Below, piece by piece: positions 1 through 64,000 of a stretch of 64,000 nucleotides of DNA (its first letter is position 1; each line of letters begins with the position of its first letter). The notes under the pieces are model-generated. The model saw only the letters and a list, made by a program, of their open reading frames with translations, made no database searches and was not told the DNA's origin. The DNA lies in assembly GCA_958295765.1 (NCBI GenBank), contig CATQHB010000002.1, forward strand, positions 398,424 to 462,423, in the 5' to 3' direction. The position numbers and the translations under genes are program-made. Source of the DNA: an uncultured Dehalococcoidia bacterium (GTDB taxonomy: Bacteria > Chloroflexota > Dehalococcoidia > Lucifugimonadales > UBA3495).

Positions 1-309
1 CAATGCCAGCGATAATGGCGGGCGCCGGCCGGAAAGCCGGCGCCGGGAACCCTTCCGGGAACGCAGCGCCAACCTCTGGCAGCGACTGCGGCAACCGGGT
101 AAACTTCGCTGAACCGGGGCGAACCGGAACAACCGGAACAACCCGGAGCAAACTGGCCCAAACCGGCCGGCTTTCAGCTAGGCTCCCCGGCGTCCCCGGT
201 GCTAAAGTCTGGTAAGGTTCTTTACTTGGAGGATTATTCTCGGAGGCTTGCAGCAGTAATACAATTATTCCAGTAACGCTGACCAATAGAGCGCCGAGAA
301 CCTGCTTTA

Positions 310-347
310 GGCCGCCCCGTTTAACGGGGCGGCCTTCCTCTTTTTCT
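310..347 (+). terminator. Rho-independent terminator-like hairpin
   Basis: GGCCGCCCCG-TTTAA-CGGGGCGGCC perfect 10-bp GC stem followed by TTCCTCTTTTTCT. The gene it would terminate lies at or left of the window edge. Confidence 0.45.
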
Positions 348-401
348 ACTCCTACTCGTTTCTCCTGCGCTCACTCTTACCCCCTGCCTTTCTCCCTTGC
401 C

Positions 402-608
402 GGTATTCTCAACGTGGGTTGGTATCTCTAATGGTAGGGGCGGGTTTCTAACCCGCCCTGGCCCCAGGGCAAAGATAGGTCGAATATGGCGACACCCGTT
501 CCGCAAGATAACTTTGCCTGGACGCGCCGGGCGGGTTATAAACCCACCCCTACCTTTTATAGGCCATAGGCCGGGGCGCGATCACCTGAAAATGATGTTG
601 AGCATACC
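402..608. mobile_element. Family A nested MITE-like element (copy A1)
   Basis: Outer inverted ends GGTATTCTCAACGTGGGTTGGTAT (402) and GTTGAGCATACC (597-608). These enclose an inner element bounded by hairpins GTAGGGGCGGGTTTCTAACCCGCCC (435-459) and GGGCGGGTTATAAACCCACCCCTAC (528-553). Confidence 0.6.
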
Positions 609-729
609 CCACCCCCTGACGCCAGGGGTGGTATAGCCCCGGCTCTGGAGACGGGGAAAATGCGGATTTTACGCCGCTTTTTGCGTCCAATTTCTCTTGA
701 CTTATATCTGGCGGCGGCCTAGAATCTGC

Positions 730-745
730 CTACTATAAATTGTAC
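730..745 (+). promoter_or_regulatory. NrdR box 1 (candidate)
   Basis: CTACTATAAATTGTAC resembles the 16-bp NrdR-box palindrome (acaCwAtATaTwGtgt). Its centre is 31 bp from box 2. Confidence 0.55.
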
Positions 746-760
746 CCCGGCCCGGCGGTT

Positions 761-776
761 ATACAAGATAGTGTAT
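761..776 (+). promoter_or_regulatory. NrdR box 2 (candidate)
   Basis: ATACAAGATAGTGTAT has palindromic ends ATACA/TGTAT and lies 45 nt upstream of the nrdR start. Tandem boxes at about three helical turns are typical for NrdR operators. Confidence 0.6.
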
Positions 777-820
777 TTCTAAAAAAGTTTTAAGAATAGT
801 TTAAGAAATCGGACAGGGAA

Positions 821-1507
821 ATGCGGTGCCCTTACTGCGGCCTCTCCAATTCCAGGGTTACCGACTCAAGGAACGTGGAAAACGGCATCCGGCGCCGTCG
901 GGAGTGCCAGGACTGTGGCCGCCGGTTCACCACCTACGAGCGGATTCACGCCACCGCCCTGATGGTGACCAAGCGGGATAACCGCCGGGAGGAGTTCGAC
1001 CGGGAAAAGCTGGCCGCCGGGGTTCGCAAAGCCTGCGCCAAGCGGCCGGTTCCTGCCCACACCATCGAAAAGATGGTTGAGGACATCGAGGGAGAACTCC
1101 AGGGGCCGGGCGAGGTCGCCGCCAGCGCCATCGGCGAGGCGGTAATGGAGCGGCTGAAAAGCCTGGACCGGGTGGCTTACATCCGCTACGCCAGCGTTTA
1201 CCGGGACTTTCAGGACATCGAGAGCTTTGAGTTGGCGGTAAAGGACTTGCGGGAGGGCGGCGGCACCCAGCTTACCCTGCCCCATATTGAGCCGGGGCCG
1301 AACCGCCGCCGGCGCAGCAGCGGCCCCGGGGAGACAAGGCAGCGTTCCGGCCGGCCGGGGGCCGCCAACCCCGGAACGGAGGCCGCGCCGGAGCCGGAAA
1401 TCAATCCAGGGAACGATATAGGTAACGACCCAGGTAACCAACCAGAGAACCATTCAGGGAACCCCGTAGAGAACCAGGCAGAGAACTACTCCGAACCGGA
1501 ATTATAA
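821..1507 (+). CDS. nrdR: Transcriptional repressor NrdR with an unusual ~75-aa low-complexity C-terminal tail
   Basis: N-terminal Zn-ribbon MRCPYCG...CQDCGRRFTTYE followed by an ATP-cone (REEFDREKL...IRYASVYRDF). The tail is rich in PGN/ENQ repeats. Confidence 0.9.
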   Translation: MRCPYCGLSNSRVTDSRNVENGIRRRRECQDCGRRFTTYERIHATALMVTKRDNRREEFDREKLAAGVRKACAKRPVPAHTIEKMVEDIEGELQGPGEVAASAIGEAVMERLKSLDRVAYIRYASVYRDFQDIESFELAVKDLREGGGTQLTLPHIEPGPNRRRRSSGPGETRQRSGRPGAANPGTEAAPEPEINPGNDIGNDPGNQPENHSGNPVENQAENYSEPEL

Positions 1508-1515
1508 AGGAGATT

Positions 1516-1809
1516 TTGACGATGACTACCAGCGCCCAATACTCCGCCCTGACCCGGCTTTTGACCCACAACAACCGGGTGCACCAACTGGAAGACCTGC
1601 TGCTGCAACTGCCCACCCCGGTGGCGGTGGCCGCGGCCGGTGGCGACTCCCCGGACTTCAGCGCCGAGTTCGACTACGACCGGGACGCTGACTTCGAGTC
1701 CAACCCCATCGCCGACCTGCAAGAGGACATTGACAAGGAGGTGCGGGCCAGCCTGGTGGCCTGCTGGTTCGCCATGCCCCGGGAACTGGACGACCTGGAA
1801 GAGGCATAA
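1516..1809 (+). CDS. Hypothetical acidic protein
   Basis: AAGGAG RBS 4-9 nt upstream of ATG 1516 and GC-rich third codon positions. No family recognised. Confidence 0.5.
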   Translation: MTMTTSAQYSALTRLLTHNNRVHQLEDLLLQLPTPVAVAAAGGDSPDFSAEFDYDRDADFESNPIADLQEDIDKEVRASLVACWFAMPRELDDLEEA

Positions 1810-1908
1810 CCGCCGCCGCCGGGCTACCGGAATGTTGTGTAGAACGGGCAGCCGGGAGCCAACCGGGAACCGGCCTGAAATCGGCGAAGAGTAGAAGAGG
1901 AAAAGACG

Positions 1909-2352
1909 TTGAGCATAAACCGCACTGCGGAATATATGGTCTTGTGGAAGAGCCATAAACGGGCGGAGTGGGCGGCAGTGGGGTTGGACAATCAGGCGGA
2001 GGCGCTGCGGCAGCGGCTGGGGCGGGATGATACGGCCCCCCGGCCGGCCGCAACGCCGTCAGCGTCAACCGGGAAATACCAGTCGGCGGCAGAGGGAGCG
2101 GCAGCTGTAGCCGTGATGCAACGGGCGGCGTCGGCCCCTGCCGACTCGATAGACTCGACCGCCGGCGTTCCGGCAGCGATTTCCGACGAATTAGAGCGGC
2201 TGGAAATTGAAGGCCGCCGTATGTGGGAATTGCATACGGAGATAGGCGCCGAGTTGTCCCAGGTGGCAACTTTACTGACAGTTGCCCAGCGCAAATCCGC
2301 GCAAAAAGTGTTACAACAATGGGAGGAAACGGAATCGGCAGCCGGGGCGTAA
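1909..2352 (+). CDS. Hypothetical protein (start uncertain: TTG 1909 or ATG 1936)
   Basis: Open frame with G/C-rich third positions, lying between nrdR and nrdJ on the same strand. No family recognised. Confidence 0.4.
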   Translation: MSINRTAEYMVLWKSHKRAEWAAVGLDNQAEALRQRLGRDDTAPRPAATPSASTGKYQSAAEGAAAVAVMQRAASAPADSIDSTAGVPAAISDELERLEIEGRRMWELHTEIGAELSQVATLLTVAQRKSAQKVLQQWEETESAAGA

Positions 2353-2540
2353 GCCCGGATTCCCCGATTCCGGCGCGGCGGCGGCGCAGTGGTGGTAGTT
2401 GGCGGCATTGTAATTGTAACCTGTAATCCAGCCAATACCGCCCGCCAACGCAAGGGCTAGGTCATTCCGGGCAAGTTCTATCGTTCCGAGGAAGTTCCCG
2501 GTCGTTATGAGCAAGTTCCCGGTCGTTCCGGGTAAGTTCT

Positions 2541-2653
2541 ATGTCATTCCGAGCGGAGCGAGGAATCTAAACTCTTTCCGGCGGTGGATTCCCGGCGGAA
2601 CCGGAACGGTACAACGGCCCGGCGTTTTAGATTCCTCCCAGCGGTCGGAATGA
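2541..2653. repeat. Family C inverted-repeat element (copy C1)
   Basis: GTCATTCCGAGCGGAGCGAGGAATCTAAA ... TTTAGATTCCTCCCAGCGGTCGGAATGAC. Same family as 30940..31050, in opposite orientation. Confidence 0.65.
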
Positions 2654-2713
2654 CCGGCAAAGCCGCGCAACTCCTGAAGTTATATACCAGTAAAGGGAGT
2701 GGTAATATAATCC

Positions 2714-3202
2714 ATGGGTGAGCAACAGATAAAATACCTGGTAGAAGTCCAGTGCCGGCCGCTGTCCCGGGGGCAGGAAGGCCAGATAGCCGCGGAATTG
2801 AGCCGCAGTTTCCCGGTCAAGCAATGCCGGCCTAACCGGGCCGGGTTTACCGTCGAACTGGCCTCCGCCCATCCGCTGGCCTACGGGGCGCTGAAAGACC
2901 TGGCCGACCTGCTGGAGCAGAGCCTTGCCCGGCAGGGTTCTCAGCTTAAAGCCGGCGTAATCAACCGGGTGGCCCCCGGCCCGGTGGGGAGCGCGGCCCA
3001 CTCCGTCTTACAAGCCCTGGAACGCCGGGCCGGCGCCCAACCCTGGCTGACCGCCTTGCTGGGGCGATTCGCCGCAAGATTGGGCGGCCCGGCCCGCCCG
3101 GTTCCGGTGATGTATTTCCATTGGGGCCTGGATATTGACCTGATGCTGGCCGGGAAACTGCGAGGGACGCCCCAGTTGGAACTGGCCGCCGAGTTGAACT
3201 AG
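2714..3202 (+). CDS. Hypothetical protein
   Basis: Coding-like codon bias, located directly upstream of nrdJ on the same strand. No family recognised. Confidence 0.45.
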   Translation: MGEQQIKYLVEVQCRPLSRGQEGQIAAELSRSFPVKQCRPNRAGFTVELASAHPLAYGALKDLADLLEQSLARQGSQLKAGVINRVAPGPVGSAAHSVLQALERRAGAQPWLTALLGRFAARLGGPARPVPVMYFHWGLDIDLMLAGKLRGTPQLELAAELN

Positions 3203-3253
3203 AGTTTTACCAGATACCCGAGTGGTACTGTGGTATTAAGAGGGACGGGAAAG

Positions 3254-5704
3254 ATGACAACGATTCAAGATAACTCCAGCAAGGCTACCGATACGGCGCG
3301 CCGCCGTATCCGGGACGCGGTGTTCGCCGCCGGAATCGGGACGAAAATTAACAACCGCTCCACCGAACTTACCGAAAACTCCCAGGTGGTGCTCCGGCGG
3401 CGCTACCTGTCCAAAGACCGGGAGGGCAACGTCCTGGAAGACCCGGACGGTATGTTTCGCCGGGTAGCGCATAACCTTTCGTTGGCCGACCTCAACTACC
3501 CGCCGGCAACGGAAGTAGAGCGTCAGGTTACCGAGGAAACCTTCTATGACGTGATGCGCAGCCTGGAGTTTATGCCCAACTCGCCGACGTTGATGAACGC
3601 CGGGCGGGAGTTGCAGCAGCTTTCCGCCTGCTTTGTCCTGCCGGTGGATGATTCGCTGGAGTCCATTTTCACCCGGGTTCGCCAGACCGCCCTGATTCAC
3701 AAGAGCGGCGGCGGCACCGGCTTTTCCTTCTCCCGCCTGCGCCCGGAGGGGGACGTGGTTGGCTCCACCGGGGGCGTGGCCTCCGGGCCGGTCAGCTTTA
3801 TCAACGCCTTTGACGCCGCCACCGACGTGGTCAAGCAGGGCGGCACCCGCCGCGGCGCCAATATGGGCATCCTGAACGTCGACCACCCGGACATTCTCCG
3901 CTTTATCCACGCCAAAGAGGACGGCGAACACCTGATTAACTTCAATATCTCCGTAGCCGTTACCGAGGACTTTATGCGGCGGGTGGAGCAGGGGCAGGAC
4001 TATGACCTGGTTAATCCCCGCACCAATGAGATAACCGGCCAGCTTAACGCCAAAGAGGTCTTTGACCGCCTGGTGGCGATGGCCTGGCAGACCGGCGACC
4101 CGGGGATTGTCTTTCTGGACCGGATAAACCGGGATAACCCCAACCCCCAGTTGGGCTACATCGAGTCCACCAATCCCTGCGGGGAACAACCGCTGCTGCC
4201 CTTCGAGTCCTGCAACCTGGGTTCGCTGAACGTGGCCCGGATGGTGCGCTACACCGGCGACGACGTGGAAATCGACTGGAACCGCCTGGCCCGGGCCGTC
4301 CACACCGGCGTGCATCTGCTGGATAACGTCATTGATATGAACCAGTACCCCATCCCGGAAATCGAGGAGATGAGCAAGAAAACCCGCCGTATCGGAATGG
4401 GCATTATGGGCTTTTCCGACCTGCTGGTGCAGTTGGGCATCCGCTACGACTCGGAGGAGGCGCTGGAATTGGGCGCCGAGGTAATGCGGCGCATCCAGGA
4501 GGAGACCTACCATGCCTCGGAGGAGTTGGCGGAAAAGCGGGGCGCCTTCCCCGCCTGGGAGGGCAGCATCTATAACCGGCCGGGCCAGGTGCGCCGGATG
4601 CGCAACTCGGCGCCGGTTACCATCGCCCCCACCGGCACCATCAGCATCATCTCCGGCGCGGCCAGCGGCATCGAACCGCTCTTTGCCCTGTCCTACGTCC
4701 GCAACGTGATGGACCATACCCGGCTGGTGGAGGGCAACCCCTACTTTGAGGCGGTGGCCCGGCATGAGGGTTTCTACTCCCCGGAACTGATGGAGCAGTT
4801 GGCCCAGCAGGGCAGCCTCAGCAACCTGGATGACGCCCTGAACGTCCCCCAGTGGGTCAAAGAAGTGTTCCGCACTTCCCACGACATCACCCCGGAGTGG
4901 CACGTGCGGATGCAGGCCGCCTTCCAGCGTTATACCGACAACTCGGTATCCAAGACCATCAATTTCCCCAGCGAGGCCACCATTGAGGACGTGGCCCAAG
5001 CCTACCGGCTGGCCTATGAGACCGAGTGCAAGGGCATCACGGTGTACCGGGACGGCAGCAAGGCCGACCAGGTGTTGAGTACCGGGGAAACCGGTACAGG
5101 TACGGGTACGGCCACCGCCGCCGGGGAGACGGCCCCGGCGGATGCGCCGGCCGGCCCCCTGCGCCGGGTCTATCGGGAGCGGCCCCGGCAGATTAGCGGC
5201 GTTACCGAGCGGGTGCGTACCGGCCACGGCAATATGTACGTTACCATCAACTTTGAGCAGGAAGGCACGCCCTTTGAGGTGTTCAGCACCCTGGGCAAGG
5301 CCGGCGGCTGCGACAGCGCCCAGTTGGAGGCCATCTCCCGCCTGGTGTCCCTGGCCCTGCGCTCCGGCATCAACCCCCGGGACGTGGTGGCCCAACTGCG
5401 GGGAATAACTTGCTGCCCGGCCTGGGATCAAGGCACCCTGGTGCGTTCCGGCCCGGACGCGGTGGCCCTGGCCCTGGAGCGTTACATCTCCGGCGATACC
5501 GATACCCTGGAAACGCCGGAGGCCGAGTCGGTGCAGTTGCAATTCACCACCGAGCCGGTAACGCTGAACGGCAAGGTCAACCGCAACGGCAGCATGGGCG
5601 GCGGGGCCTACCCGGCCCGCAAATGCCCCGACTGCAACACGCCGGTAATTTTTCAGGAGGGCTGCCTGATGTGCATATCCTGCGGCTGGAACAAGTGTGA
5701 GTAG
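3254..5704 (+). CDS. nrdJ: Adenosylcobalamin-dependent ribonucleoside-diphosphate/triphosphate reductase (class II RNR)
   Basis: Motifs NSPTLMNAG, SACFVLP, KSGGGTGFSFSRLRP, TNPCGEQPL and a C-terminal Cys cluster CPDCN..CLMCISCGW. ATG 3254 follows the purine-rich AGAGGGACGGGAAAG. The track ORF starts earlier, at GTG 3230. Confidence 0.92.
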   Translation: MTTIQDNSSKATDTARRRIRDAVFAAGIGTKINNRSTELTENSQVVLRRRYLSKDREGNVLEDPDGMFRRVAHNLSLADLNYPPATEVERQVTEETFYDVMRSLEFMPNSPTLMNAGRELQQLSACFVLPVDDSLESIFTRVRQTALIHKSGGGTGFSFSRLRPEGDVVGSTGGVASGPVSFINAFDAATDVVKQGGTRRGANMGILNVDHPDILRFIHAKEDGEHLINFNISVAVTEDFMRRVEQGQDYDLVNPRTNEITGQLNAKEVFDRLVAMAWQTGDPGIVFLDRINRDNPNPQLGYIESTNPCGEQPLLPFESCNLGSLNVARMVRYTGDDVEIDWNRLARAVHTGVHLLDNVIDMNQYPIPEIEEMSKKTRRIGMGIMGFSDLLVQLGIRYDSEEALELGAEVMRRIQEETYHASEELAEKRGAFPAWEGSIYNRPGQVRRMRNSAPVTIAPTGTISIISGAASGIEPLFALSYVRNVMDHTRLVEGNPYFEAVARHEGFYSPELMEQLAQQGSLSNLDDALNVPQWVKEVFRTSHDITPEWHVRMQAAFQRYTDNSVSKTINFPSEATIEDVAQAYRLAYETECKGITVYRDGSKADQVLSTGETGTGTGTATAAGETAPADAPAGPLRRVYRERPRQISGVTERVRTGHGNMYVTINFEQEGTPFEVFSTLGKAGGCDSAQLEAISRLVSLALRSGINPRDVVAQLRGITCCPAWDQGTLVRSGPDAVALALERYISGDTDTLETPEAESVQLQFTTEPVTLNGKVNRNGSMGGGAYPARKCPDCNTPVIFQEGCLMCISCGWNKCE

Positions 5705-5802
5705 GGTGTAGGTTTCACGGCCGGCGCGGTTGGGGGTTGAAGTTGCGATGCGCCTGATACCCAGGACAACATCAGGATAAACCCGTCATTCCGGCTTTTT
5801 AA

Positions 5803-5902
5803 CCCGTCGTTCCGGCGAAAGCCGGAATCCAGGAAATCCCACGGAAAAGAGCGTGCCGGCTACCGAGGGTTCTGGATTCCGGCTTTCGCCGGAACGACGG
5901 TT
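5803..5902. repeat. Family B inverted-repeat element (copy B1)
   Basis: CCGTCGTTCCGGCGAAAGCCGGAATCCAGGAA ... CTGGATTCCGGCTTTCGCCGGAACGACGG. Each arm contains its own CCGGCGAAAGCCGG mini-hairpin. Confidence 0.7.
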
Positions 5903-5994
5903 GATTGGGTTGCCCTGGTTAGGGAGTGATTGCCCGGCCCTTTCTAGCATGTGCTATACTTTCCCCATACTACACCCCCGTCAAGGAACCGGCC

Positions 5995-6216
5995 ATGCAG
6001 GAAAAAAAGACGGCTACCACCAGGGAACGGTTAGTGCAACTGATAGAGGAACTGACTCCCGAAGAGCAGTCGGCTCTCGTACCCCTTCTCGAACTAATGG
6101 TGGCCGGCCGTCGTTGCCAGGGCGATGATTTATGGGAAAGAGCGGCCGGGGCCAATACCCTTTGGGAAGCGGGTATTGATGCCCAGGATTGGGTGGATTA
6201 TTTGCGCGGCAAGTGA
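5995..6216 (+). CDS. Small hypothetical protein (73 aa from ATG 5995)
   Basis: Open frame MQEKKTATTRERLVQLIEELTPEEQ... The track ORF starts earlier, at 5926, inside repeat-derived sequence. Confidence 0.35.
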   Translation: MQEKKTATTRERLVQLIEELTPEEQSALVPLLELMVAGRRCQGDDLWERAAGANTLWEAGIDAQDWVDYLRGK

Positions 6217-6258
6217 TGTGGGTAGATTCGCTATATTGTCGCAGTTACTCCATTTTTA

Positions 6259-6428
6259 GGTGTTCGCAACGGGTGTTGGTATTGTCATTGACGTAGGGGC
6301 GGGTTTATAACCCGCCCTGGGTTCAGCGGCAAGGAAATGTCCGGGAAACGGGAGTGCCATAGCTGACCGGTTCCGGTATATGAGCCAGGGCGGGTTACAA
6401 ACCCGCCCCTACCATTGTTGGAGTGGAC
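6259..6428. mobile_element. Family A MITE-like element (copy A2, degenerate outer ends)
   Basis: Inner element 6293..6412 is bounded by GTAGGGGCGGGTTTATAACCCGCCC and GGGCGGGTTACAAACCCGCCCCTAC. The outer arm GGTGTTCGCAACGGGTGTTGGTAT starts at 6259. Confidence 0.55.
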
Positions 6429-6540
6429 TGCTGGTAGTGGACGAACTGGCCCAGCAATAAACTATCCCCCCTTCCCCCGTGCTATAATCTCCCCAAACCC
6501 GCCAGTAAATAGCCAGTAAATACCGGGAGTTGCGAACATT

Positions 6541-7563
6541 ATGGTTGACGCAGACGTTCAGAAACCGGCTATTGCCATCACTATGGGCGACCCTTGCGGC
6601 ATTGGGCCGGAGGTGGTGGTCAAGGCTTTGGCCGACCCCAGGGTTTATGCCTCCTGCCGGCCCCTGGTCATCGGCAACACCTTCGCGATGCGCCAGGCGG
6701 TGCAGGCTACCGGCCTGCCCCTGGAGATTAACGAAACCGGCGACCCGGTTGCCGCCGGCCGGAACCCCGCCGTGGTGGACGTGGTGGACATCCACAACCT
6801 GAACCCGGAGGACATCACCGTCGGCCAAATCAGCGTCCCCTGCGGCAAGGCGGCGATGGAGTGGGTGACCAAGGCCGGCGAGTTGGCCCTGGCCGGCATC
6901 GTGGACGGCATTGCCACCGCGCCCCTCAACAAGGAGGCGGCCAGCCTGGCCGGGTTCCAGTCCATCGGCCATACCGAGCTGTTGCAGGAACTGGCCGGGG
7001 CCAAGACCGTCCCCACTATGCTGCTGTCCAAGAACCTGCGGGTGGTGCATCTGACCACCCACCGCTCCCTGCGGGTGGCCTGCGACTACGTGAAACAGGA
7101 GCGGATTCTGGAGTTCTTGCAGTTGACCCACGATACCTTTGTCAAGTGGGGCTTTCCCCGGCCCCGGCTGGCGGCGGCCGGCCTGAACCCGCACAACAGC
7201 GACGGCGGGCTGCTGGGCAATGAGGAGGCCGAGGAGATTGCCCCGGCGGTCAACGCCGCCCGGGAGCGGGGCATCGACGCGGTTGGCCCCATCCCGGCGG
7301 ACAGCGTTTTTCCCCAGGCCATCGAGGGCCGCTACGACGTGGTGCTGGCGATGTTCCACGACCAGGGCCACATTCCGGTCAAGGTGTACGGCTTTGAGGA
7401 AAGCGTAACCGCCAACCTGGGCCTGCCCTTTGTCCGCACCTCCGTTGACCACGGCACCGCCTTTGACATCGCCGGCCAGGGCATTGCCCAGCACGTCAGT
7501 ATGCTGGAGTCCATCCGGCTGGCGGTAGAACTGGCCCGGGGCAACGGCCTGGCGGACTTTTAG
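6541..7563 (+). CDS. pdxA: PdxA-family 4-hydroxythreonine-4-phosphate dehydrogenase
   Basis: ITMGDPCGIGPEV, GHTELL, MFHDQGHIPVK, VRTSVDHGTAFDIAG. Confidence 0.85.
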   Translation: MVDADVQKPAIAITMGDPCGIGPEVVVKALADPRVYASCRPLVIGNTFAMRQAVQATGLPLEINETGDPVAAGRNPAVVDVVDIHNLNPEDITVGQISVPCGKAAMEWVTKAGELALAGIVDGIATAPLNKEAASLAGFQSIGHTELLQELAGAKTVPTMLLSKNLRVVHLTTHRSLRVACDYVKQERILEFLQLTHDTFVKWGFPRPRLAAAGLNPHNSDGGLLGNEEAEEIAPAVNAARERGIDAVGPIPADSVFPQAIEGRYDVVLAMFHDQGHIPVKVYGFEESVTANLGLPFVRTSVDHGTAFDIAGQGIAQHVSMLESIRLAVELARGNGLADF

Positions 7564-7593
7564 GGGGGCGATACCGTTTCCAACGCATATTCA

Positions 7594-7807
7594 GGTATTC
7601 TCAATACGAGTTGGTGTTCGGGGCGGAATACTCCAACGGCCGGTAGGGGCGGGTTTGTAACCCGCCCAGGTTCCGGTGCAAGGATGGGTCGGATACGATG
7701 TCTCCGTTACCTAAATGAGGCTGCCGTTGCGGGCCGGGCGGGTTACAAACCCGCCCCTACAATGCACTAGAGCCGGGCATGGAACCCCAACACCTGTTGA
7801 GAATACC
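7594..7807. mobile_element. Family A nested MITE-like element (copy A3)
   Basis: Outer ends GGTATTCTCAATACGAGTTGGTGT and GTTGAGAATACC. The inner hairpin-bounded element is at 7643..7760. Confidence 0.65.
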
Positions 7808-7893
7808 CATATTTAAGCCGGGCAATCGCCTTTTGCGCTGCTGTGTTAAAATTAACCGCAGAGACCCGGAGACACCGGAATAGGAGAGGTCTT

Positions 7894-8697
7894 ATGCGGT
7901 TAGCTTTTATTGGCGGGGGGACTATGGCCGAGGCCATCCTGGGCGGGGTGCTGGCCGCCGACCTGGCGGCGCCGGGCGACATCGCCATCGGCGAACCCGT
8001 ACCCCAGCGGCGGGACTATCTGGCCGAGCGGTACGGGGTGCAGACCGGGCCGGACAATGTTAAAACCGCCCAGGGCGCCGACCTGGTGGTGCTGGCGGTC
8101 AAGCCCCAGGATTTGCCGGCCGTGTTCGGTCAACTGGGCGGCCGGCTGGAGCCGGGACAGGCCGCCCTGTCCATCGTGGCCGGCGCCAAAATGTCCACCC
8201 TGGCCCAGGGCTTGAGCCACGACTCCGTCATCCGCGTTATGCCCAACACGCCGGCCCAGATTGGCTGCGGGATGACCCTGTGGACCTGCTCGGAGCCGGT
8301 GGACGCCGCCAAGCGGGAATTGACCCGCTCGATGCTGGGCACCGTGGGCCAGGAAATCTACGTGAACGATGAGAAATACCTGGATATGGCGACGGCGTTG
8401 AGCGCCAGCGGCCCGGCCTACGTCTTTCTCTTTGTCGAGGCGTTGATTGACGCCGGGGTGTTGGTGGGCCTGCCCCGGGAGATGGCCCGAACCCTGGCCT
8501 TGCAGACCGTCTATGGCAGCGTCCGGCTGGTGATGGATACCGGCAAGCATCCGGGCGAGTTGAAGGACATGGTGGTTTCCCCCGGCGGCACCACCGCCGA
8601 AGGACTCCAGGCGTTGGAGCGCGGCGGCGTTCCGGCGGCTTTGGTGGACGCGGTAAACGCCGCCTACCAGAAATCTATCCGGCTGGGCCAGGGCTAA
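7894..8697 (+). CDS. proC: Pyrroline-5-carboxylate reductase
   Basis: MRLAFIGGGTMAEAIL Rossmann start, PNTPAQIG, SASGPAYVF, SPGGTTAEGL. RBS AGGAGAGG lies at 7883-7890. The track ORF starts earlier, at 7843. Confidence 0.9.
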   Translation: MRLAFIGGGTMAEAILGGVLAADLAAPGDIAIGEPVPQRRDYLAERYGVQTGPDNVKTAQGADLVVLAVKPQDLPAVFGQLGGRLEPGQAALSIVAGAKMSTLAQGLSHDSVIRVMPNTPAQIGCGMTLWTCSEPVDAAKRELTRSMLGTVGQEIYVNDEKYLDMATALSASGPAYVFLFVEALIDAGVLVGLPREMARTLALQTVYGSVRLVMDTGKHPGELKDMVVSPGGTTAEGLQALERGGVPAALVDAVNAAYQKSIRLGQG

Positions 8698-8717
8698 AAA
8701 GGAGGCGTACCCCGGAA

Positions 8718-8990
8718 ATGGAAGTAACAAGGCTGGTCAACCTGCTTTTTACACTGGTTTCTTTTACCATCCTGGCCCGGATAATTATGACCCTGGTAGT
8801 GTCCTTTATCAGCGACCCGCCGCCGGTGCTGGTCAGCATCACCCAGGCGCTGGTTCAGGTAACCGAACCTATCCTGGCGCCGATCCGCCGGGTGCTGCCC
8901 ACCTTCGGGATGCTGGACTTCAGCCCCCTGGTAGCGATCCTGCTGCTCTCGCTGATTCAGGCGCTTATCAATCGAGCGGTCGGCGGCTGA
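8718..8990 (+). CDS. yggT: YggT family membrane protein
   Basis: 90-aa two-TM protein with a TEPILAPIRRVLPTFGMLDFSPLVAILLL motif. Confidence 0.8.
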   Translation: MEVTRLVNLLFTLVSFTILARIIMTLVVSFISDPPPVLVSITQALVQVTEPILAPIRRVLPTFGMLDFSPLVAILLLSLIQALINRAVGG

Positions 8991-9037
8991 TTGAAAACCG
9001 GGGTTGGTCGCATACCCCTTATACCGTCGTTGTTTCT

Positions 9038-9070
9038 ACCGTCGTTCCGGCGAAAGCCGGAATCCAGGAA
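9038..9070. repeat. Family B element, left half only (B2)
   Basis: ACCGTCGTTCCGGCGAAAGCCGGAATCCAGGAA, abutting a family D element. Confidence 0.55.
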
Positions 9071-9092
9071 GCCTTGGCGCAGACAACCTCAT

Positions 9093-9236
9093 CCTTCGAC
9101 AAGCTCAGGATGAGCGGTACAAAACGGGATTACCTAGATACCAGTGCCAAGTCTGCGCCAGGAACAAAATCCGCTCATGGTGAGCTTGTCGAACCACGAA
9201 CCCCGTCCGTCCTTCGACAAACTCAGGATGAGCGGT
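9093..9236. repeat. Family D repeat cluster (D1)
   Basis: CCTTCGACAAGCTCAGGATGAGCGG ... CCGCTCATGGTGAGCTTGTCGAACCA ... CCTTCGACAAACTCAGGATGAGCGG. Confidence 0.65.
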
Positions 9237-9285
9237 ATAAAGCGGGCTTAATGAGCGGTGCAAAGCAGTCTTAACTGGATGCTTA

Positions 9286-9314
9286 AAGGGCGGGTTGTTA
9301 AACCCGCCCTTACC
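9286..9314. repeat. Solitary family A-type hairpin
   Basis: AAGGGCGGGTTGTTAAACCCGCCCTTACC, just downstream of the convergent NHL gene. Confidence 0.5.
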
Positions 9315-9347
9315 ACTTAACCTAACTTCCCGCCGAAGTCCGGCCCT

Positions 9348-10373
9348 TTACAGGCGGCCCCCGAAGAACGTGGGCAGTTGCCGGCGGTAAATCTGGATCC
9401 GGGAGCGGGCCGACTCGACGACGAATACGTTGTCGTCATCGTCCACCGCCACCGCCACCGGGCCCCAGAACTGCCTTTCCCGCTCCAGCCCCTGGGCGAT
9501 GTCCCGTTCCTGCCACATCTCGGAATTGGCGTCCAGCTTGTCCTTGCCCCACTTGGAGATGGCCCCGTCGCCGGTGGTCTGGGTAACGTACTCGCCCCGG
9601 GCGCTGAACACCTGCAAGCGGTCATTGCCCCAGTCGGCGACGTAGATGTAACCGTCCTTGTCCACCGCCACCCCGGTGGGCCGGTCCAGTTCGCCCTCAC
9701 CGGCGCCGGACGTGCCGAACTTCATCAGGAACCGCCCGTCCGGGGCAAACTTCTGGATGCGGTCGTTGCGCCAGTCGGCGATGAAAATGTCGCCGTGGCG
9801 GTCAATGGCAATGCCCCAGGGCATATTGAACTCGCCGTCGCCGTTGCCCTTCCGGCCAAACTGGGACAGGTACTTGCCGTCCCAGGTGAACCGCTGAACC
9901 CGGTGGTTCTCGCTGTCCACCAGGTACAGGTTGTCATCCTGGTCAAAGGCCAGGCCGGAGGGATTGCTGATTTCACCGTTGCCGGAGCCGGGGGTGCCCC
10001 ACTTGCTCAGATAGGCGCCCTCCCCGGTGAAAATGGAAATCCGGTTCAGCCACTCGTCGGCGACATAGACATTCCCCTCCCGGTCCAGGGCAATGGCGGT
10101 GGGCCAAATCAGCGAGCCGTCGGCGGAAGAGGCTTCCCCTTCCCCGGCGGTAGTTACTCCCCGGGCAAACTCCCCGACGTAGTCCTCGCCGATGGTGCAG
10201 ATGGTAACGCGCTTGCCGTCGGGCCGGTACTCGTAGGAACGGCTGACGACGTAAATCAAATCGTCCGCGCCCCGGGCCATAGCCACCGGGTTGCGGAAGC
10301 CGGGGCCGGAGAACTCGGCCCGGCCAATGGTATGGCTGGGCTGCAACGTGATTCCAAGAACTTGAGTGGTCAT
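9348..10373 (-). CDS. NHL-repeat six-bladed beta-propeller protein
   Basis: Repeated blades of the form G.G.F..P.G(I/V)A(V/I)D..G.IYVAD..N.R(I/V)Q.F. Confidence 0.8.
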   Translation of the reverse strand: MTTQVLGITLQPSHTIGRAEFSGPGFRNPVAMARGADDLIYVVSRSYEYRPDGKRVTICTIGEDYVGEFARGVTTAGEGEASSADGSLIWPTAIALDREGNVYVADEWLNRISIFTGEGAYLSKWGTPGSGNGEISNPSGLAFDQDDNLYLVDSENHRVQRFTWDGKYLSQFGRKGNGDGEFNMPWGIAIDRHGDIFIADWRNDRIQKFAPDGRFLMKFGTSGAGEGELDRPTGVAVDKDGYIYVADWGNDRLQVFSARGEYVTQTTGDGAISKWGKDKLDANSEMWQERDIAQGLERERQFWGPVAVAVDDDDNVFVVESARSRIQIYRRQLPTFFGGRL

Positions 10374-10424
10374 TTTGGCCTCCCCTCCTGCCGGTTATCG
10401 CGGGTTATCCGGGTTTTCGGGCCT

Positions 10425-11558
10425 TTAGATAAAGTCGAACTGCTCAAAGCTGCCGTTAATCAAGGGCTTGGCGTCCAGGCCCAGCCACTTTTCCAGCAGG
10501 GTGGCGTAGATGCTGCGGAAATCGTTGTTGAAGTGCAGGTCGCCCTCCAGCAGCTTATCCGCCGCCAGGGAAGGATATTCGCCGTACAGCCCGCCCTTGA
10601 CCGCGTCGCCGATGACGAAGGCCATTCCGCCGGAACCGTGGTCGGTGCCGGAGCCGTTGTCGTGAACCCGCCGGCCGAACTCGGTGAACACCAGCAGGGT
10701 TACGTTGTCGTTGGCGTCATGCTCTTTCAGGTCATCGTAAAAGTCGCCGATGGCCTGAGAGGTCTCGCTCCACAGCTTGGCGTGGGCCGCCAGTTCCCCG
10801 GCGTGGGTATCAAAGCTGTTGTAGGGCGCGGTGGTGTAAAGCACGCGGGTGCCGAACCCGGCCAGGTGAGTCTGGGCGATGTTCCGCATATACTGGCCCA
10901 CCGTGTCGGAACCGTACTCCACTGAGGAGGAATACATCTCCGGCGCGGCGCTGAGGATGTCGGCCCCCTTCAAGGCGTCCATACCGGTTTGGGACAGGTA
11001 ATCCACCACGCCGCCGCGGCCCAGGGCCGGGGAGTAGATGCGGGAGAAAACGTCCAGCGCCTCAACCCGCTGGTCATCGTCCTCAATGCCGGTCAGCACC
11101 CCGTAGGAGGCCAGATTGCCCACCGAGGCCACCGGCACGCCGGGCATCGCCAGGGCGCGGGGCAGGCCCCGGCCAAAGTTGACGCCGGTCAGCACGTTTT
11201 CCGCATTGGGGTCGATTTCCTTGATGGCCCGGCCCAGCCAGCCCTCCGTCCCCACCTTGTCCGGCTCACAGGTGTGCCAGATGTCCATAGAGCGGAAGTG
11301 AGAGCGGTTGGGGTTGGGGTAGCCCACCCCCTGGATAATCGCCACCTTGCCGGCGTCATAGAGCTTTTTCATTGGCCCCATATTGGGGTTGAGGCCGATG
11401 TAGTCGTTAATCGGGAGTACCTGTTCCTCCGGGACGCGCACCGAGGGGCGGTTGTCCGCATACAGCGGGTCGCCGTAAGGAACTACGGTGTTCAGCGCGT
11501 CGTTGCCCCCGGAAAGCTGCAACACCACCAGCACCGGGTCTTTCTTGATTGAAGTCAT
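10425..11558 (-). CDS. DUF1501 (sulfatase-like) family protein
   Basis: LQLSGGNDALNTVVPY, FDTHA, FTEFGRRVHDNGSGTDHG. No obvious Tat or Sec signal at the N-terminus. Confidence 0.8.
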   Translation of the reverse strand: MTSIKKDPVLVVLQLSGGNDALNTVVPYGDPLYADNRPSVRVPEEQVLPINDYIGLNPNMGPMKKLYDAGKVAIIQGVGYPNPNRSHFRSMDIWHTCEPDKVGTEGWLGRAIKEIDPNAENVLTGVNFGRGLPRALAMPGVPVASVGNLASYGVLTGIEDDDQRVEALDVFSRIYSPALGRGGVVDYLSQTGMDALKGADILSAAPEMYSSSVEYGSDTVGQYMRNIAQTHLAGFGTRVLYTTAPYNSFDTHAGELAAHAKLWSETSQAIGDFYDDLKEHDANDNVTLLVFTEFGRRVHDNGSGTDHGSGGMAFVIGDAVKGGLYGEYPSLAADKLLEGDLHFNNDFRSIYATLLEKWLGLDAKPLINGSFEQFDFI

Positions 11559-11651
11559 TACATCTCCTCCTCTACCTAGTGAAGGCCGCCGCCCATAGTG
11601 ATACAGCTAGTTCAGTGCGCCGCCCACCGTGAGCCGGCTGGCGCCGGTTGC

Positions 11652-11745
11652 CGCTCATGGTGAGCCGGCTGGTTCAGTGCGCCGCTCATGGTGAGCTTGT
11701 CGAACCATCCTCCTGTTATCCTTCGACAGGCTCAGGATGAGCGGC
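11652..11745. repeat. Family D repeat (D2) inside the DUF1800-DUF1501 intergenic gap
   Basis: CCGCTCATGGTGAGC x2 then GCTTGTCGAACCAT ... CCTTCGACAGGCTCAGGATGAGCGG. Confidence 0.6.
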
Positions 11746-11760
11746 AGACTGCACCGGCCT

Positions 11761-13188
11761 TTAGGCAAACTGGTACTCTTGGGTGGACACAATCAACTGG
11801 AGGGTCTGGCCTACCCGCTGGGAGAAGTCGGCGGCGCCGGGCGTCAGTTCACCGCCCCGGCTCACGTGCTCAACCAACTGCTCGCGGGTAATCTCGGCCA
11901 GTTCGTAGCCGCCCAGCAGGTCCAGGCACCGATCCACCACTTCCGAGGCGGACACGGCGGACACGCTGGAATCGTTGGCATCGCTGGCCGTGCTGACCCG
12001 TTCCACGATGTCCCGGACGCCGGGCAGTTCCAGGTTGCCCACCTGGTCGGCGGCGAAATTGATGCGTTCCACCAGGGTGCCGCTGTCAATCCACTCCCCG
12101 CCGGTATGCCAGCCCTCCACGGTGGGGGGATTCATCAAATCCTGGCCCATATAGCGGATGTTCATTGCCAGGTTGTGCAGGCCCGGCTTGGGCGTGGTGA
12201 AGTCCCGGACCACCCGCATGGTGCCGATTACCGCCTCAGCCGGGCTTTTCACCTTGGCAAAGCGGGCGTCCTTGAAAAAGTCGGCGTTGAACAGCAGCCG
12301 CAGCATGGCGCCGATGTCATAGCCGGAGCGGTAATACTCGGCTTCCAGCGCCTGAATTGCCGCCAGGTCCCGGGGCGGGGTGTTCTGCCAGGCGGGAACC
12401 TGGGGTTCGTCGGCCACAAAGAAGTTATAGAGGTGGCGGGAGACGAAACGGGCGGTGGCCGGCTGCTTGACGATGAGGTCGATTACGTCCTCGCCGTTCC
12501 AGCGTCCGGTCTCGCCCAGAAAGGTCTTATCGGCGTCATCGTGGTCGGCCTGGTTGTACACGAAACCGGCCTCGTAGCGACCATAGGGGTAACGGGGGAT
12601 GGCGTTGGTTATCGTCCAGCCGGTAAAGGCCCGGGCACATTCCTTAACGTCATCCTCGGAGTAGTTGGCCTCCCCGTCCATCCCGACGCCCATAGAGAAA
12701 AGTTCCAGCAGTTCCCGGCCCCAGTTCTCGTTGATGGCGTCCCGGTGGCTCATACAGTTGTCCAGGTAGAACACCATGGCCGGGTCGGCGGACAGGCCCA
12801 GCAGCAGGTCGCGGAAACTGCCCAGGCCCTTCTCCCGGAACAGGTCAATCTGGAGCTGGATTTGCCGGCCGTGTTCGCACTTGGAGTTGCCGGTGCAGAA
12901 AATGCCGTGCCAGAACAGGGCGATTTTCTCCTCCAGGGGGCGCTGGGTGTTAATCATCCGGTAAGTCCAGTACGCCTGATTGACTTCCAGGGCGTTCATT
13001 TCCTTCCAGTCGGTAAAGCGGCGTTCCAGAATGTCGGTTTCCAGGGTGGGATGCCGCTCCGGGTGGAGCAGGTCTTCCACGGTGGCCTCGTACCCGGCGG
13101 CGGCCCGCCGTTCCAACTCCCCGTAGGCGGCGCCGAAACCGGCCCGGCGCATCAGGTGAGCCATCAATGCTACGTCATTCCTCGCCAT
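11761..13188 (-). CDS. DUF1800 family protein
   Basis: FWHGIFCTG, LLGLSADPAMVFYLDN, NENWGRELLELFSMG. It is the canonical partner of DUF1501. Confidence 0.8.
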   Translation of the reverse strand: MARNDVALMAHLMRRAGFGAAYGELERRAAAGYEATVEDLLHPERHPTLETDILERRFTDWKEMNALEVNQAYWTYRMINTQRPLEEKIALFWHGIFCTGNSKCEHGRQIQLQIDLFREKGLGSFRDLLLGLSADPAMVFYLDNCMSHRDAINENWGRELLELFSMGVGMDGEANYSEDDVKECARAFTGWTITNAIPRYPYGRYEAGFVYNQADHDDADKTFLGETGRWNGEDVIDLIVKQPATARFVSRHLYNFFVADEPQVPAWQNTPPRDLAAIQALEAEYYRSGYDIGAMLRLLFNADFFKDARFAKVKSPAEAVIGTMRVVRDFTTPKPGLHNLAMNIRYMGQDLMNPPTVEGWHTGGEWIDSGTLVERINFAADQVGNLELPGVRDIVERVSTASDANDSSVSAVSASEVVDRCLDLLGGYELAEITREQLVEHVSRGGELTPGAADFSQRVGQTLQLIVSTQEYQFA

Positions 13189-13207
13189 CCCTGTCCCTCC
13201 TTCCGAT

Positions 13208-13236
13208 AATTCAGGTTTCGCTTAATTCAGGTTTCG
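13208..13236 (-). promoter_or_regulatory. Two 13-bp direct repeats in the DUF1800 leader (possible operator)
   Basis: AATTCAGGTTTCG at 13208-13220 and 13224-13236 (plus-strand reading), between the predicted promoter and the start codon. Confidence 0.3.
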
Positions 13237-13258
13237 TTGCCAGAAAATAATTATTATC

Positions 13259-13287
13259 ATATTAAGCAACTGCGCCCTAAGTGTCAA
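13259..13287 (-). promoter_or_regulatory. Sigma70-like promoter for the DUF1800-DUF1501-NHL operon
   Basis: Minus strand reads TTGACA (13287-13282), 17-nt spacer, TAATAT (13264-13259), about 70 nt upstream of the start. Confidence 0.55.
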
Positions 13288-13328
13288 GAAACGTTTTTCT
13301 GCGCTGAAGTTGTTATAAATTCCGCAAT

Positions 13329-13380
13329 CCGCTCATGGTGAGCTTGTCGAACCATCCTTCGACCGGCTCAGGATGAACGG
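13329..13380. repeat. Family D repeat (D3)
   Basis: CCGCTCATGGTGAGCTTGTCGAACCATCCTTCGACCGGCTCAGGATGAACGG. Confidence 0.6.
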
Positions 13381-13554
13381 GGAGCGGGGCGCCTCGACTT
13401 TGCCCACACCCGGTTTCTGCCTGGATACCAAAAGACGCAGCGGAAAACCGATAACCTTGACCTAATTTCGGTGTCGCTGCGTCTCTTGGCAGCTGTGTCG
13501 CTTGGGTAAAGGGGCCTAGTTGCCGCCGAACCGGCGGCGATGTTGGCGCAGGGT

Positions 13555-13917
13555 TCAATCGTTCATTATCACCGGGATACCGGCGGCTTCCGCTTTGGCG
13601 GCGGCCTCCGCGTCGATAACCCCGTCCTGCATCCAGATATACTTGACGCCCACCTCGATGGCCTCGTCCACCACCGGGGCCACCAACTCCGACCGGCGGA
13701 AAATGTCCACCATATCAATCGGCTCCGGCACCGATTTGAGGTCGGGGTAGCTTTTCTCCCCCAGGGCCTCCTCAATCATCGGGTTCACCGGGATGATGCG
13801 ATAACCCTGGGACTGCATATAGCGGGAAACGCCATAGCTGGCGCGCTCCGGGTTGTCGGATAAACCCACTACTGCTATGGTTTTGCTGTTGCGCAGTTGT
13901 TCCTCAACCAGGTCCAT
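13555..13917 (-). CDS. CoA-binding domain protein (YccU/YneT-like)
   Basis: IAVVGLSDNPERASYGVSRYMQSQGYRIIPVNP. Confidence 0.8.
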   Translation of the reverse strand: MDLVEEQLRNSKTIAVVGLSDNPERASYGVSRYMQSQGYRIIPVNPMIEEALGEKSYPDLKSVPEPIDMVDIFRRSELVAPVVDEAIEVGVKYIWMQDGVIDAEAAAKAEAAGIPVIMND

Positions 13918-14091
13918 ATCGCCTAGCCCTCCTTTAACTGGAATTAACCGGCTGCTCCGGGCTGGGCCTATTGTTGCACATTCCGGCGTTCCCGGCTACC
14001 GGTTTTTTAACCGCAGTGGTACGGGGATACGCAAGGGTTTCTCCGAGGCAAATCTACCCTTTAACCTAGTAACCTAGACAACCCAGGCAAC

Positions 14092-14193
14092 AACCGTCGT
14101 TCCGGCGAAAGCCGGAATCCAGGAAATCCCCGGGGTAAAGAGCGATACAGCTATCGAGGATTCTGGATTCCGGCTTTCGCCGGAACGACGGTT
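14092..14193. repeat. Family B inverted-repeat element (B3)
   Basis: Full-length copy with both arms and the same internal orientation as B1 and B5. Confidence 0.7.
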
Positions 14194-14320
14194 GAATGGC
14201 GGGTTACGGGTTTATGATGCGATTGCCCGGTCCCGGTGGTGAAAAACGCCTTGATTGTATAATTATAATATGGCAGGGTAGCCGGAAGTACGGAACAGGA
14301 TAGAACAAAGGAGGCCGAAA

Positions 14321-14848
14321 ATGAGCGCGGCGGATGCGGTTATGTGGGCGCTGGACCGGAACTGGAATATGGTGGACGCGGCGGTTGACGGCCTGGACGC
14401 AAGCCTCCTGAACCGCCAACCGGCGGAACAGTGCAACTCCATCGCCTGGATTCTCTGGCACATGAACCGGGTCATTGACACCTTTATCAACCAGCGACTT
14501 CAGGGCCGGCCGCCCTTCTGGGTCAGCCAGGGCTGGAACGAAAAGTTCGGGATGACCGAAAACGTCCGGGGGCTGGGCTGGAGTCCTCAGGAACTGGCCG
14601 ACTGGCCGGCGCCCTCCCTGGAAGTAATCCTCGGCTACCAGGCGGCGGTGCGGCAGGCGGCGCGGGAATACATCGGCGCGCTGACCGTCGACGACCTGGA
14701 ACGCCGGGTAACCTTTCCCCCGGAAGCGGAAACCCAGGAACATACCATTGCCACCGCCCTGGGGCAGTTGGTCTGGGACAACGTAGCCCACGGTGGGCAG
14801 ATTGCCTACCTGCGGGGCCTGTTCCAGGGCATGGGCTGGCACCGTTAA
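14321..14848 (+). CDS. DinB-superfamily protein
   Basis: DinB_2-like pattern: WILWHMNRV ... HGGQIAYLRG. Confidence 0.65.
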   Translation: MSAADAVMWALDRNWNMVDAAVDGLDASLLNRQPAEQCNSIAWILWHMNRVIDTFINQRLQGRPPFWVSQGWNEKFGMTENVRGLGWSPQELADWPAPSLEVILGYQAAVRQAAREYIGALTVDDLERRVTFPPEAETQEHTIATALGQLVWDNVAHGGQIAYLRGLFQGMGWHR

Positions 14849-14862
14849 CCGGCTTTTTTATC

Positions 14863-14892
14863 CACGAAGGGGCACGAAGGGGCACGAAGGGA
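14863..14892. repeat. 10-bp tandem repeat CACGAAGGGG x3
   Basis: Read directly. Located just downstream of the DinB-like gene. Confidence 0.7.
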
Positions 14893-14967
14893 AGGGAAAG
14901 GGATAGGAATAGGCCGAAGGGGTTTTGGGTATATTTGGGGATTTTTCTATATTACCTATATTGCCGG

Positions 14968-14997
14968 TTGAAAATATACCCTTTGCCGCCCTATAAT
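14968..14997 (+). promoter_or_regulatory. Sigma70-like promoter for the VOC-family gene
   Basis: TTGAAA (14968-14973), 18-nt spacer, TATAAT (14992-14997). Confidence 0.5.
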
Positions 14998-15057
14998 CCA
15001 CTGATGCCCTGGTAAACTGATTGTCGCCCCCAATTGTCGGCGGAAGAGGAGGACAGT

Positions 15058-15462
15058 ATGCCCCGAATCAAGCACATTGCGATACGTACTCCCGACCCGG
15101 AAAAGACCGCGGCCTTTTACATCAAGGTGTTCGGCCTGGAAGAGGTGGGCAAGGCCGGCTCCGGCTGCTACCTGTCGGACGGCTATATCAACCTGGCGAT
15201 TCTCAAGTCCATTGAGCAGGGCGAGGCCGAAAGCCCGCGGGACGTGGCCGGTTACGCCGGAATTGACCACCTGGGCTTTATGGTGGAGGACGTGGACGAG
15301 GTTTGCCAGAAGCTGGAATCCGAGGGCGCGCGCCCGATGAATCAGCGGATTGAGATGCGGGGCGCCCCCAGCCCGTCCGGGCAGTCCTACTACGAACTGA
15401 AGTACCGGGGGCCGGACGAGCAGGTCATTGACGTATCCGGTTCCGGCTGGATTGGCACCTAG
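15058..15462 (+). CDS. Glyoxalase/bleomycin-resistance (VOC) family protein
   Basis: IKHIAIRTPDPEKTAAFY and IDHLGFMVEDVD. RBS GAGGAGG precedes ATG 15058. Confidence 0.8.
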   Translation: MPRIKHIAIRTPDPEKTAAFYIKVFGLEEVGKAGSGCYLSDGYINLAILKSIEQGEAESPRDVAGYAGIDHLGFMVEDVDEVCQKLESEGARPMNQRIEMRGAPSPSGQSYYELKYRGPDEQVIDVSGSGWIGT

Positions 15463-15491
15463 CCGGCGCCAGCCGGCCCGGCGCCGTGGGG

Positions 15492-15530
15492 ACTGCGGGG
15501 CGCGCATCTGAACGTCGGCGCTCCCGCAGT
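15492..15530 (+). other. Extended GC hairpin between the VOC gene and amt
   Basis: ACTGCGGG/CCCGCAGT plus GCGC/GCGC stems (about 12 bp with one bulge). No U-tract follows, so function is unknown. Confidence 0.3.
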
Positions 15531-15633
15531 TACCCCCGCAATTTTGCCCGTAACCGGGCGGCGCCGCCCAACATAAACTCCGGGCCGGGGCGGAAACCCC
15601 GATGCCCGGTCAATACTGACCAGGAGGTAGTTC

Positions 15634-16866
15634 TTGGATTCCGGCGACACGGCTTGGATGCTCACGTCCAGCGCTTTTGTTCTGTTGATGACCCTGCCGG
15701 GGCTTGCGATGTTGTACGCCGGACTGGTGCAATCCAAGTCCGTGCTTTCGGTGGTGTTGCAGTGCTATGTCATCGCCGCCATCGCCAGCTTGCTGTGGTT
15801 TTTCGTGGGCTACAGCCTGGCCTTCGGCGACAGCCTGTGGGGAGTTATTGGGGGGCTGGACAAGGCGTTTCTCCTGGGCGTAACTGTTGATTCGCAGCAC
15901 GGCTCGATCCCGGAAATAGTATTTGTCATCTTTCAGATGACCTTTGCGATTATCGCTCCGGCCATTATTGTCGGCGCTTATACGGAGCGGATGAAGTTTC
16001 CGGCGGTGCTAATTTTCAGCGGAGCCTGGACATTGCTGGTCTATGCGCCGATTTGCCACTGGGTCTGGGGCGGGGGCTGGCTTAACCAGTTGGGGTCGCT
16101 GCATTTGGGGATTATGGACTTTGCCGGCGGGGTGGTGCTCCACGCCAACGTGGGCGTAGCGGCGCTGGTGGTCGCCAAGGTAATCGGCCCAAGGCAGGGC
16201 TTTCCCGACCGGCTCCTGCCGCCCCACAATCCCGGAATGACCGCCGCCGGCGCCGGGATGTTATGGGTCGGCTGGTTCGGGTTCAACGGAGGCAGCCAGT
16301 TTGCCGCCGACGCCGTCGCGGGTATGGCGATAATGGTAACGCATATCGCGGCGACCGCCAGCGCCGTTACCTGGATGGCCGCCGAGTGGATTCGATACCG
16401 CCGGCCCTCCCTGATTGGCACGGTAACCGGCGTCATTGCCGGGCTGTCCGCCGTTACGCCGGCCTCCGGTTTCGTCGGCCCCTTTGGCGGGTTGATCCTG
16501 GGCGTAATCGCCAGCCTGGTATGCTTTTCTTTTGTCAGCATCATCAAGCGGCGGCTGCGAATTGACGACTCGCTGGACGTTTTCGCCGTTCACGGCCTGG
16601 GCGGCATTTTGGGCACCCTGTTGGTGTCCGTGCTGGCGATAAGCCTCCTGGGCGGCCAGGGTTTTCTAGTCGAAGGTCGGACCATTATCTTTCAGTTGGG
16701 CGTGCAGGCCCTGGGCATCGCCGCATCTATGGCGTGGGCGGCCCTGGTAACCTACCTGATTCTGAAGGTATTGAACCTGCTGATGGGCCAGATCCGGGTT
16801 GACCCGGAGGATGAAATCGTCGGGTTGGACCTGGCGACCCATGGTGAACGCGGTTACGACCTTTAA
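15634..16866 (+). CDS. amt: Ammonium transporter
   Basis: DTAWMLTSSAFVLLMTLPGLAMLYAG, FAGGVVLHANVG, DDSLDVFAVHGLGGILG. TTG start per the track. Confidence 0.9.
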   Translation: MDSGDTAWMLTSSAFVLLMTLPGLAMLYAGLVQSKSVLSVVLQCYVIAAIASLLWFFVGYSLAFGDSLWGVIGGLDKAFLLGVTVDSQHGSIPEIVFVIFQMTFAIIAPAIIVGAYTERMKFPAVLIFSGAWTLLVYAPICHWVWGGGWLNQLGSLHLGIMDFAGGVVLHANVGVAALVVAKVIGPRQGFPDRLLPPHNPGMTAAGAGMLWVGWFGFNGGSQFAADAVAGMAIMVTHIAATASAVTWMAAEWIRYRRPSLIGTVTGVIAGLSAVTPASGFVGPFGGLILGVIASLVCFSFVSIIKRRLRIDDSLDVFAVHGLGGILGTLLVSVLAISLLGGQGFLVEGRTIIFQLGVQALGIAASMAWAALVTYLILKVLNLLMGQIRVDPEDEIVGLDLATHGERGYDL

Positions 16867-16878
16867 TGCCTTTAATCA

Positions 16879-16959
16879 GGTATTCTCAACCGGTGTTGAG
16901 GTTCCTGGCCCGGATGCCGGAGTATTCCGGCCAGAATACCAACTCGTGCTGAGAATACC
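16879..16959. mobile_element. Family A short form (A4): outer element without an inner insert
   Basis: GGTATTCTCAACCGGTGTTGAGG...GAATACCAACTCGTGCTGAGAATACC. Confidence 0.6.
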
Positions 16960-17176
16960 CTTAAAATCATTGACAGATGAATAAATTATTGGTAATTGAT
17001 AGGTGTATTATCACCTGAACCCCACTTATGGTAAACTTGACGCCGTTCAAGGTGAGCGGGATGAGAACGGTTCAGGGATTCCCGGACGTATCAACCGGAT
17101 TATTCGGGCCGGCGCTGCGGAAGGCGGCCAGGCAAGGGCAAACAATCAAAAGTGGAAAAGTGAAGGAGGGCAACCG

Positions 17177-17512
17177 ATGAATGTGGAAAGTCGGCGGGAG
17201 GGCGAGAACCTGGTCTTGATTACCGATGGTCGCGTTGACGGCACCAACGCCACCGATTTTCAGGACGCGATGAAACAGGCGATTCAGGCCAGCGACACGG
17301 CGGTAGTCCTGGACTTTGAGAACCTGACCTATATCAGCAGCGCGGGCCTCCGGGTCGTCTTGCTGGTCGCCAAGGACCTTCAGCGTCAGGGAGCGAAGTT
17401 TGCCGCCTGTTCGCTCTCCTCGACCGTTAAAGAGGTTTTCGTGATTAGCGGTTTTGACAAAATCATCCCGGTTCACGATACTCAAGAGGCGGCGATCGGC
17501 TCTTTCGGCTAG
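17177..17512 (+). CDS. STAS-domain anti-sigma-factor antagonist (RsbV/SpoIIAA-like)
   Basis: LDFENLTYISSAGLRVVLL carries the conserved Ser. RBS GAAGGAGGG precedes ATG 17177. The track ORF starts earlier, at 17003. Confidence 0.85.
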   Translation: MNVESRREGENLVLITDGRVDGTNATDFQDAMKQAIQASDTAVVLDFENLTYISSAGLRVVLLVAKDLQRQGAKFAACSLSSTVKEVFVISGFDKIIPVHDTQEAAIGSFG

Positions 17513-17665
17513 ACCGGATTCGCCCGAGGGACTACCTAAACCCGTTACCGGAACGGCCGGATTGACCCCGATCCCGGCCCCGGTATCGGCGTATCTGCCG
17601 TATATACTCGGAACAGTTTCAAGAGAATTACCGATAGCCACGATAGCCAATAATCTTGGCAAGGG

Positions 17666-18838
17666 ATGGAACCGATGGCACAGCCGTTCAAGATTCTGGT
17701 GGTGGACGACGAGCCGGACCTGGAGCCGCTGATGCTCCAGCGGATGCGCCGCCATATCCGCGCCGGCGAGTATGACTTTGTCTTTGCCCATAATGGCATT
17801 GAGGCGCTGGAGCGGCTGCAACAGGAAGATGACATCGACATGGTCATCTCCGACATCAATATGCCGCAGATGGACGGCCTGACCCTGCTGGAGCAGATTC
17901 CCAAGGTGGACCCCAATATCCGCTCCGTCATTATTTCGGCCTACGGCGATATGAAGAACATTCGCACGGCGATGAATCGGGGGGCCTTCGACTTCGTCAC
18001 CAAGCCCCTGGACTTCGACGACCTGCGGATTACGATTGAGCGGACGGTCAGCCACCTGGTCGAATGGCGGGACGCCCTCTCCTCCCGGGACAAGCTGGTG
18101 GTGTTGCAGAATGAGCTGGACGTTGCCAGCAAGATGCAGCAGTCCATACTGCCTACCCTGTTCCCGGCGGGTCCCGACTACCGCTACTTTGCCAGTATGG
18201 AGCCGGCCCGGAACGTGGGCGGCGATTTCTACGACACGCTGCGGCTGGACGAAGGGCGGATTGGCCTGGCGATTGCCGATGTGTCTGGCAAGGGCGTGCC
18301 GGCGGCCCTGTTTATGATGTCCAGCCGCACCCAGCTGAAGGGGGCGGCTATCGGCAACCACTACCCGGGGGCCGTGCTGCGGGAGGTCAACCAATTGCTG
18401 TGCCAGGACAACGACACGATGATGTTCGTTACCCTGGTGTACGTGGTCTATGACCCGGCCAGCGGGGAGATTACCTTTGCCAACGGCGGCCATAACCAGC
18501 CGCTGATTCGCCATACCGACGGAAGTTCCACCCTGCTCCCCTTGACCGGCGGGATTGCCCTGGGGGTGGCTCCCGACATTGATTACGACCAGGAAACCGT
18601 TACCCTCGCCCCCGGCGAGGCCCTGGTGCTCTACACCGACGGCGTTACCGAGGCGATGAACTCGGCGGATGAGGAGTTCGGCCTGGAGCGCTTGTGCGAA
18701 GTCCTGACGGCCACTTCCTCTGATGACCCTCGGGAAGTGAACCAGGCCATTTTCGACGGGGTCAGGGCCTTTGCCGGCGGCACGCCTCAATCCGACGACA
18801 TTACCTGCCTGACCCTTTGCCGCAGTCGAGGCTCCTGA
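17666..18838 (+). CDS. Response-regulator receiver fused to a PP2C/SpoIIE phosphatase (RsbY/RsbU-like)
   Basis: REC domain: ILVVDDEPD...DMVISDINMPQMDG...KP. PP2C domain: VGGDFYD, IADVSGKGVPAALFM, YTDGVTEA. Confidence 0.88.
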   Translation: MEPMAQPFKILVVDDEPDLEPLMLQRMRRHIRAGEYDFVFAHNGIEALERLQQEDDIDMVISDINMPQMDGLTLLEQIPKVDPNIRSVIISAYGDMKNIRTAMNRGAFDFVTKPLDFDDLRITIERTVSHLVEWRDALSSRDKLVVLQNELDVASKMQQSILPTLFPAGPDYRYFASMEPARNVGGDFYDTLRLDEGRIGLAIADVSGKGVPAALFMMSSRTQLKGAAIGNHYPGAVLREVNQLLCQDNDTMMFVTLVYVVYDPASGEITFANGGHNQPLIRHTDGSSTLLPLTGGIALGVAPDIDYDQETVTLAPGEALVLYTDGVTEAMNSADEEFGLERLCEVLTATSSDDPREVNQAIFDGVRAFAGGTPQSDDITCLTLCRSRGS

Positions 18839-19257
18839 TGAGCGAGAAACTGGCGTTAAAGCTGAGTAACAACGTCGAGGAACTGGAGCGAATCACCGCT
18901 GCCGTAGAAGCCCTGGCGGAGCAGGAGGACTGGCCCCCGGCCTTTACCTTTCGGGTGAACCTGGTGCTGGAAGAGTTTGGCATAAACATCATAAACTACG
19001 GCCATAGCGAAAGTTCTCAGGACTTTGAGATAACCCTGACTTCGGAAGTTGATACCCTGGTCATTGAGTTCTCCGACGAAGGCCAGCCCTTCAACCCTCT
19101 GGAAGATGCCGCCCCACCCGATACCGGGGCTAACCTGGAAGACCGGCCCATTGGCGGCCTGGGCCTCTTTCTGGTGCGGGAGATGACGGAACAGATGCAC
19201 TACCGGCGGGAGAACTCCAAAAATCACTCGACTATGGTAATGCGCAAGACCGAATGA
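18838..19257 (+). CDS. RsbW-like anti-sigma regulatory factor (Ser/Thr kinase, HATPase_c_2)
   Basis: Motifs LVLEEFGINIINYG, DEGQPFNP, GGLGLFLVREM. ATG overlaps the upstream stop (TGATG). Confidence 0.75.
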   Translation: MSEKLALKLSNNVEELERITAAVEALAEQEDWPPAFTFRVNLVLEEFGINIINYGHSESSQDFEITLTSEVDTLVIEFSDEGQPFNPLEDAAPPDTGANLEDRPIGGLGLFLVREMTEQMHYRRENSKNHSTMVMRKTE

Positions 19258-20540
19258 AACGAACACTTGGCGCGCTGACGGCAATGGCGTTGCTGCTGGC
19301 CGGGTTGGCGGGATGCACCGGCCTCGGCAATAATGCCGGGGCAGCTGAGGGCGGCGCCCCGGTTGCTGCCCCGCAGCTAGGCCGTGTCCTGCCCGGCGCC
19401 GCCAACTCCACCGCTGAGCCGACTAACGGGGTGGTCAGCGCCCCCCGCATCACCGACGACTTAATCCTTTTCGGCCAGTCCGCCGCCTTCAACGGCCCGG
19501 CCCGGGAACTGGGCAGCAATATGCGGCTGGGCATCCTGGCCGCCTTCCAGGAGGTCAACGAAGCCGGCGGCGTCCACGGCCGGCGGTTGGAACTGGTCTC
19601 CCTGGATGACGCCTACGAACCGGAGGCAGCCATCGCCAACACCCTGCGCCTGATTGAAGAGGAACGGGTGTTTGCGCTGATTGGCGCCGTCGGCACCCCC
19701 ACGTCCCGCTCCGCTACCCCCATCGCCGCCGATGCCGAAGTTCCCTACGTCGCTCCCTTCACCGGCGCCGCCTTCCTGCGCGATCCCGGGTGGGAGAACA
19801 TCATCAACCTGCGCTCCTCCTACAATCAGGAGACCGAGGAGATGGTGGCCCGGCTGACCGACGACCTGGGCATAGAGCGCATCGGGGTGATGTACCAGGA
19901 TGATTCCTTTGGGCGCGCCGGCTACCGGGGGGCCTTGGGCGCCCTGGAGCGGCGGGGTATGGAGCCGGTATCCGTCGGCCTGTATCCCCGCAACACTACG
20001 GCGGTAAAGACCGGGCTGCTCCAACTGCGCCGGGGCGACCCGGAGGCGGTGATTCTGGTGGGCGCCTACCAGCCGGTGGCGGCGTTGATTGCCTGGGCCA
20101 GGCATACCGGAATGGATCCGGTCTTTATGACGGTATCCTTTGTGGGCAGCAACGCCCTGGCCGAGGAACTGGGGCCGAGGGGCGCCGGGGTCTTTGTAAC
20201 CCAGGTGGTGCCTTTCCCCACCGACGATACCCTGCCCATCGTCGCCGCCTACCACCGCGCCCTGGCGGCCTATGAGCCGGGGGCGGTGCCCGGGTTTGTC
20301 TCCCTGGAGGGCTATCTGGCGGGACGGCTGGCAATCGCCGGGCTGGAACGCTGTGGCCGGGAGGTCAGCCGGGCCTGTTTCCTGGACAGCGTGCGCACCG
20401 CCGATAACATTGACCTGGACGGGTTTCCGCTGCGTTACGGGGCCGGCGACAATCAAGGCTCGGATACGGTTTTCCTGACGGTCATCGGCACCGACGGCCG
20501 TTATCATCCCATTGACCGGTTAGGGGAGGCGACGCCGTGA
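19254..20540 (+). CDS. Type-1 periplasmic binding protein (LivK/Peripla_BP_6-like) lipoprotein
   Basis: Lipobox LLAGLAGC. Motifs GAVGTPTS and YQDDSFGRAG. ATGA start/stop overlap with the upstream gene. No permease or ATPase genes nearby. Confidence 0.8.
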   Translation: MKRTLGALTAMALLLAGLAGCTGLGNNAGAAEGGAPVAAPQLGRVLPGAANSTAEPTNGVVSAPRITDDLILFGQSAAFNGPARELGSNMRLGILAAFQEVNEAGGVHGRRLELVSLDDAYEPEAAIANTLRLIEEERVFALIGAVGTPTSRSATPIAADAEVPYVAPFTGAAFLRDPGWENIINLRSSYNQETEEMVARLTDDLGIERIGVMYQDDSFGRAGYRGALGALERRGMEPVSVGLYPRNTTAVKTGLLQLRRGDPEAVILVGAYQPVAALIAWARHTGMDPVFMTVSFVGSNALAEELGPRGAGVFVTQVVPFPTDDTLPIVAAYHRALAAYEPGAVPGFVSLEGYLAGRLAIAGLERCGREVSRACFLDSVRTADNIDLDGFPLRYGAGDNQGSDTVFLTVIGTDGRYHPIDRLGEATP

Positions 20541-22723
20541 AAGACCGACTGAAGCGCTTGCGCCATTTTCGGATTTCCACCCTGCTTTACCTGGGCTTTG
20601 GCGGGGCCGTGGCCCTGACTATGGCCGCCAGTCTGGTGGGCTGGTTTTCCTTCAACCGGGTGGGAGAGGCCCAAAGCCAGGTGAACGAGGACAGCATCCC
20701 GGAGATGGCCGCCGCCTTTGGCGTCGCCGAATACAGCAGCGTGCTGGTGGCCGCCGCCCCCCGGCTGACCGCCGCGTCAACCCTGGAAGAGCTGGAGGCT
20801 ACCTACGCCAGCATCTCCGACGCGAACCAGGCCCTGGAGTCCCAATTGGAAGTTCTGGAGGAGGAGGGCAGCCAGGACAACAAGCGGTTCCAGCGGATCC
20901 GCGCCCATTCCTACACCCTGACTTCCAACATTGAGGCCATCCGCTACCAGCACGCCCGGTTGTTTGAGTTGGCCGACCGGCGGGAAACCCTGCAAACTGA
21001 ACTGGCCGACATCCGCAGCCGTTTGGGGGCTACGGTGGTGCCGGCCATTGACGACCAGCTTTTTTATACGGTAACCGGCTACCGGGTACTGGGCGAACCC
21101 CCGGCGCCGGTTACCGAGCATTTTTCCGAGGAGGAGTTCAACCGTTACCGGCTCCTCTACGAACTGCTATCGGACGCCAATATCGCCGCGGAGTTGCTGG
21201 CTAACGCCTTTACCCTGACCGACCCGGAGGCCATTGAACCCTTCCGGGAACGGTTCGAGTCGGCGGACAGCCGGATTGAGCGCAATCTGGCGGCGTTGGA
21301 AACTTCCCCGGTGTACGATGACATCGCCCCGGTCTTTGCCCGGTTGTCCGAGTTGGGCATCGGGGAGCAGAGCGGGTTCACCCTGCTCAGCCAGGAACTG
21401 CGCCTGACCCAGGGGCAGCGGATTCTCCTAGAGTTCAACCGGGACGAGGCCGTGGCCCTGGTCGCCGAGGTTGACGGCCTGGTGGTCGAGGCCCGGGCCA
21501 GCGCCCAGTCGGCTACCCAGTCGGCTACCCAGGCAATCCTGACCGGGCGCACCCTGCTGCTGGCAATCAGCGCCATCAGCGTCGGCGGCGCCTTTCTCAT
21601 CGCCTGGCTGCTGGTGGGCCGGGTGCTGCTGCGCCGCATCGGAATGGTGTCGGAGTGGATGCGCCGCATGGCCGACGGCGACCTGGAGGTCAGCGTTGAG
21701 GTCGGCGGCAATGATGAGGTTACCGATATGGCTACCGCGCTGGAGGTGTTCCGCCGCCACGCCGTAGAGGTGCAGCGCCTGAACCTGGTGGAAAAGCTGG
21801 CGGAAGACCTGCAAGGGAAAAACGGTGAACTGGAACAGGCCCTGGTTGACCTCCAGCAGGCCCAGGACCAGATTGTCGCCCAGCAGAAACTGGCAAGCCT
21901 GGGCGAACTGACCGCCGGCGTGGCCCACGAAATCAGGAACCCGCTGAACTTCGTCAAGAACTTCTCCGAATCTTCCGCTGAGCTGATTACGGAAATGCAG
22001 GAACTGCTGGAGGAAGAGGGCGATGAAATAGACGCCAAGCAGCGGGACCTGATTCGGGAGATAACCGAAGACCTCACCACCAACCTGGAGCGCATCCGCA
22101 ACCATAGCGACCGGGCCAACCGCATTGTTCACGATATGCTGATGATGAGTCGCGGTTCGGGCGACGCTCAGGCCACCGACATCAACAACTTGCTGGACGA
22201 ACACGCCCGGCTGGCCTACCACAGTGTGCGGGCCACCGACCCGGACTTCCAGCTTGACCTGCGGCAGGAACTGGACCCGGACTTGGGTGAAATGGAGGTC
22301 GTTCCCCAGGAGTTGGGGCGGGTTTTCCTGAACATGGTGAGCAACGCCTGCTACGCCACCAACGAGAAACAACAGGCCGCCCGGGCAAGCGGCGAGAGCT
22401 ACTATCCCACCTTGCAGCTTACCACCCGGCGCGGCGAAGGCCAGGTAGAAATCAGCATCCGGGACAACGGCAACGGTATGCCGCCGGAGATTGTCGAAAA
22501 GATCTTCAACCCCTTCTTCACCACCAAGCCGGCCAACGAGGGCACCGGACTGGGGTTAGCCATATCCAGCGACATCGTGCGCCAGCACGGAGGCGCCATC
22601 CGGGTTAACTCGGAGCCGGGCGAGTTTACCGAAATGGTGGTTGAACTGCCCCTTTCCCGCCCAACGGCGCCGCCGCCGGAAGCGGAAGCAGAAATGGCCG
22701 AGGAAGTCGCCGCCGAGCCGTAG
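20537..22723 (+). CDS. Sensor histidine kinase (2 TM, ~300-aa extracytoplasmic domain, HAMP, HisKA, HATPase)
   Basis: H-box GVAHEIRNPLN, DNGNGMPPE, GTGLGLAIS. GTGA overlap with the upstream gene. Confidence 0.9.
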   Translation: MKDRLKRLRHFRISTLLYLGFGGAVALTMAASLVGWFSFNRVGEAQSQVNEDSIPEMAAAFGVAEYSSVLVAAAPRLTAASTLEELEATYASISDANQALESQLEVLEEEGSQDNKRFQRIRAHSYTLTSNIEAIRYQHARLFELADRRETLQTELADIRSRLGATVVPAIDDQLFYTVTGYRVLGEPPAPVTEHFSEEEFNRYRLLYELLSDANIAAELLANAFTLTDPEAIEPFRERFESADSRIERNLAALETSPVYDDIAPVFARLSELGIGEQSGFTLLSQELRLTQGQRILLEFNRDEAVALVAEVDGLVVEARASAQSATQSATQAILTGRTLLLAISAISVGGAFLIAWLLVGRVLLRRIGMVSEWMRRMADGDLEVSVEVGGNDEVTDMATALEVFRRHAVEVQRLNLVEKLAEDLQGKNGELEQALVDLQQAQDQIVAQQKLASLGELTAGVAHEIRNPLNFVKNFSESSAELITEMQELLEEEGDEIDAKQRDLIREITEDLTTNLERIRNHSDRANRIVHDMLMMSRGSGDAQATDINNLLDEHARLAYHSVRATDPDFQLDLRQELDPDLGEMEVVPQELGRVFLNMVSNACYATNEKQQAARASGESYYPTLQLTTRRGEGQVEISIRDNGNGMPPEIVEKIFNPFFTTKPANEGTGLGLAISSDIVRQHGGAIRVNSEPGEFTEMVVELPLSRPTAPPPEAEAEMAEEVAAEP

Positions 22724-22805
22724 TTGTTGATTGCCCGGAACTTCTCCGCTCACCCCACGCAAAGCCGGGCAGGATGAGGTATAATAAGCGGAGAGGGCAG
22801 AAAAT

Positions 22806-23516
22806 ATGACCACCATCAACGACATCAACGACCTGGCCCGGATTCTCCGGGAACAACCGGAGTGGGTTGACACCCTCCGCAGCCTGTTGCTGACCCAGGA
22901 ACTGCTGGAACTGCCTGACCGCTTGGCCGACCTGGTCCGGGTAGTTGAGGCTATGAACCAAAGGCTAGACCGAATGGAAGGTCGTCTTGACGGAATGGGA
23001 GTCCGTCTTGACGAAATGGGAGTCCTTCTTGACGGAATGGGAGTCCGCCTTGACAGCGTGGAAGGCCGTCTTGGTAGCTTGGAAGGCCGTTTCAGCAATC
23101 TGGAAGGCAACGACTACGAGCGCCGGGTGCGGTATCGAGTCCTCTCCCGAGTGCAGCAATACTTCGGCATGCCCGACGCCTACTTGGCCCTGACCCAGAA
23201 TGACCCGGAAGCCCGGGAACTGAGCCGGGCCATTACCCATGCCATCAGGAACTCCGTCGTCAGCCACGACGAAGTGGACGACCTGCATAACACCGACATT
23301 ATCATCTCGGACCCGGATAACCGCCATGCGGCCATTGAGGTGAGCATTACGGCCAGCCGGGAAGACGTTGAACGCGCCCAACGCCGGGCCGAGACCCTCG
23401 GCAAGGCTACCGGCGGAACCACCCGGGCCATCGTGGCTACCGTCAACCTGCGGGACGACGTGGCCCGCCAGGCCGAAGTCGCCGGCGTGGCCGTGCTGGT
23501 TATCCCGGCCACCTGA
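22806..23516 (+). CDS. Hypothetical protein: heptad-repeat coiled coil plus a C-terminal PD-(D/E)XK-like domain
   Basis: N-terminal INDLARILREQPEW, seven heptads, and C-terminal TDIIISD...AIEVSITASREDVERAQRRAETL. The family name is not certain. Confidence 0.6.
   Translation: MTTINDINDLARILREQPEWVDTLRSLLLTQELLELPDRLADLVRVVEAMNQRLDRMEGRLDGMGVRLDEMGVLLDGMGVRLDSVEGRLGSLEGRFSNLEGNDYERRVRYRVLSRVQQYFGMPDAYLALTQNDPEARELSRAITHAIRNSVVSHDEVDDLHNTDIIISDPDNRHAAIEVSITASREDVERAQRRAETLGKATGGTTRAIVATVNLRDDVARQAEVAGVAVLVIPAT
22974..23120 (+). repeat. Seven in-frame 21-bp tandem repeats (MEGRLDG/MGVRLDE/MGVLLDG/MGVRLDS/VEGRLGS/LEGRFSN/LEGNDYE)
   Basis: Read directly from DNA and from the translation. Confidence 0.8.
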
Positions 23517-23610
23517 CCGGAAAAGAGCCAGCCGGAACCGGTAATACCCAATCATTCGTCGCTGCGGCGGACGATAGGTACGGGACAAAACGCCCCGGAT
23601 ACCGCCCGGT

Positions 23611-24606
23611 CTAGCCGCCACCCACGGCCAGGGCGCCCACCGCGACCGAGGACAGGCTTACCGGCAATTGTCGCCAGGTCAGGCCCCGGTCATTGCTGAG
23701 AAACAGCTTGCCGCCGTCAGTGCCGGCGTAAACCTGTTCCGGCTGTTGCGGGTCCCAGTCAAAGGCCACCACCATATCCACAGCATCCTCGCCCTGCCCC
23801 AGGCCATCAACCAGCGTCCAACTCCGGCCGCCGTCGGTGGAGCGGTAGAACTGGGGACTTTTACGCCGGGCGTTTTCCGACACCGTAACCAGCACCAGGT
23901 CGGCGTCGTCCGGGGCCGCCGCGATGTGCAGGGTGTAGCGGCGAGCCAGCCCGTTGTTAATCAACTCCCACCGGCCGCCGGCATCATCGGAGCGATAGGG
24001 AGCGCTGGCCGTGGCGACGTAAACGCTCCCCGGCCGGTCGCCGCTGAGGTTGACGCAGTGAATGTCAGCGTCAAGGCCGGGCAATTGCCGCCAGCTAACC
24101 CCGCCGTCGCCGGAGCTTACCATTCCCCCCACTTCGATGCCGGCGTACAGGCGTTGAGGGTTGTCGGGCGCCACCCGTAGGTCGCGCACGTGGGAATCCC
24201 GGGTCGGCGCGTGGAATCCCCATTCCGTCGATTCCGGCACGGCGCGAAAGCCGCCGAACTCCTCCCAGGTGTTCCCGCCGTCCGCAGAGCGAAAAATGGC
24301 TGCCGGTTCGCTGCCCACATACACGGTTTCCGCCTCGGTGGGGTGGGCCAGCACGCTGTGGGCATAGTCGGTAGGATAGGAGTCCAGATGGTTCCAGGTC
24401 AGCCCGCCGTCGTCCGTGCGGTAAACGCCGGCCTCGTAGGCCGCCAGGTAGGCCCGCCGGGGCGCGGCGGCGCTGGCCGTCAACCGGGCCGCAGCGTGGG
24501 CCAGGGGCGTAGCCGGCTGTTGCTGCCAGGTCGCCCCGGCGTCAGCGCTGGTGACGGCGCAAACGCCGTCGTGCATCCCGATGTAAAGCCGCTTTTCCTG
24601 GGACAT
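23611..24606 (-). CDS. BNR/Asp-box repeat beta-propeller protein (sialidase / Ycf48-like fold)
   Basis: Seven Asp-box-like motifs: DAGATW, DGGLTW, DGGNTW, DGGVSW, DAGGRW, DGGRSW, DRGLTW. Confidence 0.75.
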   Translation of the reverse strand: MSQEKRLYIGMHDGVCAVTSADAGATWQQQPATPLAHAAARLTASAAAPRRAYLAAYEAGVYRTDDGGLTWNHLDSYPTDYAHSVLAHPTEAETVYVGSEPAAIFRSADGGNTWEEFGGFRAVPESTEWGFHAPTRDSHVRDLRVAPDNPQRLYAGIEVGGMVSSGDGGVSWRQLPGLDADIHCVNLSGDRPGSVYVATASAPYRSDDAGGRWELINNGLARRYTLHIAAAPDDADLVLVTVSENARRKSPQFYRSTDGGRSWTLVDGLGQGEDAVDMVVAFDWDPQQPEQVYAGTDGGKLFLSNDRGLTWRQLPVSLSSVAVGALAVGGG

Positions 24607-24838
24607 ATTCCGCCTCCTTATCGGCCTCCTTAAATGAAAGCATCCCTGCCCCTATATTCCAGGAAACCCGGCCATTCGTCAACATAATCTTTACTCCGGC
24701 GACATCGAGTAACACCGAGGGACGCCGGGATTATCTGCCGGCTTGGTGCGCTTGCCGCGGGTTTGTATTATTATTGGGCCGGCCGGAAAAACATTCGACA
24801 ATTGATGACCCGATTCCCGGAAAGGATGGAGGTAAGGT

Positions 24839-26386
24839 ATGAAGTACGATGTCATAGTTATTGGGGGCGGTTCCGCCGGATGCACTATCGCCAGCCGCTT
24901 GACCGAAGACCCGGAGCGTTCGGTGCTGCTCCTGGAGGCCGGCCCGGACTACCCGGACTTTGCGCGCCTGCCGGAAGACCTCAAGCTGGGCAACAACGTC
25001 TGGCTGTCGGCCTACGGGCCTCACAACTGGGGCTACACCGCCCAGCTAACGCCGGAACAGACCGAGTTGACGATCCCCCGGGGCAAAGCCACCGGCGGCT
25101 CCAGCGCGGTCAACGGCCAGGTAATGTTCCGGGGCATCCCTGAGGACTATGACCGTTGGGCCGAGTGGGGCAACGACCAATGGGGGTTCACCCAGGTACT
25201 ACCCTACTTTAACAAGCTGGAGACCGACCTGGACTTCGGCGGCGACGACTTTCACGGCTCCAGTGGCCCGGTGCCGGTGCGGCGTTCCCCGCGTAGTGAG
25301 TGGATGCCCCACGCCCTGGCCTTTGAGCAAGCCTGCGTCGCCGAAGGCTATCCCATAGACGAAGACCAGAATCATCCCGAATCCACCGGCGTATCGCCCC
25401 GGGCCCGCAACACCATCGACGGGGTTCGGATGAGCATGGCGATCACCTACCTGGACCAGGCCCGCCACCGGCTGAACTTGACGGTCCGGAGCAACGTCAC
25501 GGCGCGGCGGGTTCTATTTGACGGGAAGCGGGCCGTCGGGGTTGAGGCCGAGAGCGGCGGCGAGATTTTCACGGTTGAGGCCGACGAGATTATCGTAAGC
25601 AGCGGTGCCATCGCCTCACCTCAGTTGCTGATGCTGTCCGGCGTAGGCCCGGCGGAGCAGCTCAACCGCCTCGGTATTGCGGTAGTCCAGGACCTGCCCG
25701 GAGTGGGCCAGAACCTGCGCGACCATCCCTCCGCCGCGGTCATCTACTACGCCGCCGGCGAGAAGCCGGACGTGCAGGCGCCGGTAATTCAGGTGGGGCT
25801 GCGCTATACCGTTGAGGGGTCGGATTTGCGTAACGATATGCAGCTTAGCCCGATGCTGATGACCAGCGAGCACCGGCCGGCGCAGGTGGTCATCAACGAG
25901 GACGTGAACTACATCGGCATCAGCGCCAGCTTGCAGTTGGCCTTGGGCAAGGGCGAGTTGACCCTGCAATCCGCCGACCCCCACGTACAGCCCCGCCTGA
26001 ACTACAACTACTACCAGGAAGAGGAAGACCTCCGGCGGATGCGGGAGGCGATACGCCTGGGCGTCCGCATTGCCGAGCAGCCCGGTTTCTCCCAAATCCT
26101 GCTGGAACGGATAATGCCCACCGACGAGGAGTTGGAGTCGGACGAGGCGCTGAACCAGTGGCTCCGGCGCAACTCCGGGACGTCGCACCACGTCTCCGGC
26201 ACCTGCAAGATGGGGCCGGACTCCGACCCCATGGCGGTAGTTGACCAGTTTCTCAAGGTGAAAGGCATCCAGGGCCTGCGGGTAGCCGACGCCTCGGTAA
26301 TGCCGGACTGCATCCGGGCCAACACCAACGCCACCACCCTGATGATCGGGGAAAAGCTCTCCGACTTTATAAAGGAGGGGCGGTAA
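24839..26386 (+). CDS. GMC-family FAD oxidoreductase (choline dehydrogenase-like)
   Basis: YDVIVIGGGSAGCTIASRL, GGSSAVNG, HHVSGTCKMG, ADASVMP. Confidence 0.9.
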   Translation: MKYDVIVIGGGSAGCTIASRLTEDPERSVLLLEAGPDYPDFARLPEDLKLGNNVWLSAYGPHNWGYTAQLTPEQTELTIPRGKATGGSSAVNGQVMFRGIPEDYDRWAEWGNDQWGFTQVLPYFNKLETDLDFGGDDFHGSSGPVPVRRSPRSEWMPHALAFEQACVAEGYPIDEDQNHPESTGVSPRARNTIDGVRMSMAITYLDQARHRLNLTVRSNVTARRVLFDGKRAVGVEAESGGEIFTVEADEIIVSSGAIASPQLLMLSGVGPAEQLNRLGIAVVQDLPGVGQNLRDHPSAAVIYYAAGEKPDVQAPVIQVGLRYTVEGSDLRNDMQLSPMLMTSEHRPAQVVINEDVNYIGISASLQLALGKGELTLQSADPHVQPRLNYNYYQEEEDLRRMREAIRLGVRIAEQPGFSQILLERIMPTDEELESDEALNQWLRRNSGTSHHVSGTCKMGPDSDPMAVVDQFLKVKGIQGLRVADASVMPDCIRANTNATTLMIGEKLSDFIKEGR

Positions 26387-26407
26387 TCGTCTGCCAGTTG
26401 AGGTCGG

Positions 26408-26791
26408 TCATGGAGCGTCAGCCCTCGCGGGGTTCTCTTCATCCAGTTCCCATTGGAGCGGATTGTTGACTACGTACTCTCGAATCCGCTCCAATTCGTC
26501 CTCATCCCGCACAATGCGTTCGTAGTAATTCCGCTGCCACAAGCGGCTGCCTGAGACACCGCAGGCGAGGTTGACCTGCTTTGTGCTGACCGTCTTGAAA
26601 GCTCCAATCAAACGCCCCAAGGGTTTGCGTTGCCTGGCCGGGGCGGTTCCCGGCGGTGTAGGGGCGATTCGCGAATCGCCCCTACGGGGGGCATCAACAA
26701 TCACGGTAATGCCGTGCAGATGGTTCGGCATCTTCCAGGTGTCGGCCACCAAACGGCCGGGGTGTAACGGCTGGTCAATGGGAACCCTCAT
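26408..26791 (-). pseudogene. 5'-truncated IS200/IS605-type Y1 (RAYT-like, COG1943) transposase remnant
   Basis: HUH motif PNHLHGI and C-terminal WQRNYYERIVRDEDELERIREYVVNNP are present. Only about 22 codons precede the HUH, so the usual N-terminal beta-strand region is missing. Confidence 0.55.
26658..26685. repeat. Perfect 28-bp palindrome inside the transposase remnant
   Basis: GTAGGGGCGATTCGCGAATCGCCCCTAC. It shares GTAGGGGCG...CGCCCCTAC ends with the family A hairpins. Confidence 0.8.
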
Positions 26792-26847
26792 CAGTGGTGG
26801 GTGCGTCCTGTTGGATGCCAGCTTCGGTGCGGGTGGTCATGGGGTTT

Positions 26848-27789
26848 CTAAACTCCCGGGCCCTCACCAATAACAGCGAGGATGCGGTTTTTCAGCTTTT
26901 CGCGCAGGTCTTCGGGCGTGGTCCAGACTATGTGGTTATAGTGGTTGGTGTCGAAGTGCAGCTTATCCACATCACCTTCTTTACAGGTGAAGATGACTTG
27001 GAGGCCAAGTCCATGGGCGAATCCGGCTTCGTAATACACTCCACCTCTCGCCCCGCTGTCTCCCTGGGTAAAATCGGCCACGACAAATCTTGAGCGGCGG
27101 ATTTCGGCGATGATCTCATCATCAATCTTGTTGGTATGTTCTTTTCGGTCAACCCGGAATGGTTCGTAGCCAGCATCCCTAATCCCAGGTTCGATACCAT
27201 CCTGACAAGCTTCATTCATACTCTCGTCGAACCACATAGCGACGAATGCTTGAGAGGAATCGACGTTGGTCGCTTGGTCGGCGATGCGACCGTAGCCTTC
27301 TACTGTTACTATGCCAGAGAAGTAACCGTTTAGAGAATGAGTTCCTCTGATCCAGTTCTTCTCCTCCAGATATTGTAGAAGGAAACCGACTTCAAGCTCT
27401 GAAATCGATTCAGACTGTGCAAGCGCAGCAGGATCATCATAAGGAACGCCAACATAAAATCCGGCTATTCTTGATTTTTCCGCGATAAGTCGAAGCAGTC
27501 TCTCGGCTCGTTCATAAGGCGGCATGGGGTGTTTGCGTTCTATATGCTTTACATCCTCAATGGTGATTGATGGCCTCTCCGTTCCTCGCAAACGCTGATC
27601 AATAAGCCATGAGGTCAATATGCTCTTCTGTGAGTCGTCAAATTCACTAACCGCGAGTTCCGCCTCTCGGGTAATTATATATGCGCCACCTGCCCGAGAA
27701 GACTCCACAAATTTTCTGAACCCATCATTCCTTACATTCGCCTCGTATGGGGCACCCCAGATTGGGCATATATCAGTTGTAGTTGTCAT
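26848..27789 (-). CDS. Uncharacterised protein with a C-terminal nucleoside 2-deoxyribosyltransferase/TIR-like domain
   Basis: C-terminal pattern FVAMWFDESM...IDDEIIAEIRRSRFVVADFT...GGVYYEAGFAHGLGLQVIF. The N-terminal half has a possible winged-helix (LLQYLEEKNWIRG..VTVEGYGRI). Local GC is about 45% in one 60-nt line counted, against a visibly GC-richer background. Confidence 0.6.
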   Translation of the reverse strand: MTTTTDICPIWGAPYEANVRNDGFRKFVESSRAGGAYIITREAELAVSEFDDSQKSILTSWLIDQRLRGTERPSITIEDVKHIERKHPMPPYERAERLLRLIAEKSRIAGFYVGVPYDDPAALAQSESISELEVGFLLQYLEEKNWIRGTHSLNGYFSGIVTVEGYGRIADQATNVDSSQAFVAMWFDESMNEACQDGIEPGIRDAGYEPFRVDRKEHTNKIDDEIIAEIRRSRFVVADFTQGDSGARGGVYYEAGFAHGLGLQVIFTCKEGDVDKLHFDTNHYNHIVWTTPEDLREKLKNRILAVIGEGPGV

Positions 27790-27808
27790 TCCAATTACCT
27801 CTCATGTT

Positions 27809-28060
27809 TCAGTCAGTCTTGCGAAACCTGCACACGCTTGCTACAGACTGCTCTGCCCATCTCACCCTAACCTCCCCCGACACCAGCCCCGGCAAAACTG
27901 CATCCCGCAAAGTGGCGAGAGTGCGGGATTCCGCTATGACCAACCGAACCGGTTCATCTAATAATAGGCCGAAGGTTCCAAAGGAATCAACTACTTCTGC
28001 TGGCGTTTCTACCGCTGCCAGTGCCTCAAATGTCCCTGTATGTTCGTGCTGCCGGATTTT
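27809..28060 (-). pseudogene. hsdS: Type I restriction-modification specificity subunit (HsdS) C-terminal remnant
   Basis: The tail of an otherwise antisense ORF reads ...ESRTLATLRDAVLPGLVSGEVRV, the conserved HsdS C-terminal helix motif. No N-terminal TRD, hsdM or hsdR is present. Confidence 0.5.
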
Positions 28061-28210
28061 CTGTTGCAACTCCTCAACTGCGTAGTAGGTGAATGAACTT
28101 GAATTACCCGCCCCCCGCCCCCATCCTTGACAAGCAGCATACGCTTCTTTAGCATCACTGATAAAGTGATAAAGTGCTGAAGTGCTAAAGCCGGAGCGGG
28201 AGGTGTGCTT

Positions 28211-29461
28211 ATGAAAGCCCTGGTCGGAGCCAATCTTATAGACGGAACCGGTGGCCCGGTGGTCAACGATGCTACGGTCTTGATTGACGGCGAGCGCATT
28301 GTGGAAACCGGCCGGCGCGAGGCGGTCGTCCTGCCGCCCAACACCGAAGTAGTTGACCTGGCCGGCCTGACCCTGATGCCCGGCATGATTGACTGCCACG
28401 ACCATCTGGCCTCCAAGGATTACGGGCTGCCCAGCCGGATGGGTTACCACGAACCCCTGTCCCTCCAGCACCTGCGCACCGCCCGGGTCCTGGAGCAGAC
28501 CCTGGCCGCCGGTTATACCTGCGTCCGGGACGCCGGGGGGCTGGATGCCGGTTTCAAGCAGGCGGTGGAGCAGGGGCTGTACCCCGGCCCCCGGCTGGTG
28601 CTGTCGGTAGCCATTATTTCCCCCACCGGCGGGCTGGCCGACAAGGTAACGCCCTCCGGCCAGTGCTATCCCCACGATGACCCGATGATACCCTCCGGGG
28701 TGGCCGACGGGGATGATCCGGTGCGGGCCAAGGTTCGGGAGATGGCCCGGGTGGGCGCCGACGTCATCAAGTTCGCTACCACCGGCGGGGCCAGTTCCCG
28801 CCCCGGACACGGCCCGCTGGACATTGCCTTTGGCCCTTCGGAAGTGCGCGCCCTGATTGCGGAGGCGCAAGCCCTGGGGCGCCGGACGATGTGCCACGCC
28901 GTCGGCGGGCCGGGCCTGCGAATGTGCGTCGAGGCCGGCGCCCACTCCATAGAACACGGCTGCTACTTGGCCGAAGACCCGGACCTGCTCAAGATGATGG
29001 CCGACAACGGCATTTTCCTGGTGCCTACTTTTGAGATTTACGAATTTCACGCCACCCTCAGCGCGCCCCATATGCAGGCCCGCTCCCGCGCCCTGATGGA
29101 CATTCACCGGGAGACGCTGCACCAGGCCCTGGCCGCCGGGGTCAAGGTCGTGGCCGGCACCGACGCCGGCGGGTACGTTCACGGCGACAACGCCCGGGAA
29201 GTCCAGATTATGGTGGAACGGGGTATGCCCAATATGCAGGCCATCCAGGCTTGCACCGGCTGGGCCGCCGAATGTGTTGGTCTGGGTAAGGACATCGGCA
29301 CGGTGACCAAAGGGAAGTACGCCGACCTGCTGGTCGTGGACGGCGACCCGCTCCGCCACATTGAGGTCTTGCGCCAACCGGAGAGCATCAAGCTGGTAAT
29401 GAAGGGCGGGGTCGCCGCCGTGGACAAGCTGCCGGCCCGCGCCCCGTCCCTGGTAGCGTAA
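28211..29461 (+). CDS. Amidohydrolase-family metal-dependent hydrolase
   Basis: MPGMIDCHDHL, CHAVG, GTDAG, and the N-terminal beta-sandwich ILIDGERIV. GGGAGG RBS lies 7 nt before ATG 28211. Confidence 0.85.
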   Translation: MKALVGANLIDGTGGPVVNDATVLIDGERIVETGRREAVVLPPNTEVVDLAGLTLMPGMIDCHDHLASKDYGLPSRMGYHEPLSLQHLRTARVLEQTLAAGYTCVRDAGGLDAGFKQAVEQGLYPGPRLVLSVAIISPTGGLADKVTPSGQCYPHDDPMIPSGVADGDDPVRAKVREMARVGADVIKFATTGGASSRPGHGPLDIAFGPSEVRALIAEAQALGRRTMCHAVGGPGLRMCVEAGAHSIEHGCYLAEDPDLLKMMADNGIFLVPTFEIYEFHATLSAPHMQARSRALMDIHRETLHQALAAGVKVVAGTDAGGYVHGDNAREVQIMVERGMPNMQAIQACTGWAAECVGLGKDIGTVTKGKYADLLVVDGDPLRHIEVLRQPESIKLVMKGGVAAVDKLPARAPSLVA

Positions 29462-29464
29462 TCG

Positions 29465-29550
29465 GGGATATTCTCAACGTAGGTTGGTATTCCCGGCCCG
29501 GCCGTTTTCCGGTGAGGCGCGGGCAATACCAGCCCACGTTGGCAATGCCC
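29465..29550. mobile_element. Family A short form (A5)
   Basis: GGGATATTCTCAACGTAGGTTGGTATTCC ... ATACCAGCCCACGTTGGCAATGCCC. Confidence 0.5.
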
Positions 29551-29586
29551 AAGAGGGGTTTTCGACATGGTTGAAATGACACCGCT

Positions 29587-30378
29587 ATGCGCTATCACGT
29601 TTTAACCCTTTTCCCGGAAGCCTTTGCCGGGCCGGTGGAACACAGTATGCTGGGCCGGGCGGCGCGGCGGGGCCTGCTGTCGGTTCAGGTTACCGACATC
29701 CGTTCCTATACCCGGGACGCTCACGGCACGGCCGACGATTACCAGTTCGGCGGGGGCCACGGTATGGTGCTCAAGCCGGAGCCGATATTCGAGGCGACCG
29801 AGGAGGCGCTGGCTGCTTATCCGATGACGGAACGGGGCGCCGTTCCCGTAGTATTGCTGTCCCCCCAGGGCCGGACGCTGAACCAACAACTGGTGCTGGA
29901 GTTGGCCCCCGCGCCGGGCCTGGTACTGATTTGCGGCCATTACGCCGGGGTGGATGAGAGGGTGCGGTCGCACCTGGCGACCCATGACGTAAGCATCGGC
30001 GACTACGTGCTGACCGGCGGGGAGTTGGCGGCTATGGTGGTAATTGACGCCGTGTCCCGGTTCACGCCGGGGGTAGTGGGTTCAGCGGAGAACGTGCAGG
30101 AGGATTCCATCACCTCCGGGCTGCTCCAGCATCCCCTTTATACCCGACCCGCCGAGTTTCGGGGTATGGATACGCCGGAAGTTCTCCGCTCCGGCAACCA
30201 CGCTGAGATTGACCGCTGGCGCCGCCAGGAGTCCCTGCGGCGCACCCTGGCCCGCCGCCCCGACCTGCTGGAGACTGCCGACTTGACCGCCGCGGACCGG
30301 GAATACCTGGCCGGCTTGGGCTACTCCGGTCGCGCCGACGGCGATTCCGACAATAACTCGCCCCGGCCCGCCGGCTAA
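29587..30378 (+). CDS. trmD: tRNA (guanine37-N1)-methyltransferase
   Basis: VLTLFPEAF, DDYQFGGGHGMVLKPEP, GHYAGVDERV, SIGDYVLTGGE. Confidence 0.92.
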   Translation: MRYHVLTLFPEAFAGPVEHSMLGRAARRGLLSVQVTDIRSYTRDAHGTADDYQFGGGHGMVLKPEPIFEATEEALAAYPMTERGAVPVVLLSPQGRTLNQQLVLELAPAPGLVLICGHYAGVDERVRSHLATHDVSIGDYVLTGGELAAMVVIDAVSRFTPGVVGSAENVQEDSITSGLLQHPLYTRPAEFRGMDTPEVLRSGNHAEIDRWRRQESLRRTLARRPDLLETADLTAADREYLAGLGYSGRADGDSDNNSPRPAG

Positions 30379-30382
30379 CCAA

Positions 30383-30874
30383 GTGTCCAAGGCAGAGTTC
30401 AAGTTCTCTACCCCGATCCGGGTGCGCTGGATGGAGTGCGACGCCCAGGGCATCGTGTTTAATGGGGCCTACCTGGGCTACCTGGAAATCGCCCAGGCCG
30501 AGTATTTCCGCAACCTGGGGTTTTCCATTTACCGAATTGCCCAGCAGGGTTACTTTGACAGCGCGGTGGTCAAGGCCGACCTGGAGTTCAAGGCGCCGGC
30601 CCGGGTTGATGAGCAACTGGAACTCTATGCTCGCGTTACCCGAATCGGCAATACCAGCTTGACTTTGCGGGTAGAGATTTACCCGGAGGATTCAGAAAGG
30701 CTGTTGACGCTCATTGAGGCGGTGTACGTCGGTTTCTACGCCGAATCGGGCACCACCCGCCCGGTGCCCGACTCAATCCGCGCCCTGATTGACCACTACG
30801 AGGCCACCGGGGAGGTTCTGCCCCTGACCCGGTTCCCGGAGTTGGCCGAGGCGGCGGGGTTTATTCAGGAATAG
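30383..30874 (+). CDS. 4HBT/YbgC-like acyl-CoA thioesterase
   Basis: Hot-dog fold pattern: VRWMECDAQGIVFNGAYLGYLE. GTG start. Confidence 0.7.
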   Translation: MSKAEFKFSTPIRVRWMECDAQGIVFNGAYLGYLEIAQAEYFRNLGFSIYRIAQQGYFDSAVVKADLEFKAPARVDEQLELYARVTRIGNTSLTLRVEIYPEDSERLLTLIEAVYVGFYAESGTTRPVPDSIRALIDHYEATGEVLPLTRFPELAEAAGFIQE

Positions 30875-30939
30875 ACCCGAATAATCACGAATTGAGTATA
30901 GGAGTTACGCAGTTGGCAAGTCATTCGAACAATTAGTCT

Positions 30940-31050
30940 GTCATTCCGACCGCAGGGAGGAATCTAAAATGCCTGCCCTTGCCAACTTCCGGTTCCGACA
31001 GAAACCGCTCCGATGAAGGAGTTTAGATTCCTCGCTCCGCTCGGAATGAC
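30940..31050. repeat. Family C inverted-repeat element (C2)
   Basis: GTCATTCCGACCGCAGGGAGGAATCTAAA ... TTTAGATTCCTCGCTCCGCTCGGAATGAC. Confidence 0.65.
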
Positions 31051-31133
31051 ATAGAACTTTTCAGAATGGCTTGGAACTTTCAACGCCACCGGGCTTTCAA
31101 TGTTCCCTGATACTCGTGGCTGAACACCACCGG

Positions 31134-32054
31134 TCAGGTCATAAATACCGGGCTGTCGTCCCGGTTGACGCGGGTTTCGGCGGCGATGCTGCTGCGGAGA
31201 AACTTGGGCAGGTTGAACATACTCAGGTGGGTCTCCCCGTCGTAAAACGCCAACTCATGGCCCAGCCGTTGGGCGATTAAGCCGTCCACCGCGGCGGCGC
31301 TGAGCGATTGCAGGGGCGAGTCGGAGGCCAGGGTAAAGCCCCACAGGGTTTGGAAAGCCGGGACGTGCACCTGGTACGGGGTGCTATGGGCGAAAATTGA
31401 GGACAGGGTCCGGTAAATGGTGGTGAAACATTCCTGGTGGCTCAGCAGCCCGGCCGGGCCGGACTGGGTAACCAGGATGCCCCCCGGCTTCAGCCGGGAG
31501 CGGACCAGGTTGTAGTATTCCTGGGTGTAGAGCAGATAGGCCGTCCCCCCTTCCAGCGGGTCAACCAAATCCATAATCATCACGTCGAACTGCTCGCCGG
31601 TGTTCTCCAGGTAGCCCCGGGCGTCCTGGTGCAACAACTCCACGCGGGGGTCATCAAAGCTGCCCTGATGGTGGTTGGGCAGGTGCTGGCGGCACAGTTC
31701 CACCACTTCCCGATCCAGGTCAAGCATCACCGCCCGCTGCACCGACCGGTGGGAAAGCGCCTCCCGCAGGGTGCCGCCCTCGCCGCCGCCGCCGATAAAG
31801 ACGCTGACCGGGTTGGGGTGCAGCAGCATCGCCGGCTGCACCAGGGACTGGTGGTAAATGTGTTCGTCCCGCTCCGTGGATTGGGTCTTTCCATCCAGCA
31901 CCAGGCTGCGGCCAAAGAGCCGGGACTCCACCACCTCTACGTGCTGATAGGCGGTTCGGCCGGAGAAAAGCACCTGCTGAACCCGCAGCATCACCGCCAG
32001 GTCGGGATAGACGCCCTCCAGGAGCCACTTGCCGGATATTTCGTCGGTCGTCAC
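31134..32054 (-). CDS. speE: Spermidine synthase
   Basis: YQHVEVVES..GRSLVLDG, IGGGGEGGTLRE, DLVDP. GTG at 32054 avoids overlap with speH. The track ORF extends to 32147. Confidence 0.85.
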   Translation of the reverse strand: MTTDEISGKWLLEGVYPDLAVMLRVQQVLFSGRTAYQHVEVVESRLFGRSLVLDGKTQSTERDEHIYHQSLVQPAMLLHPNPVSVFIGGGGEGGTLREALSHRSVQRAVMLDLDREVVELCRQHLPNHHQGSFDDPRVELLHQDARGYLENTGEQFDVMIMDLVDPLEGGTAYLLYTQEYYNLVRSRLKPGGILVTQSGPAGLLSHQECFTTIYRTLSSIFAHSTPYQVHVPAFQTLWGFTLASDSPLQSLSAAAVDGLIAQRLGHELAFYDGETHLSMFNLPKFLRSSIAAETRVNRDDSPVFMT

Positions 32055-32070
32055 TGCGCCATCCTGCGGG

Positions 32071-32436
32071 CTAGATTCCCACCGGCAGGGAAAGCAACCC
32101 GCGCCGAACTTCGGTGATTTCCGGGCACCCGGACTCGAACTGTTCAATCAGGACGGCGGCGGCGTCTCTGGGTTGAAAGGTGGAGCCACAGGTAAAGATG
32201 TCGGCGGCGGCGTAACGGTATTCCGGCCAGGTGTGAATCGATATATGGGATTCGGCGATGGAGAGAATACCGGTTATTCCCTGGGGAGTGAACCGGTGGA
32301 AAGATTCGCCGACAATATGCGCCCCCACGTCCTCGGCAGCGCGGATGAGCGCATTGCGGACGTAGTCTAAATTGTCAAGGAGTTCGGGGTTACACTCCTT
32401 GAGTTCCAACAAAAGGTGCAGACCTAGTACATTCAA
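32071..32436 (-). CDS. speH: S-adenosylmethionine decarboxylase proenzyme (class 1, pyruvoyl)
   Basis: Self-cleavage motif SIAESHISIHTWPE. Confidence 0.88.
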   Translation of the reverse strand: MNVLGLHLLLELKECNPELLDNLDYVRNALIRAAEDVGAHIVGESFHRFTPQGITGILSIAESHISIHTWPEYRYAAADIFTCGSTFQPRDAAAVLIEQFESGCPEITEVRRGLLSLPVGI

Positions 32437-32700
32437 TCACCTGCCCTCCTCTTCATTATCGGGGTCTCCCCCTGAATGAGTGAAACGAATATAGATTTTA
32501 TATCTATTTCCCGGCGTAAGCAATACCCCCCGGCAAAATGGTATTTTCCACCGCCGCCGGCGTTGCGAATGTTCCGGCCCGGCAACGGCATCAGGGATAT
32601 TTTCCCCTAACCGGAGATAAAATTACGGGGACAAGACAGGGGGATTTGTCATAATCTTAATTTATATAAAATGGATGTGGACGTGGAGCGGAGGTGTGGT

Positions 32701-33768
32701 ATGGGTTCCTTTCCCCCTGTAAGGCCGGCGGCGCGGCGGGCCGGGGTTCTGCTGCCGGCGCTGGCCCTGGGCCTTTTGGGCCTTTTGATGGTATTGAGTG
32801 CGGCCTGTCTGCCCGGCGGCGGGAACCCGATAGTCTTTGTTTCCGACTCCGACGGCGACCCGGAGATTTACCTGTTGGACCCGGAGAACGGCGAAACTAC
32901 CCGGCTCACCAACAACGAGGCCCCGGACCTTACCCCCCGCTGGTCGCCGGACGGCGAGTATATCGCCTACACCTCCCACGAGTCGGGCAACGAAGAGGTA
33001 AACCTGCTGGACAAGAAGGGCGCCCAGTTCCGCCGGCTGACCAACAACCCCGGCGCCGACGGTTCTCCCTGGTGGGCGCCGGAAAATGACCGGCTGGCTT
33101 TCTTTTCGGAGCGGGCGGAAGGCGGGGAAACCGTTGCCGAAATCTATTCAATGAATACCCAGGGCGGCGAGCTTTCCCGAGTCAGCTTTAACGCCACCCC
33201 GGAGCGGCTGGGCGGCTGGTCGCCCAACGGCGAGTGGGTAGTTTTTCACGCCGAAGATTCCTGGGAAGAGCGGGGCCTGTGGCTGCGCAACCCCCTGGGG
33301 GTGAACCTGATACGGCTGACCGAGGGCCAGGACTCCCAGCCGGTCTGGTCGCCCAACGGCCGGTACATCGCCTTTGTCCGGCAGCAGGGCGACGCCGCCG
33401 ACATCTACGTCGTCCGCAAGTCCACCGACGGCGATTGGGGCGACGGCGTAGAAGAGGAGCGGCTGACCCAAAGCGACTCCGATGATATTTCCCCGGCCTG
33501 GCATCCCGACAGCAAAATCCTGGCCTTCGTATCATCCAGGGACGGCAACCCGGAGATTTACACCATCCAGGCCGATGGCGCCAACCCCCAGCGTTTGACC
33601 CGGAACGCCGCCGCCGACCAGGCCCCGGTCTGGTCGCCCAACGGCAAGCAAATCGCCTTCGTTACCTACCTTTTCGGCACCGCCGAGATTCTGGTTATGG
33701 AGGCCGACGGCAGCAACCAGCGGCGGCTAACCAACAACACCTTTGAGGATGACAGCCCGGATTGGTAA
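32701..33768 (+). CDS. TolB-like PD40/WD40 beta-propeller lipoprotein
   Basis: Signal peptide plus lipobox LSAAC. Repeated P.WSPDG..IAF... motifs. Confidence 0.8.
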   Translation: MGSFPPVRPAARRAGVLLPALALGLLGLLMVLSAACLPGGGNPIVFVSDSDGDPEIYLLDPENGETTRLTNNEAPDLTPRWSPDGEYIAYTSHESGNEEVNLLDKKGAQFRRLTNNPGADGSPWWAPENDRLAFFSERAEGGETVAEIYSMNTQGGELSRVSFNATPERLGGWSPNGEWVVFHAEDSWEERGLWLRNPLGVNLIRLTEGQDSQPVWSPNGRYIAFVRQQGDAADIYVVRKSTDGDWGDGVEEERLTQSDSDDISPAWHPDSKILAFVSSRDGNPEIYTIQADGANPQRLTRNAAADQAPVWSPNGKQIAFVTYLFGTAEILVMEADGSNQRRLTNNTFEDDSPDW

Positions 33769-33790
33769 GGCGCCGGCCCGGTGAAAATCC

Positions 33791-34000
33791 GGTATTTCCA
33801 ACATTTATTGGTATTCCTTGCCCGAACCGGCGCCGGTGGATTGTAATTGTAGGGGCGGGTTTGTAACCCGCCCTGGCTCGAGTGCCGGAATAGGTCGCTA
33901 TGACCCTCCCGTTTTCCAGTAAATCCCTTGCCGTTGAACGTAGGGCGGGTTACAAACCCGCCCCTACCTTGATGATAATACCAAAAGCGTTGCTAATACC
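33791..34000. mobile_element. Family A nested MITE-like element (A6)
   Basis: Outer arms GGTATTTCCAACATTTATTGGTATTCC and ATACCAAAAGCGTTGCTAATACC. The inner hairpin-bounded element is at 33849..33967. Confidence 0.6.
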
Positions 34001-34031
34001 CCGGAATCACTACCAGGCAATCGCACCATAA

Positions 34032-34133
34032 AACCGTCGTTCCGGCGAAAGCCGGAATCCAGAACCCTCGGTAGCCGGGTCGTGCTTTTCCGGTAGGATT
34101 TCCTGGATTCCGGCTTTCGCCGGAACGACGGTT
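34032..34133. repeat. Family B element (B4), internal segment inverted relative to B1/B3/B5
   Basis: Same arms. The core reads AACCCTCGGTAGCCGGGTCGTGCTTTTCCGGTAGGATTTCC. Confidence 0.7.
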
Positions 34134-34214
34134 GTTTGGGTTGCCATAGGTATGACACGATTGCCCCGGAATCTCCCTTCGACAAGCCCGGCGCCGGATG
34201 CTAAACTCCCTTTG

Positions 34215-34811
34215 ATGAATAGTAGTGAGCGCAGCGTGGATTATCGGAGCATCGCCCCTATAATGGGCCGCCTCTGGTCGCCCTTGGCCGCCGTGACCAG
34301 CCGGTGGCAGGGCCGGGCCAATGCTCAGATTGCCGTCGCCATCAGCGCCGCCTCTATCGTACCCGACCGTCCCCGGGTGCTGGTCCAGATATACAAGGAA
34401 AACTACAGCCACGACCTCATCCACCGGAGCCGGGCCTTTGCCCTCAACTTTCTGCGGAAAGACCAGCTTCAGCTAATCAGGGATTTCGGCTTTGTTTCCG
34501 GCGGCGACCGGGATAAGCTGGACGGGGTGGAATATACGGAGAAGGTAACCGGCAGCCCGGTGCTTAAAGACTGCCTGGGCTACCTGGATTGCCGGGTGGT
34601 CAACGGGATGGACGGCGGCGATATGACCTGTTTCCTCGCCGAGGTTCTGGACGGCTACGTCAACCCGGACCAGGAACCGCTGACCTGGCGGGAGGCCCGG
34701 CGGCTCATTCCGCCGGAATGGAACGAGGAATGGTCGGTCAAAATCGGCGCCAACATCGCCGTCTCCCGGGAACAAATGGGAGACATTGATTATACCCCCT
34801 GGATACCATAG
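34215..34811 (+). CDS. Flavin reductase-like (FMN-binding split-barrel) protein
   Basis: Pattern MGRLWSPLAAVTS...FALNFL...GSPVLKDCLGYLDCRVV. Start uncertain (34152, 34215 or 34263). Confidence 0.65.
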   Translation: MNSSERSVDYRSIAPIMGRLWSPLAAVTSRWQGRANAQIAVAISAASIVPDRPRVLVQIYKENYSHDLIHRSRAFALNFLRKDQLQLIRDFGFVSGGDRDKLDGVEYTEKVTGSPVLKDCLGYLDCRVVNGMDGGDMTCFLAEVLDGYVNPDQEPLTWREARRLIPPEWNEEWSVKIGANIAVSREQMGDIDYTPWIP

Positions 34812-34856
34812 CAAGACCAGGGATAGCCTAATGAGAAAGGCCGCAGGGTATTGGAA

Positions 34857-36062
34857 ATGAGCGAGATTGAGGATGTCATCGTAAAAATCCACGCTACGCC
34901 GCACAAGTCGGTGCTGGTGGCGGCCGGCGCCGGCAGCAGCGCTATGTCCTGGCTGCTGGGGGTCTCCGGCGCCTCCCGCACCCTGTTGGAGACCCTGGTT
35001 CCCTACGGGCGGTTTTCTATGATTGACCTGGTGGGGCAGGAACCGGCCCAATACGTATCGCCGGAAAACGCCCGGGATATGGCCCGCGCCGCCTACCGCC
35101 GGGGCCTGGCGCTGCGGGAGGATGACTCCCCGGTAGTCGGCCTGGCCTGCACCGCCACCATCGCCACCGACCGGCCCAAGCGCGGCGACCACCGGGCCTG
35201 CATTGCCGCCTGGGACGACACCCGCGTTACCGCCTATAACCTGACCCTGGATAAGGGCCACCGGGACCGGGTAGGTGAGGAGGAGGTAGTCAGCCGGTTG
35301 GTAATTCACGCCATGGCCCAAGCCTTTGGCGTCGCGGCAGACCTGAACCTGGGCCTGACCGAGGTGGAGCGGCCGGAGATAATAACCCGGCATCACCCCG
35401 GCCCGGTGCAGCGTCTCCTGTCCGGCGAGGTCAACACCGTCCTGGCCCACCCCGACGGGCGGTTGACCGTCAGGGATGAGCCTTTGGCCCCGAACTTGGC
35501 GCAGGACGGGGATGATGGTGATAGTGGCGGGTTTGCCGTCCTGCCCGGCTCTTTCAGCCCGTTGCATTACGGCCATGAGGAACTGGCCCGCATCGCCGGG
35601 GAAATGCTGGGCCGGGAGGTGGTGTACGAACTGTCGGTGCTGAACGTGGACAAGCCGCCCCTGGAAGAATCGGAGATAATGCGGCGGGTGGGCCAGTTCT
35701 CCGGCAAAGATGCCGGCAGGGATGTCGGTAAGGGCAAGGTGGCCCTGACCCGCGCCCCAACCTTCCGCACAAAGGCCGACCGGTTCCCCGGCTCCGTTTT
35801 CGTCATCGGTTGGGACACCCTGACTCGCTTGATTGACCCCAAGTATTACGGGGGAGAGGAAGCGGCAATGCTGACCGCCCTGGCCGAGATTTGGGCCTTG
35901 GGCTGCCGTTTCCTGGTCGCCGGCCGGGCCAGCGGCGGCGTATTCCACACCCTGGACGAAGTGGCGATACCGCAGGGTTTCCGGCTCCTGTTCCAGGCCA
36001 TCCCCGAAAATAGTTTCCGGGCCGACATATCATCTACCGAGTTGCGGGAACGGGGTGGGTAG
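34857..36062 (+). CDS. Fusion of a CinA C-terminal/PncC-like domain and an HxGH nucleotidyltransferase (NadD/NMNAT-like)
   Basis: N-terminal LVAAGAGSSAMSWLLGVSGASRTLLETLVPY...ACTATIATDRPKRG. C-terminal LPGSFSPLHYGHEELA. Confidence 0.55.
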   Translation: MSEIEDVIVKIHATPHKSVLVAAGAGSSAMSWLLGVSGASRTLLETLVPYGRFSMIDLVGQEPAQYVSPENARDMARAAYRRGLALREDDSPVVGLACTATIATDRPKRGDHRACIAAWDDTRVTAYNLTLDKGHRDRVGEEEVVSRLVIHAMAQAFGVAADLNLGLTEVERPEIITRHHPGPVQRLLSGEVNTVLAHPDGRLTVRDEPLAPNLAQDGDDGDSGGFAVLPGSFSPLHYGHEELARIAGEMLGREVVYELSVLNVDKPPLEESEIMRRVGQFSGKDAGRDVGKGKVALTRAPTFRTKADRFPGSVFVIGWDTLTRLIDPKYYGGEEAAMLTALAEIWALGCRFLVAGRASGGVFHTLDEVAIPQGFRLLFQAIPENSFRADISSTELRERGG

Positions 36063-36122
36063 AGACTTAATTGAGATTTGCGGGGTTATTTCACCGGCCC
36101 CGCTCTTTTGGAGTAAATACTT

Positions 36123-36245
36123 CGCTCATCCTGAGTCTGTCGAAGGATGAAGGGATGGTTCGACAAGCTCACCATGAGCGGTTAGTGCCTAACTATGAGC
36201 GGTTGCGGATTCACCATGAGCGGCTACGGTCTCACCGTTAGCGGT
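36123..36245. repeat. Family D repeat cluster (D4)
   Basis: CGCTCATCCTGAGTCTGTCGAAGG ... GGTTCGACAAGCTCACCATGAGCGG plus further CCATGAGCGG iterations. Confidence 0.6.
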
Positions 36246-36336
36246 GGTATGGGTAATGGGCAAGAATCAAAAGACCCCCGCCTACTGACCGGCAAGCATT
36301 GACTACCGGGGCCGGCCCCGATACAATCGGGGCCAC

Positions 36337-37035
36337 ATGACGCGTATATTTGACCTACATATCCACACCACCAAGGGCAGCGCCGACAGCAACCTTTCCC
36401 CCGAAGACCTGATTCTGGAAGCGGAACGCTTGGGCCTGCGGGGTCTGTGTATTACCGAACACAGCGGCCCCTGGGATCGGCACGAGTTTGAGCGGTTTGC
36501 CGCCCTCCATAACGTGGTGCTGGTGCGGGCCATGGAAGCCGATACCGATATGGGCCATATGCTGGCCTTTGGCCTGGATCGCTACCAGTCCGGCTTTTAC
36601 CATGCGGAGGAACTGTGCCGGGCCGCCCGGGCCGCAGGCGGGTTCGTGGTCAGCGCCCACCCCTTCCGGGGCGTGCTGGGCAAGCATATGCGGGGCCGGC
36701 CCTACCTTTACCGTTCCCTGCCCAACGCTCCCTTGCCCCGGATTCCCGAGGATGCGCTGGAACACCCGGTTTTCAAGCTGGCCCACGCCATTGAGGTAGT
36801 CAACGGCGGCACGGCTGATGAGGAAAACGGCTTTGCTATGGAAGTAGCCAGCCTGTTGGGAATGTCGGTAACCGGCGGCAGCGACGCCCACTCAACTCAC
36901 GGCCTGGGGCGCTACGTTACCGCCTTTGCCGACGAAATTCACTCCGAGGCCGAGTTCCTGACCGCGCTGCACTCCGGCAAGTTCTTTCCCGCCGTCGGGC
37001 TGCGCTCCGGCCAGTTGCGGCCCTATACCGGATAA
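36337..37035 (+). CDS. PHP-domain metal-dependent phosphoesterase
   Basis: FDLHIHTTKGSADS, CITEHS, GGSDAH. Confidence 0.8.
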   Translation: MTRIFDLHIHTTKGSADSNLSPEDLILEAERLGLRGLCITEHSGPWDRHEFERFAALHNVVLVRAMEADTDMGHMLAFGLDRYQSGFYHAEELCRAARAAGGFVVSAHPFRGVLGKHMRGRPYLYRSLPNAPLPRIPEDALEHPVFKLAHAIEVVNGGTADEENGFAMEVASLLGMSVTGGSDAHSTHGLGRYVTAFADEIHSEAEFLTALHSGKFFPAVGLRSGQLRPYTG

Positions 37036-37145
37036 GCCTTACCCAATCCCGACCCAATCCCGGATTAGACCCGAAGACCCGCCAATTCAGCCAACCCTTC
37101 CTGATAATTCCGGCTCATTCGTGAACCCCATAAAGGTCTGCTGAT

Positions 37146-40007
37146 ATGTCCCTGGCACAACAACCCCTGGCAATGCCCGCCCTGGACCAGACTTACATTG
37201 CGCTGGACCTGGAAACTACGGGACTGGACGCCGATCAGGATAAGATAATCCAGGTCGGCGCCGTCAAGTTTCAGGGCGACCGGGTAATTGATACCTTTGA
37301 TACCTTTGTAAATCCCGGCCGGCCCATACCGGACTTTATCCAGCGGTTGACCGGCATCCGCCCCGACCAGGTCAGCCGGGCGCCCTACTTTGCCTCGGTG
37401 GGCCAGGGCCTGGAAACTTTCCTCGAAATGCACCCGATTATCGGGCACAACGTTTCCTTTGACCTGCGCTTTCTGGACACTCACGGCCTGAAACTGGCTA
37501 ATCCCAGCTATGATACCTGGGACTTGGCCTCCTTTCTGCTGCCCGGCAACCCGGAATACAACCTGGTGGCCCTGGCAAAGCAGTTCGGCATCACCCACCG
37601 CAACGCCCATCAAGCCATTGATGACGCCGATGCCACCCGGCAGCTATTCCTGACCCTGCTGCGGCGGGCGGCGGAACTCAGCCCGGCCTTGCTGGCCCAT
37701 ACCCGCAACCTGGCCCTCCGCAGCCGTTGGGGAGTCGCTAACCTGCTGTCCGGCCTGGAAACGGAGAACCTGAGCCGCCGGGAGGAGGGCGACCGTGCCG
37801 TCTTTGGCCTGAACGGTCTGAACCTGAATCACCTGGCCGCCCGGCTGGGCCACCCGGAACGCCGCAGTTACGACAGCAACCTGACTCACCTGGACGAGGA
37901 CAAAATCGCCGCCTTGATGAGTCCCGACGGCCCCTTTGCTGAAACCTTTCCGGGGTTTGAGCAGCGGCCCGAACAGGCCGAGATGCTGAAAGCGGTAGCC
38001 GGGGCCATCTACCAGGGCCGCCACCTGATCGTCGAGGGCGGCACCGGCGTGGGCAAATCGATGGCTTACCTGCTCCCGGCGGCCCTCTTTGCCGCCGCCC
38101 GCGGCCAGCGGGTAGTCATCTCCACCAACACCATCAACCTCCAGGAGCAGTTAATCAACAAGGACATTCCCGCCCTGGTTGAGGTGCTGGAAGGGGCCGG
38201 AGTGGTTAGCCCCGGCCTGATTAAAGCCAGCCAGTTGAAGGGACGCACCAACTACCTGTGCCTGAACCGCTGGAATTACCTGGCCCGCAACGACAACCTG
38301 TCGCCGGATGAGGCCCGGCTGTTGAGCAAAACGGCGGTCTGGCTCCAGGACACCACTTCCGGCGACCGGGGCGAGCTGAACCTGGCCGGGCGGGACGGCT
38401 TTTCCTGGAGCAAGATTTCCGCCGGGGAACGGGGCCGCTGCCCCAACTTTCAGGGCGGCGACCGGCCCTGTTTCCTGCGCAGTTCCCGGGAACGGGCCGA
38501 ACAGGCCCACCTGGTGGTGGTCAATCACGCCCTGCTCCTGTCCGACCTGATGCGGGGCGGCAGCATCATCCCCGATTACCAGCACGTCATTATTGACGAA
38601 GCCCATAACCTGGAGGAGACCGCCACTAATCAGTTCAGCTTTCAGGTGGGGCGTGAACGGTTGGGTGAGGATACCGAATCGCTGACCCGCCTGGCCCGGG
38701 AGGTACGGCTGGCCCTGGCCGGGGAGAATCTGGATTCTCAAGCCCGGCAGAACGGAGAGGGCCGCCTCAACGATGCCGAGGCGTTGCTGCCCCGGATCCG
38801 GGAGAACTGGGAAAGCCTGTGGGCCGCGGCGGAAATTTTCTTTAACGCCCAACGCAGCAAGACCGACGACGTCCGGGTTACCCCCCAATTGCGGAGCCAG
38901 CGCAGTTGGGCCGACCTGACCCTGGCCTGGGAAGGCGTGGATGTGGGACTGAATAACCTCAGCCAACTCCTGGCCCGGCTGGAGGAGTTCCTGGAAACCG
39001 CCACAGTCCCCCAAATCAAGGAACAGCCCGGCCTGGCGTTGGAGGCCAACAACGTCCAGACCCAACTGGACGAACTGCGCGGCTACCTGACCGCTATCCT
39101 GGGCCGGCCCGACGAGGATAACATTCACTGGCTGCACCGGGATACCAAAGACGGGGGGCTGACTCTCCATTCCGCGCCCCTGGCGGTGGGGCCAATCCTG
39201 GCCGAAAAGCTCTACGCCAAAAAGGAAAGCGTCGTTCTGACCAGCGCCACGATGAGCGTCGGGGAAAGTTTTGACTTTGCCCGGCATCGGCTGGGCCTGC
39301 CTGAAGCGAGCGCCGAACTGCGGGTAGGGTCTCCCTTTGATTACCGGAAGGCCGCCCTGCTGCTGACCCCCGAGGATATGCCCGAACCGCAAAGTCCGGG
39401 TTATTTGGATGACATCGCCCGCGTCCTGATTGACCTGGGCGGCAAACTCTCCGGGCGGACGCTGGCCCTGTTCACCGCCTACAGCGCCCTGCGCCACGTG
39501 GAAAGGCGGATCCGGGAGCCGTTGAATAACGCCGGCATCAAGGTGCTGGCCCAGGGCATTGACGGCCCGGCCCAACAGCTTGGGCGCCGCTTTGTCGATA
39601 ACCAGAACAACAACGTCCCCACCGTGCTGCTGGGCACCAGCAGTTTTTGGGAAGGGGTGGACTTCCCCGGCCTGTTGAAGGCGCTGGTCATCACCCGCCT
39701 GCCCTTCCCGGTGCCGACCGACCCGGTATTTGAGGCGCGCTCTGCCCAATACGGGAATAATGCCTTCAACGAATACTCCGTCCCTCTGGCGGTAATCCGA
39801 TTCCGCCAGGGTATGGGCCGGCTAATCCGCAACAAAGAGGACAGCGGGGTAATCGTGGTGCTGGACAAGCGGGTTACCGGGCGGGGTTACGGCAAGACCT
39901 TTATCCAATCCATCCCCGACTGCGCCCGCCAGCCGGTTAACCTGGCGAGTGTGGGCGAGTTGGCGGACTGGTGGGTGAAAGGGGCTAATCGTGGAACTGG
40001 TCGTTGA
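37146..40007 (+). CDS. dinG: DinG-family ATP-dependent helicase with an N-terminal DnaQ-like 3'-5' exonuclease domain
   Basis: Exo I ALDLETTGL, Exo III HQAIDDA, Walker A GTGVGKS, DEAH box IIDEAHNLEE, C-terminal helicase motifs. Confidence 0.88.
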   Translation: MSLAQQPLAMPALDQTYIALDLETTGLDADQDKIIQVGAVKFQGDRVIDTFDTFVNPGRPIPDFIQRLTGIRPDQVSRAPYFASVGQGLETFLEMHPIIGHNVSFDLRFLDTHGLKLANPSYDTWDLASFLLPGNPEYNLVALAKQFGITHRNAHQAIDDADATRQLFLTLLRRAAELSPALLAHTRNLALRSRWGVANLLSGLETENLSRREEGDRAVFGLNGLNLNHLAARLGHPERRSYDSNLTHLDEDKIAALMSPDGPFAETFPGFEQRPEQAEMLKAVAGAIYQGRHLIVEGGTGVGKSMAYLLPAALFAAARGQRVVISTNTINLQEQLINKDIPALVEVLEGAGVVSPGLIKASQLKGRTNYLCLNRWNYLARNDNLSPDEARLLSKTAVWLQDTTSGDRGELNLAGRDGFSWSKISAGERGRCPNFQGGDRPCFLRSSRERAEQAHLVVVNHALLLSDLMRGGSIIPDYQHVIIDEAHNLEETATNQFSFQVGRERLGEDTESLTRLAREVRLALAGENLDSQARQNGEGRLNDAEALLPRIRENWESLWAAAEIFFNAQRSKTDDVRVTPQLRSQRSWADLTLAWEGVDVGLNNLSQLLARLEEFLETATVPQIKEQPGLALEANNVQTQLDELRGYLTAILGRPDEDNIHWLHRDTKDGGLTLHSAPLAVGPILAEKLYAKKESVVLTSATMSVGESFDFARHRLGLPEASAELRVGSPFDYRKAALLLTPEDMPEPQSPGYLDDIARVLIDLGGKLSGRTLALFTAYSALRHVERRIREPLNNAGIKVLAQGIDGPAQQLGRRFVDNQNNNVPTVLLGTSSFWEGVDFPGLLKALVITRLPFPVPTDPVFEARSAQYGNNAFNEYSVPLAVIRFRQGMGRLIRNKEDSGVIVVLDKRVTGRGYGKTFIQSIPDCARQPVNLASVGELADWWVKGANRGTGR

Positions 40008-40902
40008 CCGGCCCATTGACCTCCAAGCCAGTCTGATGGGCGGGCAAGCCCACCGCTGGCGTCAGGAGGAGCCGGGAGAGAATCGGGATGAAACCGGGGA
40101 CAGCCAATGGTTCTCCGGCGTAGTGCGGGGCAACTTTATCCGAATTCGCCAGGCGGCCCCGGCCCGGCTGGAGTTTCACTCGGCCCCCTGGCCCGAAGCC
40201 TCGGTAGTCCCCCTGCTGCAAAGCTACTTCCGGCTGGACGATGACCTGGCGGCGATTCACGCCGAAATCGGCCACGACCGGCGGGTGGCGGACATGGTGG
40301 AACGCTACCCGGGGCTGGGCATCCTGCGCCAGGAACCCTGGGAGTGCCTGGTGGCCTACATCTGTTCCGCCAACTCCAACATCAAGCGCATCCACCAGGT
40401 TATGGAGAATATGGCGGAGAGTTTCGGCAGTCCCATCGAACTGGACGGCCGGCTACGCTATTCCTTTCCGGCGCCGGCCCAGTTGGTGGAGGCCGGCGAG
40501 GCCGAATTGCGCCGGCTGGGGCTGGGGTTCCGCGCCCCCTACGTTGACCGGGCCACCCGGGAGGTAGTGGAGGGTTCCCTGGACTTGAACGCCCTGCTGC
40601 GCCTGCCCTACGCCCCGGCCAAGGAGCGGCTGCTGGAGTGCTACGGCATCGGCAACAAGATTGCCGACTGCATCGCCGTCTTTTCCCTGGACAAGCTGGA
40701 AGCCTTTCCCATTGACGTTTGGGTGCGCCGCGCTCTGGGCGAATGGTACTTCCCCGGCCAGAAAACGCCCCCGGACCGGGAACTACTGGCCTGGGCGCAA
40801 GACTACTTTGGCCGCTACGCCGGCTACGCCCAGCAATACCTGTTTCACGGGCGCCGCCTGGAGCGGAAAGCGGCGGTCAAGGAGGCGGGGGCGGCGGAAT
40901 AA
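39991..40902 (+). CDS. ogg: 8-oxoguanine DNA glycosylase/AP lyase (OGG1-type, HhH-GPD)
   Basis: ICSANSNIKRI and CYGIGNKIADCIAVFSL...PIDVWV. GTG start overlaps the dinG end by 17 nt. Confidence 0.8.
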   Translation: MELVVDRPIDLQASLMGGQAHRWRQEEPGENRDETGDSQWFSGVVRGNFIRIRQAAPARLEFHSAPWPEASVVPLLQSYFRLDDDLAAIHAEIGHDRRVADMVERYPGLGILRQEPWECLVAYICSANSNIKRIHQVMENMAESFGSPIELDGRLRYSFPAPAQLVEAGEAELRRLGLGFRAPYVDRATREVVEGSLDLNALLRLPYAPAKERLLECYGIGNKIADCIAVFSLDKLEAFPIDVWVRRALGEWYFPGQKTPPDRELLAWAQDYFGRYAGYAQQYLFHGRRLERKAAVKEAGAAE

Positions 40903-40923
40903 TCTCCCGTCAGGGCAATTCCA

Positions 40924-41961
40924 TCACGGCCTCAGCAGCAGCTTCCCGAAAAAGTTGGCTTCCTCCATTGTTCGGTGGGCGGCGGCGGCTTCGGACAGGG
41001 GAAATACCTGGTGGATGGCCGGGTGGATGACGCCCCGGTTCAGCATCGCGACAATCTGCCGCATATCCTCCTTGCTGCCCATAAACGTCCCGTAAATCTC
41101 AATCTGCCGGGTGAAAAGCAGGCCCAGGTGCAACTCGGCCCGCAAGCCGGTGGTGGCCCCGCAGATGGTGTAGCGGCCCCCCGGACGCAGGGAGTTAAAG
41201 GCGCCGGTAAAGAAGTCGGCGCCGACGTGGTCCACCAGCACGTCCACCCCGGCGCCGTCGGTCAGGTCTTTCACCCGTTGCGGGAAATCCTCTTCCGTGT
41301 AGTTAATTACTTCGTCGGCGCCCAACTCCCGGGCCAGGGCCGCCTTTTCCGCGGTGCTGGTGGTGGCGATGACCCGCGCCCCCACTACGTTCTTGGCGAC
41401 CTGGATGGCGGCGGTGCCGACGCCGGCCGACGCCGACAGCACCAGAACAGTCTCCCAGGGTTGCAGCTTGGCCCGGCGCACCATCATATTCCACACCGGC
41501 AGGAAGGTGGTGGGAACGGCGGCGGCCTCCTCATAGGAAACGGCGTCCGCAATGGCGTGGGCATTGACGGCGGGGACGGCGATAAACTCGGCATAGCTGC
41601 CATCGGCGGCGCTGCCCATAAATCGGGAGGCCGGGCAAAGGTCGTCCCGCCCGGACATACAGACCGGACACTGATTGCAGCTTACCCGGGGGTTGACCAC
41701 CACCCGGTCGCCGGCGGTCAGCCCGCTCACCCCGGCGCCGACTTCGACCACGTCGCCGGCGCAGTCGCCGCCCAGGATTAGCGGCGGCGGAAACTCCCGG
41801 CGCAAGCCCCGGCCCCCGGCCCGGGTGTAGAGGTCTAAACGGTTCAGCGCGGATGCCCGGACCTGCACCTTTACCTCGCCCGGCCCGGCCGCCGGCTCAG
41901 GCCGCTCCCCGTAAGTGAGAACCTCCGGCCCGCCGTGGGCCTCAATATACACTGCCTTCAT
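40924..41961 (-). CDS. Zinc-type alcohol dehydrogenase / quinone oxidoreductase (MDR family)
   Basis: GGDCAGDVVEVG, CNQCPVC, SASAGVGTAAIQ. Confidence 0.85.
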   Translation of the reverse strand: MKAVYIEAHGGPEVLTYGERPEPAAGPGEVKVQVRASALNRLDLYTRAGGRGLRREFPPPLILGGDCAGDVVEVGAGVSGLTAGDRVVVNPRVSCNQCPVCMSGRDDLCPASRFMGSAADGSYAEFIAVPAVNAHAIADAVSYEEAAAVPTTFLPVWNMMVRRAKLQPWETVLVLSASAGVGTAAIQVAKNVVGARVIATTSTAEKAALARELGADEVINYTEEDFPQRVKDLTDGAGVDVLVDHVGADFFTGAFNSLRPGGRYTICGATTGLRAELHLGLLFTRQIEIYGTFMGSKEDMRQIVAMLNRGVIHPAIHQVFPLSEAAAAHRTMEEANFFGKLLLRP

Positions 41962-42064
41962 AAATCGCCGTCTCCTTAAACTATCGAACCATTAAACCAT
42001 TCGGCACGGACATTGCGGACATCTGGTTGCCGGTTGCGCCGAGCGTACTACTCAAGGCCGCCGC

Positions 42065-42277
42065 TCAGGGCCGCCGGCCTTCGTAACAATCATCGCAGAG
42101 AAACACAATTGCCAGGGCCTCCTCGTGGCTGGAAATACGGCCACACTGGGGAATGTCGCTGTCCTGGCTCCAGGGCTGGTGAAACTTGCCGCCGCACATC
42201 TGGCAGGCGGTCTGGTGAACGCCGTCCAGGGCATCGTTACAGATTACGCAGGATTCCCGGTCTAAATCTTCCACCAT
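42065..42277 (-). CDS. Small Cys-rich (zinc-ribbon-like) protein
   Basis: CVIC..x..CQMCG...CG...CDDC. Located directly downstream of cca on the same strand. Confidence 0.45.
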   Translation of the reverse strand: MVEDLDRESCVICNDALDGVHQTACQMCGGKFHQPWSQDSDIPQCGRISSHEEALAIVFLCDDCYEGRRP

Positions 42278-42315
42278 AGCGGCGCCACCTCCTTGTCATC
42301 CGGGGGTATTCGGGA

Positions 42316-43653
42316 CTACCCTTTGCCTTCCCCTTGCAGTTGTCGCAGTTGTTGCAGTTGCCGCTGAACCCACTGCCGTTCTCCCGCCTCGGTATGCACC
42401 TGGCCGTCCTGCCGGGCGGCGCGCAGTTGGGCCAGCGTCTGCCCCACCGGCGGGCCGGGCGGCACCCCCATTTCCAGCAAGTCCCGCCCATTCAGGAAAG
42501 GGGCAATCTGCCGCAACTCGGCCCGGTAACGGAGCAAGGCCCGGCGCGCCGGCAGGGAACCGGTCAAGCCGGCCACCGCGTAAACCGCCGCCGGCTCCCG
42601 CCGTTCCAGCAAGCTACACAGCCGGGACGGGGGCAAGGACGGGTCGGCGATTTCCCCTTCCAACTCTCTCAATTCTATGGTATCCCGCACCACTTGCGCC
42701 CAGGGCTTGGGCAGATTCAACCGGCGAATTACTCCCGCCCCATCGCCGGCCGATAGGGGATAGGCCAGGGCGGCCAACCAGGTCAAGGGTTTAATGTCGC
42801 CTACTGAACCGGTGTCGGCGCCGGTGTCGGTCTCCGGCGCGATTTGGGGCATTTCCGCCGCCCACCGTTCCAGGCAGTCAGCCCCGGACAGCGCGGGATG
42901 GATGGCCGGCAGGAGGCCCAAACCTACGGCCCGCAGCAGGGCCGGCCCCGGCTGTTCCTCCTTCAGAATTCGCTCCAGTTCGTTCCGCAGGCGGTCGCCG
43001 CTGACCGTGTTCAGGCAGCCTTGCGCCACCGCATTGCCTAGCTGGGTTTCCGTGTCCGGCTCCAACTGAAAGCCGAGCCGTTGTTCGTACCGGACGGCCC
43101 GCAGCAGTCGGGTCGGGTCGTCGGCAAAGCTCGCCGGGTGCAGGGTGCGGATGAGGCCCCGGCGCAGGTCGGCATCCCCGCCGTGAGGAGCCAGCAACCG
43201 GGGCCGCCGGTCAATCAGCGACAAGGCCAGGGCATTGACCGAAAAATCCCGGCGGGCCAGGTCATCAGCTATCGAGCCGGGAGCAACTTTTGGCAGGGCG
43301 CCGGGCCGGGGATAAACCTCCCGGCGGGCGGTAACCAGGTCAATTCGCGCGCCGTCCCGAATAACCGTGGCGGTGCCAAAGCGGGGATGAACGATAACCT
43401 TTCCGCCCAACTCCTCGGCCAGACGCCGCGCCAGCGACAGCGCATCTCCCTCCACCACAAAATCCAGGTCTTTGACCGGCCGGCCCAGGAGCAGGTCGCG
43501 AACCGGCCCCCCTACCAGATACACCGGCAGGGCCAAGTCCAGGGCCAGACGGCGCAGCGCGGTCAGCAAGGGGAGGTTGCCGCTATCGAGGTGATTTTCG
43601 ATAGCTGCCAGGGTGGGCCGGCTGGGTTGAAGTTTATCCGTGGACGGCCTCAT
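42316..43653 (-). CDS. cca: CCA-adding enzyme / poly(A) polymerase family tRNA nucleotidyltransferase
   Basis: YLVGGPVRDLLLGRPVKDLDFVV and RRDFSVNAL. ATG 43653 lies 10 nt downstream of a TATAAT (43669-43664). The track ORF extends to 43761. Confidence 0.85.
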   Translation of the reverse strand: MRPSTDKLQPSRPTLAAIENHLDSGNLPLLTALRRLALDLALPVYLVGGPVRDLLLGRPVKDLDFVVEGDALSLARRLAEELGGKVIVHPRFGTATVIRDGARIDLVTARREVYPRPGALPKVAPGSIADDLARRDFSVNALALSLIDRRPRLLAPHGGDADLRRGLIRTLHPASFADDPTRLLRAVRYEQRLGFQLEPDTETQLGNAVAQGCLNTVSGDRLRNELERILKEEQPGPALLRAVGLGLLPAIHPALSGADCLERWAAEMPQIAPETDTGADTGSVGDIKPLTWLAALAYPLSAGDGAGVIRRLNLPKPWAQVVRDTIELRELEGEIADPSLPPSRLCSLLERREPAAVYAVAGLTGSLPARRALLRYRAELRQIAPFLNGRDLLEMGVPPGPPVGQTLAQLRAARQDGQVHTEAGERQWVQRQLQQLRQLQGEGKG

Positions 43654-43798
43654 TCTGCCCGGTATTATAGCATACCCGGCGGGGATAAACGGCGGGGGAT
43701 AGCGGATAACCCGGGGCAATCGCGTCTTAACCAGGACAGCCCCGGCAACCCCAGCAACCATGGCAACCCAAGGAACCGTGAACCGTCGGAAACTCTAG

Positions 43799-43899
43799 CA
43801 CCGTCGTTCCGGCGAAAGCCGGAATCCAGGAAATCCCCCGGAAAAGAGCGGGCCGGCTATCGAGGATTCTGGATTCCGGCTTTCGCCGGAACGACGGTG
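43799..43899. repeat. Family B element (B5)
   Basis: Full copy between cca and the ASST array. Confidence 0.7.
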
Positions 43900-43954
43900 T
43901 GCGGGGATTAGCGGTAGTTGGATAACCGGCGCCGGCCAGGGGCCATTAACCCGG

Positions 43955-45775
43955 CTAAGGGGTATCGTAAAGTTCGATTGGCGCCCCCGGAGTCAAGTCC
44001 AGCCCTTGCAGACCCGGGTAGTCCGGCGCATACCGATAAGCGCGGTACACCTGATTAGCCGGTACTACTCTACCACTTCTCAGTTCTTCCGTCGGCACCG
44101 GCTCGCCTTGACGCACCGGGCCGTCGTTGGTCGTCGGGTTGACGTACTGCCAAACCGTTTTGCCGGCCGGCGTTACCTCAAAAAGTGTGCCGTTCACCCC
44201 GTCGCAAATCAGCGTGTTGCCGTTGGGCAGCCGTTGCGCCCCGGAGATGTAAGGGGCGTAAAAGTCGCCGGGCGTCGGGGCGGTATAAGTCCATACCGGT
44301 TCTCCCGGCGCATAAGCCAGGCCGGAGTCCAGCCGGTAATTGGCCCCGTCCACCGGCGGAACAATCTCATCTACCGACGAGTAAGTGCGGGGGAGAGCCG
44401 TTGACTCGTCGCCATTGTTGAAAATGAGGATGTTTCCGGCGCCGGGCTGGCCGGGGGGAATCCATTGCGGATTATGCTGCGAGAAAAGTTGCTGGTCAGC
44501 AATCGTCCCGGCCCGATAGGCGAGGGGGTTGCCCCAGCGGTACAGCAAGTCGCCCCCCTGGCCGCTATTGCCGCCGCCGGAGCCGGCCGCCTCGGCTCTG
44601 GTGGTACTGTGGTCGATAATCCACACTTCGCCGAAATTACTAGGCGACAGCACGATCTGGTCCAATTCCGGGCTATAGTCGATTCCGTTGCTGTGTATCC
44701 AGTCCGACGGGTCTGAATAATTGGTTGTCTCGGCAAGGCGGAAGTTAAGGTCAATCAGCTCCGGATGCTCGGCCACCACGCCGTAATTGGCCTTGCCGGG
44801 GTCAAAGTCCTGAATCAGATGATCCCACGCCGACCATTCCCAAACGATTTCGCAGCTTGCCGTCCCGGTAATTCGGGCTTCCACGATATGCGGCGCCAGC
44901 AAGCCATTACCGTCAGGGTCGATGAATTCCGGGTTGGCGCCGGCGGCGATGGCCTCCTCCGGCGTTTTACGTTGCCGGGACAGTAGCAGCACGTTCCCGT
45001 TGGGCATTTTAAGGAAGTCATGATGCGGATTCCCCTGAGTACAGTTCCAAAGGATGTTCCCGTTCCAGTCAATTTCCTGCACATAGCGGCCCTGCTCGGT
45101 ATTGACTAAAGTCAGCAGATTGCCATTCTCCAGCAACTTTGCTAACGCGGCATTGCCCGCCAACTCCCACCGGTGCACCTCCCGCCCCTGATTATCAATC
45201 AGGTAAAACGTCTTGGTGCGGCGTTTATTAAATAAAGTATAGCCCTCAAATGCCTCCGGCTCATTCAGGAACAACCCGACGGTCCTGGTGTCCGGCGTCG
45301 GGGTAACGGTGGGCGCAGGGGTTGGCGTGGTGGTGGGTGTAGGGGCCGGCGTAGCGGTAGGTGTAGGAACCGGCGTAGCGGTAGGTGTAGGAACCGGCGT
45401 AGCGGCAAGTGTAGGAACCGGCGTAGGGGTAGGTGCAGGAACCGGCGTAGGGGTAGGTGCAGGAACCGGCGTAGCGGTAGGTGTAGGTATAAGGGCCGGC
45501 GTAGCGGCAGGTATAGGGGCCGGCGTAGCGGTAGGTACAGGAGTTGGCGTAACAACCGGCGCCGCCGTTGGGCGGGGCGTTGACCTATCGACCGGTTCCG
45601 CGTTGCTGCAAGCCAGTAGTGAAACTACTGCTACGCCAAGCAGGACCGCAACGGCGACAATCCGGCGCAATTTACTGGTTGCGCCGCGTCGGAAAAATCG
45701 GAAAGGGGAGTAAGAAACATCCTTGTGTGCAGCCGTTTCAGCAAATCCATTGCGCCGCGTCAACCTTATCCGCAA
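43955..45775 (-). CDS. Arylsulfotransferase (ASST)-like beta-propeller lipoprotein, paralog 1
   Basis: Signal and lipobox VVSLLAC|S, Pro/Thr linker, then [95 protein letters not shown]. Start codon uncertain. Confidence 0.6.
   Translation of the reverse strand: MRIRLTRRNGFAETAAHKDVSYSPFRFFRRGATSKLRRIVAVAVLLGVAVVSLLACSNAEPVDRSTPRPTAAPVVTPTPVPTATPAPIPAATPALIPTPTATPVPAPTPTPVPAPTPTPVPTLAATPVPTPTATPVPTPTATPAPTPTTTPTPAPTVTPTPDTRTVGLFLNEPEAFEGYTLFNKRRTKTFYLIDNQGREVHRWELAGNAALAKLLENGNLLTLVNTEQGRYVQEIDWNGNILWNCTQGNPHHDFLKMPNGNVLLLSRQRKTPEEAIAAGANPEFIDPDGNGLLAPHIVEARITGTASCEIVWEWSAWDHLIQDFDPGKANYGVVAEHPELIDLNFRLAETTNYSDPSDWIHSNGIDYSPELDQIVLSPSNFGEVWIIDHSTTRAEAAGSGGGNSGQGGDLLYRWGNPLAYRAGTIADQQLFSQHNPQWIPPGQPGAGNILIFNNGDESTALPRTYSSVDEIVPPVDGANYRLDSGLAYAPGEPVWTYTAPTPGDFYAPYISGAQRLPNGNTLICDGVNGTLFEVTPAGKTVWQYVNPTTNDGPVRQGEPVPTEELRSGRVVPANQVYRAYRYAPDYPGLQGLDLTPGAPIELYDTP
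45280..45586 (-). repeat. Pro/Thr/Ala-rich linker built from ~24-bp imperfect tandem repeats (paralog 1)
   Basis: Iterated GGCGTAGCGGTAGGTGTAGGAACC-type units on the plus strand, giving [17 protein letters not shown]... Confidence 0.65.
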
Positions 45776-45862
45776 AGCTCAAACAGCCTCCTCACACCCG
45801 GTATTGGAGCAGGAATTATGGTAATAGTCAGCAACGAACTCGTCAAGGCGGTATTGCCCGGC
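45776..45862 (-). promoter_or_regulatory. Conserved 5' module of ASST paralog 1 (putative promoter plus RBS)
   Basis: Minus strand reads TTGACG (45846-45841), 17 nt, TACCAT (45823-45818), ... GAGGAGG (45793-45787). It is near-identical upstream of all five paralogs. Confidence 0.35.
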
Positions 45863-47623
45863 CTAGGGGGTATCGTAAAGTTCGATTGGCGCCCCCGGAG
45901 TCAAATCCAGCCCTTGCAGACCCGGGTAGTCCGGTGCATACCGGTAGGCGCGGTACACCTGATTAGCCGGTTGTTGCCTACCACTTCTCTGTTCTTCCGT
46001 CGGCACCGCCTCGCCTTGACGCAAAGGGCCGCTGGTGGTCATCGGGTTAACGTACTTCCAAACCGTTTTGCCGGCCGGCGTTACCTCGAAAAGTGTACCG
46101 TGGGGCCCGTCGCAAATCAGCGTGTTTCCGTTGGGCAGCCGTTGCGCCCCGGAGATATAAGGGGCGTAAAAGTCTTCGGGCGTTGGGGCGGTATAAGTCC
46201 ATACCGGTTCGGCCGGCGCATAAGCCTGGCCGGAGTCCAGCCGATAGTTGGCCCCGTCCACCGGCGGAACAATCTCATCTACCGACGAGTAAGTGCGGGG
46301 GACATCCCAAACCCCAATGCCATTGTTGAAAATGAGGATGTTGCCGGCGCCGGGCTGGCCGGGGGGAATCCATTGCGGATTATGCGACGAGAAAAGTTGC
46401 TGGTCATCAAGCGTCCCGGCCCGATAGACGCGGGGGTTGCCCCAGCGGTACAGCAGGTCGCCCCCCATGCCGCTGTTTCCGCCGCCGGAGCCGGCCGCCT
46501 CGGCCCTGGTGGTGCTGTGGTCGATAATCCACACTTCGCTGAAATTACTAGGCGACAGCACAATCTGGTCCAATTCCGGGTTATAGTCGATTCCATTGCT
46601 GTGTATCCAGTCCGTCCAGTCCGGAGGGTCTGTCCCGCCGCCGGCGTTGGGAAGGTGGAAGTTAAGGTCAATCAACTCCGGATGCTCGGCCACCACCCCG
46701 TAATTGGCCTTGCTCGAATCAAAGTCCTGAATCAGATGATCCCACGCCGACCATTCCCAAACAATTTCGCAGCTTGTCGGCCCGGTGATTCGGGCTTCCA
46801 CAATGTGCGGCGCCAACACGCCCTTCTCGCCGATGTATTCCGGGTTGGCGCCGGCGGCGATGGCCTCCTCCCGCGGTTTACGTTGCCGGGACAGCAGCAG
46901 CACGTTCCCGTTGGGCATTTTAAGGAAGTCATGATGCGGATTCCCCTGAGTACAGTCCCACAGGATATTCCCATTCCGGTCAACTTCCCGCACATAGCGG
47001 CCCTGCTCGGTATTGGCGAAAGTCAGCAGATTGCCATTCTCCAGCAACCTGGCGAACTGGGCCGCAGCCGCCAACTCCCACCGGTGCACCTCCCGCCCCT
47101 GATTATCAATCAGGTAAACCGTTTTGGTGCGGCGTTTATTAAATAAAGTATAGCCGACAAATGCCTCCGGCTCATTCAGGAACACCCCGACGGTCCTGGC
47201 GGCCGGCGTCGGCGTAGCGGTGGGTTCAGGAGTTGGCGTCGGGGTAGGTGCCGGCGTCGGCGTAGTGGTAGGTATAGGGGCCGGCATAGCGGCAGGTGCC
47301 GGGCTGGGAGCCGTGGTAGCAACGGCAACGGTTGGGCGCAAGGTCGGCGCCGGCGTAGCGGTAGGCGTAGGGGCCGGCGTAGCAGTAGGCGCGGGGGTAA
47401 CAACCGGCGCCGCCGTTGGGCGTGGCGTTGACCTATCGACCGGTTCCGCGTTGCTGCAAGCTGGTAGTGAAACTACTACTGCGCCAAGCAAGACCGCAAC
47501 GGCGACAATCCGGCGCAATTTACTGGTTGCGCCGCGTCGGAAAAATCGGAAAGGGGAGTGAGAAACATCCTGGTGTGCCGCCGTTTCAGCAAATCCATTG
47601 CGCCGTGTCAACCTTATCCCCAA
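45863..47623 (-). CDS. ASST-like beta-propeller lipoprotein, paralog 2
   Basis: Same architecture and motifs as paralog 1. Confidence 0.6.
   Translation of the reverse strand: MGIRLTRRNGFAETAAHQDVSHSPFRFFRRGATSKLRRIVAVAVLLGAVVVSLPACSNAEPVDRSTPRPTAAPVVTPAPTATPAPTPTATPAPTLRPTVAVATTAPSPAPAAMPAPIPTTTPTPAPTPTPTPEPTATPTPAARTVGVFLNEPEAFVGYTLFNKRRTKTVYLIDNQGREVHRWELAAAAQFARLLENGNLLTFANTEQGRYVREVDRNGNILWDCTQGNPHHDFLKMPNGNVLLLSRQRKPREEAIAAGANPEYIGEKGVLAPHIVEARITGPTSCEIVWEWSAWDHLIQDFDSSKANYGVVAEHPELIDLNFHLPNAGGGTDPPDWTDWIHSNGIDYNPELDQIVLSPSNFSEVWIIDHSTTRAEAAGSGGGNSGMGGDLLYRWGNPRVYRAGTLDDQQLFSSHNPQWIPPGQPGAGNILIFNNGIGVWDVPRTYSSVDEIVPPVDGANYRLDSGQAYAPAEPVWTYTAPTPEDFYAPYISGAQRLPNGNTLICDGPHGTLFEVTPAGKTVWKYVNPMTTSGPLRQGEAVPTEEQRSGRQQPANQVYRAYRYAPDYPGLQGLDLTPGAPIELYDTP
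47188..47434 (-). repeat. Pro/Thr/Ala-rich linker repeats (paralog 2)
   Basis: [16 protein letters not shown]... Length differs from the other copies. Confidence 0.6.
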
Positions 47624-47710
47624 AGCTCAAACAGCCTCCTCGCACCCGAGATTGGAGCGGGAATTATGGTAATAGTCAGCAGTGAAGTCGTCAAGGCGGT
47701 ATTGCCCTGG
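47624..47710 (-). promoter_or_regulatory. Conserved 5' module of ASST paralog 2
   Basis: Same CGTCAAGG...TTATGGTAATAGTCAGCA...CCTCCTC blocks (plus-strand reading). Confidence 0.35.
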
Positions 47711-49483
47711 CTAGGGGGTATCGTAAAGTTCGATGGGCGCCCCCGGAGTCAAGTCCAGCCCTTGCAGACCCGGGTAGTCCGGCGCATATCGATAGGCGCG
47801 GTACAACTGATTAGCCGGCCATTCTCCATCATCTCCCTGTTGTTCCAGCGGGACGCCTTGACGCAAGATGCCGTCGCTGGTCGCCGGGTTGGCGTATTTC
47901 CAAACCGTTTTGCCGGCTGGCGTTACCTCGAAAATCGTGCCCCGCGTCCCATAGCAAATCAGGGTGTTTCCGTTGGGCAGCCGTTGCGCCCCGGAGATAA
48001 AACGGGTGTAAAAGTCGCTGGGCGTGGCGGCGGTATAAGTCCATACCGGTTCGGCCGGCGCATAAGCCTGGCCGGGATCCAGCCGGTAGTTGGCCCCGTC
48101 CACCGGCGGGGCAAGCTCATCTACCGACGAGTAATTGCGCCGGAAATCCGGGAACTCCCGGCCGTTGTTGAAAATGAGGATGTTGCCGGCTCCGGCCAGT
48201 CCGGGGGGAATCCAGTGCGGATTATGGGGCCAGAATAGTTGCTGATCATCGGGCGTACCGGCGCGATAAGCGCGGGGGTTGCCCCAGCGGTACAGCAGGT
48301 CGCCCCCCCTGCCGCTATTGCCGCCGCCGGAGCCGGCCGCCTCGGCCCTGGTGGTGCTGTGGTCGATAATCCATATTTCGCTGAAATGACGGGGCGACAG
48401 CATAATCTGGTCCAATGCCGGGTTATAGTCAATTCCGTTGCTGTGGATCCAATCCGCCGAGTTATCCCGGGCGACTGCCTCGGAAAGGCGGAAGTTGAGG
48501 TCAATCAACTCCGGGCGCTCGGCCACCACGCCGTAATTGGCCTTGCTCGAATCAAAGTCCTGAATCAGATGATCCCACGCCGACCATTCCCAAACAATCT
48601 CGCAGGTTGCCGGCCCGGTGGTTCGGATTTCCACAATATGCGGCGCCAGCAAGCCGTCGGGGGTGATGAATTCCGGGTTGGCGCCGGCGGCGATGGCCTC
48701 CTCCGGCGTTTTAATTTGCCGGGACAGGATCAGCGCGTTCCCGTTGGGCATTTTAAGGAAGTCATGATGCGGAATCCCCGGAGTACAGTCCCAAAGGGCG
48801 TCCCCGTTCCGGTCAATTTCCCGCACACTGCCCTCCGGCACAGTTTGATCCGTCTCGAGGCCCGGCTCTCTGGCGAAAGTCAGCAGATTGCCATTCTCCA
48901 GCAACTTGGCGAACAGGGCCACATATTCCAACTCCCACCGGTGCACCTCCCGCCCCTGATTATCAATCAGGTAAATCGTATTGGTGCGGAATTTATTAAA
49001 TAAAGTATAGCCCTCAAATGCCTCCGGCTCATTCAGGAGCAGCCCGACGGTCCTGGCGGCCGGCGTCGGGGTAGCGGTAGGCTCAGGGGGCGGCGTGGCG
49101 GTAGGCGCAGGAACCGGCGTAGCGGTAGGTACAGGGGCCGGCGTAGCGGTAGGAGTAGGGGCCGGCGTAGGGGTAGGCTCAGGAACCGGCGTGGCGGTAG
49201 GTGTAGGAACCGGCGTAGCGGTAGGTACAGGAACCGGCGTAGCGGTAGCCGCCGGCGTAACAACCGCCGCCGCCGTTGGACGGGGTGTTGACCTTTCGAC
49301 CGGTTCCGCGTTGCTGCAAGCCAGTAGTGAAACTACCGCCAGGCCAAGCAGGACCGCAACCGCGACAATCCGGCGCAACTTGCTGCTTGCGCCGCGTCGG
49401 AAAAGTCGGAAAGGAGGGTGAGAAACATCCTTGAGTGCCGCCGTTTCAGCAAATCCATTGCGCCGTGTCAACCTTATCCTCAA
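47711..49483 (-). CDS. ASST-like beta-propeller lipoprotein, paralog 3
   Basis: Same architecture, with divergent loops (e.g. FAREPGLETDQTVPEGSVREIDRNGD). Confidence 0.6.
   Translation of the reverse strand: MRIRLTRRNGFAETAALKDVSHPPFRLFRRGASSKLRRIVAVAVLLGLAVVSLLACSNAEPVERSTPRPTAAAVVTPAATATPVPVPTATPVPTPTATPVPEPTPTPAPTPTATPAPVPTATPVPAPTATPPPEPTATPTPAARTVGLLLNEPEAFEGYTLFNKFRTNTIYLIDNQGREVHRWELEYVALFAKLLENGNLLTFAREPGLETDQTVPEGSVREIDRNGDALWDCTPGIPHHDFLKMPNGNALILSRQIKTPEEAIAAGANPEFITPDGLLAPHIVEIRTTGPATCEIVWEWSAWDHLIQDFDSSKANYGVVAERPELIDLNFRLSEAVARDNSADWIHSNGIDYNPALDQIMLSPRHFSEIWIIDHSTTRAEAAGSGGGNSGRGGDLLYRWGNPRAYRAGTPDDQQLFWPHNPHWIPPGLAGAGNILIFNNGREFPDFRRNYSSVDELAPPVDGANYRLDPGQAYAPAEPVWTYTAATPSDFYTRFISGAQRLPNGNTLICYGTRGTIFEVTPAGKTVWKYANPATSDGILRQGVPLEQQGDDGEWPANQLYRAYRYAPDYPGLQGLDLTPGAPIELYDTP
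49033..49294 (-). repeat. Pro/Thr/Ala-rich linker repeats (paralog 3)
   Basis: [37 protein letters not shown]... Confidence 0.6.
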
Positions 49484-49570
49484 AGCCCGGACAACCTCCC
49501 CGCACCCGAGATTGGAACGGGAATTATGGTAATAGTCAGCAACGAACTCGTCAAGGCAGTATTGCCCAGG
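49484..49570 (-). promoter_or_regulatory. Conserved 5' module of ASST paralog 3
   Basis: Same conserved blocks. RBS variant GGGGAGG. Confidence 0.35.
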
Positions 49571-51283
49571 CTAAGGGCTGTCGTAAAGTTCGATTGGCGC
49601 CCCCGGAGTCAAGTCCAGCCCTTGCAGACCCGGGTAGTCCGGCGCATACCGGTAAGCGCGGTACATCTGATTAACCGGTATTTCTATTTCTACACCACCT
49701 ACCCAGTCCAATTTTTGCAACGGCACCGGCTCGCCTTGACGCAAAGGGCCGTCGCTGGACGTCGGGTTGACGTACTGCCAAACCGTTTTGCCGGCCGGCG
49801 TTACCTCAAAAAGCGTACCGTTTACCCCGTCGCAAATCAGCGTGTTGCCGTTGGGCAGCCGTTGCGCCCCGGAGATGTAAGGGGCGTAAAAGTCGCCGGG
49901 CGTGGCGGCGGTATAAGTCCATACCGGTTCGGCCGGCCCATAAGCCTGGTCGGGGTCCAGCCGATAGTTGGCCCCGTCCACCGGCGGAACCAGCTCATCT
50001 ACCGACGAATAACCGCGCCGGAAATCCGGGAACTCGTCGCCATTGTTGAAAATGAGGATGTTGCCGGCGCCGGGCCGGCCGGGGGGAATCCATTCAGGAT
50101 TATGGGGCCAGAATAGTTGCTGGTCGTCGGCCGTCCCGGCCCGATAGGCGCGGGGGTTGCCCCAGCGGTACAGCAGGTCGCCCCCCTTGCCGCTATTTCC
50201 CCCGCTGGAGCCGGCCGCCTCGGCCCGGGTGGTGCTGTGGTCGATAATCCACACTTCGCTGAAATGACGGGGCAACAGCATAATCTGGTCCAGTTCCGGG
50301 TTATAGTCGATTCCGTTGCTGTGGATCCAGTCCATCGGGTCTAACCAGTCGGCTACCTCGGCCAGGCGGAAGTTAAGGTCAATCAACTCCGGGTGTTCGG
50401 CCACCACGCCGTAATTGGCCTTGCCGGGGTCAAAATCCTGAATCAGATGATCCCACGCCGACCATTCCCAAACGATTTCGCAGCTTGCCGGCCCGGTGAT
50501 TCGGGCCTCTACAATATGCGGCGCGAACAAGCTATCGGCGGCGATGAAGTCCGGGTTGGCGCCGGCGGCGATGACCGCCGCGGCGGGTTTATGTTGCAAG
50601 GACAGCAGCAGCACGTTCCCGTTGGGCATTTTAAGGAAGTCATGATGCGGGACGCCCTGCATACAGTCCCAAAGGATGTTCCCGTTCCGGTCAACTTCCC
50701 GCACACTGCGCTCCGGTTCCCGGTCCAGGTCTCTGGCGAAAGCCAGCAGATTGCCGTTCTCCAGCAACCTGGCGAACAGGGTCCGGCGCTCCAACTCCCA
50801 CCGGTGCACCTCCCGCCCCTGATTATCAATCAGGTAAAGCGTCGGGGTGCCCCGTTTATTAAATAAAGTATAGCCGTCAAACGCCTCCGGCTCATTCAGG
50901 AGCACCCCGACGGTCCTGGCGGCCGGCGTCGGGGCAGCGGTGGGCGCCGGGGTTGGCGTAAGGGTAGGCTCAGGGATCGGCGTAGCGGTGGGTGTCGGGG
51001 CCGGTGTAGGGGTAGGTGTCGGAACCGGCGTAGGGGTAGGCTCAGGAACCGGCGTAGGGGTGGGCGCCGGGGTGGGCGCCGGGGTAACAACCGGCGCCGT
51101 TGTTGGACGGGGTGTTACCCTCTCGACCGGCTCTGTGTCGCTGCAAGCCAGCAGGGAAACTACTGCTACGCCAAGCAGGACCGCAACCGCGACAATCCGG
51201 CGCAATTTACTGGTTGCGCCGCGTCGGAAAAGTCGGGGGAGCGGGGGACATACTTGAGCCGGTAGCCGTTTCAGCAAATCCAT
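49571..51283 (-). CDS. ASST-like beta-propeller lipoprotein, paralog 4 (the only copy with the conserved ATG in frame)
   Basis: Starts [11 protein letters not shown]...[14 protein letters not shown].., lipobox LLAC|S. Same propeller motifs. Confidence 0.6.
50902..51118 (-). repeat. Pro/Thr/Ala-rich linker repeats (paralog 4)
   Basis: [34 protein letters not shown]... Confidence 0.6.
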
Positions 51284-51395
51284 TGCGCCGCGTCAACCTT
51301 ATCCGCCAGGCTCGGCCAACCTCCTCGTACCCGAGATTGGGGCGGGATTTATGGTAATAGTCAGCAACAAAGTCGTCAAGGCGGGATTGCCCGGC
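51284..51395 (-). promoter_or_regulatory. Conserved 5' module of ASST paralog 4
   Basis: Same conserved blocks. Confidence 0.35.
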
Positions 51396-53207
51396 CTAGG
51401 GGGTATCGTAAAGTTCGATGGGCGCCCCCGGAGTCAAATCCAGCCCTTGCAGACCCGGGTAGTCCGGCGCATACCGGTAAGCGCGGTACACCTGATTAAC
51501 CGGTATTTCTATTTCTCCAGCAGTTGCCCACACCAATCTTTCCATCGGCACCGGCTCGCCTTGACGCAAAGGGCCGTCGCTGGACGCCGGGTTGACGTAT
51601 TTCCAAACCGTTTTGCCGGCCGGCGTTACCTCAAAAATCGTGCCGTTCACCCCGTCGCAAATCAGCGTGTTGCCGTTGGGCAGCCGTTGCGCCCCGGAGA
51701 TGTAAGGGGCGTAAAAGTCGCTGGGCGTTGCGGCGGTATAAGTCCATACCGGTTCGGCCGGCCCATAAGCCTGGCCGGAGTCCAGCCGGTAGTTGGCCCC
51801 GTCCACCGGCGGAACAATCTCATCGATCGACGAATAACCGCGCAGGAAATCTGTGAACTCAAGGCCATTGTTGAAAATGACGATGTTGCCGGCCCCGGCC
51901 TGGCCGGGGGGAATCCATTCAGGATTATGCTGCCAGAATAGTTGCTGGTCGTCAGGCGTCCCGGCGCGATAGGCGCGGGGGTTGCCCCAGCGGTAGAGCA
52001 GGTCGCCCCCCATGCCGCTATTGCCGCCTTCGGAGCCGGCCGCCTCGGTCGTGGTGGTACTATGGTCGATAATCCACACTTCGCTGAAACGACGGGTGGA
52101 CAGCACAATCTGGTCCAATTCCGGGTTATAGTCGATTCCGTTGCTGTTTATCCAATCCGCCGGGTGCCCCCGGGCGGCTAACTCGTCAAGGAGGTAGTTA
52201 AGGTCAATCAACTCCGGATGCTCGGCCACCACGCCGTAATTGGGCTTGCTCGAATCAAAGTCCTGAATTATATGATCCCACGCCGACCAATCCCAAACGA
52301 TTTCGCAACTGGCCGGCCCGGTGGGTCGGGCCTCAACGATACGCGGCCCCATCAAGCCACTACCGTCAGGGTCGATGAAGTCCGGGTTGGCGCCGGCGGC
52401 GATGACCTCCTCGGGGGTTTTAAATTCCCGGCCCAGCAGCAGCATATTCCCGTTGGGCATTTTAAGGAAGTCATGATGCGGCAGGCCATGAGCACATTCT
52501 GCGAGGATGTTCCCGTTCCGGTCAATTTCCCGCACACTGCGCCGCGGGGTGTGGTCCGGGTATATGCCGAGAGTCATCAGATTGCCATTCTCCAGCAACT
52601 GTGCGAACAGGGCCTCATAGTCCAACTCCCACCGGTGCACCTCCCGCCCCTGATTATCAATCAGGTAAAACGTATTGGTGTGGCGTTTACTAAATAAAGT
52701 ATAGCCCTCAAATGCCTCCGGCTCATTCACGAACAACCCGACGGTCCTGGCGACCGGCGTCGGGGTAGCGGTAGGCTCAGGGGCCGGCGTAGCGGTGGGC
52801 GCAGGGGGTGGTGTCGCGGTAGGTGCAGGAACCGGCGTAGCGGTAGGTGCAGGAACCGGCGTAGCAGTAGGTACAGGAACCGGCGCAGCGGTAGGTACAG
52901 GAACCGGCGCAGCGGTAGGTATGGGGGCCGGCGTAGCGGTAGGTGCAGGAACCGGCGTGGCGGTAGGTACAGGAGTTGGCGTAACAACCGGCGCCGCCGT
53001 TGGGCGGGGTGTTGACCTATCGACCGGCTCTGTGTTGCTGCAAGCTGGTAGGGAAACTGCTGCTACGCCAAGCAGGAGCGCAACGGCGACAATCCGGCGC
53101 AATTTACTGGTTGCGCCGTGTCGGAAAAATCGGAAAGGGGAGTAAGCAACATCCTGGTGTGCCGCCGTTTCAGCAAATCCATTGCGCCGCGTCAACCTTA
53201 TCCTCAA
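51396..53207 (-). CDS. ASST-like beta-propeller lipoprotein, paralog 5
   Basis: Same architecture, with lipobox-like SLPAC|S. Confidence 0.6.
   Translation of the reverse strand: MRIRLTRRNGFAETAAHQDVAYSPFRFFRHGATSKLRRIVAVALLLGVAAVSLPACSNTEPVDRSTPRPTAAPVVTPTPVPTATPVPAPTATPAPIPTAAPVPVPTAAPVPVPTATPVPAPTATPVPAPTATPPPAPTATPAPEPTATPTPVARTVGLFVNEPEAFEGYTLFSKRHTNTFYLIDNQGREVHRWELDYEALFAQLLENGNLMTLGIYPDHTPRRSVREIDRNGNILAECAHGLPHHDFLKMPNGNMLLLGREFKTPEEVIAAGANPDFIDPDGSGLMGPRIVEARPTGPASCEIVWDWSAWDHIIQDFDSSKPNYGVVAEHPELIDLNYLLDELAARGHPADWINSNGIDYNPELDQIVLSTRRFSEVWIIDHSTTTTEAAGSEGGNSGMGGDLLYRWGNPRAYRAGTPDDQQLFWQHNPEWIPPGQAGAGNIVIFNNGLEFTDFLRGYSSIDEIVPPVDGANYRLDSGQAYGPAEPVWTYTAATPSDFYAPYISGAQRLPNGNTLICDGVNGTIFEVTPAGKTVWKYVNPASSDGPLRQGEPVPMERLVWATAGEIEIPVNQVYRAYRYAPDYPGLQGLDLTPGAPIELYDTP
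52727..53018 (-). repeat. Pro/Thr/Ala-rich linker repeats (paralog 5)
   Basis: PTATPVPAPTATPAPIPTAAPVPVPTAAPVPVPTATP... Confidence 0.6.
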
Positions 53208-53296
53208 AGCTCAAACAGCCTCCTCACACCCGGTATTGAAACGGGAATTATGGTAATGGTCAGCAGTGAATTCGTCAAGGCGGTATTCCTCCAGGG
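53208..53296 (-). promoter_or_regulatory. Conserved 5' module of ASST paralog 5
   Basis: Same conserved blocks. Confidence 0.35.
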
Positions 53297-53419
53297 CAAC
53301 CGTCGTTCCGGCAGGGCAACCGTCGTTCCGGCGAAAGCCGGAATCCAGAACCCTCGGTAGCCGGCCCGCTCTTTTCCCGTAGGATTTCCTGGATTCCGGC
53401 TTTCGCCGGAACGACGGTG
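53297..53419. repeat. Family B element (B6) with a duplicated left terminus, core in B4 orientation
   Basis: CAACCGTCGTTCCGGC occurs twice, followed by the full element. Confidence 0.65.
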
Positions 53420-53555
53420 GGCGGGAACGACGGTGGGCGGGAACGACGGTGGGCGGGAACGACGGTGGGCGGGAATGACCGGGGTGTGCGGGAACGACGG
53501 TGGGCGGGAATGACCGGGGTGTGCGGGAATGACCGGGGTGTGCGGGAATGACCGG
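53408..53555. repeat. Tandem array of 16-bp (GGAACGACGGTGGGCG) and 19-bp (GGAATGACCGGGGTGTGCG) units
   Basis: Five 16-bp and three-plus 19-bp units, contiguous with no spacers. The units resemble the termini of families B (..GGAACGACGG) and C (..GGAATGAC). Confidence 0.75.
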
Positions 53556-53595
53556 TTTATGCTGGGATTGCCCGGCGGGGATAGATAAACGGTAG

Positions 53596-53624
53596 TTGGC
53601 TAACCGGCGGGTATGTGTTAAAAT
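53596..53624 (+). promoter_or_regulatory. Sigma70-like promoter for the DsbA-like gene
   Basis: TTGGCT (53596-53601), 17 nt, TAAAAT (53619-53624), about 30 nt upstream of ATG 53655. Confidence 0.5.
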
Positions 53625-53654
53625 CGGTGCAATTAAACAGGAGGAGGCATCGCT

Positions 53655-54287
53655 ATGGCTGAAGCGGATTTCCGAACCTATTACGACTTCCGTTGACCCT
53701 TCGTATATAACGCTGCCATGTGGCTGGCGAAGGTACGAGCAACCACCGGACAAGAGGTCAACGTGGACTGGCAGCCCTTCTCCCTGGAGCAGGTGAACAG
53801 CGACAAGGGAGAGGATTTCAAGTATTGGGAGCAGCCGGGCGCCACTGACGGCACCGACAATACCCTCCTGGCCCACCGGGCCGGGCTGGCCGCCAAGCGG
53901 CAGGGCAAGGATGCCTTTGAGTCCTTCTTTATGGCCCTGTTGAAACTGCGCCACGAAGAGCGGAAGAGCCTGACCGACCCGGCGGTGATGGAAGAGGCGG
54001 TCGCCAATTCCGGCATCGACATGGCCCGGTTCCGGGAAGACCTGGCCGACCCCGACCTGCTGCGGGAGATTGGCGAGAGCCATACCGTCGCGGTGGAGGA
54101 GTACGGGGCCTTTGGCGTGCCTACTTACATCTTCCCCAACGGCAGCACCGCCTTTGTGAAGATGCACATTCCTCCCGATGAAGAGGCCGGGGAGATTTAC
54201 GAGTCCCTGACCCGGGTGATTACCGAGGCCCGGCACGTGGGCGAGGTCAAGCGCCCGTCGCCCCCCTGGCCCCACGGCCTCATCTAG
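53655..54287 (+). CDS. DsbA/FrnE-like thioredoxin-fold oxidoreductase with in-frame TGA (53694-53696) at the redox-Cys position; candidate selenoprotein, otherwise a pseudogene
   Basis: AGGAGGAGG RBS (53639-53647) then ATG 53655. The frame reads MAEADFRTYYDFR-TGA-PFVYNAAMWLAKV... and continues into track ORF 53718..54287, which carries DsbA features (VDWQPFSL, FGVPTYIF). Confidence 0.6.
53698..53733 (+). promoter_or_regulatory. SECIS-like stem-loop immediately 3' of the in-frame TGA
   Basis: Lower stem CCUUCG/CGAAGG (6 bp), 7-nt 5' internal loop, upper stem C-(G bulge)-C-U.U-GCC/GGC, apical loop AUGU with G and U 24-25 nt after the UGA. Confidence 0.45.
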
Positions 54288-54309
54288 GGAGACCTTCCAG
54301 GGTTTTGCC

Positions 54310-55311
54310 TTGGCACTTGAAGAACTGGAATCGGTCTTAGGATTGCGTTTCAAGGACCGGGGCCTGCTGCAACAGGCCCTGGTTCATCGCTCTTTTCTCA
54401 ACGAACAGGGCGGCTCCAGTCTGGACTCCTACGAGCGTATGGAGTTTCTGGGGGATGCCGTGCTGGAGTTGGTGATTTCCACCGAGCTTTACCAGGCTCT
54501 GCCCCGGGTAACCGAGGGGGAGTTGACCAAGGGCCGGTCGGCTCTGGTCTGCCGCCCCAGCCTGGCCCGGGTGGCCCGCCGCCTGTCCCTGGGCGAGTAC
54601 CTGTCCCTGGGCAAGGGAGAAAAGGGTTCCGGCGGCCAGGAGCGGGAGTCCATCCTGGAAGAGGTCTTTGAGTCGGTGGTGGCGGCGATTTACCTGGATC
54701 AGGGGTATGAGGCGGCCCGCCGGTTTATCCTCAGCGCGCTGGCGCCGGAGTTAGCCGACTACTGCCGCCGGGGGGCCGCGCCGGAAAACCCCAAGTCCCA
54801 GTTGCAGGAAATGGTACAGGGCTGGGGAGGCGCCACGCCCCGCTACCAGGTGGTAGCTATTGCCGGCCCCGACCACCAGCCGGTATTTACCGTGGCGGTT
54901 ACGGCCGGGGATGCCGTCCTGGGACAGGGCGCCGGAACCAAAAAGGCGGACGCCGAGCGCGCCGCGGCCCGGGCAGCCCTGGCGCATTATGCGACGGCCC
55001 CGCCGCCGGCTCAGGAGTCCGGGGAATGGCCCCAACAATCCGTTCAAGAATCCGTTCAAGAATCCGGCGGCCCCGGCCCGGCGGACGTTGAACTGGTGGA
55101 AACCGGCAACCGCAGCCGCAGCCGAAAATCTAAGGACACGCACCGCGTCGAATTATGCTCTCATTCTTCCAACGCAACCGCGAAGCCAATCAGGAACGCA
55201 CCACGGAAGGCGTCAAGCGCAGCCGGGAACGCTGGTTCGGGCGGATCCTCGGTGTTCTCCGCTCCTCTAGCCTGGATGAAGGGGTTTGGGAGGAACTGGA
55301 GGAAATCCTGA
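54310..55311 (+). CDS. rnc: Ribonuclease III with a ~90-aa C-terminal extension overlapping ftsY
   Basis: Signature ERMEFLGDAVLE and dsRBD PKSQLQE...GTKKADAERAAARAAL. The ORF runs 157 nt into ftsY. TTG start. Confidence 0.8.
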   Translation: MALEELESVLGLRFKDRGLLQQALVHRSFLNEQGGSSLDSYERMEFLGDAVLELVISTELYQALPRVTEGELTKGRSALVCRPSLARVARRLSLGEYLSLGKGEKGSGGQERESILEEVFESVVAAIYLDQGYEAARRFILSALAPELADYCRRGAAPENPKSQLQEMVQGWGGATPRYQVVAIAGPDHQPVFTVAVTAGDAVLGQGAGTKKADAERAAARAALAHYATAPPPAQESGEWPQQSVQESVQESGGPGPADVELVETGNRSRSRKSKDTHRVELCSHSSNATAKPIRNAPRKASSAAGNAGSGGSSVFSAPLAWMKGFGRNWRKS

Positions 55312-56111
55312 TTTCCGCCGACGTGGGCGTGGAAACCTCCCTGAGCATCATCGAAGACCTGAAGGCCCAAGTCCGGTCGGAGCATATCGACGATGGAGAG
55401 TTGGCCTTTGCCCGCCTGAAGGAATCCCTGGTTCGCAACCTGGAGGCCGGCGTCTCCCCGGCGACCTGGGCCGATTCCCCTGCCGATTCAGCCCCCTACG
55501 TCATCCTGATGGTAGGGGTCAACGGCGTGGGCAAGACCACCAGCATCGCCAAGCTGGCCCACCACTTCAACCGGGAAGGCAAAAAGGTCATCCTGGGCGC
55601 GGCGGATACCTTCCGGGCCGCGGCGGAGGAGCAACTGGAAATCCTCGGCGACCGGGTGGGCGTAGAAGTAATCAGCCATCAGCCCGGTTCCGACCCGGGG
55701 GCGGTAGCCTATGACGCCTGGCAGGCCGGCAAGGCCCGGGGCGCCGACGTGCTGATTGTCGATACCGCCGGGCGGCTGCATACCCGCTCTAATCTGATGG
55801 AGGAACTGAAAAAGGTTCGGCGGGTTATCAGCCGGCTGGACCCGGCGGCCCCCCATCAGGTCATCCTTACCCTGGACGCTACCACCGGCCACAATGGGCT
55901 GGTACAGGCCCAGGCGTTTCAAGCAGCGGTGGGCTGCACCGGGATTTTCCTGGCAAAACTGGACGGCACGGCTAGAGGCGGCATCGTCCTCGCCATCAAG
56001 CAGGAGTTGCAAGTGCCCATCCTCTTTATCGGCACCGGGGAATCGTTGGATGACCTGGCCCCCTTTGACGCCGGGCAATTCGTTGATTCGCTGCTGGCCC
56101 CTACGTCCTGA
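55155..56111 (+). CDS. ftsY: Signal recognition particle receptor FtsY
   Basis: MLSFFQR N-terminus, [33 protein letters not shown]. Confidence 0.9.
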
Positions 56112-56186
56112 ATCGCCCTGAATCGCCGCGGCCGGCGACTATTTTCAGCAATGACTTCGCTAAGGCCAGTAAGGCCGGTTTCCCCT

Positions 56187-56222
56187 CGGTTTAAGTCGTG
56201 TAATCGGTTTAAGTCGTGTAAG
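56187..56222. repeat. 18-bp tandem duplication CGGTTTAAGTCGTGTAA(T/G) x2 directly before the YYY gene start
   Basis: Read directly. Confidence 0.7.
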
Positions 56223-56224
56223 TC

Positions 56225-58645
56225 ATGATTGACCTGGTAGTCTGGCTGCTGCTTATTGAGTTGATGGGGCTGGTGGCCTTTCCCCTGGCCTTTGCCCTGT
56301 TCCGGTGGCTGCCCGACCGGGGCTACGCCCTGAGCAAGCCCCTGGCCCTGCTGCTGGCCGCCTATCTGCTCTGGCTGCTGGGCTTGACCCAACTAATCCC
56401 CAACTCCCCGCTGACCATTATCGCCATCCTGCTGTTGGGCGCGGCGGTGTTCGGCTGGCTTTACTACCGGCGCTGGCCCGAACTGGAACACTTCGTAACT
56501 ACCCAATGGCGGGTCATCCTGGTCGCCGAGGCCGTATTTTTAGTCCTGTTCCTGGGCTGGTGCGCGGTTTTGTCCGAGTTTCCGGGCATCAACCACACCG
56601 AAAAGCCGATGGACTTCGCCTTTCTGAACGGCATCCTGCAAAGCCGGTTCTTTCCCCCGGAAGACCCCTGGTTGGCCGGCCACTCCATCAGCTATTACTA
56701 CTTCGGCCACTTTATAATGGCCCTGCCGATGCAGTTGGCCGGCATTTCCTCCGGCGTAGGCTACAACCTGGCCTTGGCGCTGATTCCCGCCCTGGTGGGA
56801 ATGGCCGCCTTTGGCTTGACCTACAACCTGATCCGGCTGGCCGGGGGTGGTGGCAAGGCGGCGGTGGGTTTTGGCCTGGTGGCCCCGGTGCTGATAACGG
56901 TAATGGGCAACCTGGAGGGGGGGCTGGAGTTTGCCCGGCTGCGCGGCTGGGGCGGCGCCGGGTTCTGGGAATGGGTGGGCATCAAGGGACTGGAGAGCGG
57001 CGGGGCCGGCGGTTCCGGTATTTTCCCGGACAGCGTCTGGTGGTGGTGGCGGGCCACCCGGGTGATTGACACCCTGGAGGCCGGCCGGAGCCTGGACTAT
57101 ACCATCACCGAGTTTCCCTTTTTTAGCTTTATCCTGGGCGACCTGCATCCCCACGTATTGAACCTGCCTTTCCTGCTGCTGGCGCTGTCTTTAGGGCTAA
57201 ACTTGTATGCGGCGCCGGAGCGTCCCGGCCCTGGCTGGCTGCTGCGCCACCCCTGGCAGGCCGGGGCTATCGCCCTGTCCCTGGGGGCTTTGGCTTTTAT
57301 CAACTCCTGGGACTTTCCGGTGTACGCCGCAATTTTCGGGGCGCTGCTGCTGATTAAGAGCTACGCCGGCCGGTTGGGCGGGCCGGGCGGGAACGGCGAA
57401 TTGTCATCCGACCAGGGAAACGCGGTTATGGGCCGGGCTTTCCGGTACACCGGCTTGATGCTGGCGCCCCTGTTGCTGGCGGCGGTGTTGCTGTTCCTGC
57501 CCTTTTACCTCACCCTGAGCACCCAGGTCTCCGGCGTCCTGCCCCTGCTGGGGCCGGGGACGCGCCCCTTCCTGTTCTTTCTGGTAATGGGCCTGCCTAT
57601 CCTGCTGGGGCTGGGGTTGCTGCTGCACCAACTGAGGGGACTGCCCCGGCCCGGCCCGGCCGACGGCCCGGCGATTGTCCTGGTGCTGGTGGTAGTTCTG
57701 GCGCCCCTGCTGCTGTGGATTGGCCTGGCCTTGACTTGGGGCGCCCTGACTCAGGGCCTGGAGTCAATCGCCCAACGGGTAGGCTGGCGGGCGCTGGCAA
57801 CCTTGCCAATGCTAGCTGTCGCGGGGCTGGCCGGATTCTGCGCCCTGCAACGGGCGGGCCGCGACCGGGAGGCGCTGCTGGCCTTCCCCCTGCTGCTGTT
57901 GGCCGCCGCCGCCTATCTGCTGGCCGGGGCCGAACTATTCCACCTGGCCGACTTCTTTGGCAACCGGATGAATACGGTGTTCAAGGTCTATTACCAGGCT
58001 TGGCTGCTGCTGGGGATTGCCGGCGGTTTTGGGCTATACTACGCTTATTCCCGCCGGGCCGCGCTGGGGAAGTGGGGACGGCTCAGTCATTACGTTTGGG
58101 GCGGCGGGGTAGCTATCCTGCTGGTCGTTTCCTTATATTACCCGCTGGGGGCAACCCTGGACCGCACCGGACTGCTCCGGGAGCATCACACCTGGCAGGA
58201 CAATACGCTGGACGGGCTGGCTTACATCAGCAACAATAATCCGGCGGAATACGCCGCAATCCGGTGGCTGCGGGATGAGGCCGGGGCCGGCCGGATTGTT
58301 GAAGCGGTGGGCGACGATTACTCGGACTACGGCAGAATTTCCGCCGCCACCGGCCGGCCTACGCCGCTGGGCTGGAAGGGCCACGAACACCAGTGGCGGG
58401 GCACCACTGCCATCTTTGAGGGTCGGGAAGCCGCCGTAGCCCAAATCTACCAGAGCGACGACCTGGAAACGGTGCGCCAACTCCTGGCGGACTATAATAT
58501 CCGTTACGTCTATCTGGGCCACCGGGAACGGGCCAAGTACGATCTAAGCCGGCTGCCCAACCGGGGCGGCTTGCTGAAAACCGCCTTTGAGCAAGACGGC
58601 GTAGTTATCTATGAAATAGCGGCAGGCTTTGCGCCGGATGAATGA
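56225..58645 (+). CDS. Chlor_Arch_YYY (DUF2298, TIGR03662-like) polytopic membrane protein
   Basis: Hallmark [10 protein letters not shown] motif, many TM segments, and a soluble C-terminal domain. Confidence 0.8.
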
Positions 58646-61304
58646 GTCAATGACCGTACCGACTATACGGGCCATATCGCCCGGGGATGACGCGCCGGCG
58701 GTGGAGACGCCGCCGGCAACGCCGCCCTTCAGCCAGTCCTGGGTAGGCCGGGCTTGGTTATACCTAGCCCGGAGCCGGCCCGGCTGGTACGAAGCCGGGT
58801 TCCTCGGCCTGATGCTGGTCGCCCTTGCCCTGCGCCTGTGGGAACTGGGCGGGCGCGTGATGCACTATGACGAGGCCATCCACCTCTACTACTCCTGGCA
58901 GCTTTCCAACTTTCAGGAGTATATTCATTCTCCCTGGATGCACGGGCCGTTCCAGATTGAGTTGACCGCCCTGCTGCTGCAACTGCTGGGGGACAGCGAC
59001 TTTACCGCCAGGCTGGGCTACGTCCTGTTCGGGACGGCGTTGGTGGGGCTGCCCTGGTTCCTGCGGCAGCACCTGGGCCGAACCGGGGCAATGCTGACCG
59101 GACTATTGCTTGCCATCTCCCCGTCGCTGCTGTATTTCAGCCGGTTCGGGCGCAATGACATCATCATGGCCTTTCTGGCCGCCGCCCTGTTTATCCTGAT
59201 GTGGCGGTATTTCCGGGAAAACAAGGCCCGCTACCTGTACCTGGCGGCGGCGGCGCTGGCCTTGATGTTCGCCACCAAGGAAACCGCCTACATCATCACC
59301 CTGACCTTTGGAATGTTGGCCTTCCTGACCGCCCTGGTCGCCGGGGCCAGCCGGCTGGGGTCGGTGGACAACCGTTCCCCCTTTCCCGGGGCGGCCGGGT
59401 TTCTGATTCTGCTGATTACCCTGACCATGCCCCAATGGTCGGCGGGGGTGGCCCTGTTTCAGGATTGGCTGGGGCTGACCCTGGTGAACCGGGACGGGGT
59501 AACTGACGGGATTGTGGGCGCGCCCCACTGGGAGGCGCCCTTTCTGCCGCTGCCCCTGTTCGCCGCCCCCTGGTGGCTGCATGGGCTGGCCCTGCTGCTG
59601 CTGCTGAGCGGCGGCCTGCTGTACGCCGGGAAAGCCTCCGGGCAATGGCTGAGCCGGTTGGCGGTAGGCGCGGTTCCGGTGGCGTTGGCCGGGGCCGCGG
59701 CCCTGGCCCTGCTGCGTCCCCTGGGCGGCGCGGCCGACCTGGTAATCGCCGGGGCCGCCGTCCTGTCCGCCGGCGGTTTTATGTGCTGGCGCTACTCCTG
59801 GAGCCGGGGAGTATTGCTGACTCTGGGGCCGTTCCTGATTGCGTTGGCCTACTTCGCCCTGCTTTTCCCGGTGGTAAAAGTGGATACCCTGCTGCATGAG
59901 GTATTGCCCGGTGGTATCCAGGTAGCCGTGGCCGACAACGCCGTCCCGGTGAACTTTGCGGTGGCCGGCGGCGCGCTGGCGGTGGCCGGGCTGGTTTCCC
60001 TGGCCCTGGGCCTGCGCTGGAAAGGCGGGGTATGGCTGCTCTGCGCCCTCATCTTTTACTGCATCTGGACTACCCTTTACACCACCTACTTCAACAACTA
60101 CGCCGGGGTTTTCAGCGGGGCCTGGCAGGGGTTGGGCTACTGGATTTCCCAGCAGGACGTGGCCCGGGGCAATCAGCCCTGGTATTACTACTTCGTCGGC
60201 CTGTCGGTGTACGAGTTTCTGCCGGTCATCTTTGGCCTCATCGGGGCCGTAGTTTTTGTGAAACGGCGGGACGGGTTCGGGCTGGCCCTGACCTGCTGGG
60301 CCGGGGTCAACCTGCTGGCCTATACCGTCGCCAGTGAAAAGATGCCCTGGCTGCTGGTCAACATCACCCTGCCCTTTATTTTCCTGGCCGGCAAGCTGCT
60401 GGGCGAGTTGGCCGAGGGGGTTCCCTGGCGGCGCATCGGAGCGGGGGGGCGGCTATTGCTGTTGCTGCCGCTAACGGCGCCGCTGCTGGTGGCGGGCGCC
60501 CTTTACGCGGCAATCGCCTACGTGAACCCGGAGCCGCCCTTTGCCCTGGACTGGGCAATGGCCCTGGCGGTGGCGGCCCTGCTGGCCCTGGCTACCGCCT
60601 GGCTGGTGCGGCGTGCCGGCGCCGATGCTGGTATGGCCCTGGCCGGCTTGGGAGTTGCCATTCTGCTGTTGGGGCTTACGACGTGGGCCGCCTTCCGGGC
60701 CGCTTATACTTATGACGATTCCAACCGGGAAATTCTGGTTTACGCCCAGGGCAGCGCCGACTTGTTAGAAACCTATCGGGAATTTGATGCCGACCTATGG
60801 GCCGCCGGCGACCAAGCCGGGTTAGCGTCGCCGGCGCAGGTGGACTATGATCTATGGTATCCACTACAATGGTACGTCCGGCACCAGCAGGAGGCCGGGT
60901 TGCTCCGTTTCACCTGTTTCCGGGATGAGGACGGCGCCGGCGGTTGCCGGGCGTTGGATGGAGACATAGAGGCCAGCGGGCTGCTCCTGGCGGCCCACCA
61001 CCGGGCCGCCGGCGCCGGGAGCCTGCCCGACTACCGGCAGACCGGCCCCCGGCGCAATCTGCTCTGGTTCCCCGAAACCTACCGGCGGCCCGGCGAGCAC
61101 CGGCAATCCGAGGAGTTTCAAGAGGAGTTCGTCAAAGACCTGATTTTCTTTAAGGATGCGGCCAGCGACCGGGAAGCCTGGGACGCCGCCCTGAACTACC
61201 TGCTGTTCCGCCAACTGGATTCGGACTGGTTCACTTCGGAATACTATACCTACCGGCCCCGGGCTGAGACCGGGACGCTCCTCACCCCCGACCTATCTCC
61301 CTGA
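58638..61304 (+). CDS. GT-C-fold (PMT/ArnT-like, TIGR03663-like) membrane glycosyltransferase-family protein
   Basis: Polytopic protein with early loop motif RVMHYDEAIH. ATG overlaps the YYY stop (ATGAATGA). Confidence 0.65.
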   Translation: MNESMTVPTIRAISPGDDAPAVETPPATPPFSQSWVGRAWLYLARSRPGWYEAGFLGLMLVALALRLWELGGRVMHYDEAIHLYYSWQLSNFQEYIHSPWMHGPFQIELTALLLQLLGDSDFTARLGYVLFGTALVGLPWFLRQHLGRTGAMLTGLLLAISPSLLYFSRFGRNDIIMAFLAAALFILMWRYFRENKARYLYLAAAALALMFATKETAYIITLTFGMLAFLTALVAGASRLGSVDNRSPFPGAAGFLILLITLTMPQWSAGVALFQDWLGLTLVNRDGVTDGIVGAPHWEAPFLPLPLFAAPWWLHGLALLLLLSGGLLYAGKASGQWLSRLAVGAVPVALAGAAALALLRPLGGAADLVIAGAAVLSAGGFMCWRYSWSRGVLLTLGPFLIALAYFALLFPVVKVDTLLHEVLPGGIQVAVADNAVPVNFAVAGGALAVAGLVSLALGLRWKGGVWLLCALIFYCIWTTLYTTYFNNYAGVFSGAWQGLGYWISQQDVARGNQPWYYYFVGLSVYEFLPVIFGLIGAVVFVKRRDGFGLALTCWAGVNLLAYTVASEKMPWLLVNITLPFIFLAGKLLGELAEGVPWRRIGAGGRLLLLLPLTAPLLVAGALYAAIAYVNPEPPFALDWAMALAVAALLALATAWLVRRAGADAGMALAGLGVAILLLGLTTWAAFRAAYTYDDSNREILVYAQGSADLLETYREFDADLWAAGDQAGLASPAQVDYDLWYPLQWYVRHQQEAGLLRFTCFRDEDGAGGCRALDGDIEASGLLLAAHHRAAGAGSLPDYRQTGPRRNLLWFPETYRRPGEHRQSEEFQEEFVKDLIFFKDAASDREAWDAALNYLLFRQLDSDWFTSEYYTYRPRAETGTLLTPDLSP

Positions 61305-61365
61305 TTGAAAGGGCCGGGGTGAGGGCAAAAAGCATAATACAAATATACCGCGCAGGACGGATTTC

Positions 61366-62481
61366 TTGACCATCAACAACTGGCGGCTCTGGGTTGGCCT
61401 CGGGGTCAGCGCCCTATTCCTGGTATTTCTCATCTGGTCAATCGACACGGATAAGCTAATCAAGGCTTTGCGGGAGGCCAATTATCTGTACGTCATTCCC
61501 GCCGTTGTCATCTACTTCATCGTGGTATATTTCCGGGCCTCCCGTTGGCGGTATATTCTATCGCCCCTGCGTTCCTTTCCGGTACGGCGGCTCTATCCGG
61601 TGGTGGTCATCGGCTACGCGGCCAACAACGTCCTGCCGGCCCGGATTGGCGAGTTGGTGCGGGCCTACTACCTGTCCCAGCGGGAACGGTTCAGTGGCAG
61701 CACCGCCCTGGCGACCATCGGGGTTGAGCGCATTTACGACGGAATGACCCTGCTGGCCTTTGGCGTCCTGTCGGCCCTGCTGCTGCTGTTGCTGGGCGAG
61801 TTCGACAGCGCCGGCGATGCCTGCCGGAATACCGTCCGGGTAAGCTGCCAGACGGCGGCCCTGGCAATTTCCGGCGCGGCGGGAGTAGTTTTCTGCACCG
61901 GGTTTGCCGTAGTTACCCTGCTGGCGGTGAATCAACGGGCCGGACGGCTAATTTACCGGATTCTGGGCCTGCTGCCCTCCCGCCTGCGCCGCCGGGCCTG
62001 GCGGCTGGCCCGCAGCTTTATCCTGGGGTTGAGCGTCCTCAACTCCCCGAAACGCCACCTGGCCCTGGCCCTCCGTTCCCTGCCGGTATGGTTGGGCGAG
62101 GGAGCGGTCTATCTGACCGTGGCCTATTCCTTTGGCATCGACGGCTATTTTGACTCCCTGGCCGGTTTCGTGTTCGCCATTATGCTGGTAACTACCACTT
62201 CCAACCTGGCAAACGCTTTCCCGGCGGCCATTGGCGCCATCGGCCCCTTTGAGTTTATCGCCGAGCTTACCCTAATCAGCTTGGGGGTGGATAAAGAGGT
62301 GGCCCTCAGCTACGCCCTGGTGGCCCACCTGCTGGCCCTCTGGCTGCCGGTGAACCTGGTCGGCCTGGCCTTAATGTGGAAACAAAACCTGTCCCTGAAA
62401 CAACTGACCACCGACCCGTCTCCCTCCCTACGGGCCTCTACCGGGGCAGAGAGTCGGAGTGAGGGGGGCGGAGGGAATTAA
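61366..62481 (+). CDS. Flippase-like / lysyl-PG-synthase TM-region (UPF0104) family membrane protein
   Basis: About 8 TM segments, RASRWRYIL and NNVLPARIGELVR motifs. TTG start. Confidence 0.65.
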   Translation: MTINNWRLWVGLGVSALFLVFLIWSIDTDKLIKALREANYLYVIPAVVIYFIVVYFRASRWRYILSPLRSFPVRRLYPVVVIGYAANNVLPARIGELVRAYYLSQRERFSGSTALATIGVERIYDGMTLLAFGVLSALLLLLLGEFDSAGDACRNTVRVSCQTAALAISGAAGVVFCTGFAVVTLLAVNQRAGRLIYRILGLLPSRLRRRAWRLARSFILGLSVLNSPKRHLALALRSLPVWLGEGAVYLTVAYSFGIDGYFDSLAGFVFAIMLVTTTSNLANAFPAAIGAIGPFEFIAELTLISLGVDKEVALSYALVAHLLALWLPVNLVGLALMWKQNLSLKQLTTDPSPSLRASTGAESRSEGGGGN

Positions 62482-62484
62482 GCG

Positions 62485-63813
62485 ATGCGAGTAGGAATAA
62501 TCGGCGGCGGCGCGGCGGGACTGGCCGCAGCCTATGAGTTGACCAAGCAGGGCCACTACGCCGAGGTTTTCGAGGCGGCGCCCTTTCTAGGCGGCCAGGC
62601 TTCCACCTTTGAGGTGGGCGGCGGCCAGTTGGAACGGGGCTACCACCACCTCTTTGTCAGCGACACCGCCATGACCGAGTTGATTCACGAGTTGGGGCTG
62701 GGGGACCAGCTGGCCTGGCTGGAGTCCAAAGTAGGCTTTTACCACAGCGGCCGGATCTGGGACTTTGCCACGCCAATGGACTTGCTGCGGTTCAAGCCCC
62801 TGACCCTGCTGCAACGGCTGCGGTTGGGGCTGTGGACTTTTGCCCTGCAAAAGACGCGGAACTGGCAGAAGTTTGAGGGGGTTACGGCTCAGGATTGGCT
62901 TACCCGACACCTGGGCGCGGAAACCTACCGCACTATCTGGGAGCCGATGCTGCGGGGCAAGTTCGGGGAGTATTACGACCAGATAAGCATGACCTGGCTC
63001 TGGGGCAAAATCTACCTGCGGGTGGCCTCCCGGGAGAAGGGACTGCAAAAGGAACGGCTGGGTTACCCCATGGGCAGTTTCGGCGAGGTCTTTGACCGGC
63101 TGGGGGAGCGCATCGTCCAACAGGGCGGCGCGGTTCACATTTCCGCCCGGGTCAACCGGGTGGCGGTAGATGATGACGGCGCCGCCACCGGGCTGGAGGT
63201 GCAACTGGCCGGTCAGGATGCAGAAGTGCGGGAATATGACGCGGTCATCGCCACCACGCCCTCCTACGTATTCACCCGGCTGGTTTCCGACCTGCCCCCG
63301 GACTACCTGGATAAGCTGGTCAACGTGCGCTACCTGGCGGCGGTGCTGATAATTCTGACCCTGGATCGGCCCTTGTCCCCCAAATACTGGCTGAACATCG
63401 CCGACCGCAGCCTGCCCTTCGTCGGCCTGATTGAGCATACCAATATGATTGACCCCGCCTTGTACGGCGGCCGGCACATCGTTTACCTGACCAACTACAC
63501 AGCACGGGAGAGCGACCTGTACCAAAAGAACGACGCCGAACTGCTGGAGGATTTCATCCCCCACTTGCAGAAAATCAACCCGGAGTTCGACCGCTCCTGG
63601 ATCCGGGAATACTACCACCACAAGGTGGACGGGGCGCAGCCAATAATCGGGGTGAACTACAGCCAGCGGATCCCCGATCACCGCACCCCCATCCGCAACT
63701 TGTACCTGGCGAACACCACCCAAATCTACCCGGAAGACCGGGGCACCAACTACTCGGTACGCATGGGCCGGCAAGTGGCGGAAATGGTGGTGCGGGATGG
63801 GGTGGGGGGATGA
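62485..63813 (+). CDS. FAD/NAD(P)-binding amine-oxidase / protoporphyrinogen-oxidase-like oxidoreductase
   Basis: MRVGIIGGGAAGLAAAYEL...FEAAPFLGGQAST dinucleotide-binding motif. Confidence 0.75.
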   Translation: MRVGIIGGGAAGLAAAYELTKQGHYAEVFEAAPFLGGQASTFEVGGGQLERGYHHLFVSDTAMTELIHELGLGDQLAWLESKVGFYHSGRIWDFATPMDLLRFKPLTLLQRLRLGLWTFALQKTRNWQKFEGVTAQDWLTRHLGAETYRTIWEPMLRGKFGEYYDQISMTWLWGKIYLRVASREKGLQKERLGYPMGSFGEVFDRLGERIVQQGGAVHISARVNRVAVDDDGAATGLEVQLAGQDAEVREYDAVIATTPSYVFTRLVSDLPPDYLDKLVNVRYLAAVLIILTLDRPLSPKYWLNIADRSLPFVGLIEHTNMIDPALYGGRHIVYLTNYTARESDLYQKNDAELLEDFIPHLQKINPEFDRSWIREYYHHKVDGAQPIIGVNYSQRIPDHRTPIRNLYLANTTQIYPEDRGTNYSVRMGRQVAEMVVRDGVGG

Positions 63814-63863
63814 GGAATTACGTATCCTTGGGCAGACTGCAAAGTTATGAGAGTTACTCTCCC

Positions 63864-63925
63864 CGCTCATCCTGAGCTTGTCGAAGGACGCTATGCCGGT
63901 GGTTCGACAAGCTCACCATGAGCGG
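63864..63925. repeat. Family D repeat (D5)
   Basis: CCGCTCATCCTGAGCTTGTCGAAGG ... GGTTCGACAAGCTCACCATGAGCGG. Confidence 0.6.
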
Positions 63926-63957
63926 ATTAAGAAACTACGAGCGGATTAAGAAACTAC
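63920..63957. repeat. 19-bp tandem duplication GAGCGGATTAAGAAACTAC x2
   Basis: Read directly. Confidence 0.7.
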
Positions 63958-63965
63958 CGAGCGCT

Positions 63966-64000
63966 CTGGATTCCGGCTTTCACCGGGACGACGGTTGCTT
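63966..64000. repeat. Family B element, right arm (B7, degenerate, at window edge)
   Basis: CTGGATTCCGGCTTTCACCGGGACGACGGTT. Confidence 0.5.

Follow-up and report, generated by a model that had tools for sequence, protein, structure and literature searches.

The window analysed here is a stretch of 64,000 nucleotides from an uncultured Dehalococcoidia bacterium, in which five co-directional genes occupy positions 17177 to 22723 of the + strand. The first encodes a STAS antagonist of 111 amino acids (17177-17512; Pfam STAS, 7e-19) and is followed by genes for a REC-PP2C phosphatase (17666-18838; Response_reg, 1e-24, and SpoIIE/PP2C, 5e-56), an RsbW-like kinase of 139 amino acids (18838-19257; HATPase_c_2, 5e-23), a solute-binding lipoprotein of 428 amino acids (19254-20540; Peripla_BP_6, 3e-54) and a membrane histidine kinase of 728 amino acids (20537-22723; TorS_sensor_domain, HAMP, HisKA and HATPase_c). 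The original prediction, made from the same DNA, had named the five genes and seven of their domains, all of which were detected by Pfam. It had also described translational coupling of the last four genes, and the overlaps are present in the sequence exactly as described: TGATG at 18836-18840 (phosphatase stop and RsbW-like start), ATGA at 19254-19257 (RsbW-like kinase and binding protein) and GTGA at 20537-20540 (binding protein and histidine kinase). Gene callers on sister contigs choose the second ATG of the phosphatase gene, at 17675, which is likely to be its true start rather than 17666.

Directly upstream, on the same strand, is a gene for an ammonium transporter (Amt, 15634..16866; Pfam Ammonium_transp, 5.9e-112), which is likely to be a functional neighbour outside the signalling core. 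Amt and the STAS gene are separated by an AT-rich spacer (16867..17176, + strand) that, at 310 bp, is longer than in relatives. It is probably a promoter region, and a ribosome-binding site, GAAGGAGG, precedes the STAS ATG at 17177. The spacer matched no Rfam family, and no remnant of glnK was found in it.

In alignments of 65 to 81 homologues, every catalytic and phospho-acceptor residue is conserved. The STAS protein is a single domain of the anti-sigma antagonist type; among solved structures, TM1442 and SpoIIAA are its nearest relatives. Its predicted phosphorylatable serine lies in Y-I-S54-S55-A-G-L, and both serines of this ISSAGL motif are 100% conserved (65 homologues). The RsbW-like protein is a serine kinase of the anti-sigma type with intact ATP-binding boxes; N50 of the N-box, D80 and G82 of G1, and G106, G107 and G109 of G2 are invariant in 73 sequences. 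In the phosphatase, D63 (counted from 17666) is the predicted phospho-acceptor of the receiver, where D14, D15, D63, S91 and K113 are shared by at least 98% of 81 sequences, as are the metal-binding aspartates of the PP2C domain (187, 205, 325, 377 and 378; 98 to 100%). REC-PP2C phosphatases are controlled via a helical linker (PMC12143880).

The histidine kinase begins with a transmembrane helix, followed by a periplasmic TorS-type double four-helix bundle (amino acids 40-340; nucleotides 20654-21556, + strand), a second transmembrane helix, HAMP (21611-21757), HisKA with H464 (21899-22153) and HATPase_c (22304-22657). Three tests agree that the periplasmic domain is of the TorS type. The Pfam family TorS_sensor_domain (PF21689) is matched just above its threshold of 27 bits, at 27.3. 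A family profile compared with solved structures aligned with the whole length of 3O1H, the sensor of TorS (E=9e-5; profile positions 59-324, TorS residues 6-275). The AlphaFold2 single-chain model of the kinase sensor (pLDDT 92.2) retrieved only TorS in its top five Foldseek hits, including TorS-TorT complexes (TM 0.74/0.83). Conservation is 100% at H464, N603, D643, G647 and G669/G671/G673. HATPase_c is the last domain of the kinase, which is non-hybrid: Pfam detected neither REC nor Hpt in it, and the annotated neighbourhood (+/-10 kb) encodes no Hpt domain. The sole receiver nearby is the one fused to PP2C.

The binding protein consists of a lipobox (LAG|C) and variable tether (residues 1-65), followed by a highly conserved binding domain. 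Among solved structures it is closest to 4KV7 from Rhodopirellula baltica (1.8e-73), and it matches the LIV-type binding protein LivJ (1Z15) at 1e-12. The residues by which LivJ grips the alpha-amino and carboxylate groups of its ligand we take to be Y18, S79, T102, Y202 and E226. The corresponding pocket positions are invariant among the 81 family members, and all 81 have Ser for E226, Leu for Y18 and Phe for A100, in an alignment that is uncertain by about one residue; with the same uncertainty, S79 is replaced by Thr, and T102 and Y202 may persist, shifted by one residue. As the ligand-holding residues of LivJ are partly replaced, the sequence suggests that the ligand belongs to a different class, a standard alpha-amino acid being improbable. 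The label 'LivK-type' originally given to this protein describes the fold (Peripla_BP_6) rather than the pocket, where the glutamate that holds the amino group in LivJ is aligned with serine in every member.

Related loci with this gene order number 80 and come from eight phyla, many lying on closed chromosomes; as the best of at least 533 hits, they bias figures for conservation upward. Within this set the binding protein is 66 to 79% identical to that of the window. The genes for the binding protein and the kinase are neighbours in 80/80 loci, and the REC-PP2C gene lies with them in one operon-like block in 78/80. Distance matrices of these three core proteins correlate (Mantel r 0.74-0.82, p=0.001), the kinase and REC-PP2C diverging together with r=0.82. 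This common evolutionary history, together with the shared block, speaks for a cognate relationship between the histidine kinase and the phosphatase. The RsbW-like gene is present, and translationally coupled to the phosphatase gene, in 72/80 loci, and 64/80 carry a STAS gene. Both genes are absent from the other eight loci without RsbW (Gammaproteobacteria and Spirochaetia, two phyla), which have the three core genes only, while seven Dehalococcoidia loci keep the RsbW-like gene with no STAS gene within 10 kb; in all, 15 complete loci yielded no STAS gene within a distance of about 10 kb. The sensor core may therefore do without the partner switch, or these genomes may encode the parts of the switch elsewhere. 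The predicted five-gene module stands as a conserved order, but its invariant part is limited to REC-PP2C, binding protein and kinase.

Protein identity between phyla is as high as within phyla (about 70% for the binding protein), and in the tree the other phyla nest among Dehalococcoidia clades. Both features of the sequences point to horizontal spread of the cassette between phyla. This probably took place within sponge-associated communities, to judge from the names of the metagenome-assembled genomes and from neighbouring GPP34 genes.

The cassette itself is not known to have been studied before. Our preferred reading, to which we give a probability of about 0.6, is that it is an operon-encoded pathway coupling extracytoplasmic solute detection to a serine-phosphorylation partner switch. 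The lipid-anchored Peripla_BP_6 protein would bind a small molecule and dock on the TorS-type periplasmic domain of the kinase, in the manner of TorT on TorS, for which thermodynamics and structure provide a mechanistic precedent (PMC8050422). Docking would alter autophosphorylation at H464, and phosphate would pass from the kinase to D63 of REC-PP2C, switching the phosphatase through its helical linker. The RsbW-like kinase would phosphorylate Ser54/55 of the STAS protein and the phosphatase would strip that phosphate; unphosphorylated STAS would then capture the RsbW-like protein and free its bound target. For that target, encoded elsewhere in the genome, an alternative sigma factor or some other regulator is the likeliest candidate. 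Every physical contact in this scheme, like its output and the sense in which each step switches, is drawn by analogy from TorT/TorS and from RsbK/RsbY/RsbV/RsbW of B. cereus.

The original prediction had likened the logic to B. cereus RsbK-RsbY-RsbV-RsbW or Pseudomonas HptB-HsbR-HsbA. For the input, TorT/TorS is a closer analogue than either. In B. cereus the partner switch acting on SigB is driven by a two-component system (PMC4574943) and, as in the domains found here, a histidine kinase is combined with a REC-PP2C phosphatase, a STAS antagonist and an RsbW-type kinase. RsbK, however, is a hybrid kinase of the cytoplasmic type that carries a REC of its own, works with a methylation partner (RsbM) and lacks a binding protein, and sigB lies in the cluster. 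The cassette kinase, in contrast, is non-hybrid and has a TorS-type periplasmic sensor, an adjoining binding protein and no sigma gene nearby. Because its periplasmic domain is of the TorS type, the pair formed with the binding protein resembles TorT/TorS, the trimethylamine N-oxide (TMAO) sensing system of E. coli and Vibrio, in which a dedicated orphan binding protein is also encoded beside a double four-helix-bundle kinase (PMC8050422). TorT differs in being listed under Peripla_BP_1 (PMC8050422), and TorS, which is hybrid, signals through an Hpt phosphorelay to the DNA-binding regulator TorR, whereas the cassette receiver forms one protein with a PP2C phosphatase. A 2021 review of sensor kinases lists none stimulated by a Peripla_BP_6 protein (PMC8050422).

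Pseudomonas HptB-HsbR-HsbA and RssB-RssC share with the cassette a phosphorelay input, a REC-PP2C protein that sets STAS phosphorylation and an operon with no dedicated sigma gene; their signals end at distant targets, FlgM and RpoS among them (PMC6482189, PMC12143880). HsbR, however, combines REC, PP2C and kinase in one protein and is fed via Hpt by several hybrid kinases, whereas in the cassette the 139-amino-acid kinase is a separate protein, Hpt is lacking, and a single dedicated sensor kinase is built into the operon together with its binding protein. Cognate sigma genes are likewise missing from the vicinity of V. fischeri SypE/SypA, Bordetella BtrU/V/W, Rhodobacter RbaV/W/Y and P. aeruginosa SiaABCD, some of whose outputs are non-sigma (PMC8256260, PMC3999984, PMC7647112). 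Unlike the cassette, none of these four has a binding-protein-dependent TorS-type kinase as input, and none is reported at about 70% identity across phyla.

The lack of a sigma factor, which had been singled out as a peculiarity, is real in the window but not unusual for partner switches, as SypE/SypA, BtrUVW, RbaVWY and HsbR/HsbA show (PMC8256260, PMC6482189). A phmmer search with SigB and RpoE covered the 64-kb window and the 80 loci (about 21 kb each) and found no SigB/F-type (group-3) sigma factor in any of them. Five loci have an RpoE-like ECF sigma gene 7 to 9 kb upstream, and two more gave weak matches. This result would also fit a tentative alternative, which ranks well below the preferred reading, in which the STAS protein is itself the output, as in SypA, BtrV or HsbA, acting on a non-sigma target, perhaps an adjacently encoded membrane transporter such as Amt or a Na+/H+ exchanger-CBS protein, with the RsbW-like protein serving only as its kinase and holding no sigma factor. 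Non-canonical STAS proteins with non-sigma targets are documented (PMC8256260). In the clade of the window, the STAS gene directly follows a close homologue of the Amt gene (57 to 84% identity) with gaps of only 76 to 144 bp, and in eight loci of the Latescibacterota/Gemmatimonadota type the STAS gene is separated from that of the phosphatase by a Na_H_Exchanger-CBS gene. However, such transporter genes adjoin the cassette in a minority of loci only, and we know of no direct evidence in any system for contact between STAS and Amt. The seven loci that keep RsbW with no nearby STAS gene are better explained if the RsbW-like protein has a target of its own.

It is less probable still, and in our view rather unlikely, that REC-PP2C is the real output, with the STAS/RsbW pair as an accessory add-on. 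It would then act on non-STAS substrates or partners, for example as an RssB-like adaptor delivering a sigma factor for degradation or as a phosphatase of other Ser/Thr-phosphorylated proteins. Such a role would suit both the invariant three-gene core, which stands alone in eight loci of two phyla, and the closest solved relative of the protein, P. aeruginosa RssB (3EQ2/3F7A), an active REC-PP2C protein that serves as a sigma-S adaptor with a STAS partner, RssC (PMC12143880). It sits poorly with the coupling of RsbW to the phosphatase gene in 72/80 loci, the presence of STAS in 64/80 and the full conservation of the PP2C catalytic residues; moreover, the three-gene genomes may carry STAS and RsbW genes elsewhere.

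The binding protein had been described as an orphan with no ABC permease or ATPase nearby, and this is borne out. The Peripla_BP_6 fold is common to LIV importers, but the LivH/M and LivG/F genes of such an importer are missing beside the cassette gene. No ABC importer genes were found in the annotated +/-10 kb or among large ORFs in the rest of the window, and phmmer with E. coli LivG and LivH against all ORFs of at least 90 amino acids gave zero matches in the window, so that membership of an unrecognised transporter close by finds no support there. A main role in transport for a distant ABC importer, with adjacency to the kinase reflecting dual use or co-regulation, is improbable, even though dual-function binding proteins such as ChvE and BctC exist (PMC8050422). 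A Liv-type importer (permease and cognate ATPases) lies 4 to 8 kb away in two sister loci (L029 and L037), but it comes with a separate binding protein that shares just 29% identity with that of the cassette, and the other 79/81 loci have no such importer; in eight further loci other ABC-type ATPases match LivG with no Liv-type permease. The overlap of the binding-protein stop with the kinase start and the adjacency of these genes in every locus also argue against transport, as does the sensor domain of the kinase, which is of the one fold class (TorS) known to act via a dedicated binding protein. Chance adjacency or mis-annotation of five genes with no functional module is negligible given the strong Pfam matches and translational coupling, and since the same order in 80 loci from other genomes and the correlated divergence of the core proteins exclude a chance arrangement, the five genes are a real signalling cassette.

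The surroundings of the cassette offer a hint of what it serves. Amt and/or genes for CP_ATPgrasp_2 (CP-ATP-grasp), Alpha-E and transglutaminase proteins are present at 33/81 loci, and in 19 a gene of this set directly follows the kinase on the same strand. Two distinct Amt subfamilies are represented, that in other phyla (about 30% identity) lying downstream of the kinase, and three loci also have GlnK. In marine metagenomes, CP-ATP-grasp, Alpha-E and transglutaminase domains vary together with those of urea metabolism (PMC3597751). From these neighbours, a nitrogen-related role is suggested: in the about 40% of loci for which this holds, the pathway may serve nitrogen acquisition.

The five co-directional genes of the cassette (window 17177-22723, + strand) would, by analogy, work as a TorT/TorS-type sensor feeding a RsbY/RsbV/RsbW-type partner switch, while being a member of neither system. 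The original prediction, a partner-switching module wired to a binding protein and a histidine kinase, was supported and sharpened to this form. All five ORFs lie exactly where predicted and Pfam returned every domain expected: STAS (17177-17512), Response_reg with SpoIIE/PP2C (REC-PP2C, 17666-18838; in sister contigs the called gene begins at the ATG at 17675), HATPase_c_2 (RsbW-like, 18838-19257), Peripla_BP_6 (binding protein, 19254-20540) and HAMP, HisKA and HATPase_c (kinase, 20537-22723). The overlapping stop and start codons, TGATG (18836-18840), ATGA (19254-19257) and GTGA (20537-20540), were likewise as claimed. The binding protein has an N-terminal lipoprotein signal (…LLAGLAG, followed by C); its residues ~1-65 are seldom alignable among relatives and may be read as a variable tether. 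Scanning for promoters and terminators gave consensus-level matches only. One of them, a sigma-70-like site (17454-17482, + strand; TTGACA, 17-nt spacer, GATACT; 10/12 matches), falls within the 3' end of the STAS gene; going by the consensus match, it could serve the four translationally coupled genes as an internal promoter, a reading given no weight here.

The kinase's match to the Pfam TorS_sensor_domain is borderline (27.3 bits against a cut-off of 27). A profile built from 33 kinase N-terminal regions matched the TorS sensor of the TorS-TorT complex (3O1H) over its full length (E=9e-5), and an AlphaFold2 model of kinase residues 40-340 (pLDDT 92.2, pTM 0.81) had only TorS structures among its five best Foldseek matches (3O1I_A, TM 0.74/0.83). 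TorS is the textbook kinase that senses via a dedicated, transporter-less binding protein (PMC8050422). The sensor domain is rare, with 408 examples at E<=1e-3 and 65 at E<=1e-30 among 1.84 billion cluster representatives. In contrast to TorT/TorS, the cassette kinase is not a hybrid, there is no TorR-like regulator and the binding protein belongs to a family other than that of TorT. Among the sensor kinases listed in a 2021 review of binding-protein signalling, none takes its stimulus from a Peripla_BP_6 protein.

Both the orphan state of the binding protein and the lack of a local sigma factor, predicted from the sequence, held on wider search. Neither an ABC permease or ATPase nor a sigma factor occurs within 10 kb either side in the precomputed annotation of near-identical sister contigs, and Pfam scans of the large ORFs elsewhere in the 64 kb found none. 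The sister contigs were reached via a binding-protein variant 99% identical to that of the window, whose own sequence gave no hit in an exact look-up. Among all window ORFs of >=90 aa, E. coli LivG and LivH queries had no match, and SigB and RpoE queries revealed no sigma factor. The ORF that follows the kinase gene (22806-23516, 236 aa) has no family match; as it was found only in the closest strains, it was not counted in the module.

The nearest solved relative of the binding protein is 4KV7 from Rhodopirellula baltica (E=1.8e-73), a structural-genomics entry. The family was aligned to the LivJ sequence, itself verified beforehand against 1Z15. At the positions that we take to be the ligand contacts of LivJ, all 81 family members (80 relatives and the window) are invariant. 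In this alignment the family differs from LivJ by Ser at E226, presumably the residue with which LivJ holds the amino group of its ligand, by Leu at Y18 and by Phe at A100. This pattern is suggestive of a family that probably recognizes one ligand, probably a compound other than a standard alpha-amino acid.

Every residue required for a working relay is conserved family-wide: H464 and the N, G1 and G2 boxes of the kinase; D14, D15, D63, S91 and K113 of the receiver; aspartates 187, 205, 325, 377 and 378 of PP2C; N50, D80, G82 and the G2 glycines of the RsbW-like protein; and S54 and S55 of STAS. Among solved structures, the phosphatase has its best match in P. aeruginosa RssB (3EQ2/3F7A), an active REC-PP2C that has a crossing helical linker and works together with a STAS partner (PMC12143880). 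On the model of TorT/TorS and B. cereus RsbK/RsbY/RsbV/RsbW, the signal would most likely start with the ligand-loaded binding protein modulating the kinase, which would in turn determine whether the receiver is phosphorylated. The phosphatase would be switched by the receiver, and the balance between phosphatase and RsbW-like kinase would then decide whether STAS captures the RsbW-like protein.

The five-gene order, proposed for survey in other genomes, recurs among relatives. Searching with the binding protein (one genome per species) gave at least 533, the best 80 of which were examined. These come from eight phyla in all: Chloroflexota (Dehalococcoidia and unclassified Chloroflexota), Acidobacteriota (Terriglobia), Rhodothermales, Spirochaetota (Spirochaetia), Gemmatimonadota, Latescibacterota, Actinomycetota (Acidimicrobiia) and Gammaproteobacteria, including Candidatus Rariloculaceae (a literature search for 'Rariloculus' found no paper). 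As many of the cassette-bearing relatives, with examples from all eight groups, are closed chromosomes, mis-binning cannot account for this distribution. With the window's proteins as tblastn queries, the binding-protein and kinase genes were adjacent in 80/80 loci and the REC-PP2C gene was within the same block in 78/80; the two exceptions were a truncated contig and L060, a Dehalococcoidia locus with two modules. HMM searches found all five genes in 64 loci, no STAS gene within 10 kb in seven loci of one Dehalococcoidia clade, and only REC-PP2C, binding protein and kinase in eight (five Gammaproteobacteria and three Spirochaetia). From these three layouts, the invariant core is the phosphatase-regulator, binding protein and kinase.

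In L060 (8872-18387) the two modules are linked. The first has STAS, RsbW, binding protein and kinase and no phosphatase; the second, 1.2 kb downstream, has a weak STAS-like ORF, REC-PP2C, RsbW and an 801-aa kinase and no binding protein. Two sensors may here converge on a single phosphatase. An apparent binding-protein/kinase fusion (P0262), considered as Rosetta-stone evidence, was rejected as a frameshifted fragment. The RsbW-like protein, used as a query for distant paralogues with surroundings that could betray the target, returned only members of its own family.

Core proteins are as similar between phyla as within them. Among the 80 best hits of at least 533, median identities between and within phyla were 70% and 70% for the binding protein, 68% and 69% for REC-PP2C and 60% and 61% for the kinase. 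A neighbour-joining tree built from the concatenation of these three proteins in the same hits, which carries no support values, places the other phyla as clusters embedded among the clades of Dehalococcoidia. Distance matrices of the core proteins were strongly correlated (Mantel r 0.74-0.82, p=0.001), indicating that the genes move as a unit, and flanking genes vary by clade, indicating that the cassette is resident in each genome. Taken together, the roughly 70% identity of binding proteins between phyla, the invariant pocket and the wide range of phyla argue for one shared ligand and for repeated horizontal transfer, which is likely to have occurred within one community, probably the sponge microbiome. 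The phyla set, MAG names (RHO/APA/COS bins, Langseth) and GPP34 neighbours lead us to infer that the carriers are sponge-associated bacteria. Eight loci, L010 (6236-6892), L011, L015, L018, L043, L044, L053 and L075, have a gene for GPP34 (Golgi phosphoprotein 3-like), proposed as a sponge-symbiosis marker across phyla (PMC11706023), within a few kb on the upstream side of the cassette.

On the output side, the cassette lacks the sigB gene of the B. cereus RsbK/RsbY/RsbV/RsbW system; none of the 81 loci contains a SigB/F-type sigma factor. An RpoE-like ECF sigma gene 7-9 kb upstream in five Latescibacterota/Gemmatimonadota-type loci is probably unrelated to the cassette, and clustering of neighbour genes over the 81 loci gave no conserved nearby DNA-binding regulator. 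Lack of a local sigma gene is not novel in itself, since it is already described for SypE/SypA, BtrUVW, RbaVWY, HsbR/HsbA and SiaABCD (PMC8256260, PMC6482189, PMC3999984, PMC7647112). The favoured reading is that the RsbW-like protein holds a sigma factor or regulator encoded elsewhere. The phosphatase might instead have other partners, as RssB itself has, or STAS itself might be the effector.

Neighbour genes clustered over the 81 loci suggest a connection with nitrogen. Ammonium transporter (Amt) genes occur in 31 loci, CP_ATPgrasp_2 in 20, Alpha-E in 19 and bacterial transglutaminase in 11, with at least one of the four in 33/81. In 19 loci the gene right after that of the kinase, on the same strand, is one of the four, with as little as 24-52 bp between the two. 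Upstream Amt proteins form a subfamily 57-84% identical to the window's Amt, a second subfamily (about 30% identical to it) is embedded in the downstream cluster, and Amt-GlnK is directly upstream of the STAS gene in three loci. CP-ATP-grasp, Alpha-E and transglutaminase domains, themselves uncharacterized, vary together with domains of urea metabolism across marine metagenomes (PMC3597751). Further clade-specific neighbours, namely hydantoinase A/B genes, a second Peripla_BP_6 gene and a Na+/H+ exchanger-CBS gene between the STAS and phosphatase genes, also point to nitrogen. From the recurrent Amt, the CP-ATP-grasp cluster and these clade-specific genes, a role in nitrogen acquisition is plausible, resting on the neighbourhood in about 40% of loci.

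In the window, the Amt gene (15634-16866) lies upstream of the cassette on the same strand, separated from the STAS gene by an AT-rich spacer of 310 bp. A degraded glnK in this spacer was ruled out, the sole match being the Amt C-terminus, and an Rfam scan of window 13-25 kb found no riboswitch or known RNA. In one Dehalococcoidia clade the Amt-STAS spacer has a conserved palindrome, CAGACGGCCAAT-N9-ATTGGCGTCTG (L017, about 7812-7845; also L027, L033 and L040), which overlaps a -10-like TATGAT(A) and may be an operator or a hairpin; the longer spacer of the window lacks it.

Several other features of the window were observed. An intergenic hairpin (14091-14195, + strand), a near-perfect inverted repeat with a stem of ~34 bp (MFE -86 kcal/mol, z=-10.4 vs shuffles), gave only sub-threshold microRNA-like matches in Rfam and could be a terminator, repeat element or miniature mobile element. 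At about 26400-29400, after a GMC oxidoreductase gene, GC falls to 0.546 from about 0.62; this region encodes a TIR-like effector (PADLOC, 7.7e-10) and a protein whose C-terminus resembles that of a type I restriction specificity subunit. The corresponding site encodes type I restriction HsdR/HsdS, DUF1828 and DUF6978 in sister strain L001 (17193-21287) and SMODS, DUF6602 and an AAA/SMC protein in sister strain L002 (17390-21287), so that it looks like a strain-variable defence island. Five tandem paralogous genes (43955-53207, - strand), each encoding a protein of 570-606 aa that matches arylsulfotransferase (PF05935, E about 1e-20), are a striking local expansion of a gene family. AT skew is strongly negative (-0.17 to -0.30) across 56225-61304 (+ strand), which spans two large membrane-protein genes, DUF2298 (806 aa) and PMT_2 glycosyltransferase-like (891 aa). 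One metagenome (ENA ERZ19489113, L084-L088) contains at least five contigs (four of 3.0-3.4 Mb, one of 0.5 Mb) with a 100% identical RsbW-like protein and the same context; thus, several strains of the window's organism co-exist.

Each building block of the cassette is familiar and the combination is undescribed in the literature searched, where no account of it was found (partner switching with solute-binding proteins; sponge symbionts with STAS/SpoIIE). Exceptional cross-phylum conservation, likely horizontal spread in one community type and a recurrent ammonium-transport link place it above an ordinary signalling operon. It is a bold and rather improbable extension that the cassette is a horizontally shared host/nitrogen-metabolite sensor of sponge-associated bacteria, with an invariant pocket for one compound, possibly a host-derived nitrogenous solute, and with a partner switch acting without sigma, post-translationally, on Amt and the CP-ATP-grasp/Alpha-E/transglutaminase proteins; if true, ammonium uptake would here be controlled by a route that does not involve GlnK. 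The recurrent link to Amt and CP-ATP-grasp/Alpha-E/transglutaminase genes is a concrete handle on both ligand and output. Identity of the output would bear on a question of long standing, namely what is controlled by partner switches that lack a sigma factor, and that of the ligand would reveal a chemical cue monitored by many unrelated uncultured symbionts.

Follow-up and report, generated by a model that had tools for sequence, protein, structure and literature searches.

A tandem array of five predicted lipid-anchored ASST-family beta-propeller genes in an uncultured Dehalococcoidia bacterium

The window, the 64,000-nucleotide stretch of DNA analysed here, contains five head-to-tail minus-strand genes (copies A to E) that encode proteins of 570-606 aa and recur with a unit spacing of 1800-1924 bp (Table 1). 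The reading frames lie where the first-pass annotation had placed them, and the conserved and replaced segments that it quoted are all found in the alignment. All five units follow a common plan, in which a promoter-like module precedes a lipobox signal peptide, a Pro/Thr linker and a six-bladed propeller. Copies B-E share 79-84% protein identity with copy A, and copy C carries an 8-residue insertion in the B-C loop of blade 2. The start codon is ambiguous; by inspection, the 15 copies of three strains all possess a positively charged n-region, a hydrophobic core and a lipobox (L-x-[AGS]-C) within the motif ...[19 protein letters not shown](L/P)AC|S, so that the lipoprotein signal (LL(L/P)AC|S) and Pro/Thr linker proposed earlier are both present.

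Each promoter-like site is followed by GGAGG and a leader of ~110 nt, which includes a near-invariant block of ~40 nt (one substitution, one variable position) shared by 15/15 copies of the three strains; the copy D leader shows a net 2-nt indel. The conserved leader gave no significant RNA fold (z=+0.86), no intrinsic terminators were found between the copies, and an Rfam scan of the whole window returned no match. The linkers, ~100 aa and Pro/Thr-rich, vary in length between copies and between strains, those of copies A, C, D and E comprising 5.5-8.9 units of 24 nt. A palindromic REP/MITE-like element lies close to each end of the array and is not array-specific, since it occurs again elsewhere in the window.

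Table 1. Positions of the array features in the window.
Feature	Position	Strand	Remarks
Copy A	43955-45775	-	606 aa from first TTG; catalytic domain 43958-45286
Copy B	45863-47623	-	586 aa; catalytic domain 45866-47197
Copy C	47711-49483	-	590 aa; catalytic domain 47714-49054
Copy D	49571-51283	-	570 aa, ATG start; catalytic domain 49574-50911
Copy E	51396-53207	-	603 aa; catalytic domain 51399-52748
Promoter-like TTGACG-N17-TACCAT, copy A	45818-45846	-	upstream of copy A
Promoter-like TTGACG-N17-TACCAT, copy B	47666-47694	-	upstream of copy B
Promoter-like TTGACG-N17-TACCAT, copy C	49526-49554	-	upstream of copy C
Promoter-like TTGACG-N17-TACCAT, copy D	51351-51379	-	upstream of copy D
Promoter-like TTGACG-N17-TACCAT, copy E	53250-53278	-	upstream of copy E
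Pro/Thr/Ala/Val linker, copy A	45324-45536	-	24-nt (8-codon) tandem repeats
Pro/Thr/Ala/Val linker, copy B	47202-47302	-	48-nt unit, 2.1 copies
Pro/Thr/Ala/Val linker, copy C	49067-49252	-	tandem repeat, 24-nt unit
Pro/Thr/Ala/Val linker, copy D	50939-51071	-	tandem repeat, 24-nt unit
Pro/Thr/Ala/Val linker, copy E	52761-52974	-	tandem repeat, 24-nt unit
Palindromic REP/MITE-like element	43807-43891		just downstream of copy A
Palindromic REP/MITE-like element, second copy	53326-53411		just upstream of copy E promoter module

Long-read support for the copy number, a check proposed in the first-pass annotation, comes from two circular 3.39-Mb contigs that are collinear with the window at ~95% DNA identity and have five copies each between the same flanks. 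The array is also found on a 21.6-kb contig, of which the 7.8-kb stretch examined shows five genes. Because three other long-read contigs of close relatives thus carry the same array, the five-copy number is not an artefact. Members of the 90% cluster of copy C lie on about ten contigs of 3.0-3.4 Mb. The array is a stable tandem arrangement of five genes, each with a promoter-like site of its own.

All five copies match Pfam PF05935 (E ~1e-20, 71-76 bits against a cutoff of 24.2) over profile positions ~20-337 of 374, in line with the ASST-like propeller originally assigned. The family profile also matches E. coli ASST in the PDB (3elq, E=7e-5), while the AF2 model (pLDDT 84.9, pTM 0.88), whose 24 strands are assignable to six blades, has as its top Foldseek matches Cpz4 (9kf6, E 4.7e-15) and ASST (3ets, E 3.5e-12) with TM values of 0.52-0.58. 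The structural neighbours include many propeller binding domains. Characterised ASSTs are only ~15-20% identical to these proteins, NCBIfam holds no model for the family (only low-complexity matches to the Pro-rich linker were returned), and literature searches on this family in sponge symbionts and on PF05935 found nothing relevant. The propellers are members of the PAPS-independent aryl sulfotransferases (ASST, PF05935), in which they form part of a subfamily yet to be characterised.

In ASST the catalytic nucleophile is His436, which forms the sulfo-histidine. The list of ASST active-site residues used for comparison was taken from PMC13426309. In the alignment to 3elq, His252 pairs with the second His of HHD, His356 and Asn358 with WIHSN, and Arg374 with the Arg of LSPRHF, while the HMM alignment puts the His of F(W/S)xHNPxW (69/73 family sequences, 15/15 array copies) one residue ahead of His436. 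Of the six active-site positions of ASST, four or five are retained. The equivalents of His252, His436 and Asn358, together with a family-specific D-H-S, are invariant in the 15 copies and nearly so in the 73 family members, and copies A-D keep counterparts of the sulfate-coordinating residues His252, His356 and Asn358. Copies C and D have the full ASST-like residue set. Copies A and B have Ser-Asn at the positions equivalent to Arg374/His375, and copy E has Arg-Arg at the 374/375 equivalents and Asn at the His356 equivalent, the latter fixed in three strains. These differences define three active-site classes (A/B, C/D and E), which are fixed in all three strains. At the Arg374-equivalent position, C, D and E have Arg, A and B have Ser, and only 43/73 family members have Arg; a different, near-invariant Arg in QRLPNGNT may stand in for Arg374.

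The family also has an invariant motif of its own, IIDHS...[15 protein letters not shown], which is missing from ASST, so the chemistry could differ. Enzymes performing a reaction other than sulfuryl transfer, such as the hydrolysis or lyase-type cleavage of sulfated or other host-derived compounds by means of this DHS/Gly-rich motif, would be consistent with the poor conservation of Arg374 and with the family having no NCBIfam model. We consider this unlikely, however, since Cpz4 and ASST, the closest solved structures, are themselves PAPS-independent sulfotransferases and most of the ASST active-site positions are kept. Still less probable is a role as surface binding proteins of an adhesin-like or lectin-like kind, in which the propeller has kept the ASST-like fold without catalysing a reaction. 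Copies A, B and E have each lost one predicted sulfate-binding residue, the domains would be presented at the surface on long linkers, and structural neighbours are often binding propellers, but neither the near-complete invariance of the His252, His436, Asn358 and D-H-S positions nor the strong purifying selection between orthologs would be expected of such proteins.

Changes that distinguish the paralogs concentrate in the predicted catalytic-face loops and include two predicted active-site positions. With loop faces assigned from the DSSP strands of the AF2 model and general propeller topology, variable columns account for 48% of the D-A/B-C loops vs 19% of the A-B/C-D loops (p=5e-6), which places the variable segments on the predicted active-site face, as had been suggested. 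Catalytic-domain dN/dS is 0.1-0.2 for orthologs and 0.5-0.68 for paralogs, and in an MK-type contrast 70-80% of the fixed differences between paralogs are non-synonymous vs 35-40% of the strain polymorphisms (odds ratios 3.5-7.2, p<=3e-6, in 10/10 paralog pairs), upholding the view that the array is not a simple dosage amplification. The copy differences are both fixed across strains and enriched in replacements, which leads us to view the array as a repertoire of specificities shaped by selection. The loops themselves are near-invariant between strains (ortholog pN 0.00-0.02), which disfavours an antigenic role. Of the substrate-range or antigenic/interaction repertoire envisaged in the first-pass annotation, a stable substrate-range repertoire is the part that fits.

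The catalytic domains are not peculiar to this lineage. The window copies are 84-92% identical in DNA (dS 0.17-0.36) to copies in Vicinamibacterales, Gemmatimonadota, Entotheonella, Nitrospirales and Binatia, and pairs between other phyla have dS of 0.08-0.18, giving an overall range of 84-94% DNA identity and dS 0.08-0.36 across these and other groups. This cross-phylum homology is confined to the catalytic domain. In the family tree the window copies are not monophyletic (bootstrap 9), and copies A and B are sisters (bootstrap 98). A single sample, ERZ19489113, is the source of the window's close relatives and of the traced Nitrospirales and Entotheonella MAGs, and as far as these sequences indicate the array is fed by a gene pool that is mobile, recombining and common to that community.

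The array shows no recent wholesale homogenisation. Same-position genes are 93-98% identical across strains whereas paralogs are 82-90% identical, the copies cluster by array position and not by genome, and paralog pS in the conserved blocks is 0.1-0.3, not near zero. Only the signal-peptide region (paralog identity 87.8%, ortholog identity 90.8%) and the unit ends come near to being more alike within than between genomes. The last ~25 codons and the intergenic module had been described as essentially identical across copies; this holds for the last 25 codons at the protein level only (paralog pS there is 0.12-0.16), and the intergenic module is ~85% identical between copies. Much of the low scaffold divergence instead reflects the recently shared gene pool spanning phyla.

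Exchange between copies is nonetheless detectable. PHI-test p values are 0.005-0.056 within single genomes and <=0.001 when the 15 sequences are taken together, and ortholog pS drops as paralog pN rises (rho -0.38 to -0.61). A polarised tract test reveals short tracts in which a copy agrees with a paralog and departs from its orthologs; it was used in place of the unpolarised test, in which changes along the ortholog lineage look like paralog matches and leave the result uninformative. Some gene-conversion statistics are inflated by site-rate heterogeneity, and the excess of shared polymorphisms (121 observed vs at most 29 expected) is given little weight because among-site rate heterogeneity explains part of it. 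The proposed concerted evolution of the scaffold thus survives as short-tract exchange, mostly at unit ends, and fails for the scaffold as a whole.

A model in which intra-array gene conversion homogenises the whole scaffold while a few loops diversify fast, yielding an antigenic or host-interaction repertoire, would account for the signs of recombination among paralogs, the homogenised unit ends and signal-peptide region, and the loops being the most divergent parts. It seems to us improbable, because the copies group by position, paralog pS stays substantial even in conserved blocks, the scaffold is equally similar to copies in other phyla, and the constancy of the loops between strains is the opposite of an arms-race signature. 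An assembly artefact or recent dosage amplification, which only the repetitive nature of the locus favours, can be dismissed, given the same array in the window and three other contigs (five copies in both circular ones) and paralogs that differ by 10-18% in DNA, each under purifying selection.

On balance, and with moderate confidence, we favour the explanation that the locus is a stable array of five lipid-anchored ASST-family enzymes, a selected specificity repertoire that arose by whole-unit duplication around a core derived from a cross-phylum gene pool. Each gene would produce an extracytoplasmic enzyme held by its lipobox Cys, with the six-bladed propeller displayed on the Pro/Thr linker. 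By homology, the propeller would most likely perform ping-pong sulfuryl transfer via a sulfo-histidine intermediate, a reaction that would run from extracellular sulfated donors to phenols or alcohols as acceptors and take place outside the cell, with no PAPS available. The paralogs would have diverged mainly in the catalytic-face D-A/B-C loops and at two predicted sulfate-binding positions, giving the three classes. The unit (promoter, leader, signal, linker and domain) was probably duplicated in place, its ends may still be exchanging through short-tract ectopic recombination, and the catalytic core would be a mosaic from a gene pool recently moved between co-resident bacteria of many phyla.

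More tentatively, the catalytic domain may be a mobile, community-wide 'cassette' that has recently moved among at least nine phyla of one host-associated community, probably that of a marine sponge. Such a cassette would recombine between genomes and within arrays, each lineage grafting it onto its own promoter, export signal and anchor and local arrays holding several alleles with distinct active sites; it would constitute a shared toolkit of exo-enzymes for handling sulfated or phenolic host compounds. Should sharing across the community be borne out, it would provide a clear example of horizontal transfer at the level of a single domain and point to a function that is selected in common in the habitat.

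PAPS-independent aryl sulfotransferases have been described in a handful of bacteria from gut and soil and are sought as biocatalysts. The locus is part of a large uncharacterised branch whose architecture differs (lipid-anchored, linker-borne and without a beta-sandwich); this branch is amplified into arrays and has apparently been exchanged recently across many phyla in one microbial community. Provided that the proteins are active, their five natural variants offer a ready panel of altered active sites.

The best structural match is Streptomyces Cpz4 (PDB 9KF4/9KF6; Foldseek E 5e-15, TM 0.57), the ASST-type sulfotransferase of caprazamycin biosynthesis, which is of similar size, has a propeller without beta-sandwich and shares 15-17% identity. 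Cpz4 is a cytoplasmic tailoring enzyme inside a biosynthetic cluster, whereas the window genes encode proteins predicted to be exported and lie outside any such cluster. Variable surface lipoprotein loci of pathogens, which are tandem families shaped by gene conversion, resemble the array in their head-to-tail lipoprotein genes, conserved 5' ends, variable segments and ectopic exchange. They differ in that here each copy is intact with its own promoter-like site, the variable loops are stable between strains, and the array has no silent cassettes and no switching mechanism.

E. coli CFT073 ASST/AssT (PDB 3ELQ, 3ETS; PF05935) is likewise an extracytoplasmic six-bladed beta-propeller, and the window proteins retain equivalents of His252, His356 and Asn358 and a His adjacent to His436, with active-site residues at the starts of inner strands. 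Identity is ~15%, Arg374 is variable in the window family, an extra invariant DHS/Gly-rich loop is present, and five diverged tandem copies occur here. The E. coli enzyme (EcAST) dimerises through an N-terminal seven-stranded beta-sandwich and is soluble in the periplasm, whereas in the window proteins the propeller directly follows the Pro/Thr linker of a predicted lipid anchor. An ADH gene neighbours the array. A DsbA-like gene adjoining it has no signal peptide, and for this reason the neighbourhood is unlike that of astA, which has dsbA/dsbL beside it.

The array is a real, well-supported locus whose original description holds: five minus-strand ORFs of 570-606 aa lie head to tail with a spacing of 1800-1924 bp, the conserved blocks and replaced loops quoted in the first-pass annotation are all found among the window copies, and a Pfam search matches 5/5 copies to PF05935 (Arylsulfotrans; E ~1e-20, 71-76 bits; cutoff 24.2). 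Copies B-E show 79-84% protein identity to copy A. Each protein consists of a hydrophobic signal sequence with the end L-(L/P)-A-C followed by S, a ~100-residue linker of Pro, Thr, Ala and Val, encoded in four copies by a 24-nt tandem repeat (5.5-8.9 units) and in copy B by a 48-nt unit (2.1 copies), and a catalytic domain of ~440 residues. Copies A-E are predicted to be lipid-anchored and surface-exposed. The five-copy number is real and stable in long-read assemblies. Two circular 3.39-Mb contigs (ENA sample ERZ19489113), reached via the closest database relatives, are collinear with the window at ~95% DNA identity, and in each the five copies are bordered by the same neighbours as in the window (a DsbA-like gene, RNase III and FtsY at one end, the CCA-adding enzyme and an alcohol dehydrogenase at the other). 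The same array is present on a 21.6-kb contig, with five genes visible in its fetched 7.8-kb stretch, and the copy C 90% cluster has members on ~10 contigs of 3.0-3.4 Mb.

Coordinates of the array and surrounding features within the window
Feature	Position	Strand	Remark
Copy A	43955-45775	minus	ORF
Copy B	45863-47623	minus	ORF
Copy C	47711-49483	minus	ORF
Copy D	49571-51283	minus	ORF
Copy E	51396-53207	minus	ORF
Leaders holding the ~40-nt block (examples)	45700-45810, 47545-47660, 53130-53245		
Short tandem repeat tract	53408-53555		periods 16, 19, 35 nt (GGGCGGGAACGACGGTG / GGGCGGGAATGACCGGGGTGTGC); between array and DsbA-like gene
DsbA-like / Rv2466c-like gene	53655-54287	+	adjoins array; ATG at 53655, strong RBS AGGAGGAGG
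In-frame TGA of DsbA-like gene	53694-53696		
DUF2298 (806 aa) and PMT_2-family (891 aa) genes	56225-61304	+	membrane glycosyltransferase-like; 3-8 kb from array
Palindromic intergenic element, ~85 bp	5810-5894, 14100-14185, 34040-34125, 43807-43891, 53326-53411		arms TTCCGGCGAAAGCCGGAATCCAG
Palindromic element half sites	9045-9067, 63966-63988		

A family profile built from 51 members matches E. coli ASST, a PAPS-independent aryl sulfotransferase (3elq/4p04; E=7e-5), whose active site comprises His436, His252, His356, Asn358, Arg374 and Thr501 (PMC13426309). In the profile alignment His252 lies opposite the second His of an invariant HHD, His356/Asn358 opposite WIHSN and Arg374 opposite the Arg of LSPRHF, while the nucleophile His436 falls one residue off the His of HNPxW (kept in 69/73 family sequences), adjacent to it rather than superposed. 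The AlphaFold2 model of the copy A catalytic domain is confident (pLDDT 84.9, pTM 0.88), and its best solved-structure match is the sulfotransferase Cpz4 (9kf6/9kf4; E 5e-15, TM 0.57), followed by E. coli ASST (3ets; E 3.5e-12) and then generic propellers. The structure and profile matches therefore identify the family as a distant ASST relative (~15-17% identity), and the locus represents a variant of a known enzyme family, not a system of a new type. No NCBIfam model covers the family. Unlike E. coli ASST, its members lack the N-terminal β-sandwich and have an invariant motif of their own (beginning IIDHS..(E)), part of which forms a low-confidence, presumably flexible loop in the model. Most ASST active-site positions are conserved in the array copies, and catalysis would proceed by PAPS-independent sulfuryl transfer via a sulfo-histidine; the leading alternative is another chemistry based on the family-specific DHS/Gly-rich motif. 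An additional C-terminal domain of ~130 aa (MSVSDYL...IRSDWDVYL...FFLHLDPVD.NDLP...GFDNLDF) is present in the homologs P0012, P0016, P0029, P0038, P0043, P0050 and P0086 from other genomes; many close homologs in other phyla have it and all window copies lack it. The JGI protein P0074 (986 aa) carries two propellers in tandem on one polypeptide.

DSSP gives 24 strands for the model, and these were assigned to six four-stranded blades by the recurring patterns 'A strand, xNGN turn, B strand' and 'C strand, turn, xxW D strand'. In this topology assignment the ASST-equivalent residues lie at the N-termini of the inner (A) strands and within a single B-C loop, defining a D-A/B-C face. Across the array, variable columns account for 48% of the D-A/B-C loops versus 19% of the A-B/C-D loops (Fisher p=5e-6), with B-C loops at 64% and A-B loops at 11%; the C-terminal segment holds the minority of gapped columns that do not lie in a B-C or D-A loop. 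The proposed ring of variable segments around the active-site face is thus supported, the face being set by topology rather than by coordinates. At the equivalents of ASST Arg374-His375, copies A and B have Ser-Asn, copies C and D Arg-His, and copy E Arg-Arg together with an Asn replacing the His356 equivalent. It is possible that some copies have lost catalysis. These predicted active-site states are fixed in 3/3 strains (the window and the two circular contigs), and we infer that the A/B, C/D and E classes have different substrate ranges.

Selection was assessed on the 15 genes of the three strains. For the catalytic domain, orthologs at the same array position show dS of 0.02-0.12 and dN/dS of ~0.1-0.2 (one pair 0.39), against a baseline pS of 0.02-0.13 from flanking single-copy genes, and paralogs have dS of 0.17-0.25 and dN/dS of 0.5-0.68. 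Within the variable loops paralog pN reaches 0.2-0.3 (pN/pS ~1) versus just 0.00-0.02 for orthologs. In a McDonald-Kreitman-type contrast, non-synonymous changes make up 70-80% of fixed paralog differences versus 35-40% of within-copy strain polymorphisms (odds ratios 3.5-7.2, p<=3e-6, 10/10 paralog pairs). Together these measures establish that paralog-specific residues are kept by selection and are stable between strains, which argues against dosage amplification and against fast antigenic variation. The array fits a repertoire of specificities; the first-pass view of a repertoire rather than dosage stands, and its antigenic variant is disfavored by the near-absence of loop change between orthologs.

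Concerted evolution of the scaffold, the other part of that view, needs revising. Copies group by array position and not by genome, orthologs being 93-98% and paralogs 82-90% identical, so there has been no wholesale homogenisation since the strains split. What survives is local, short-tract exchange. The PHI test returns p=0.005-0.056 when the five paralogs of one genome are taken together and p<=0.001 across the full set of 15, and in polarised runs of 3-8 informative sites, commonest in the signal-peptide region, one copy agrees with a paralog against both its orthologs. Ortholog synonymous divergence runs counter to paralog difference, being least where the paralogs diverge most and greatest where they resemble each other most closely (Spearman rho -0.38 to -0.61, p=0.0004-0.01), as expected if ectopic exchange brings paralog variants into the conserved blocks only. 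Paralog identity in the signal-peptide region (87.8%) approaches that of orthologs (90.8%), the catalytic domain matches another window copy at 92-96% over its first 100-150 nt, and over the last ~300 nt copies D and E are 92-97% identical to each other. Shared polymorphisms number 121 versus at most 29 expected, in agreement with exchange, but site-rate heterogeneity inflates this count. The array is better described as old, selected paralogs with exchange at their ends, inside a mobile gene pool that crosses phyla.

The catalytic domain is common to several phyla. A scan of species-representative genomes yielded 59 loci, and copies 70-84% identical in protein are present in long-read MAGs with the labels Binatia, Latescibacteria, Vicinamibacterales, Bryobacterales, Gemmatimonadota, Nitrospirales, Gammaproteobacteria/Pseudomonadales and Candidatus Entotheonella; two of these MAGs, Nitrospirales and Entotheonella, were traced, and both belong to the sample that also contains the window's relatives. 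Window catalytic domains are 84-92% identical in DNA to other-phylum copies, copy A being closer to a Vicinamibacterales copy (92.1%) than to any sister in its own array and copy B matching a Gemmatimonadota copy at 90.6%. The corresponding dS, 0.17-0.36, is well short of saturation and spans the same range as dS between paralogs of the array. Bryobacterales and Gemmatimonadota copies (93.8%, dS 0.08), Gemmatimonadota and Entotheonella copies (93.7%, dS 0.12) and Pseudomonadales and Vicinamibacterales copies (92-93%) are even closer to one another, in contrast to Dehalococcoidia copies, for which dS is ~2.8. Nucleotide homology across phyla runs from ~50 nt ahead of the catalytic domain to ~12 nt short of the stop codon, while promoter, signal and linker are particular to the window lineage. 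In a neighbour-joining tree sequences of different phyla are intermixed, with very short internal branches between them, and the window copies do not form a clade (bootstrap 9), the sole strong grouping being A+B (98); from one part of the gene to the next, the closest match of a given window copy alternates between sister and foreign copies. Tandem sets also occur in Kapaibacterium (5 copies), Verrucomicrobiota (4) and Bryobacterales (3) MAGs. In the simplest reading, the whole unit would have been duplicated in place within the window lineage, the catalytic domain would belong to a recently mobile, community-shared pool, and inter-genomic and intra-array recombination would both shape it. 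The taxon mix of the labelled MAGs is typical of sponge microbiomes, and lineages of this mix have been treated as sponge-associated (PMC8941161), making a sponge the candidate host.

Downstream of the ASST-like gene, other phyla have a conserved ORF of ~695-700 aa without a Pfam hit (Nitrospirales contig L063 10001-21986, Entotheonella contig L064 10001-13948). The Nitrospirales contig carries a tandemly duplicated 7.2-kb cassette of ASST-like gene, 695-aa ORF, 254-aa ORF, PMT_2 glycosyltransferase and 277-aa ORF, and an IS66 transposase adjoins the Entotheonella copy (L064 10001-13948).

Every window copy, including the first (E), has the same upstream module, a promoter-like TTGACG-N17-TACCAT, GGAGG and a ~110-nt leader, and no terminator-like sites were found between array copies. 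Both hexamers are invariant in 15/15 copies, and a ~40-nt leader block, GGATAAGGTTGAC(G/A)CGGCGCAATGGATTTGCTGAAACGGC, is near-invariant in the same 15 (one substitution in one copy, one variable position) and conserved more strongly than the coding sequence. The leader gave no significant RNA fold and no Rfam match. The start codon is ambiguous among three candidates: a TTG 11 nt past GGAGG; the conserved ATG inside the leader block, in frame in copy D only because of a net 2-nt indel; and an internal invariant TTG yielding a textbook 20-residue lipoprotein signal ending LLAC. In the 4/5 copies where it is out of frame, the ATG would start an upstream ORF of 38 codons that overlaps the signal peptide.

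Beside the array, the DsbA-like gene has its in-frame TGA at the expected first Cys of the family CPxC motif (MAEADFRTYYDFR-[TGA]-PFVYNAAMWLAK...), with an identical sequence in two related strains and a hairpin beginning 17 nt downstream; the gene is a candidate for encoding a selenocysteine protein, in preference to being a truncation. Since the protein has no signal peptide, it is unlikely to partner the exported array enzymes. PMT-type enzymes O-mannosylate Pro/Thr-rich lipoprotein linkers in Actinobacteria, and on this analogy the array linkers might, speculatively, carry glycosylation, given the membrane glycosyltransferase-like genes nearby. The palindromic ~85-bp element, with at least five occurrences in the window versus none expected by chance, looks like a genome-wide REP/MITE-like repeat, and two of its copies directly flank the array, one per side.

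Follow-up and report, generated by a model that had tools for sequence, protein, structure and literature searches.

A predicted selenocysteine-containing DsbA-like protein encoded beside rnc in an uncultured Dehalococcoidia bacterium

In the 64-kb stretch of Dehalococcoidia DNA analyzed here (the window), the open reading frame 53718–54287 for a DsbA-like protein can be extended upstream in the same frame, but only across a TGA codon. The question raised by this locus is whether the TGA terminates translation or is decoded as selenocysteine (Sec), as a first-pass annotation made from the sequence alone had proposed. The analysis described below supports that interpretation: very likely, 53655–54287 encodes one cytoplasmic DsbA-fold protein of 210 residues whose codon 14, UGA, is decoded as Sec; the insertion itself we infer.

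Reading frame and conservation of the UGA codon

The features of the gene and its surroundings are as follows.

53596–53624, + strand: promoter-like element TTGGCT-17-TAAAAT, with TG before the −10 hexamer; a consensus match only
53639–53647, + strand: Shine-Dalgarno sequence AGGAGGAGG, 7 nt upstream of ATG 53655
53655–54287, + strand: full coding sequence of the predicted DsbA-like selenoprotein (210 residues plus stop; Sec is residue 14)
53694–53696, + strand: in-frame UGA, predicted Sec codon, in the motif D-F-R-U-P-F-V
54310–55311, + strand: rnc (RNase III, from Pfam), 22 nt past the stop codon of the gene

The frame opens with ATG 53655–53657, continues through the TGA at 53694–53696, and ends with the stop codon at 54285–54287. 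The start codon, AGGAGGAGG at a spacing of 7 nt, and the promoter-like element had all been named in the first-pass annotation, and each was found at its position; translation also bore out the sequence given there for the frame, MAEADFRTYYDFR-TGA-PFVYNAAMWL. The same TTGGCT-17-TAAAAT element was picked independently by a promoter scan (two sites versus 0.4 expected). Nearly all related loci have a GGAGG-type motif with a similar spacing to the start codon, which lies ∼13 codons 5′ of the TGA and is mostly ATG (in a few cases GTG, or located one or two codons earlier).

When Cys was placed at the TGA, the read-through protein matched the Pfam family DSBA (PF01323) over residues 9–166 (E = 9e-18); the Rv2466c-like family of Pfam was a weaker second match (E = 4e-9), and no NCBIfam model matched. 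Because the DSBA match covers residues 9–166, the ORF usually called, 53718–54287, is devoid of strand β1 and the active-site turn. The earlier remark that this ORF is missing its N-terminal segment therefore holds, both from the Pfam span and from the AlphaFold model of a Cys-containing homologue (see below).

To how many related loci the TGA is common was determined in two scans. The first, restricted to one genome per species (GTDB), yielded 80 loci, all of them from metagenome-assembled genomes (MAGs) of Dehalococcoidia, SAR202, or Chloroflexota, several with sponge-sample names. Despite protein identities to the window gene of only 60–94%, TGA was present at the identical codon in all 80, and in one further locus (L081), that is, in 81/81. 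The second scan, of metagenomes and with Cys-type sequences as the seed, yielded 31 loci, of which 30 contained TGA and one TGC. Altogether, of 116 additional loci that were retrieved, 111 share the TGA at this codon, far more than chance would give, and no frameshift or other lesion was observed in the orthologous loci of either scan, which settles in its favor the check on orthologues that had been suggested for the Sec proposal.

The sequence on both sides of this conserved in-frame codon is coding. The 13 codons upstream vary mostly at synonymous sites, while the residues D, F, Y, and R are fixed; the codons for the invariant Asp, Phe, and Arg alternate (e.g., GAC/GAT 59:42 and TTC/TTT 40:61). 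Since the upstream codons evolve as those of a protein do, a pseudogene is excluded and a separate 13-residue leader is implausible. A stop codon only 13 codons into the frame is what a nonsense mutation would have left behind, but the same "mutation" would have to be present in 111 loci, with purifying selection on both sides of the TGA and no further lesion; this explanation is effectively refuted and its probability negligible. A reassigned genetic code, in which TGA would specify Trp or Gly, was also considered and ruled out, as TGA is the ordinary stop codon of 16 of the 42 long ORFs in the window.

Were the UGA a true stop, a leader of 13 residues would be followed by a functional protein of 189 residues starting at ATG 53718, and the hairpin downstream of the UGA would serve translational coupling or regulation. 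This is the gene model that gene callers give for 107 of the best 120 clusters in the protein comparison, and almost all members indeed have ATG or GTG at the position equivalent to 53718. However, the shortened protein would lack two parts of the DSBA fold, strand β1 and the active-site turn, and the "leader" matches, in frame and residue by residue, the N-terminus of full-length Cys proteins, in 111 TGA loci. Moreover, inspection of the sequence upstream of ATG 53718 revealed no Shine-Dalgarno motif. The starts called also vary between members: the 107 short clusters (189–197 residues) begin three to eight codons past the TGA, with MYN, VYN, MWL, or VWL. These clusters are gene-caller artefacts, and termination at the UGA is highly improbable.

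The gene is followed immediately by rnc in all 75 genome loci for which the full flanks were available, and is presumably co-transcribed with it. On its other side, the window contains five paralogous ASST genes (43955–53207; mutual identity 75–85%). The first-pass annotation had pointed out this neighborhood; the adjacency is real but incidental, as ASST genes are absent here from each of the 116 related loci, and in the closest relative a PolyA_pol gene abuts the DsbA-like gene. Thus, the ASST array is a lineage-specific insertion unrelated to the selenoprotein, and a functional link between the two was ruled out.

Cysteine at the UGA position and the downstream stem-loop

If the UGA encodes Sec, homologues might be expected to contain Cys at the corresponding position, where the first-pass annotation had placed the nucleophilic Cys of the family. 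The TGA column does align with the Cys of full-length homologues: 12 of the best 120 clusters are full-length and have Cys there (FYDFRCPFVYN). At the DNA level, the only sense codons in this column are those for Cys, TGC and TGT (loci L082 and L113–L116). One of the Cys forms, L113, is a positional orthologue, because its gene order (DinG-like helicase, OGG, ADH, PolyA_pol, the gene itself, rnc, ftsY, DUF2298, PMT_2) is identical to that of the window. In a neighbor-joining tree, Cys forms emerge at least twice from within the Sec forms.

Read-through of the UGA might also result from a near-cognate or suppressor tRNA inserting Trp or Cys, with the hairpin acting as a generic stimulator of read-through. 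One cluster in the database (P0032; 147 member sequences) indeed shows Trp at this position, but this is an artefact of the annotation pipeline, as the underlying DNA reads TGA. Trp, furthermore, could not act as the nucleophile. For inserting Cys, a one-base change to TGC or TGT would be the simpler route, and this change did happen, at least two times. That the sense codons of homologues specify Cys only, and this at the catalytic nucleophile, is the classical signature of Sec/Cys exchange. Insertion of an amino acid other than Sec is, for these reasons and for those given further below, very unlikely.

In the RNA next to and downstream of the UGA, the following elements were delineated.

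53691–53693, + strand: Arg codon CGU directly 5′ of the UGA
53700–53706, + strand: 5′ arm of the lower stem, weakly conserved, pairing with 53733–53739
53711–53729, + strand: SECIS-like minihelix; stem 53711–53717 with 53722–53724 plus 53726–53729, bulged U 53725, loop AUGU 53718–53721
53733–53739, + strand: 3′ arm of the lower stem, pairing with 53700–53706

The two-tier stem-loop that the first-pass annotation had described after the TGA thus exists, but its bulge is on the 3′ side (U 53725) rather than the 5′ side, and the lower stem extends to 53739 rather than ending at 53733. The minihelix consists of a 7-bp stem with one bulge and a 4-nt loop, which is separated from the UGA by 21 nt. 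Folded alone, the 23-nt minihelix has a free energy of −9.2 kcal/mol (z = −2.4; 3 of 200 shuffled sequences fold equally well), and the mean for the hairpin over 53 distinct Sec forms is −9.3 kcal/mol. The stability of a 71-nt piece containing the hairpin is ordinary (z = −0.71). For the Cys forms, a shifted and weaker hairpin is still possible (−4.5 to −7.0 kcal/mol; n = 3).

Across 66 distinct sequences, 90% of the cells of the upper helix in the alignment are paired. For the two-tier structure as a whole, the value is 84%, compared with 40–55% when the pairing partners are slid against each other, and none of 500 shuffles matched it. In the lower stem, 79% of cells are paired and several pairs are broken; this part is probably not essential. 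At 53711/53729, 41 sequences have C-G and 20 have U-A, whereas the combinations C-A and U-G do not occur; each of the two bases is the synonymous third base of its codon (Asn AAC/AAT for 53711 and Ala GCG/GCA for 53729). On the tree, this covariation corresponds to few independent events. Pairing also survives other substitutions, in which CUG becomes UGG or UUG (yielding G-U) or GCU becomes GCC (U-G replaced by C-G). In the class of the family with GCA, the A pairs with the U that is bulged in other members. Because of this coexistence of two stem registers (GCU/GCC class with the bulged U and GCA class with an A-U pair), the RNAalifold consensus retains only the 3-bp GCC/GGC core, together with an alternative helix.

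Constraint at the nucleotide level is also evident from codon usage. Among 105 distinct Sec-form genes, codon entropy was surveyed in 43 conserved columns of four- or sixfold degeneracy; it is zero in only two, the Arg codon CGT before the UGA and the Ala codon GCC at the top of the stem (53715–53717), each of which is invariant in 105/105 genes. CGT is otherwise a minor Arg codon, used in 4–14% of cases where the gene has a conserved Arg elsewhere. The Cys forms have altered both of the frozen codons, and in three of four of them Arg is encoded by CGC. Conservation of the hairpin, which had been named as a check on the Sec proposal, is thus borne out by compensatory and pairing-compatible changes and by these frozen synonymous sites. 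A further helix, possibly competing with the hairpin, could form between CGUUG (53691–53695) and YAAYG (53708–53712) and would include bases of the UGA.

How well the hairpin corresponds to bacterial SECIS elements depends on the feature considered. The published bSECIS model specifies an apical loop of 3–9 nt, an upper stem of 4–16 bp, 16–37 nt between UGA and loop, and a minimum free energy of −7.5 kcal/mol or lower (PMC13188914). In loop length (4 nt), stem (7 bp), spacing (21 nt), and energy (−9.2 kcal/mol), the window hairpin agrees with it, as the first-pass annotation had claimed for the general geometry. The loop sequence departs from one rule: the bacterial consensus has a G within the first two loop positions (PMC13188914), but in AUGU the G is third. 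The loop is RUGU across the family, and the GUGU variants alone, in approximately a quarter of members, conform to the rule. It should be considered that some genuine bSECIS elements fail the model as well (PMC13188914). Comparison with Rfam covariance models, the form in which the suggested Infernal search for a SECIS element was performed, yielded nothing: the whole window contained no match at the gathering score, and 53600–53850 none at E ≤ 10.

The departure of AUGU from the SECIS consensus speaks for read-through without Sec, as does the fact that no Sec machinery was found in the window. Neither the window (Pfam scan of 40 ORFs) nor the fetched flanks contained selA, selB, or selD. No tRNA-Sec was detected either, but this is uninformative, as ARAGORN found no tRNA of any kind in the window and, in the 703 kb of loci retrieved, just a single one. 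On the other hand, the family has been classed as a selenoprotein independently (PMC2398784), and related MAGs are reported to be rich in selenoproteins, with 46–49 selenoprotein genes given for MAGs of Dehalococcoidia (PMC13326102). SelA and SelB co-occur in most bins of sponge symbionts (PMC5649159). When the window was searched for ORFs that continue through an in-frame TGA and have high GC3 before and after it, 20 candidates emerged, none of which is a second convincing selenoprotein gene; just one other looked plausible (28178, "KCU"), and it is simply sequence upstream of a gene for an amidohydrolase.

Sec decoding of the UGA, which we favor, would proceed as follows. The ribosome would start at ATG 53655 and reach the UGA in the weak-stop context U-UGA-C. 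There, a SelB-type factor carrying Sec-tRNA(Sec), held in place by the stem-loop 53711–53729 with its RUGU loop, would bring about insertion of Sec instead of termination.

Relation to known families, fold, and proposed activity

DsbA-like selenoproteins had been said in the first-pass annotation to be known from metagenomic surveys, and the window gene fits one of these. The Global Ocean Sampling (GOS) survey of 2008 by Zhang & Gladyshev lists "DsbA 3, pfam01323, UxxV", with five Sec sequences from three samples and 72 Cys homologues, and its supplement contains the sequence ...SIYFDFRUPFVYNVAVWLTQVR... (PMC2398784). The window protein likewise combines PF01323 with U-x-x-V, is locally identical in FDFRUPFVYN, and shares 54% identity over 200 residues with GOS read JCVI_READ_1592875 (E = 1e-81). 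Judged by sequence, it is a member of this predicted family. In 2008, the family consisted of shotgun reads, for which the text of the survey provides no taxonomy, gene context, or SECIS analysis (PMC2398784); here, it is placed in Dehalococcoidia/SAR202, always beside rnc and with TGA in 80 of the 80 genomes found.

Compared by motif and domain only, the protein may also correspond to "DsbA-like protein form 2" of a 2026 review, which is defined by PF01323 and the motif DxxUP, with MDP6049977.1 as the example (PMC13188914); D-F-R-U-P fits this motif. The UxxC type of DsbA-like selenoprotein has been known since 2005 (PMC1088965). This form 1, or "DsbA 1" (FrnE-like, COG2761), has the DSBA fold and Sec at the N-terminal nucleophile position in common with the window protein, but contains a resolving Cys (U-P-W-C), in place of which the window protein has Val. 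Membership in form 1 was ruled out on this basis.

The AlphaFold model of the Cys homologue P0011 (pLDDT 79.5) has strand β1 at residues 6–10 and Cys14 immediately before a helix formed by residues 15–29. In this model, residue 14 is at the N-terminal end of helix α1, where thioredoxin-fold enzymes have their nucleophile, and the protein chain leads directly into β1, with no signal peptide. The motif of the window protein is U-P-F-V, with Val at the resolving position, and none of its 210 residues is Cys; an intramolecular selenenyl-sulfide is therefore impossible. Lack of a resolving or any other Cys leads to a proposed monoselenol mechanism that relies on an external thiol. Attack of the Sec14 selenol on a substrate that is oxidized or electrophilic would give a selenenyl-sulfide or selenenic acid, to be resolved in turn by a low-molecular-weight thiol, glutaredoxin, or thioredoxin. 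Most likely, the protein acts as a one-selenol oxidoreductase or thiol transferase.

Among PDB structures, both the best match in sequence (E = 2e-17) and the best match in fold (TM 0.78) was DR_2335 of Deinococcus radiodurans (PDB 7dk9; C24S mutant, 7dka). This is a predicted cytoplasmic DsbA-like protein with one conserved Cys and unreported function (PMC8945050, PMC6300522). Its single Cys24 (YFDFLCPYAW), the residue exchanged in the C24S mutant, aligns with the UGA codon, and a C-terminal (K/R)RP.P motif is common to both proteins. Like DR_2335, the family has the DSBA fold and one conserved Cys (or the predicted Sec) at the start of helix α1, with neither CxxC nor a signal peptide. The two proteins differ in that DR_2335 has Cys instead of Sec, and their identity is only ∼25%. 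More distant, at ∼20% identity, are the mycothiol/mycoredoxin-dependent nitroreductase Rv2466c, which shares the DsbA-like fold (Foldseek TM 0.66–0.70) but has a CPWC motif, and GST kappa and HCCA isomerase, which share the fold as well (TM 0.55–0.59 for GST kappa), with GST kappa differing in its catalytic Ser. Rv2466c and kappa-class GST/HCCA isomerase employ an external thiol cofactor, as is proposed for the window protein. Homologues of the TGC clade adjoin genes for AhpC/Redoxin, OsmC, and glutaredoxin; these loci lack synteny with the window, and the hint they give is weak.

Implications for annotation and biochemistry

The family as such has been known as a prediction from ocean metagenomes since 2008, and yet annotation of marine Chloroflexi still truncates the gene. 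In every genome examined, it is annotated as an N-terminally short "DsbA family" or hypothetical protein of 189–197 residues, without the catalytic residue. Because no family model exists in NCBIfam, this error will persist. With a curated model in which Sec and hairpin are both marked, the gene would be annotated correctly throughout this lineage, which is abundant in the sea and associated with sponges. What is known about the decoding of selenoproteins is not changed by the window gene, the main value of which lies in annotation and in providing a candidate for biochemistry.

A more far-reaching reading, which we regard as unlikely but less so than the alternatives to Sec discussed above, is that SAR202/Dehalococcoidia almost universally possess, linked to rnc, a monoselenol enzyme whose activity is unrecognized, and that the recoding signal of its gene is atypical, either a SECIS element with two states or one with an additional context requirement of SelB. 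The notion of an atypical signal is derived from the RUGU loop with its departure from the bSECIS rule, the fixed CGU, and the possible competing helix.

With a single selenol, no other Cys, and a conserved position beside rnc, the predicted protein is a clean candidate for studying a monoselenol DsbA-fold enzyme. Of particular interest, given that only two reversions to Cys were seen, is why Sec has been so strongly retained here.

Genomic neighbourhood of the DsbA-like gene

The DsbA-like selenoprotein gene (window 53655-54287, plus strand) is separated by 22 nt from rnc, the gene for RNase III. The features flanking it are as follows:

43955-53207: array of five paralogous arylsulfotransferase genes (ASST, PF05935), arranged in tandem on the minus strand
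53292-53332 and 53408-53555: tandem repeats in the intergenic stretch that separates the ASST array from the promoter-like site of the DsbA-like gene
54310-55311: rnc, directly 3′ of the DsbA-like gene

Among the species-representative Dehalococcoidia/SAR202 genome loci (L001-L080), all 75 with full flanks carried the DsbA-like gene followed immediately by rnc, and usually also by ftsY. The genes for the redox selenoprotein and RNase III form a conserved, operon-like pairing. The upstream side carries the ASST array, an insertion with a PolyA_pol gene on one side and the DsbA-like gene on the other; ASST genes were found at this position in none of the 116 related loci. The five paralogues are 75-85% identical to one another, and each has a Pro/Thr/Ala-rich linker at its N-terminus. 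The intergenic repeats comprise a 16-nt unit (GGAACGACGGTGGGCG; 6.5 copies) and a 19-nt unit (5 copies), which together make up a 35-nt compound unit present in 4 copies, and a further unit of 20 nt (2 copies). The ASST insertion and these repeats may be connected.

Codon context of the UGA

The Arg codon preceding the UGA was CGT in 105/105 distinct Sec-form genes, despite the fact that CGT is seldom used at other sites of the selenoprotein gene. RNAalifold predicted a 5-bp helix, CGUUG/YAAYG (window 53691-53695 with 53708-53712), which takes in the leading UG of the UGA codon and would compete with the base of the SECIS-like stem. In most Cys forms (TGC or TGT at the catalytic codon), the Arg codon is CGC, which breaks this helix. 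The fixed CGT may be due to a constraint on codon context or to alternative folding.

Annotation artefacts

Cluster P0032 (147 member sequences), one of the best 120 protein clusters matching the selenoprotein, has Trp at the Sec position. At the corresponding codon of locus L081 (352-354), the DNA reads TGA; the contigs of P0032 were therefore translated by a pipeline using a code in which TGA is Trp. This Trp is an annotation artefact, and it could misdirect homology-based screens for Sec/Cys pairs.

Several of the longest ORFs in the window (GC content 62%) are antisense shadows:

9378-10925, plus strand: shadow ORF
11737-13209, plus strand: shadow ORF
17072-18790, minus strand: shadow ORF
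27809-29377, minus strand: shadow ORF
34473-35948, minus strand: shadow ORF
53211-54353, minus strand: shadow ORF

These six have GC3 of 0.62-0.68 and no Pfam match; the true genes, with GC3 of ∼0.8 and clear Pfam matches (amidohydrolase, flavin reductase, NHL-repeat protein, DUF1800, SpoIIE-type phosphatase), lie on the other strand. The minus-strand shadow ORF at 53211-54353, 380 residues long, spans the entire selenoprotein gene.

Neighbours of the Cys forms

In the clade with TGC (Cys) at the catalytic codon, rnc is not adjacent; the neighbours are AhpC/Redoxin, OsmC, and glutaredoxin genes (L115, 4-1810; L116, 127-1799), which hints at a role of the family in peroxide or thiol stress.
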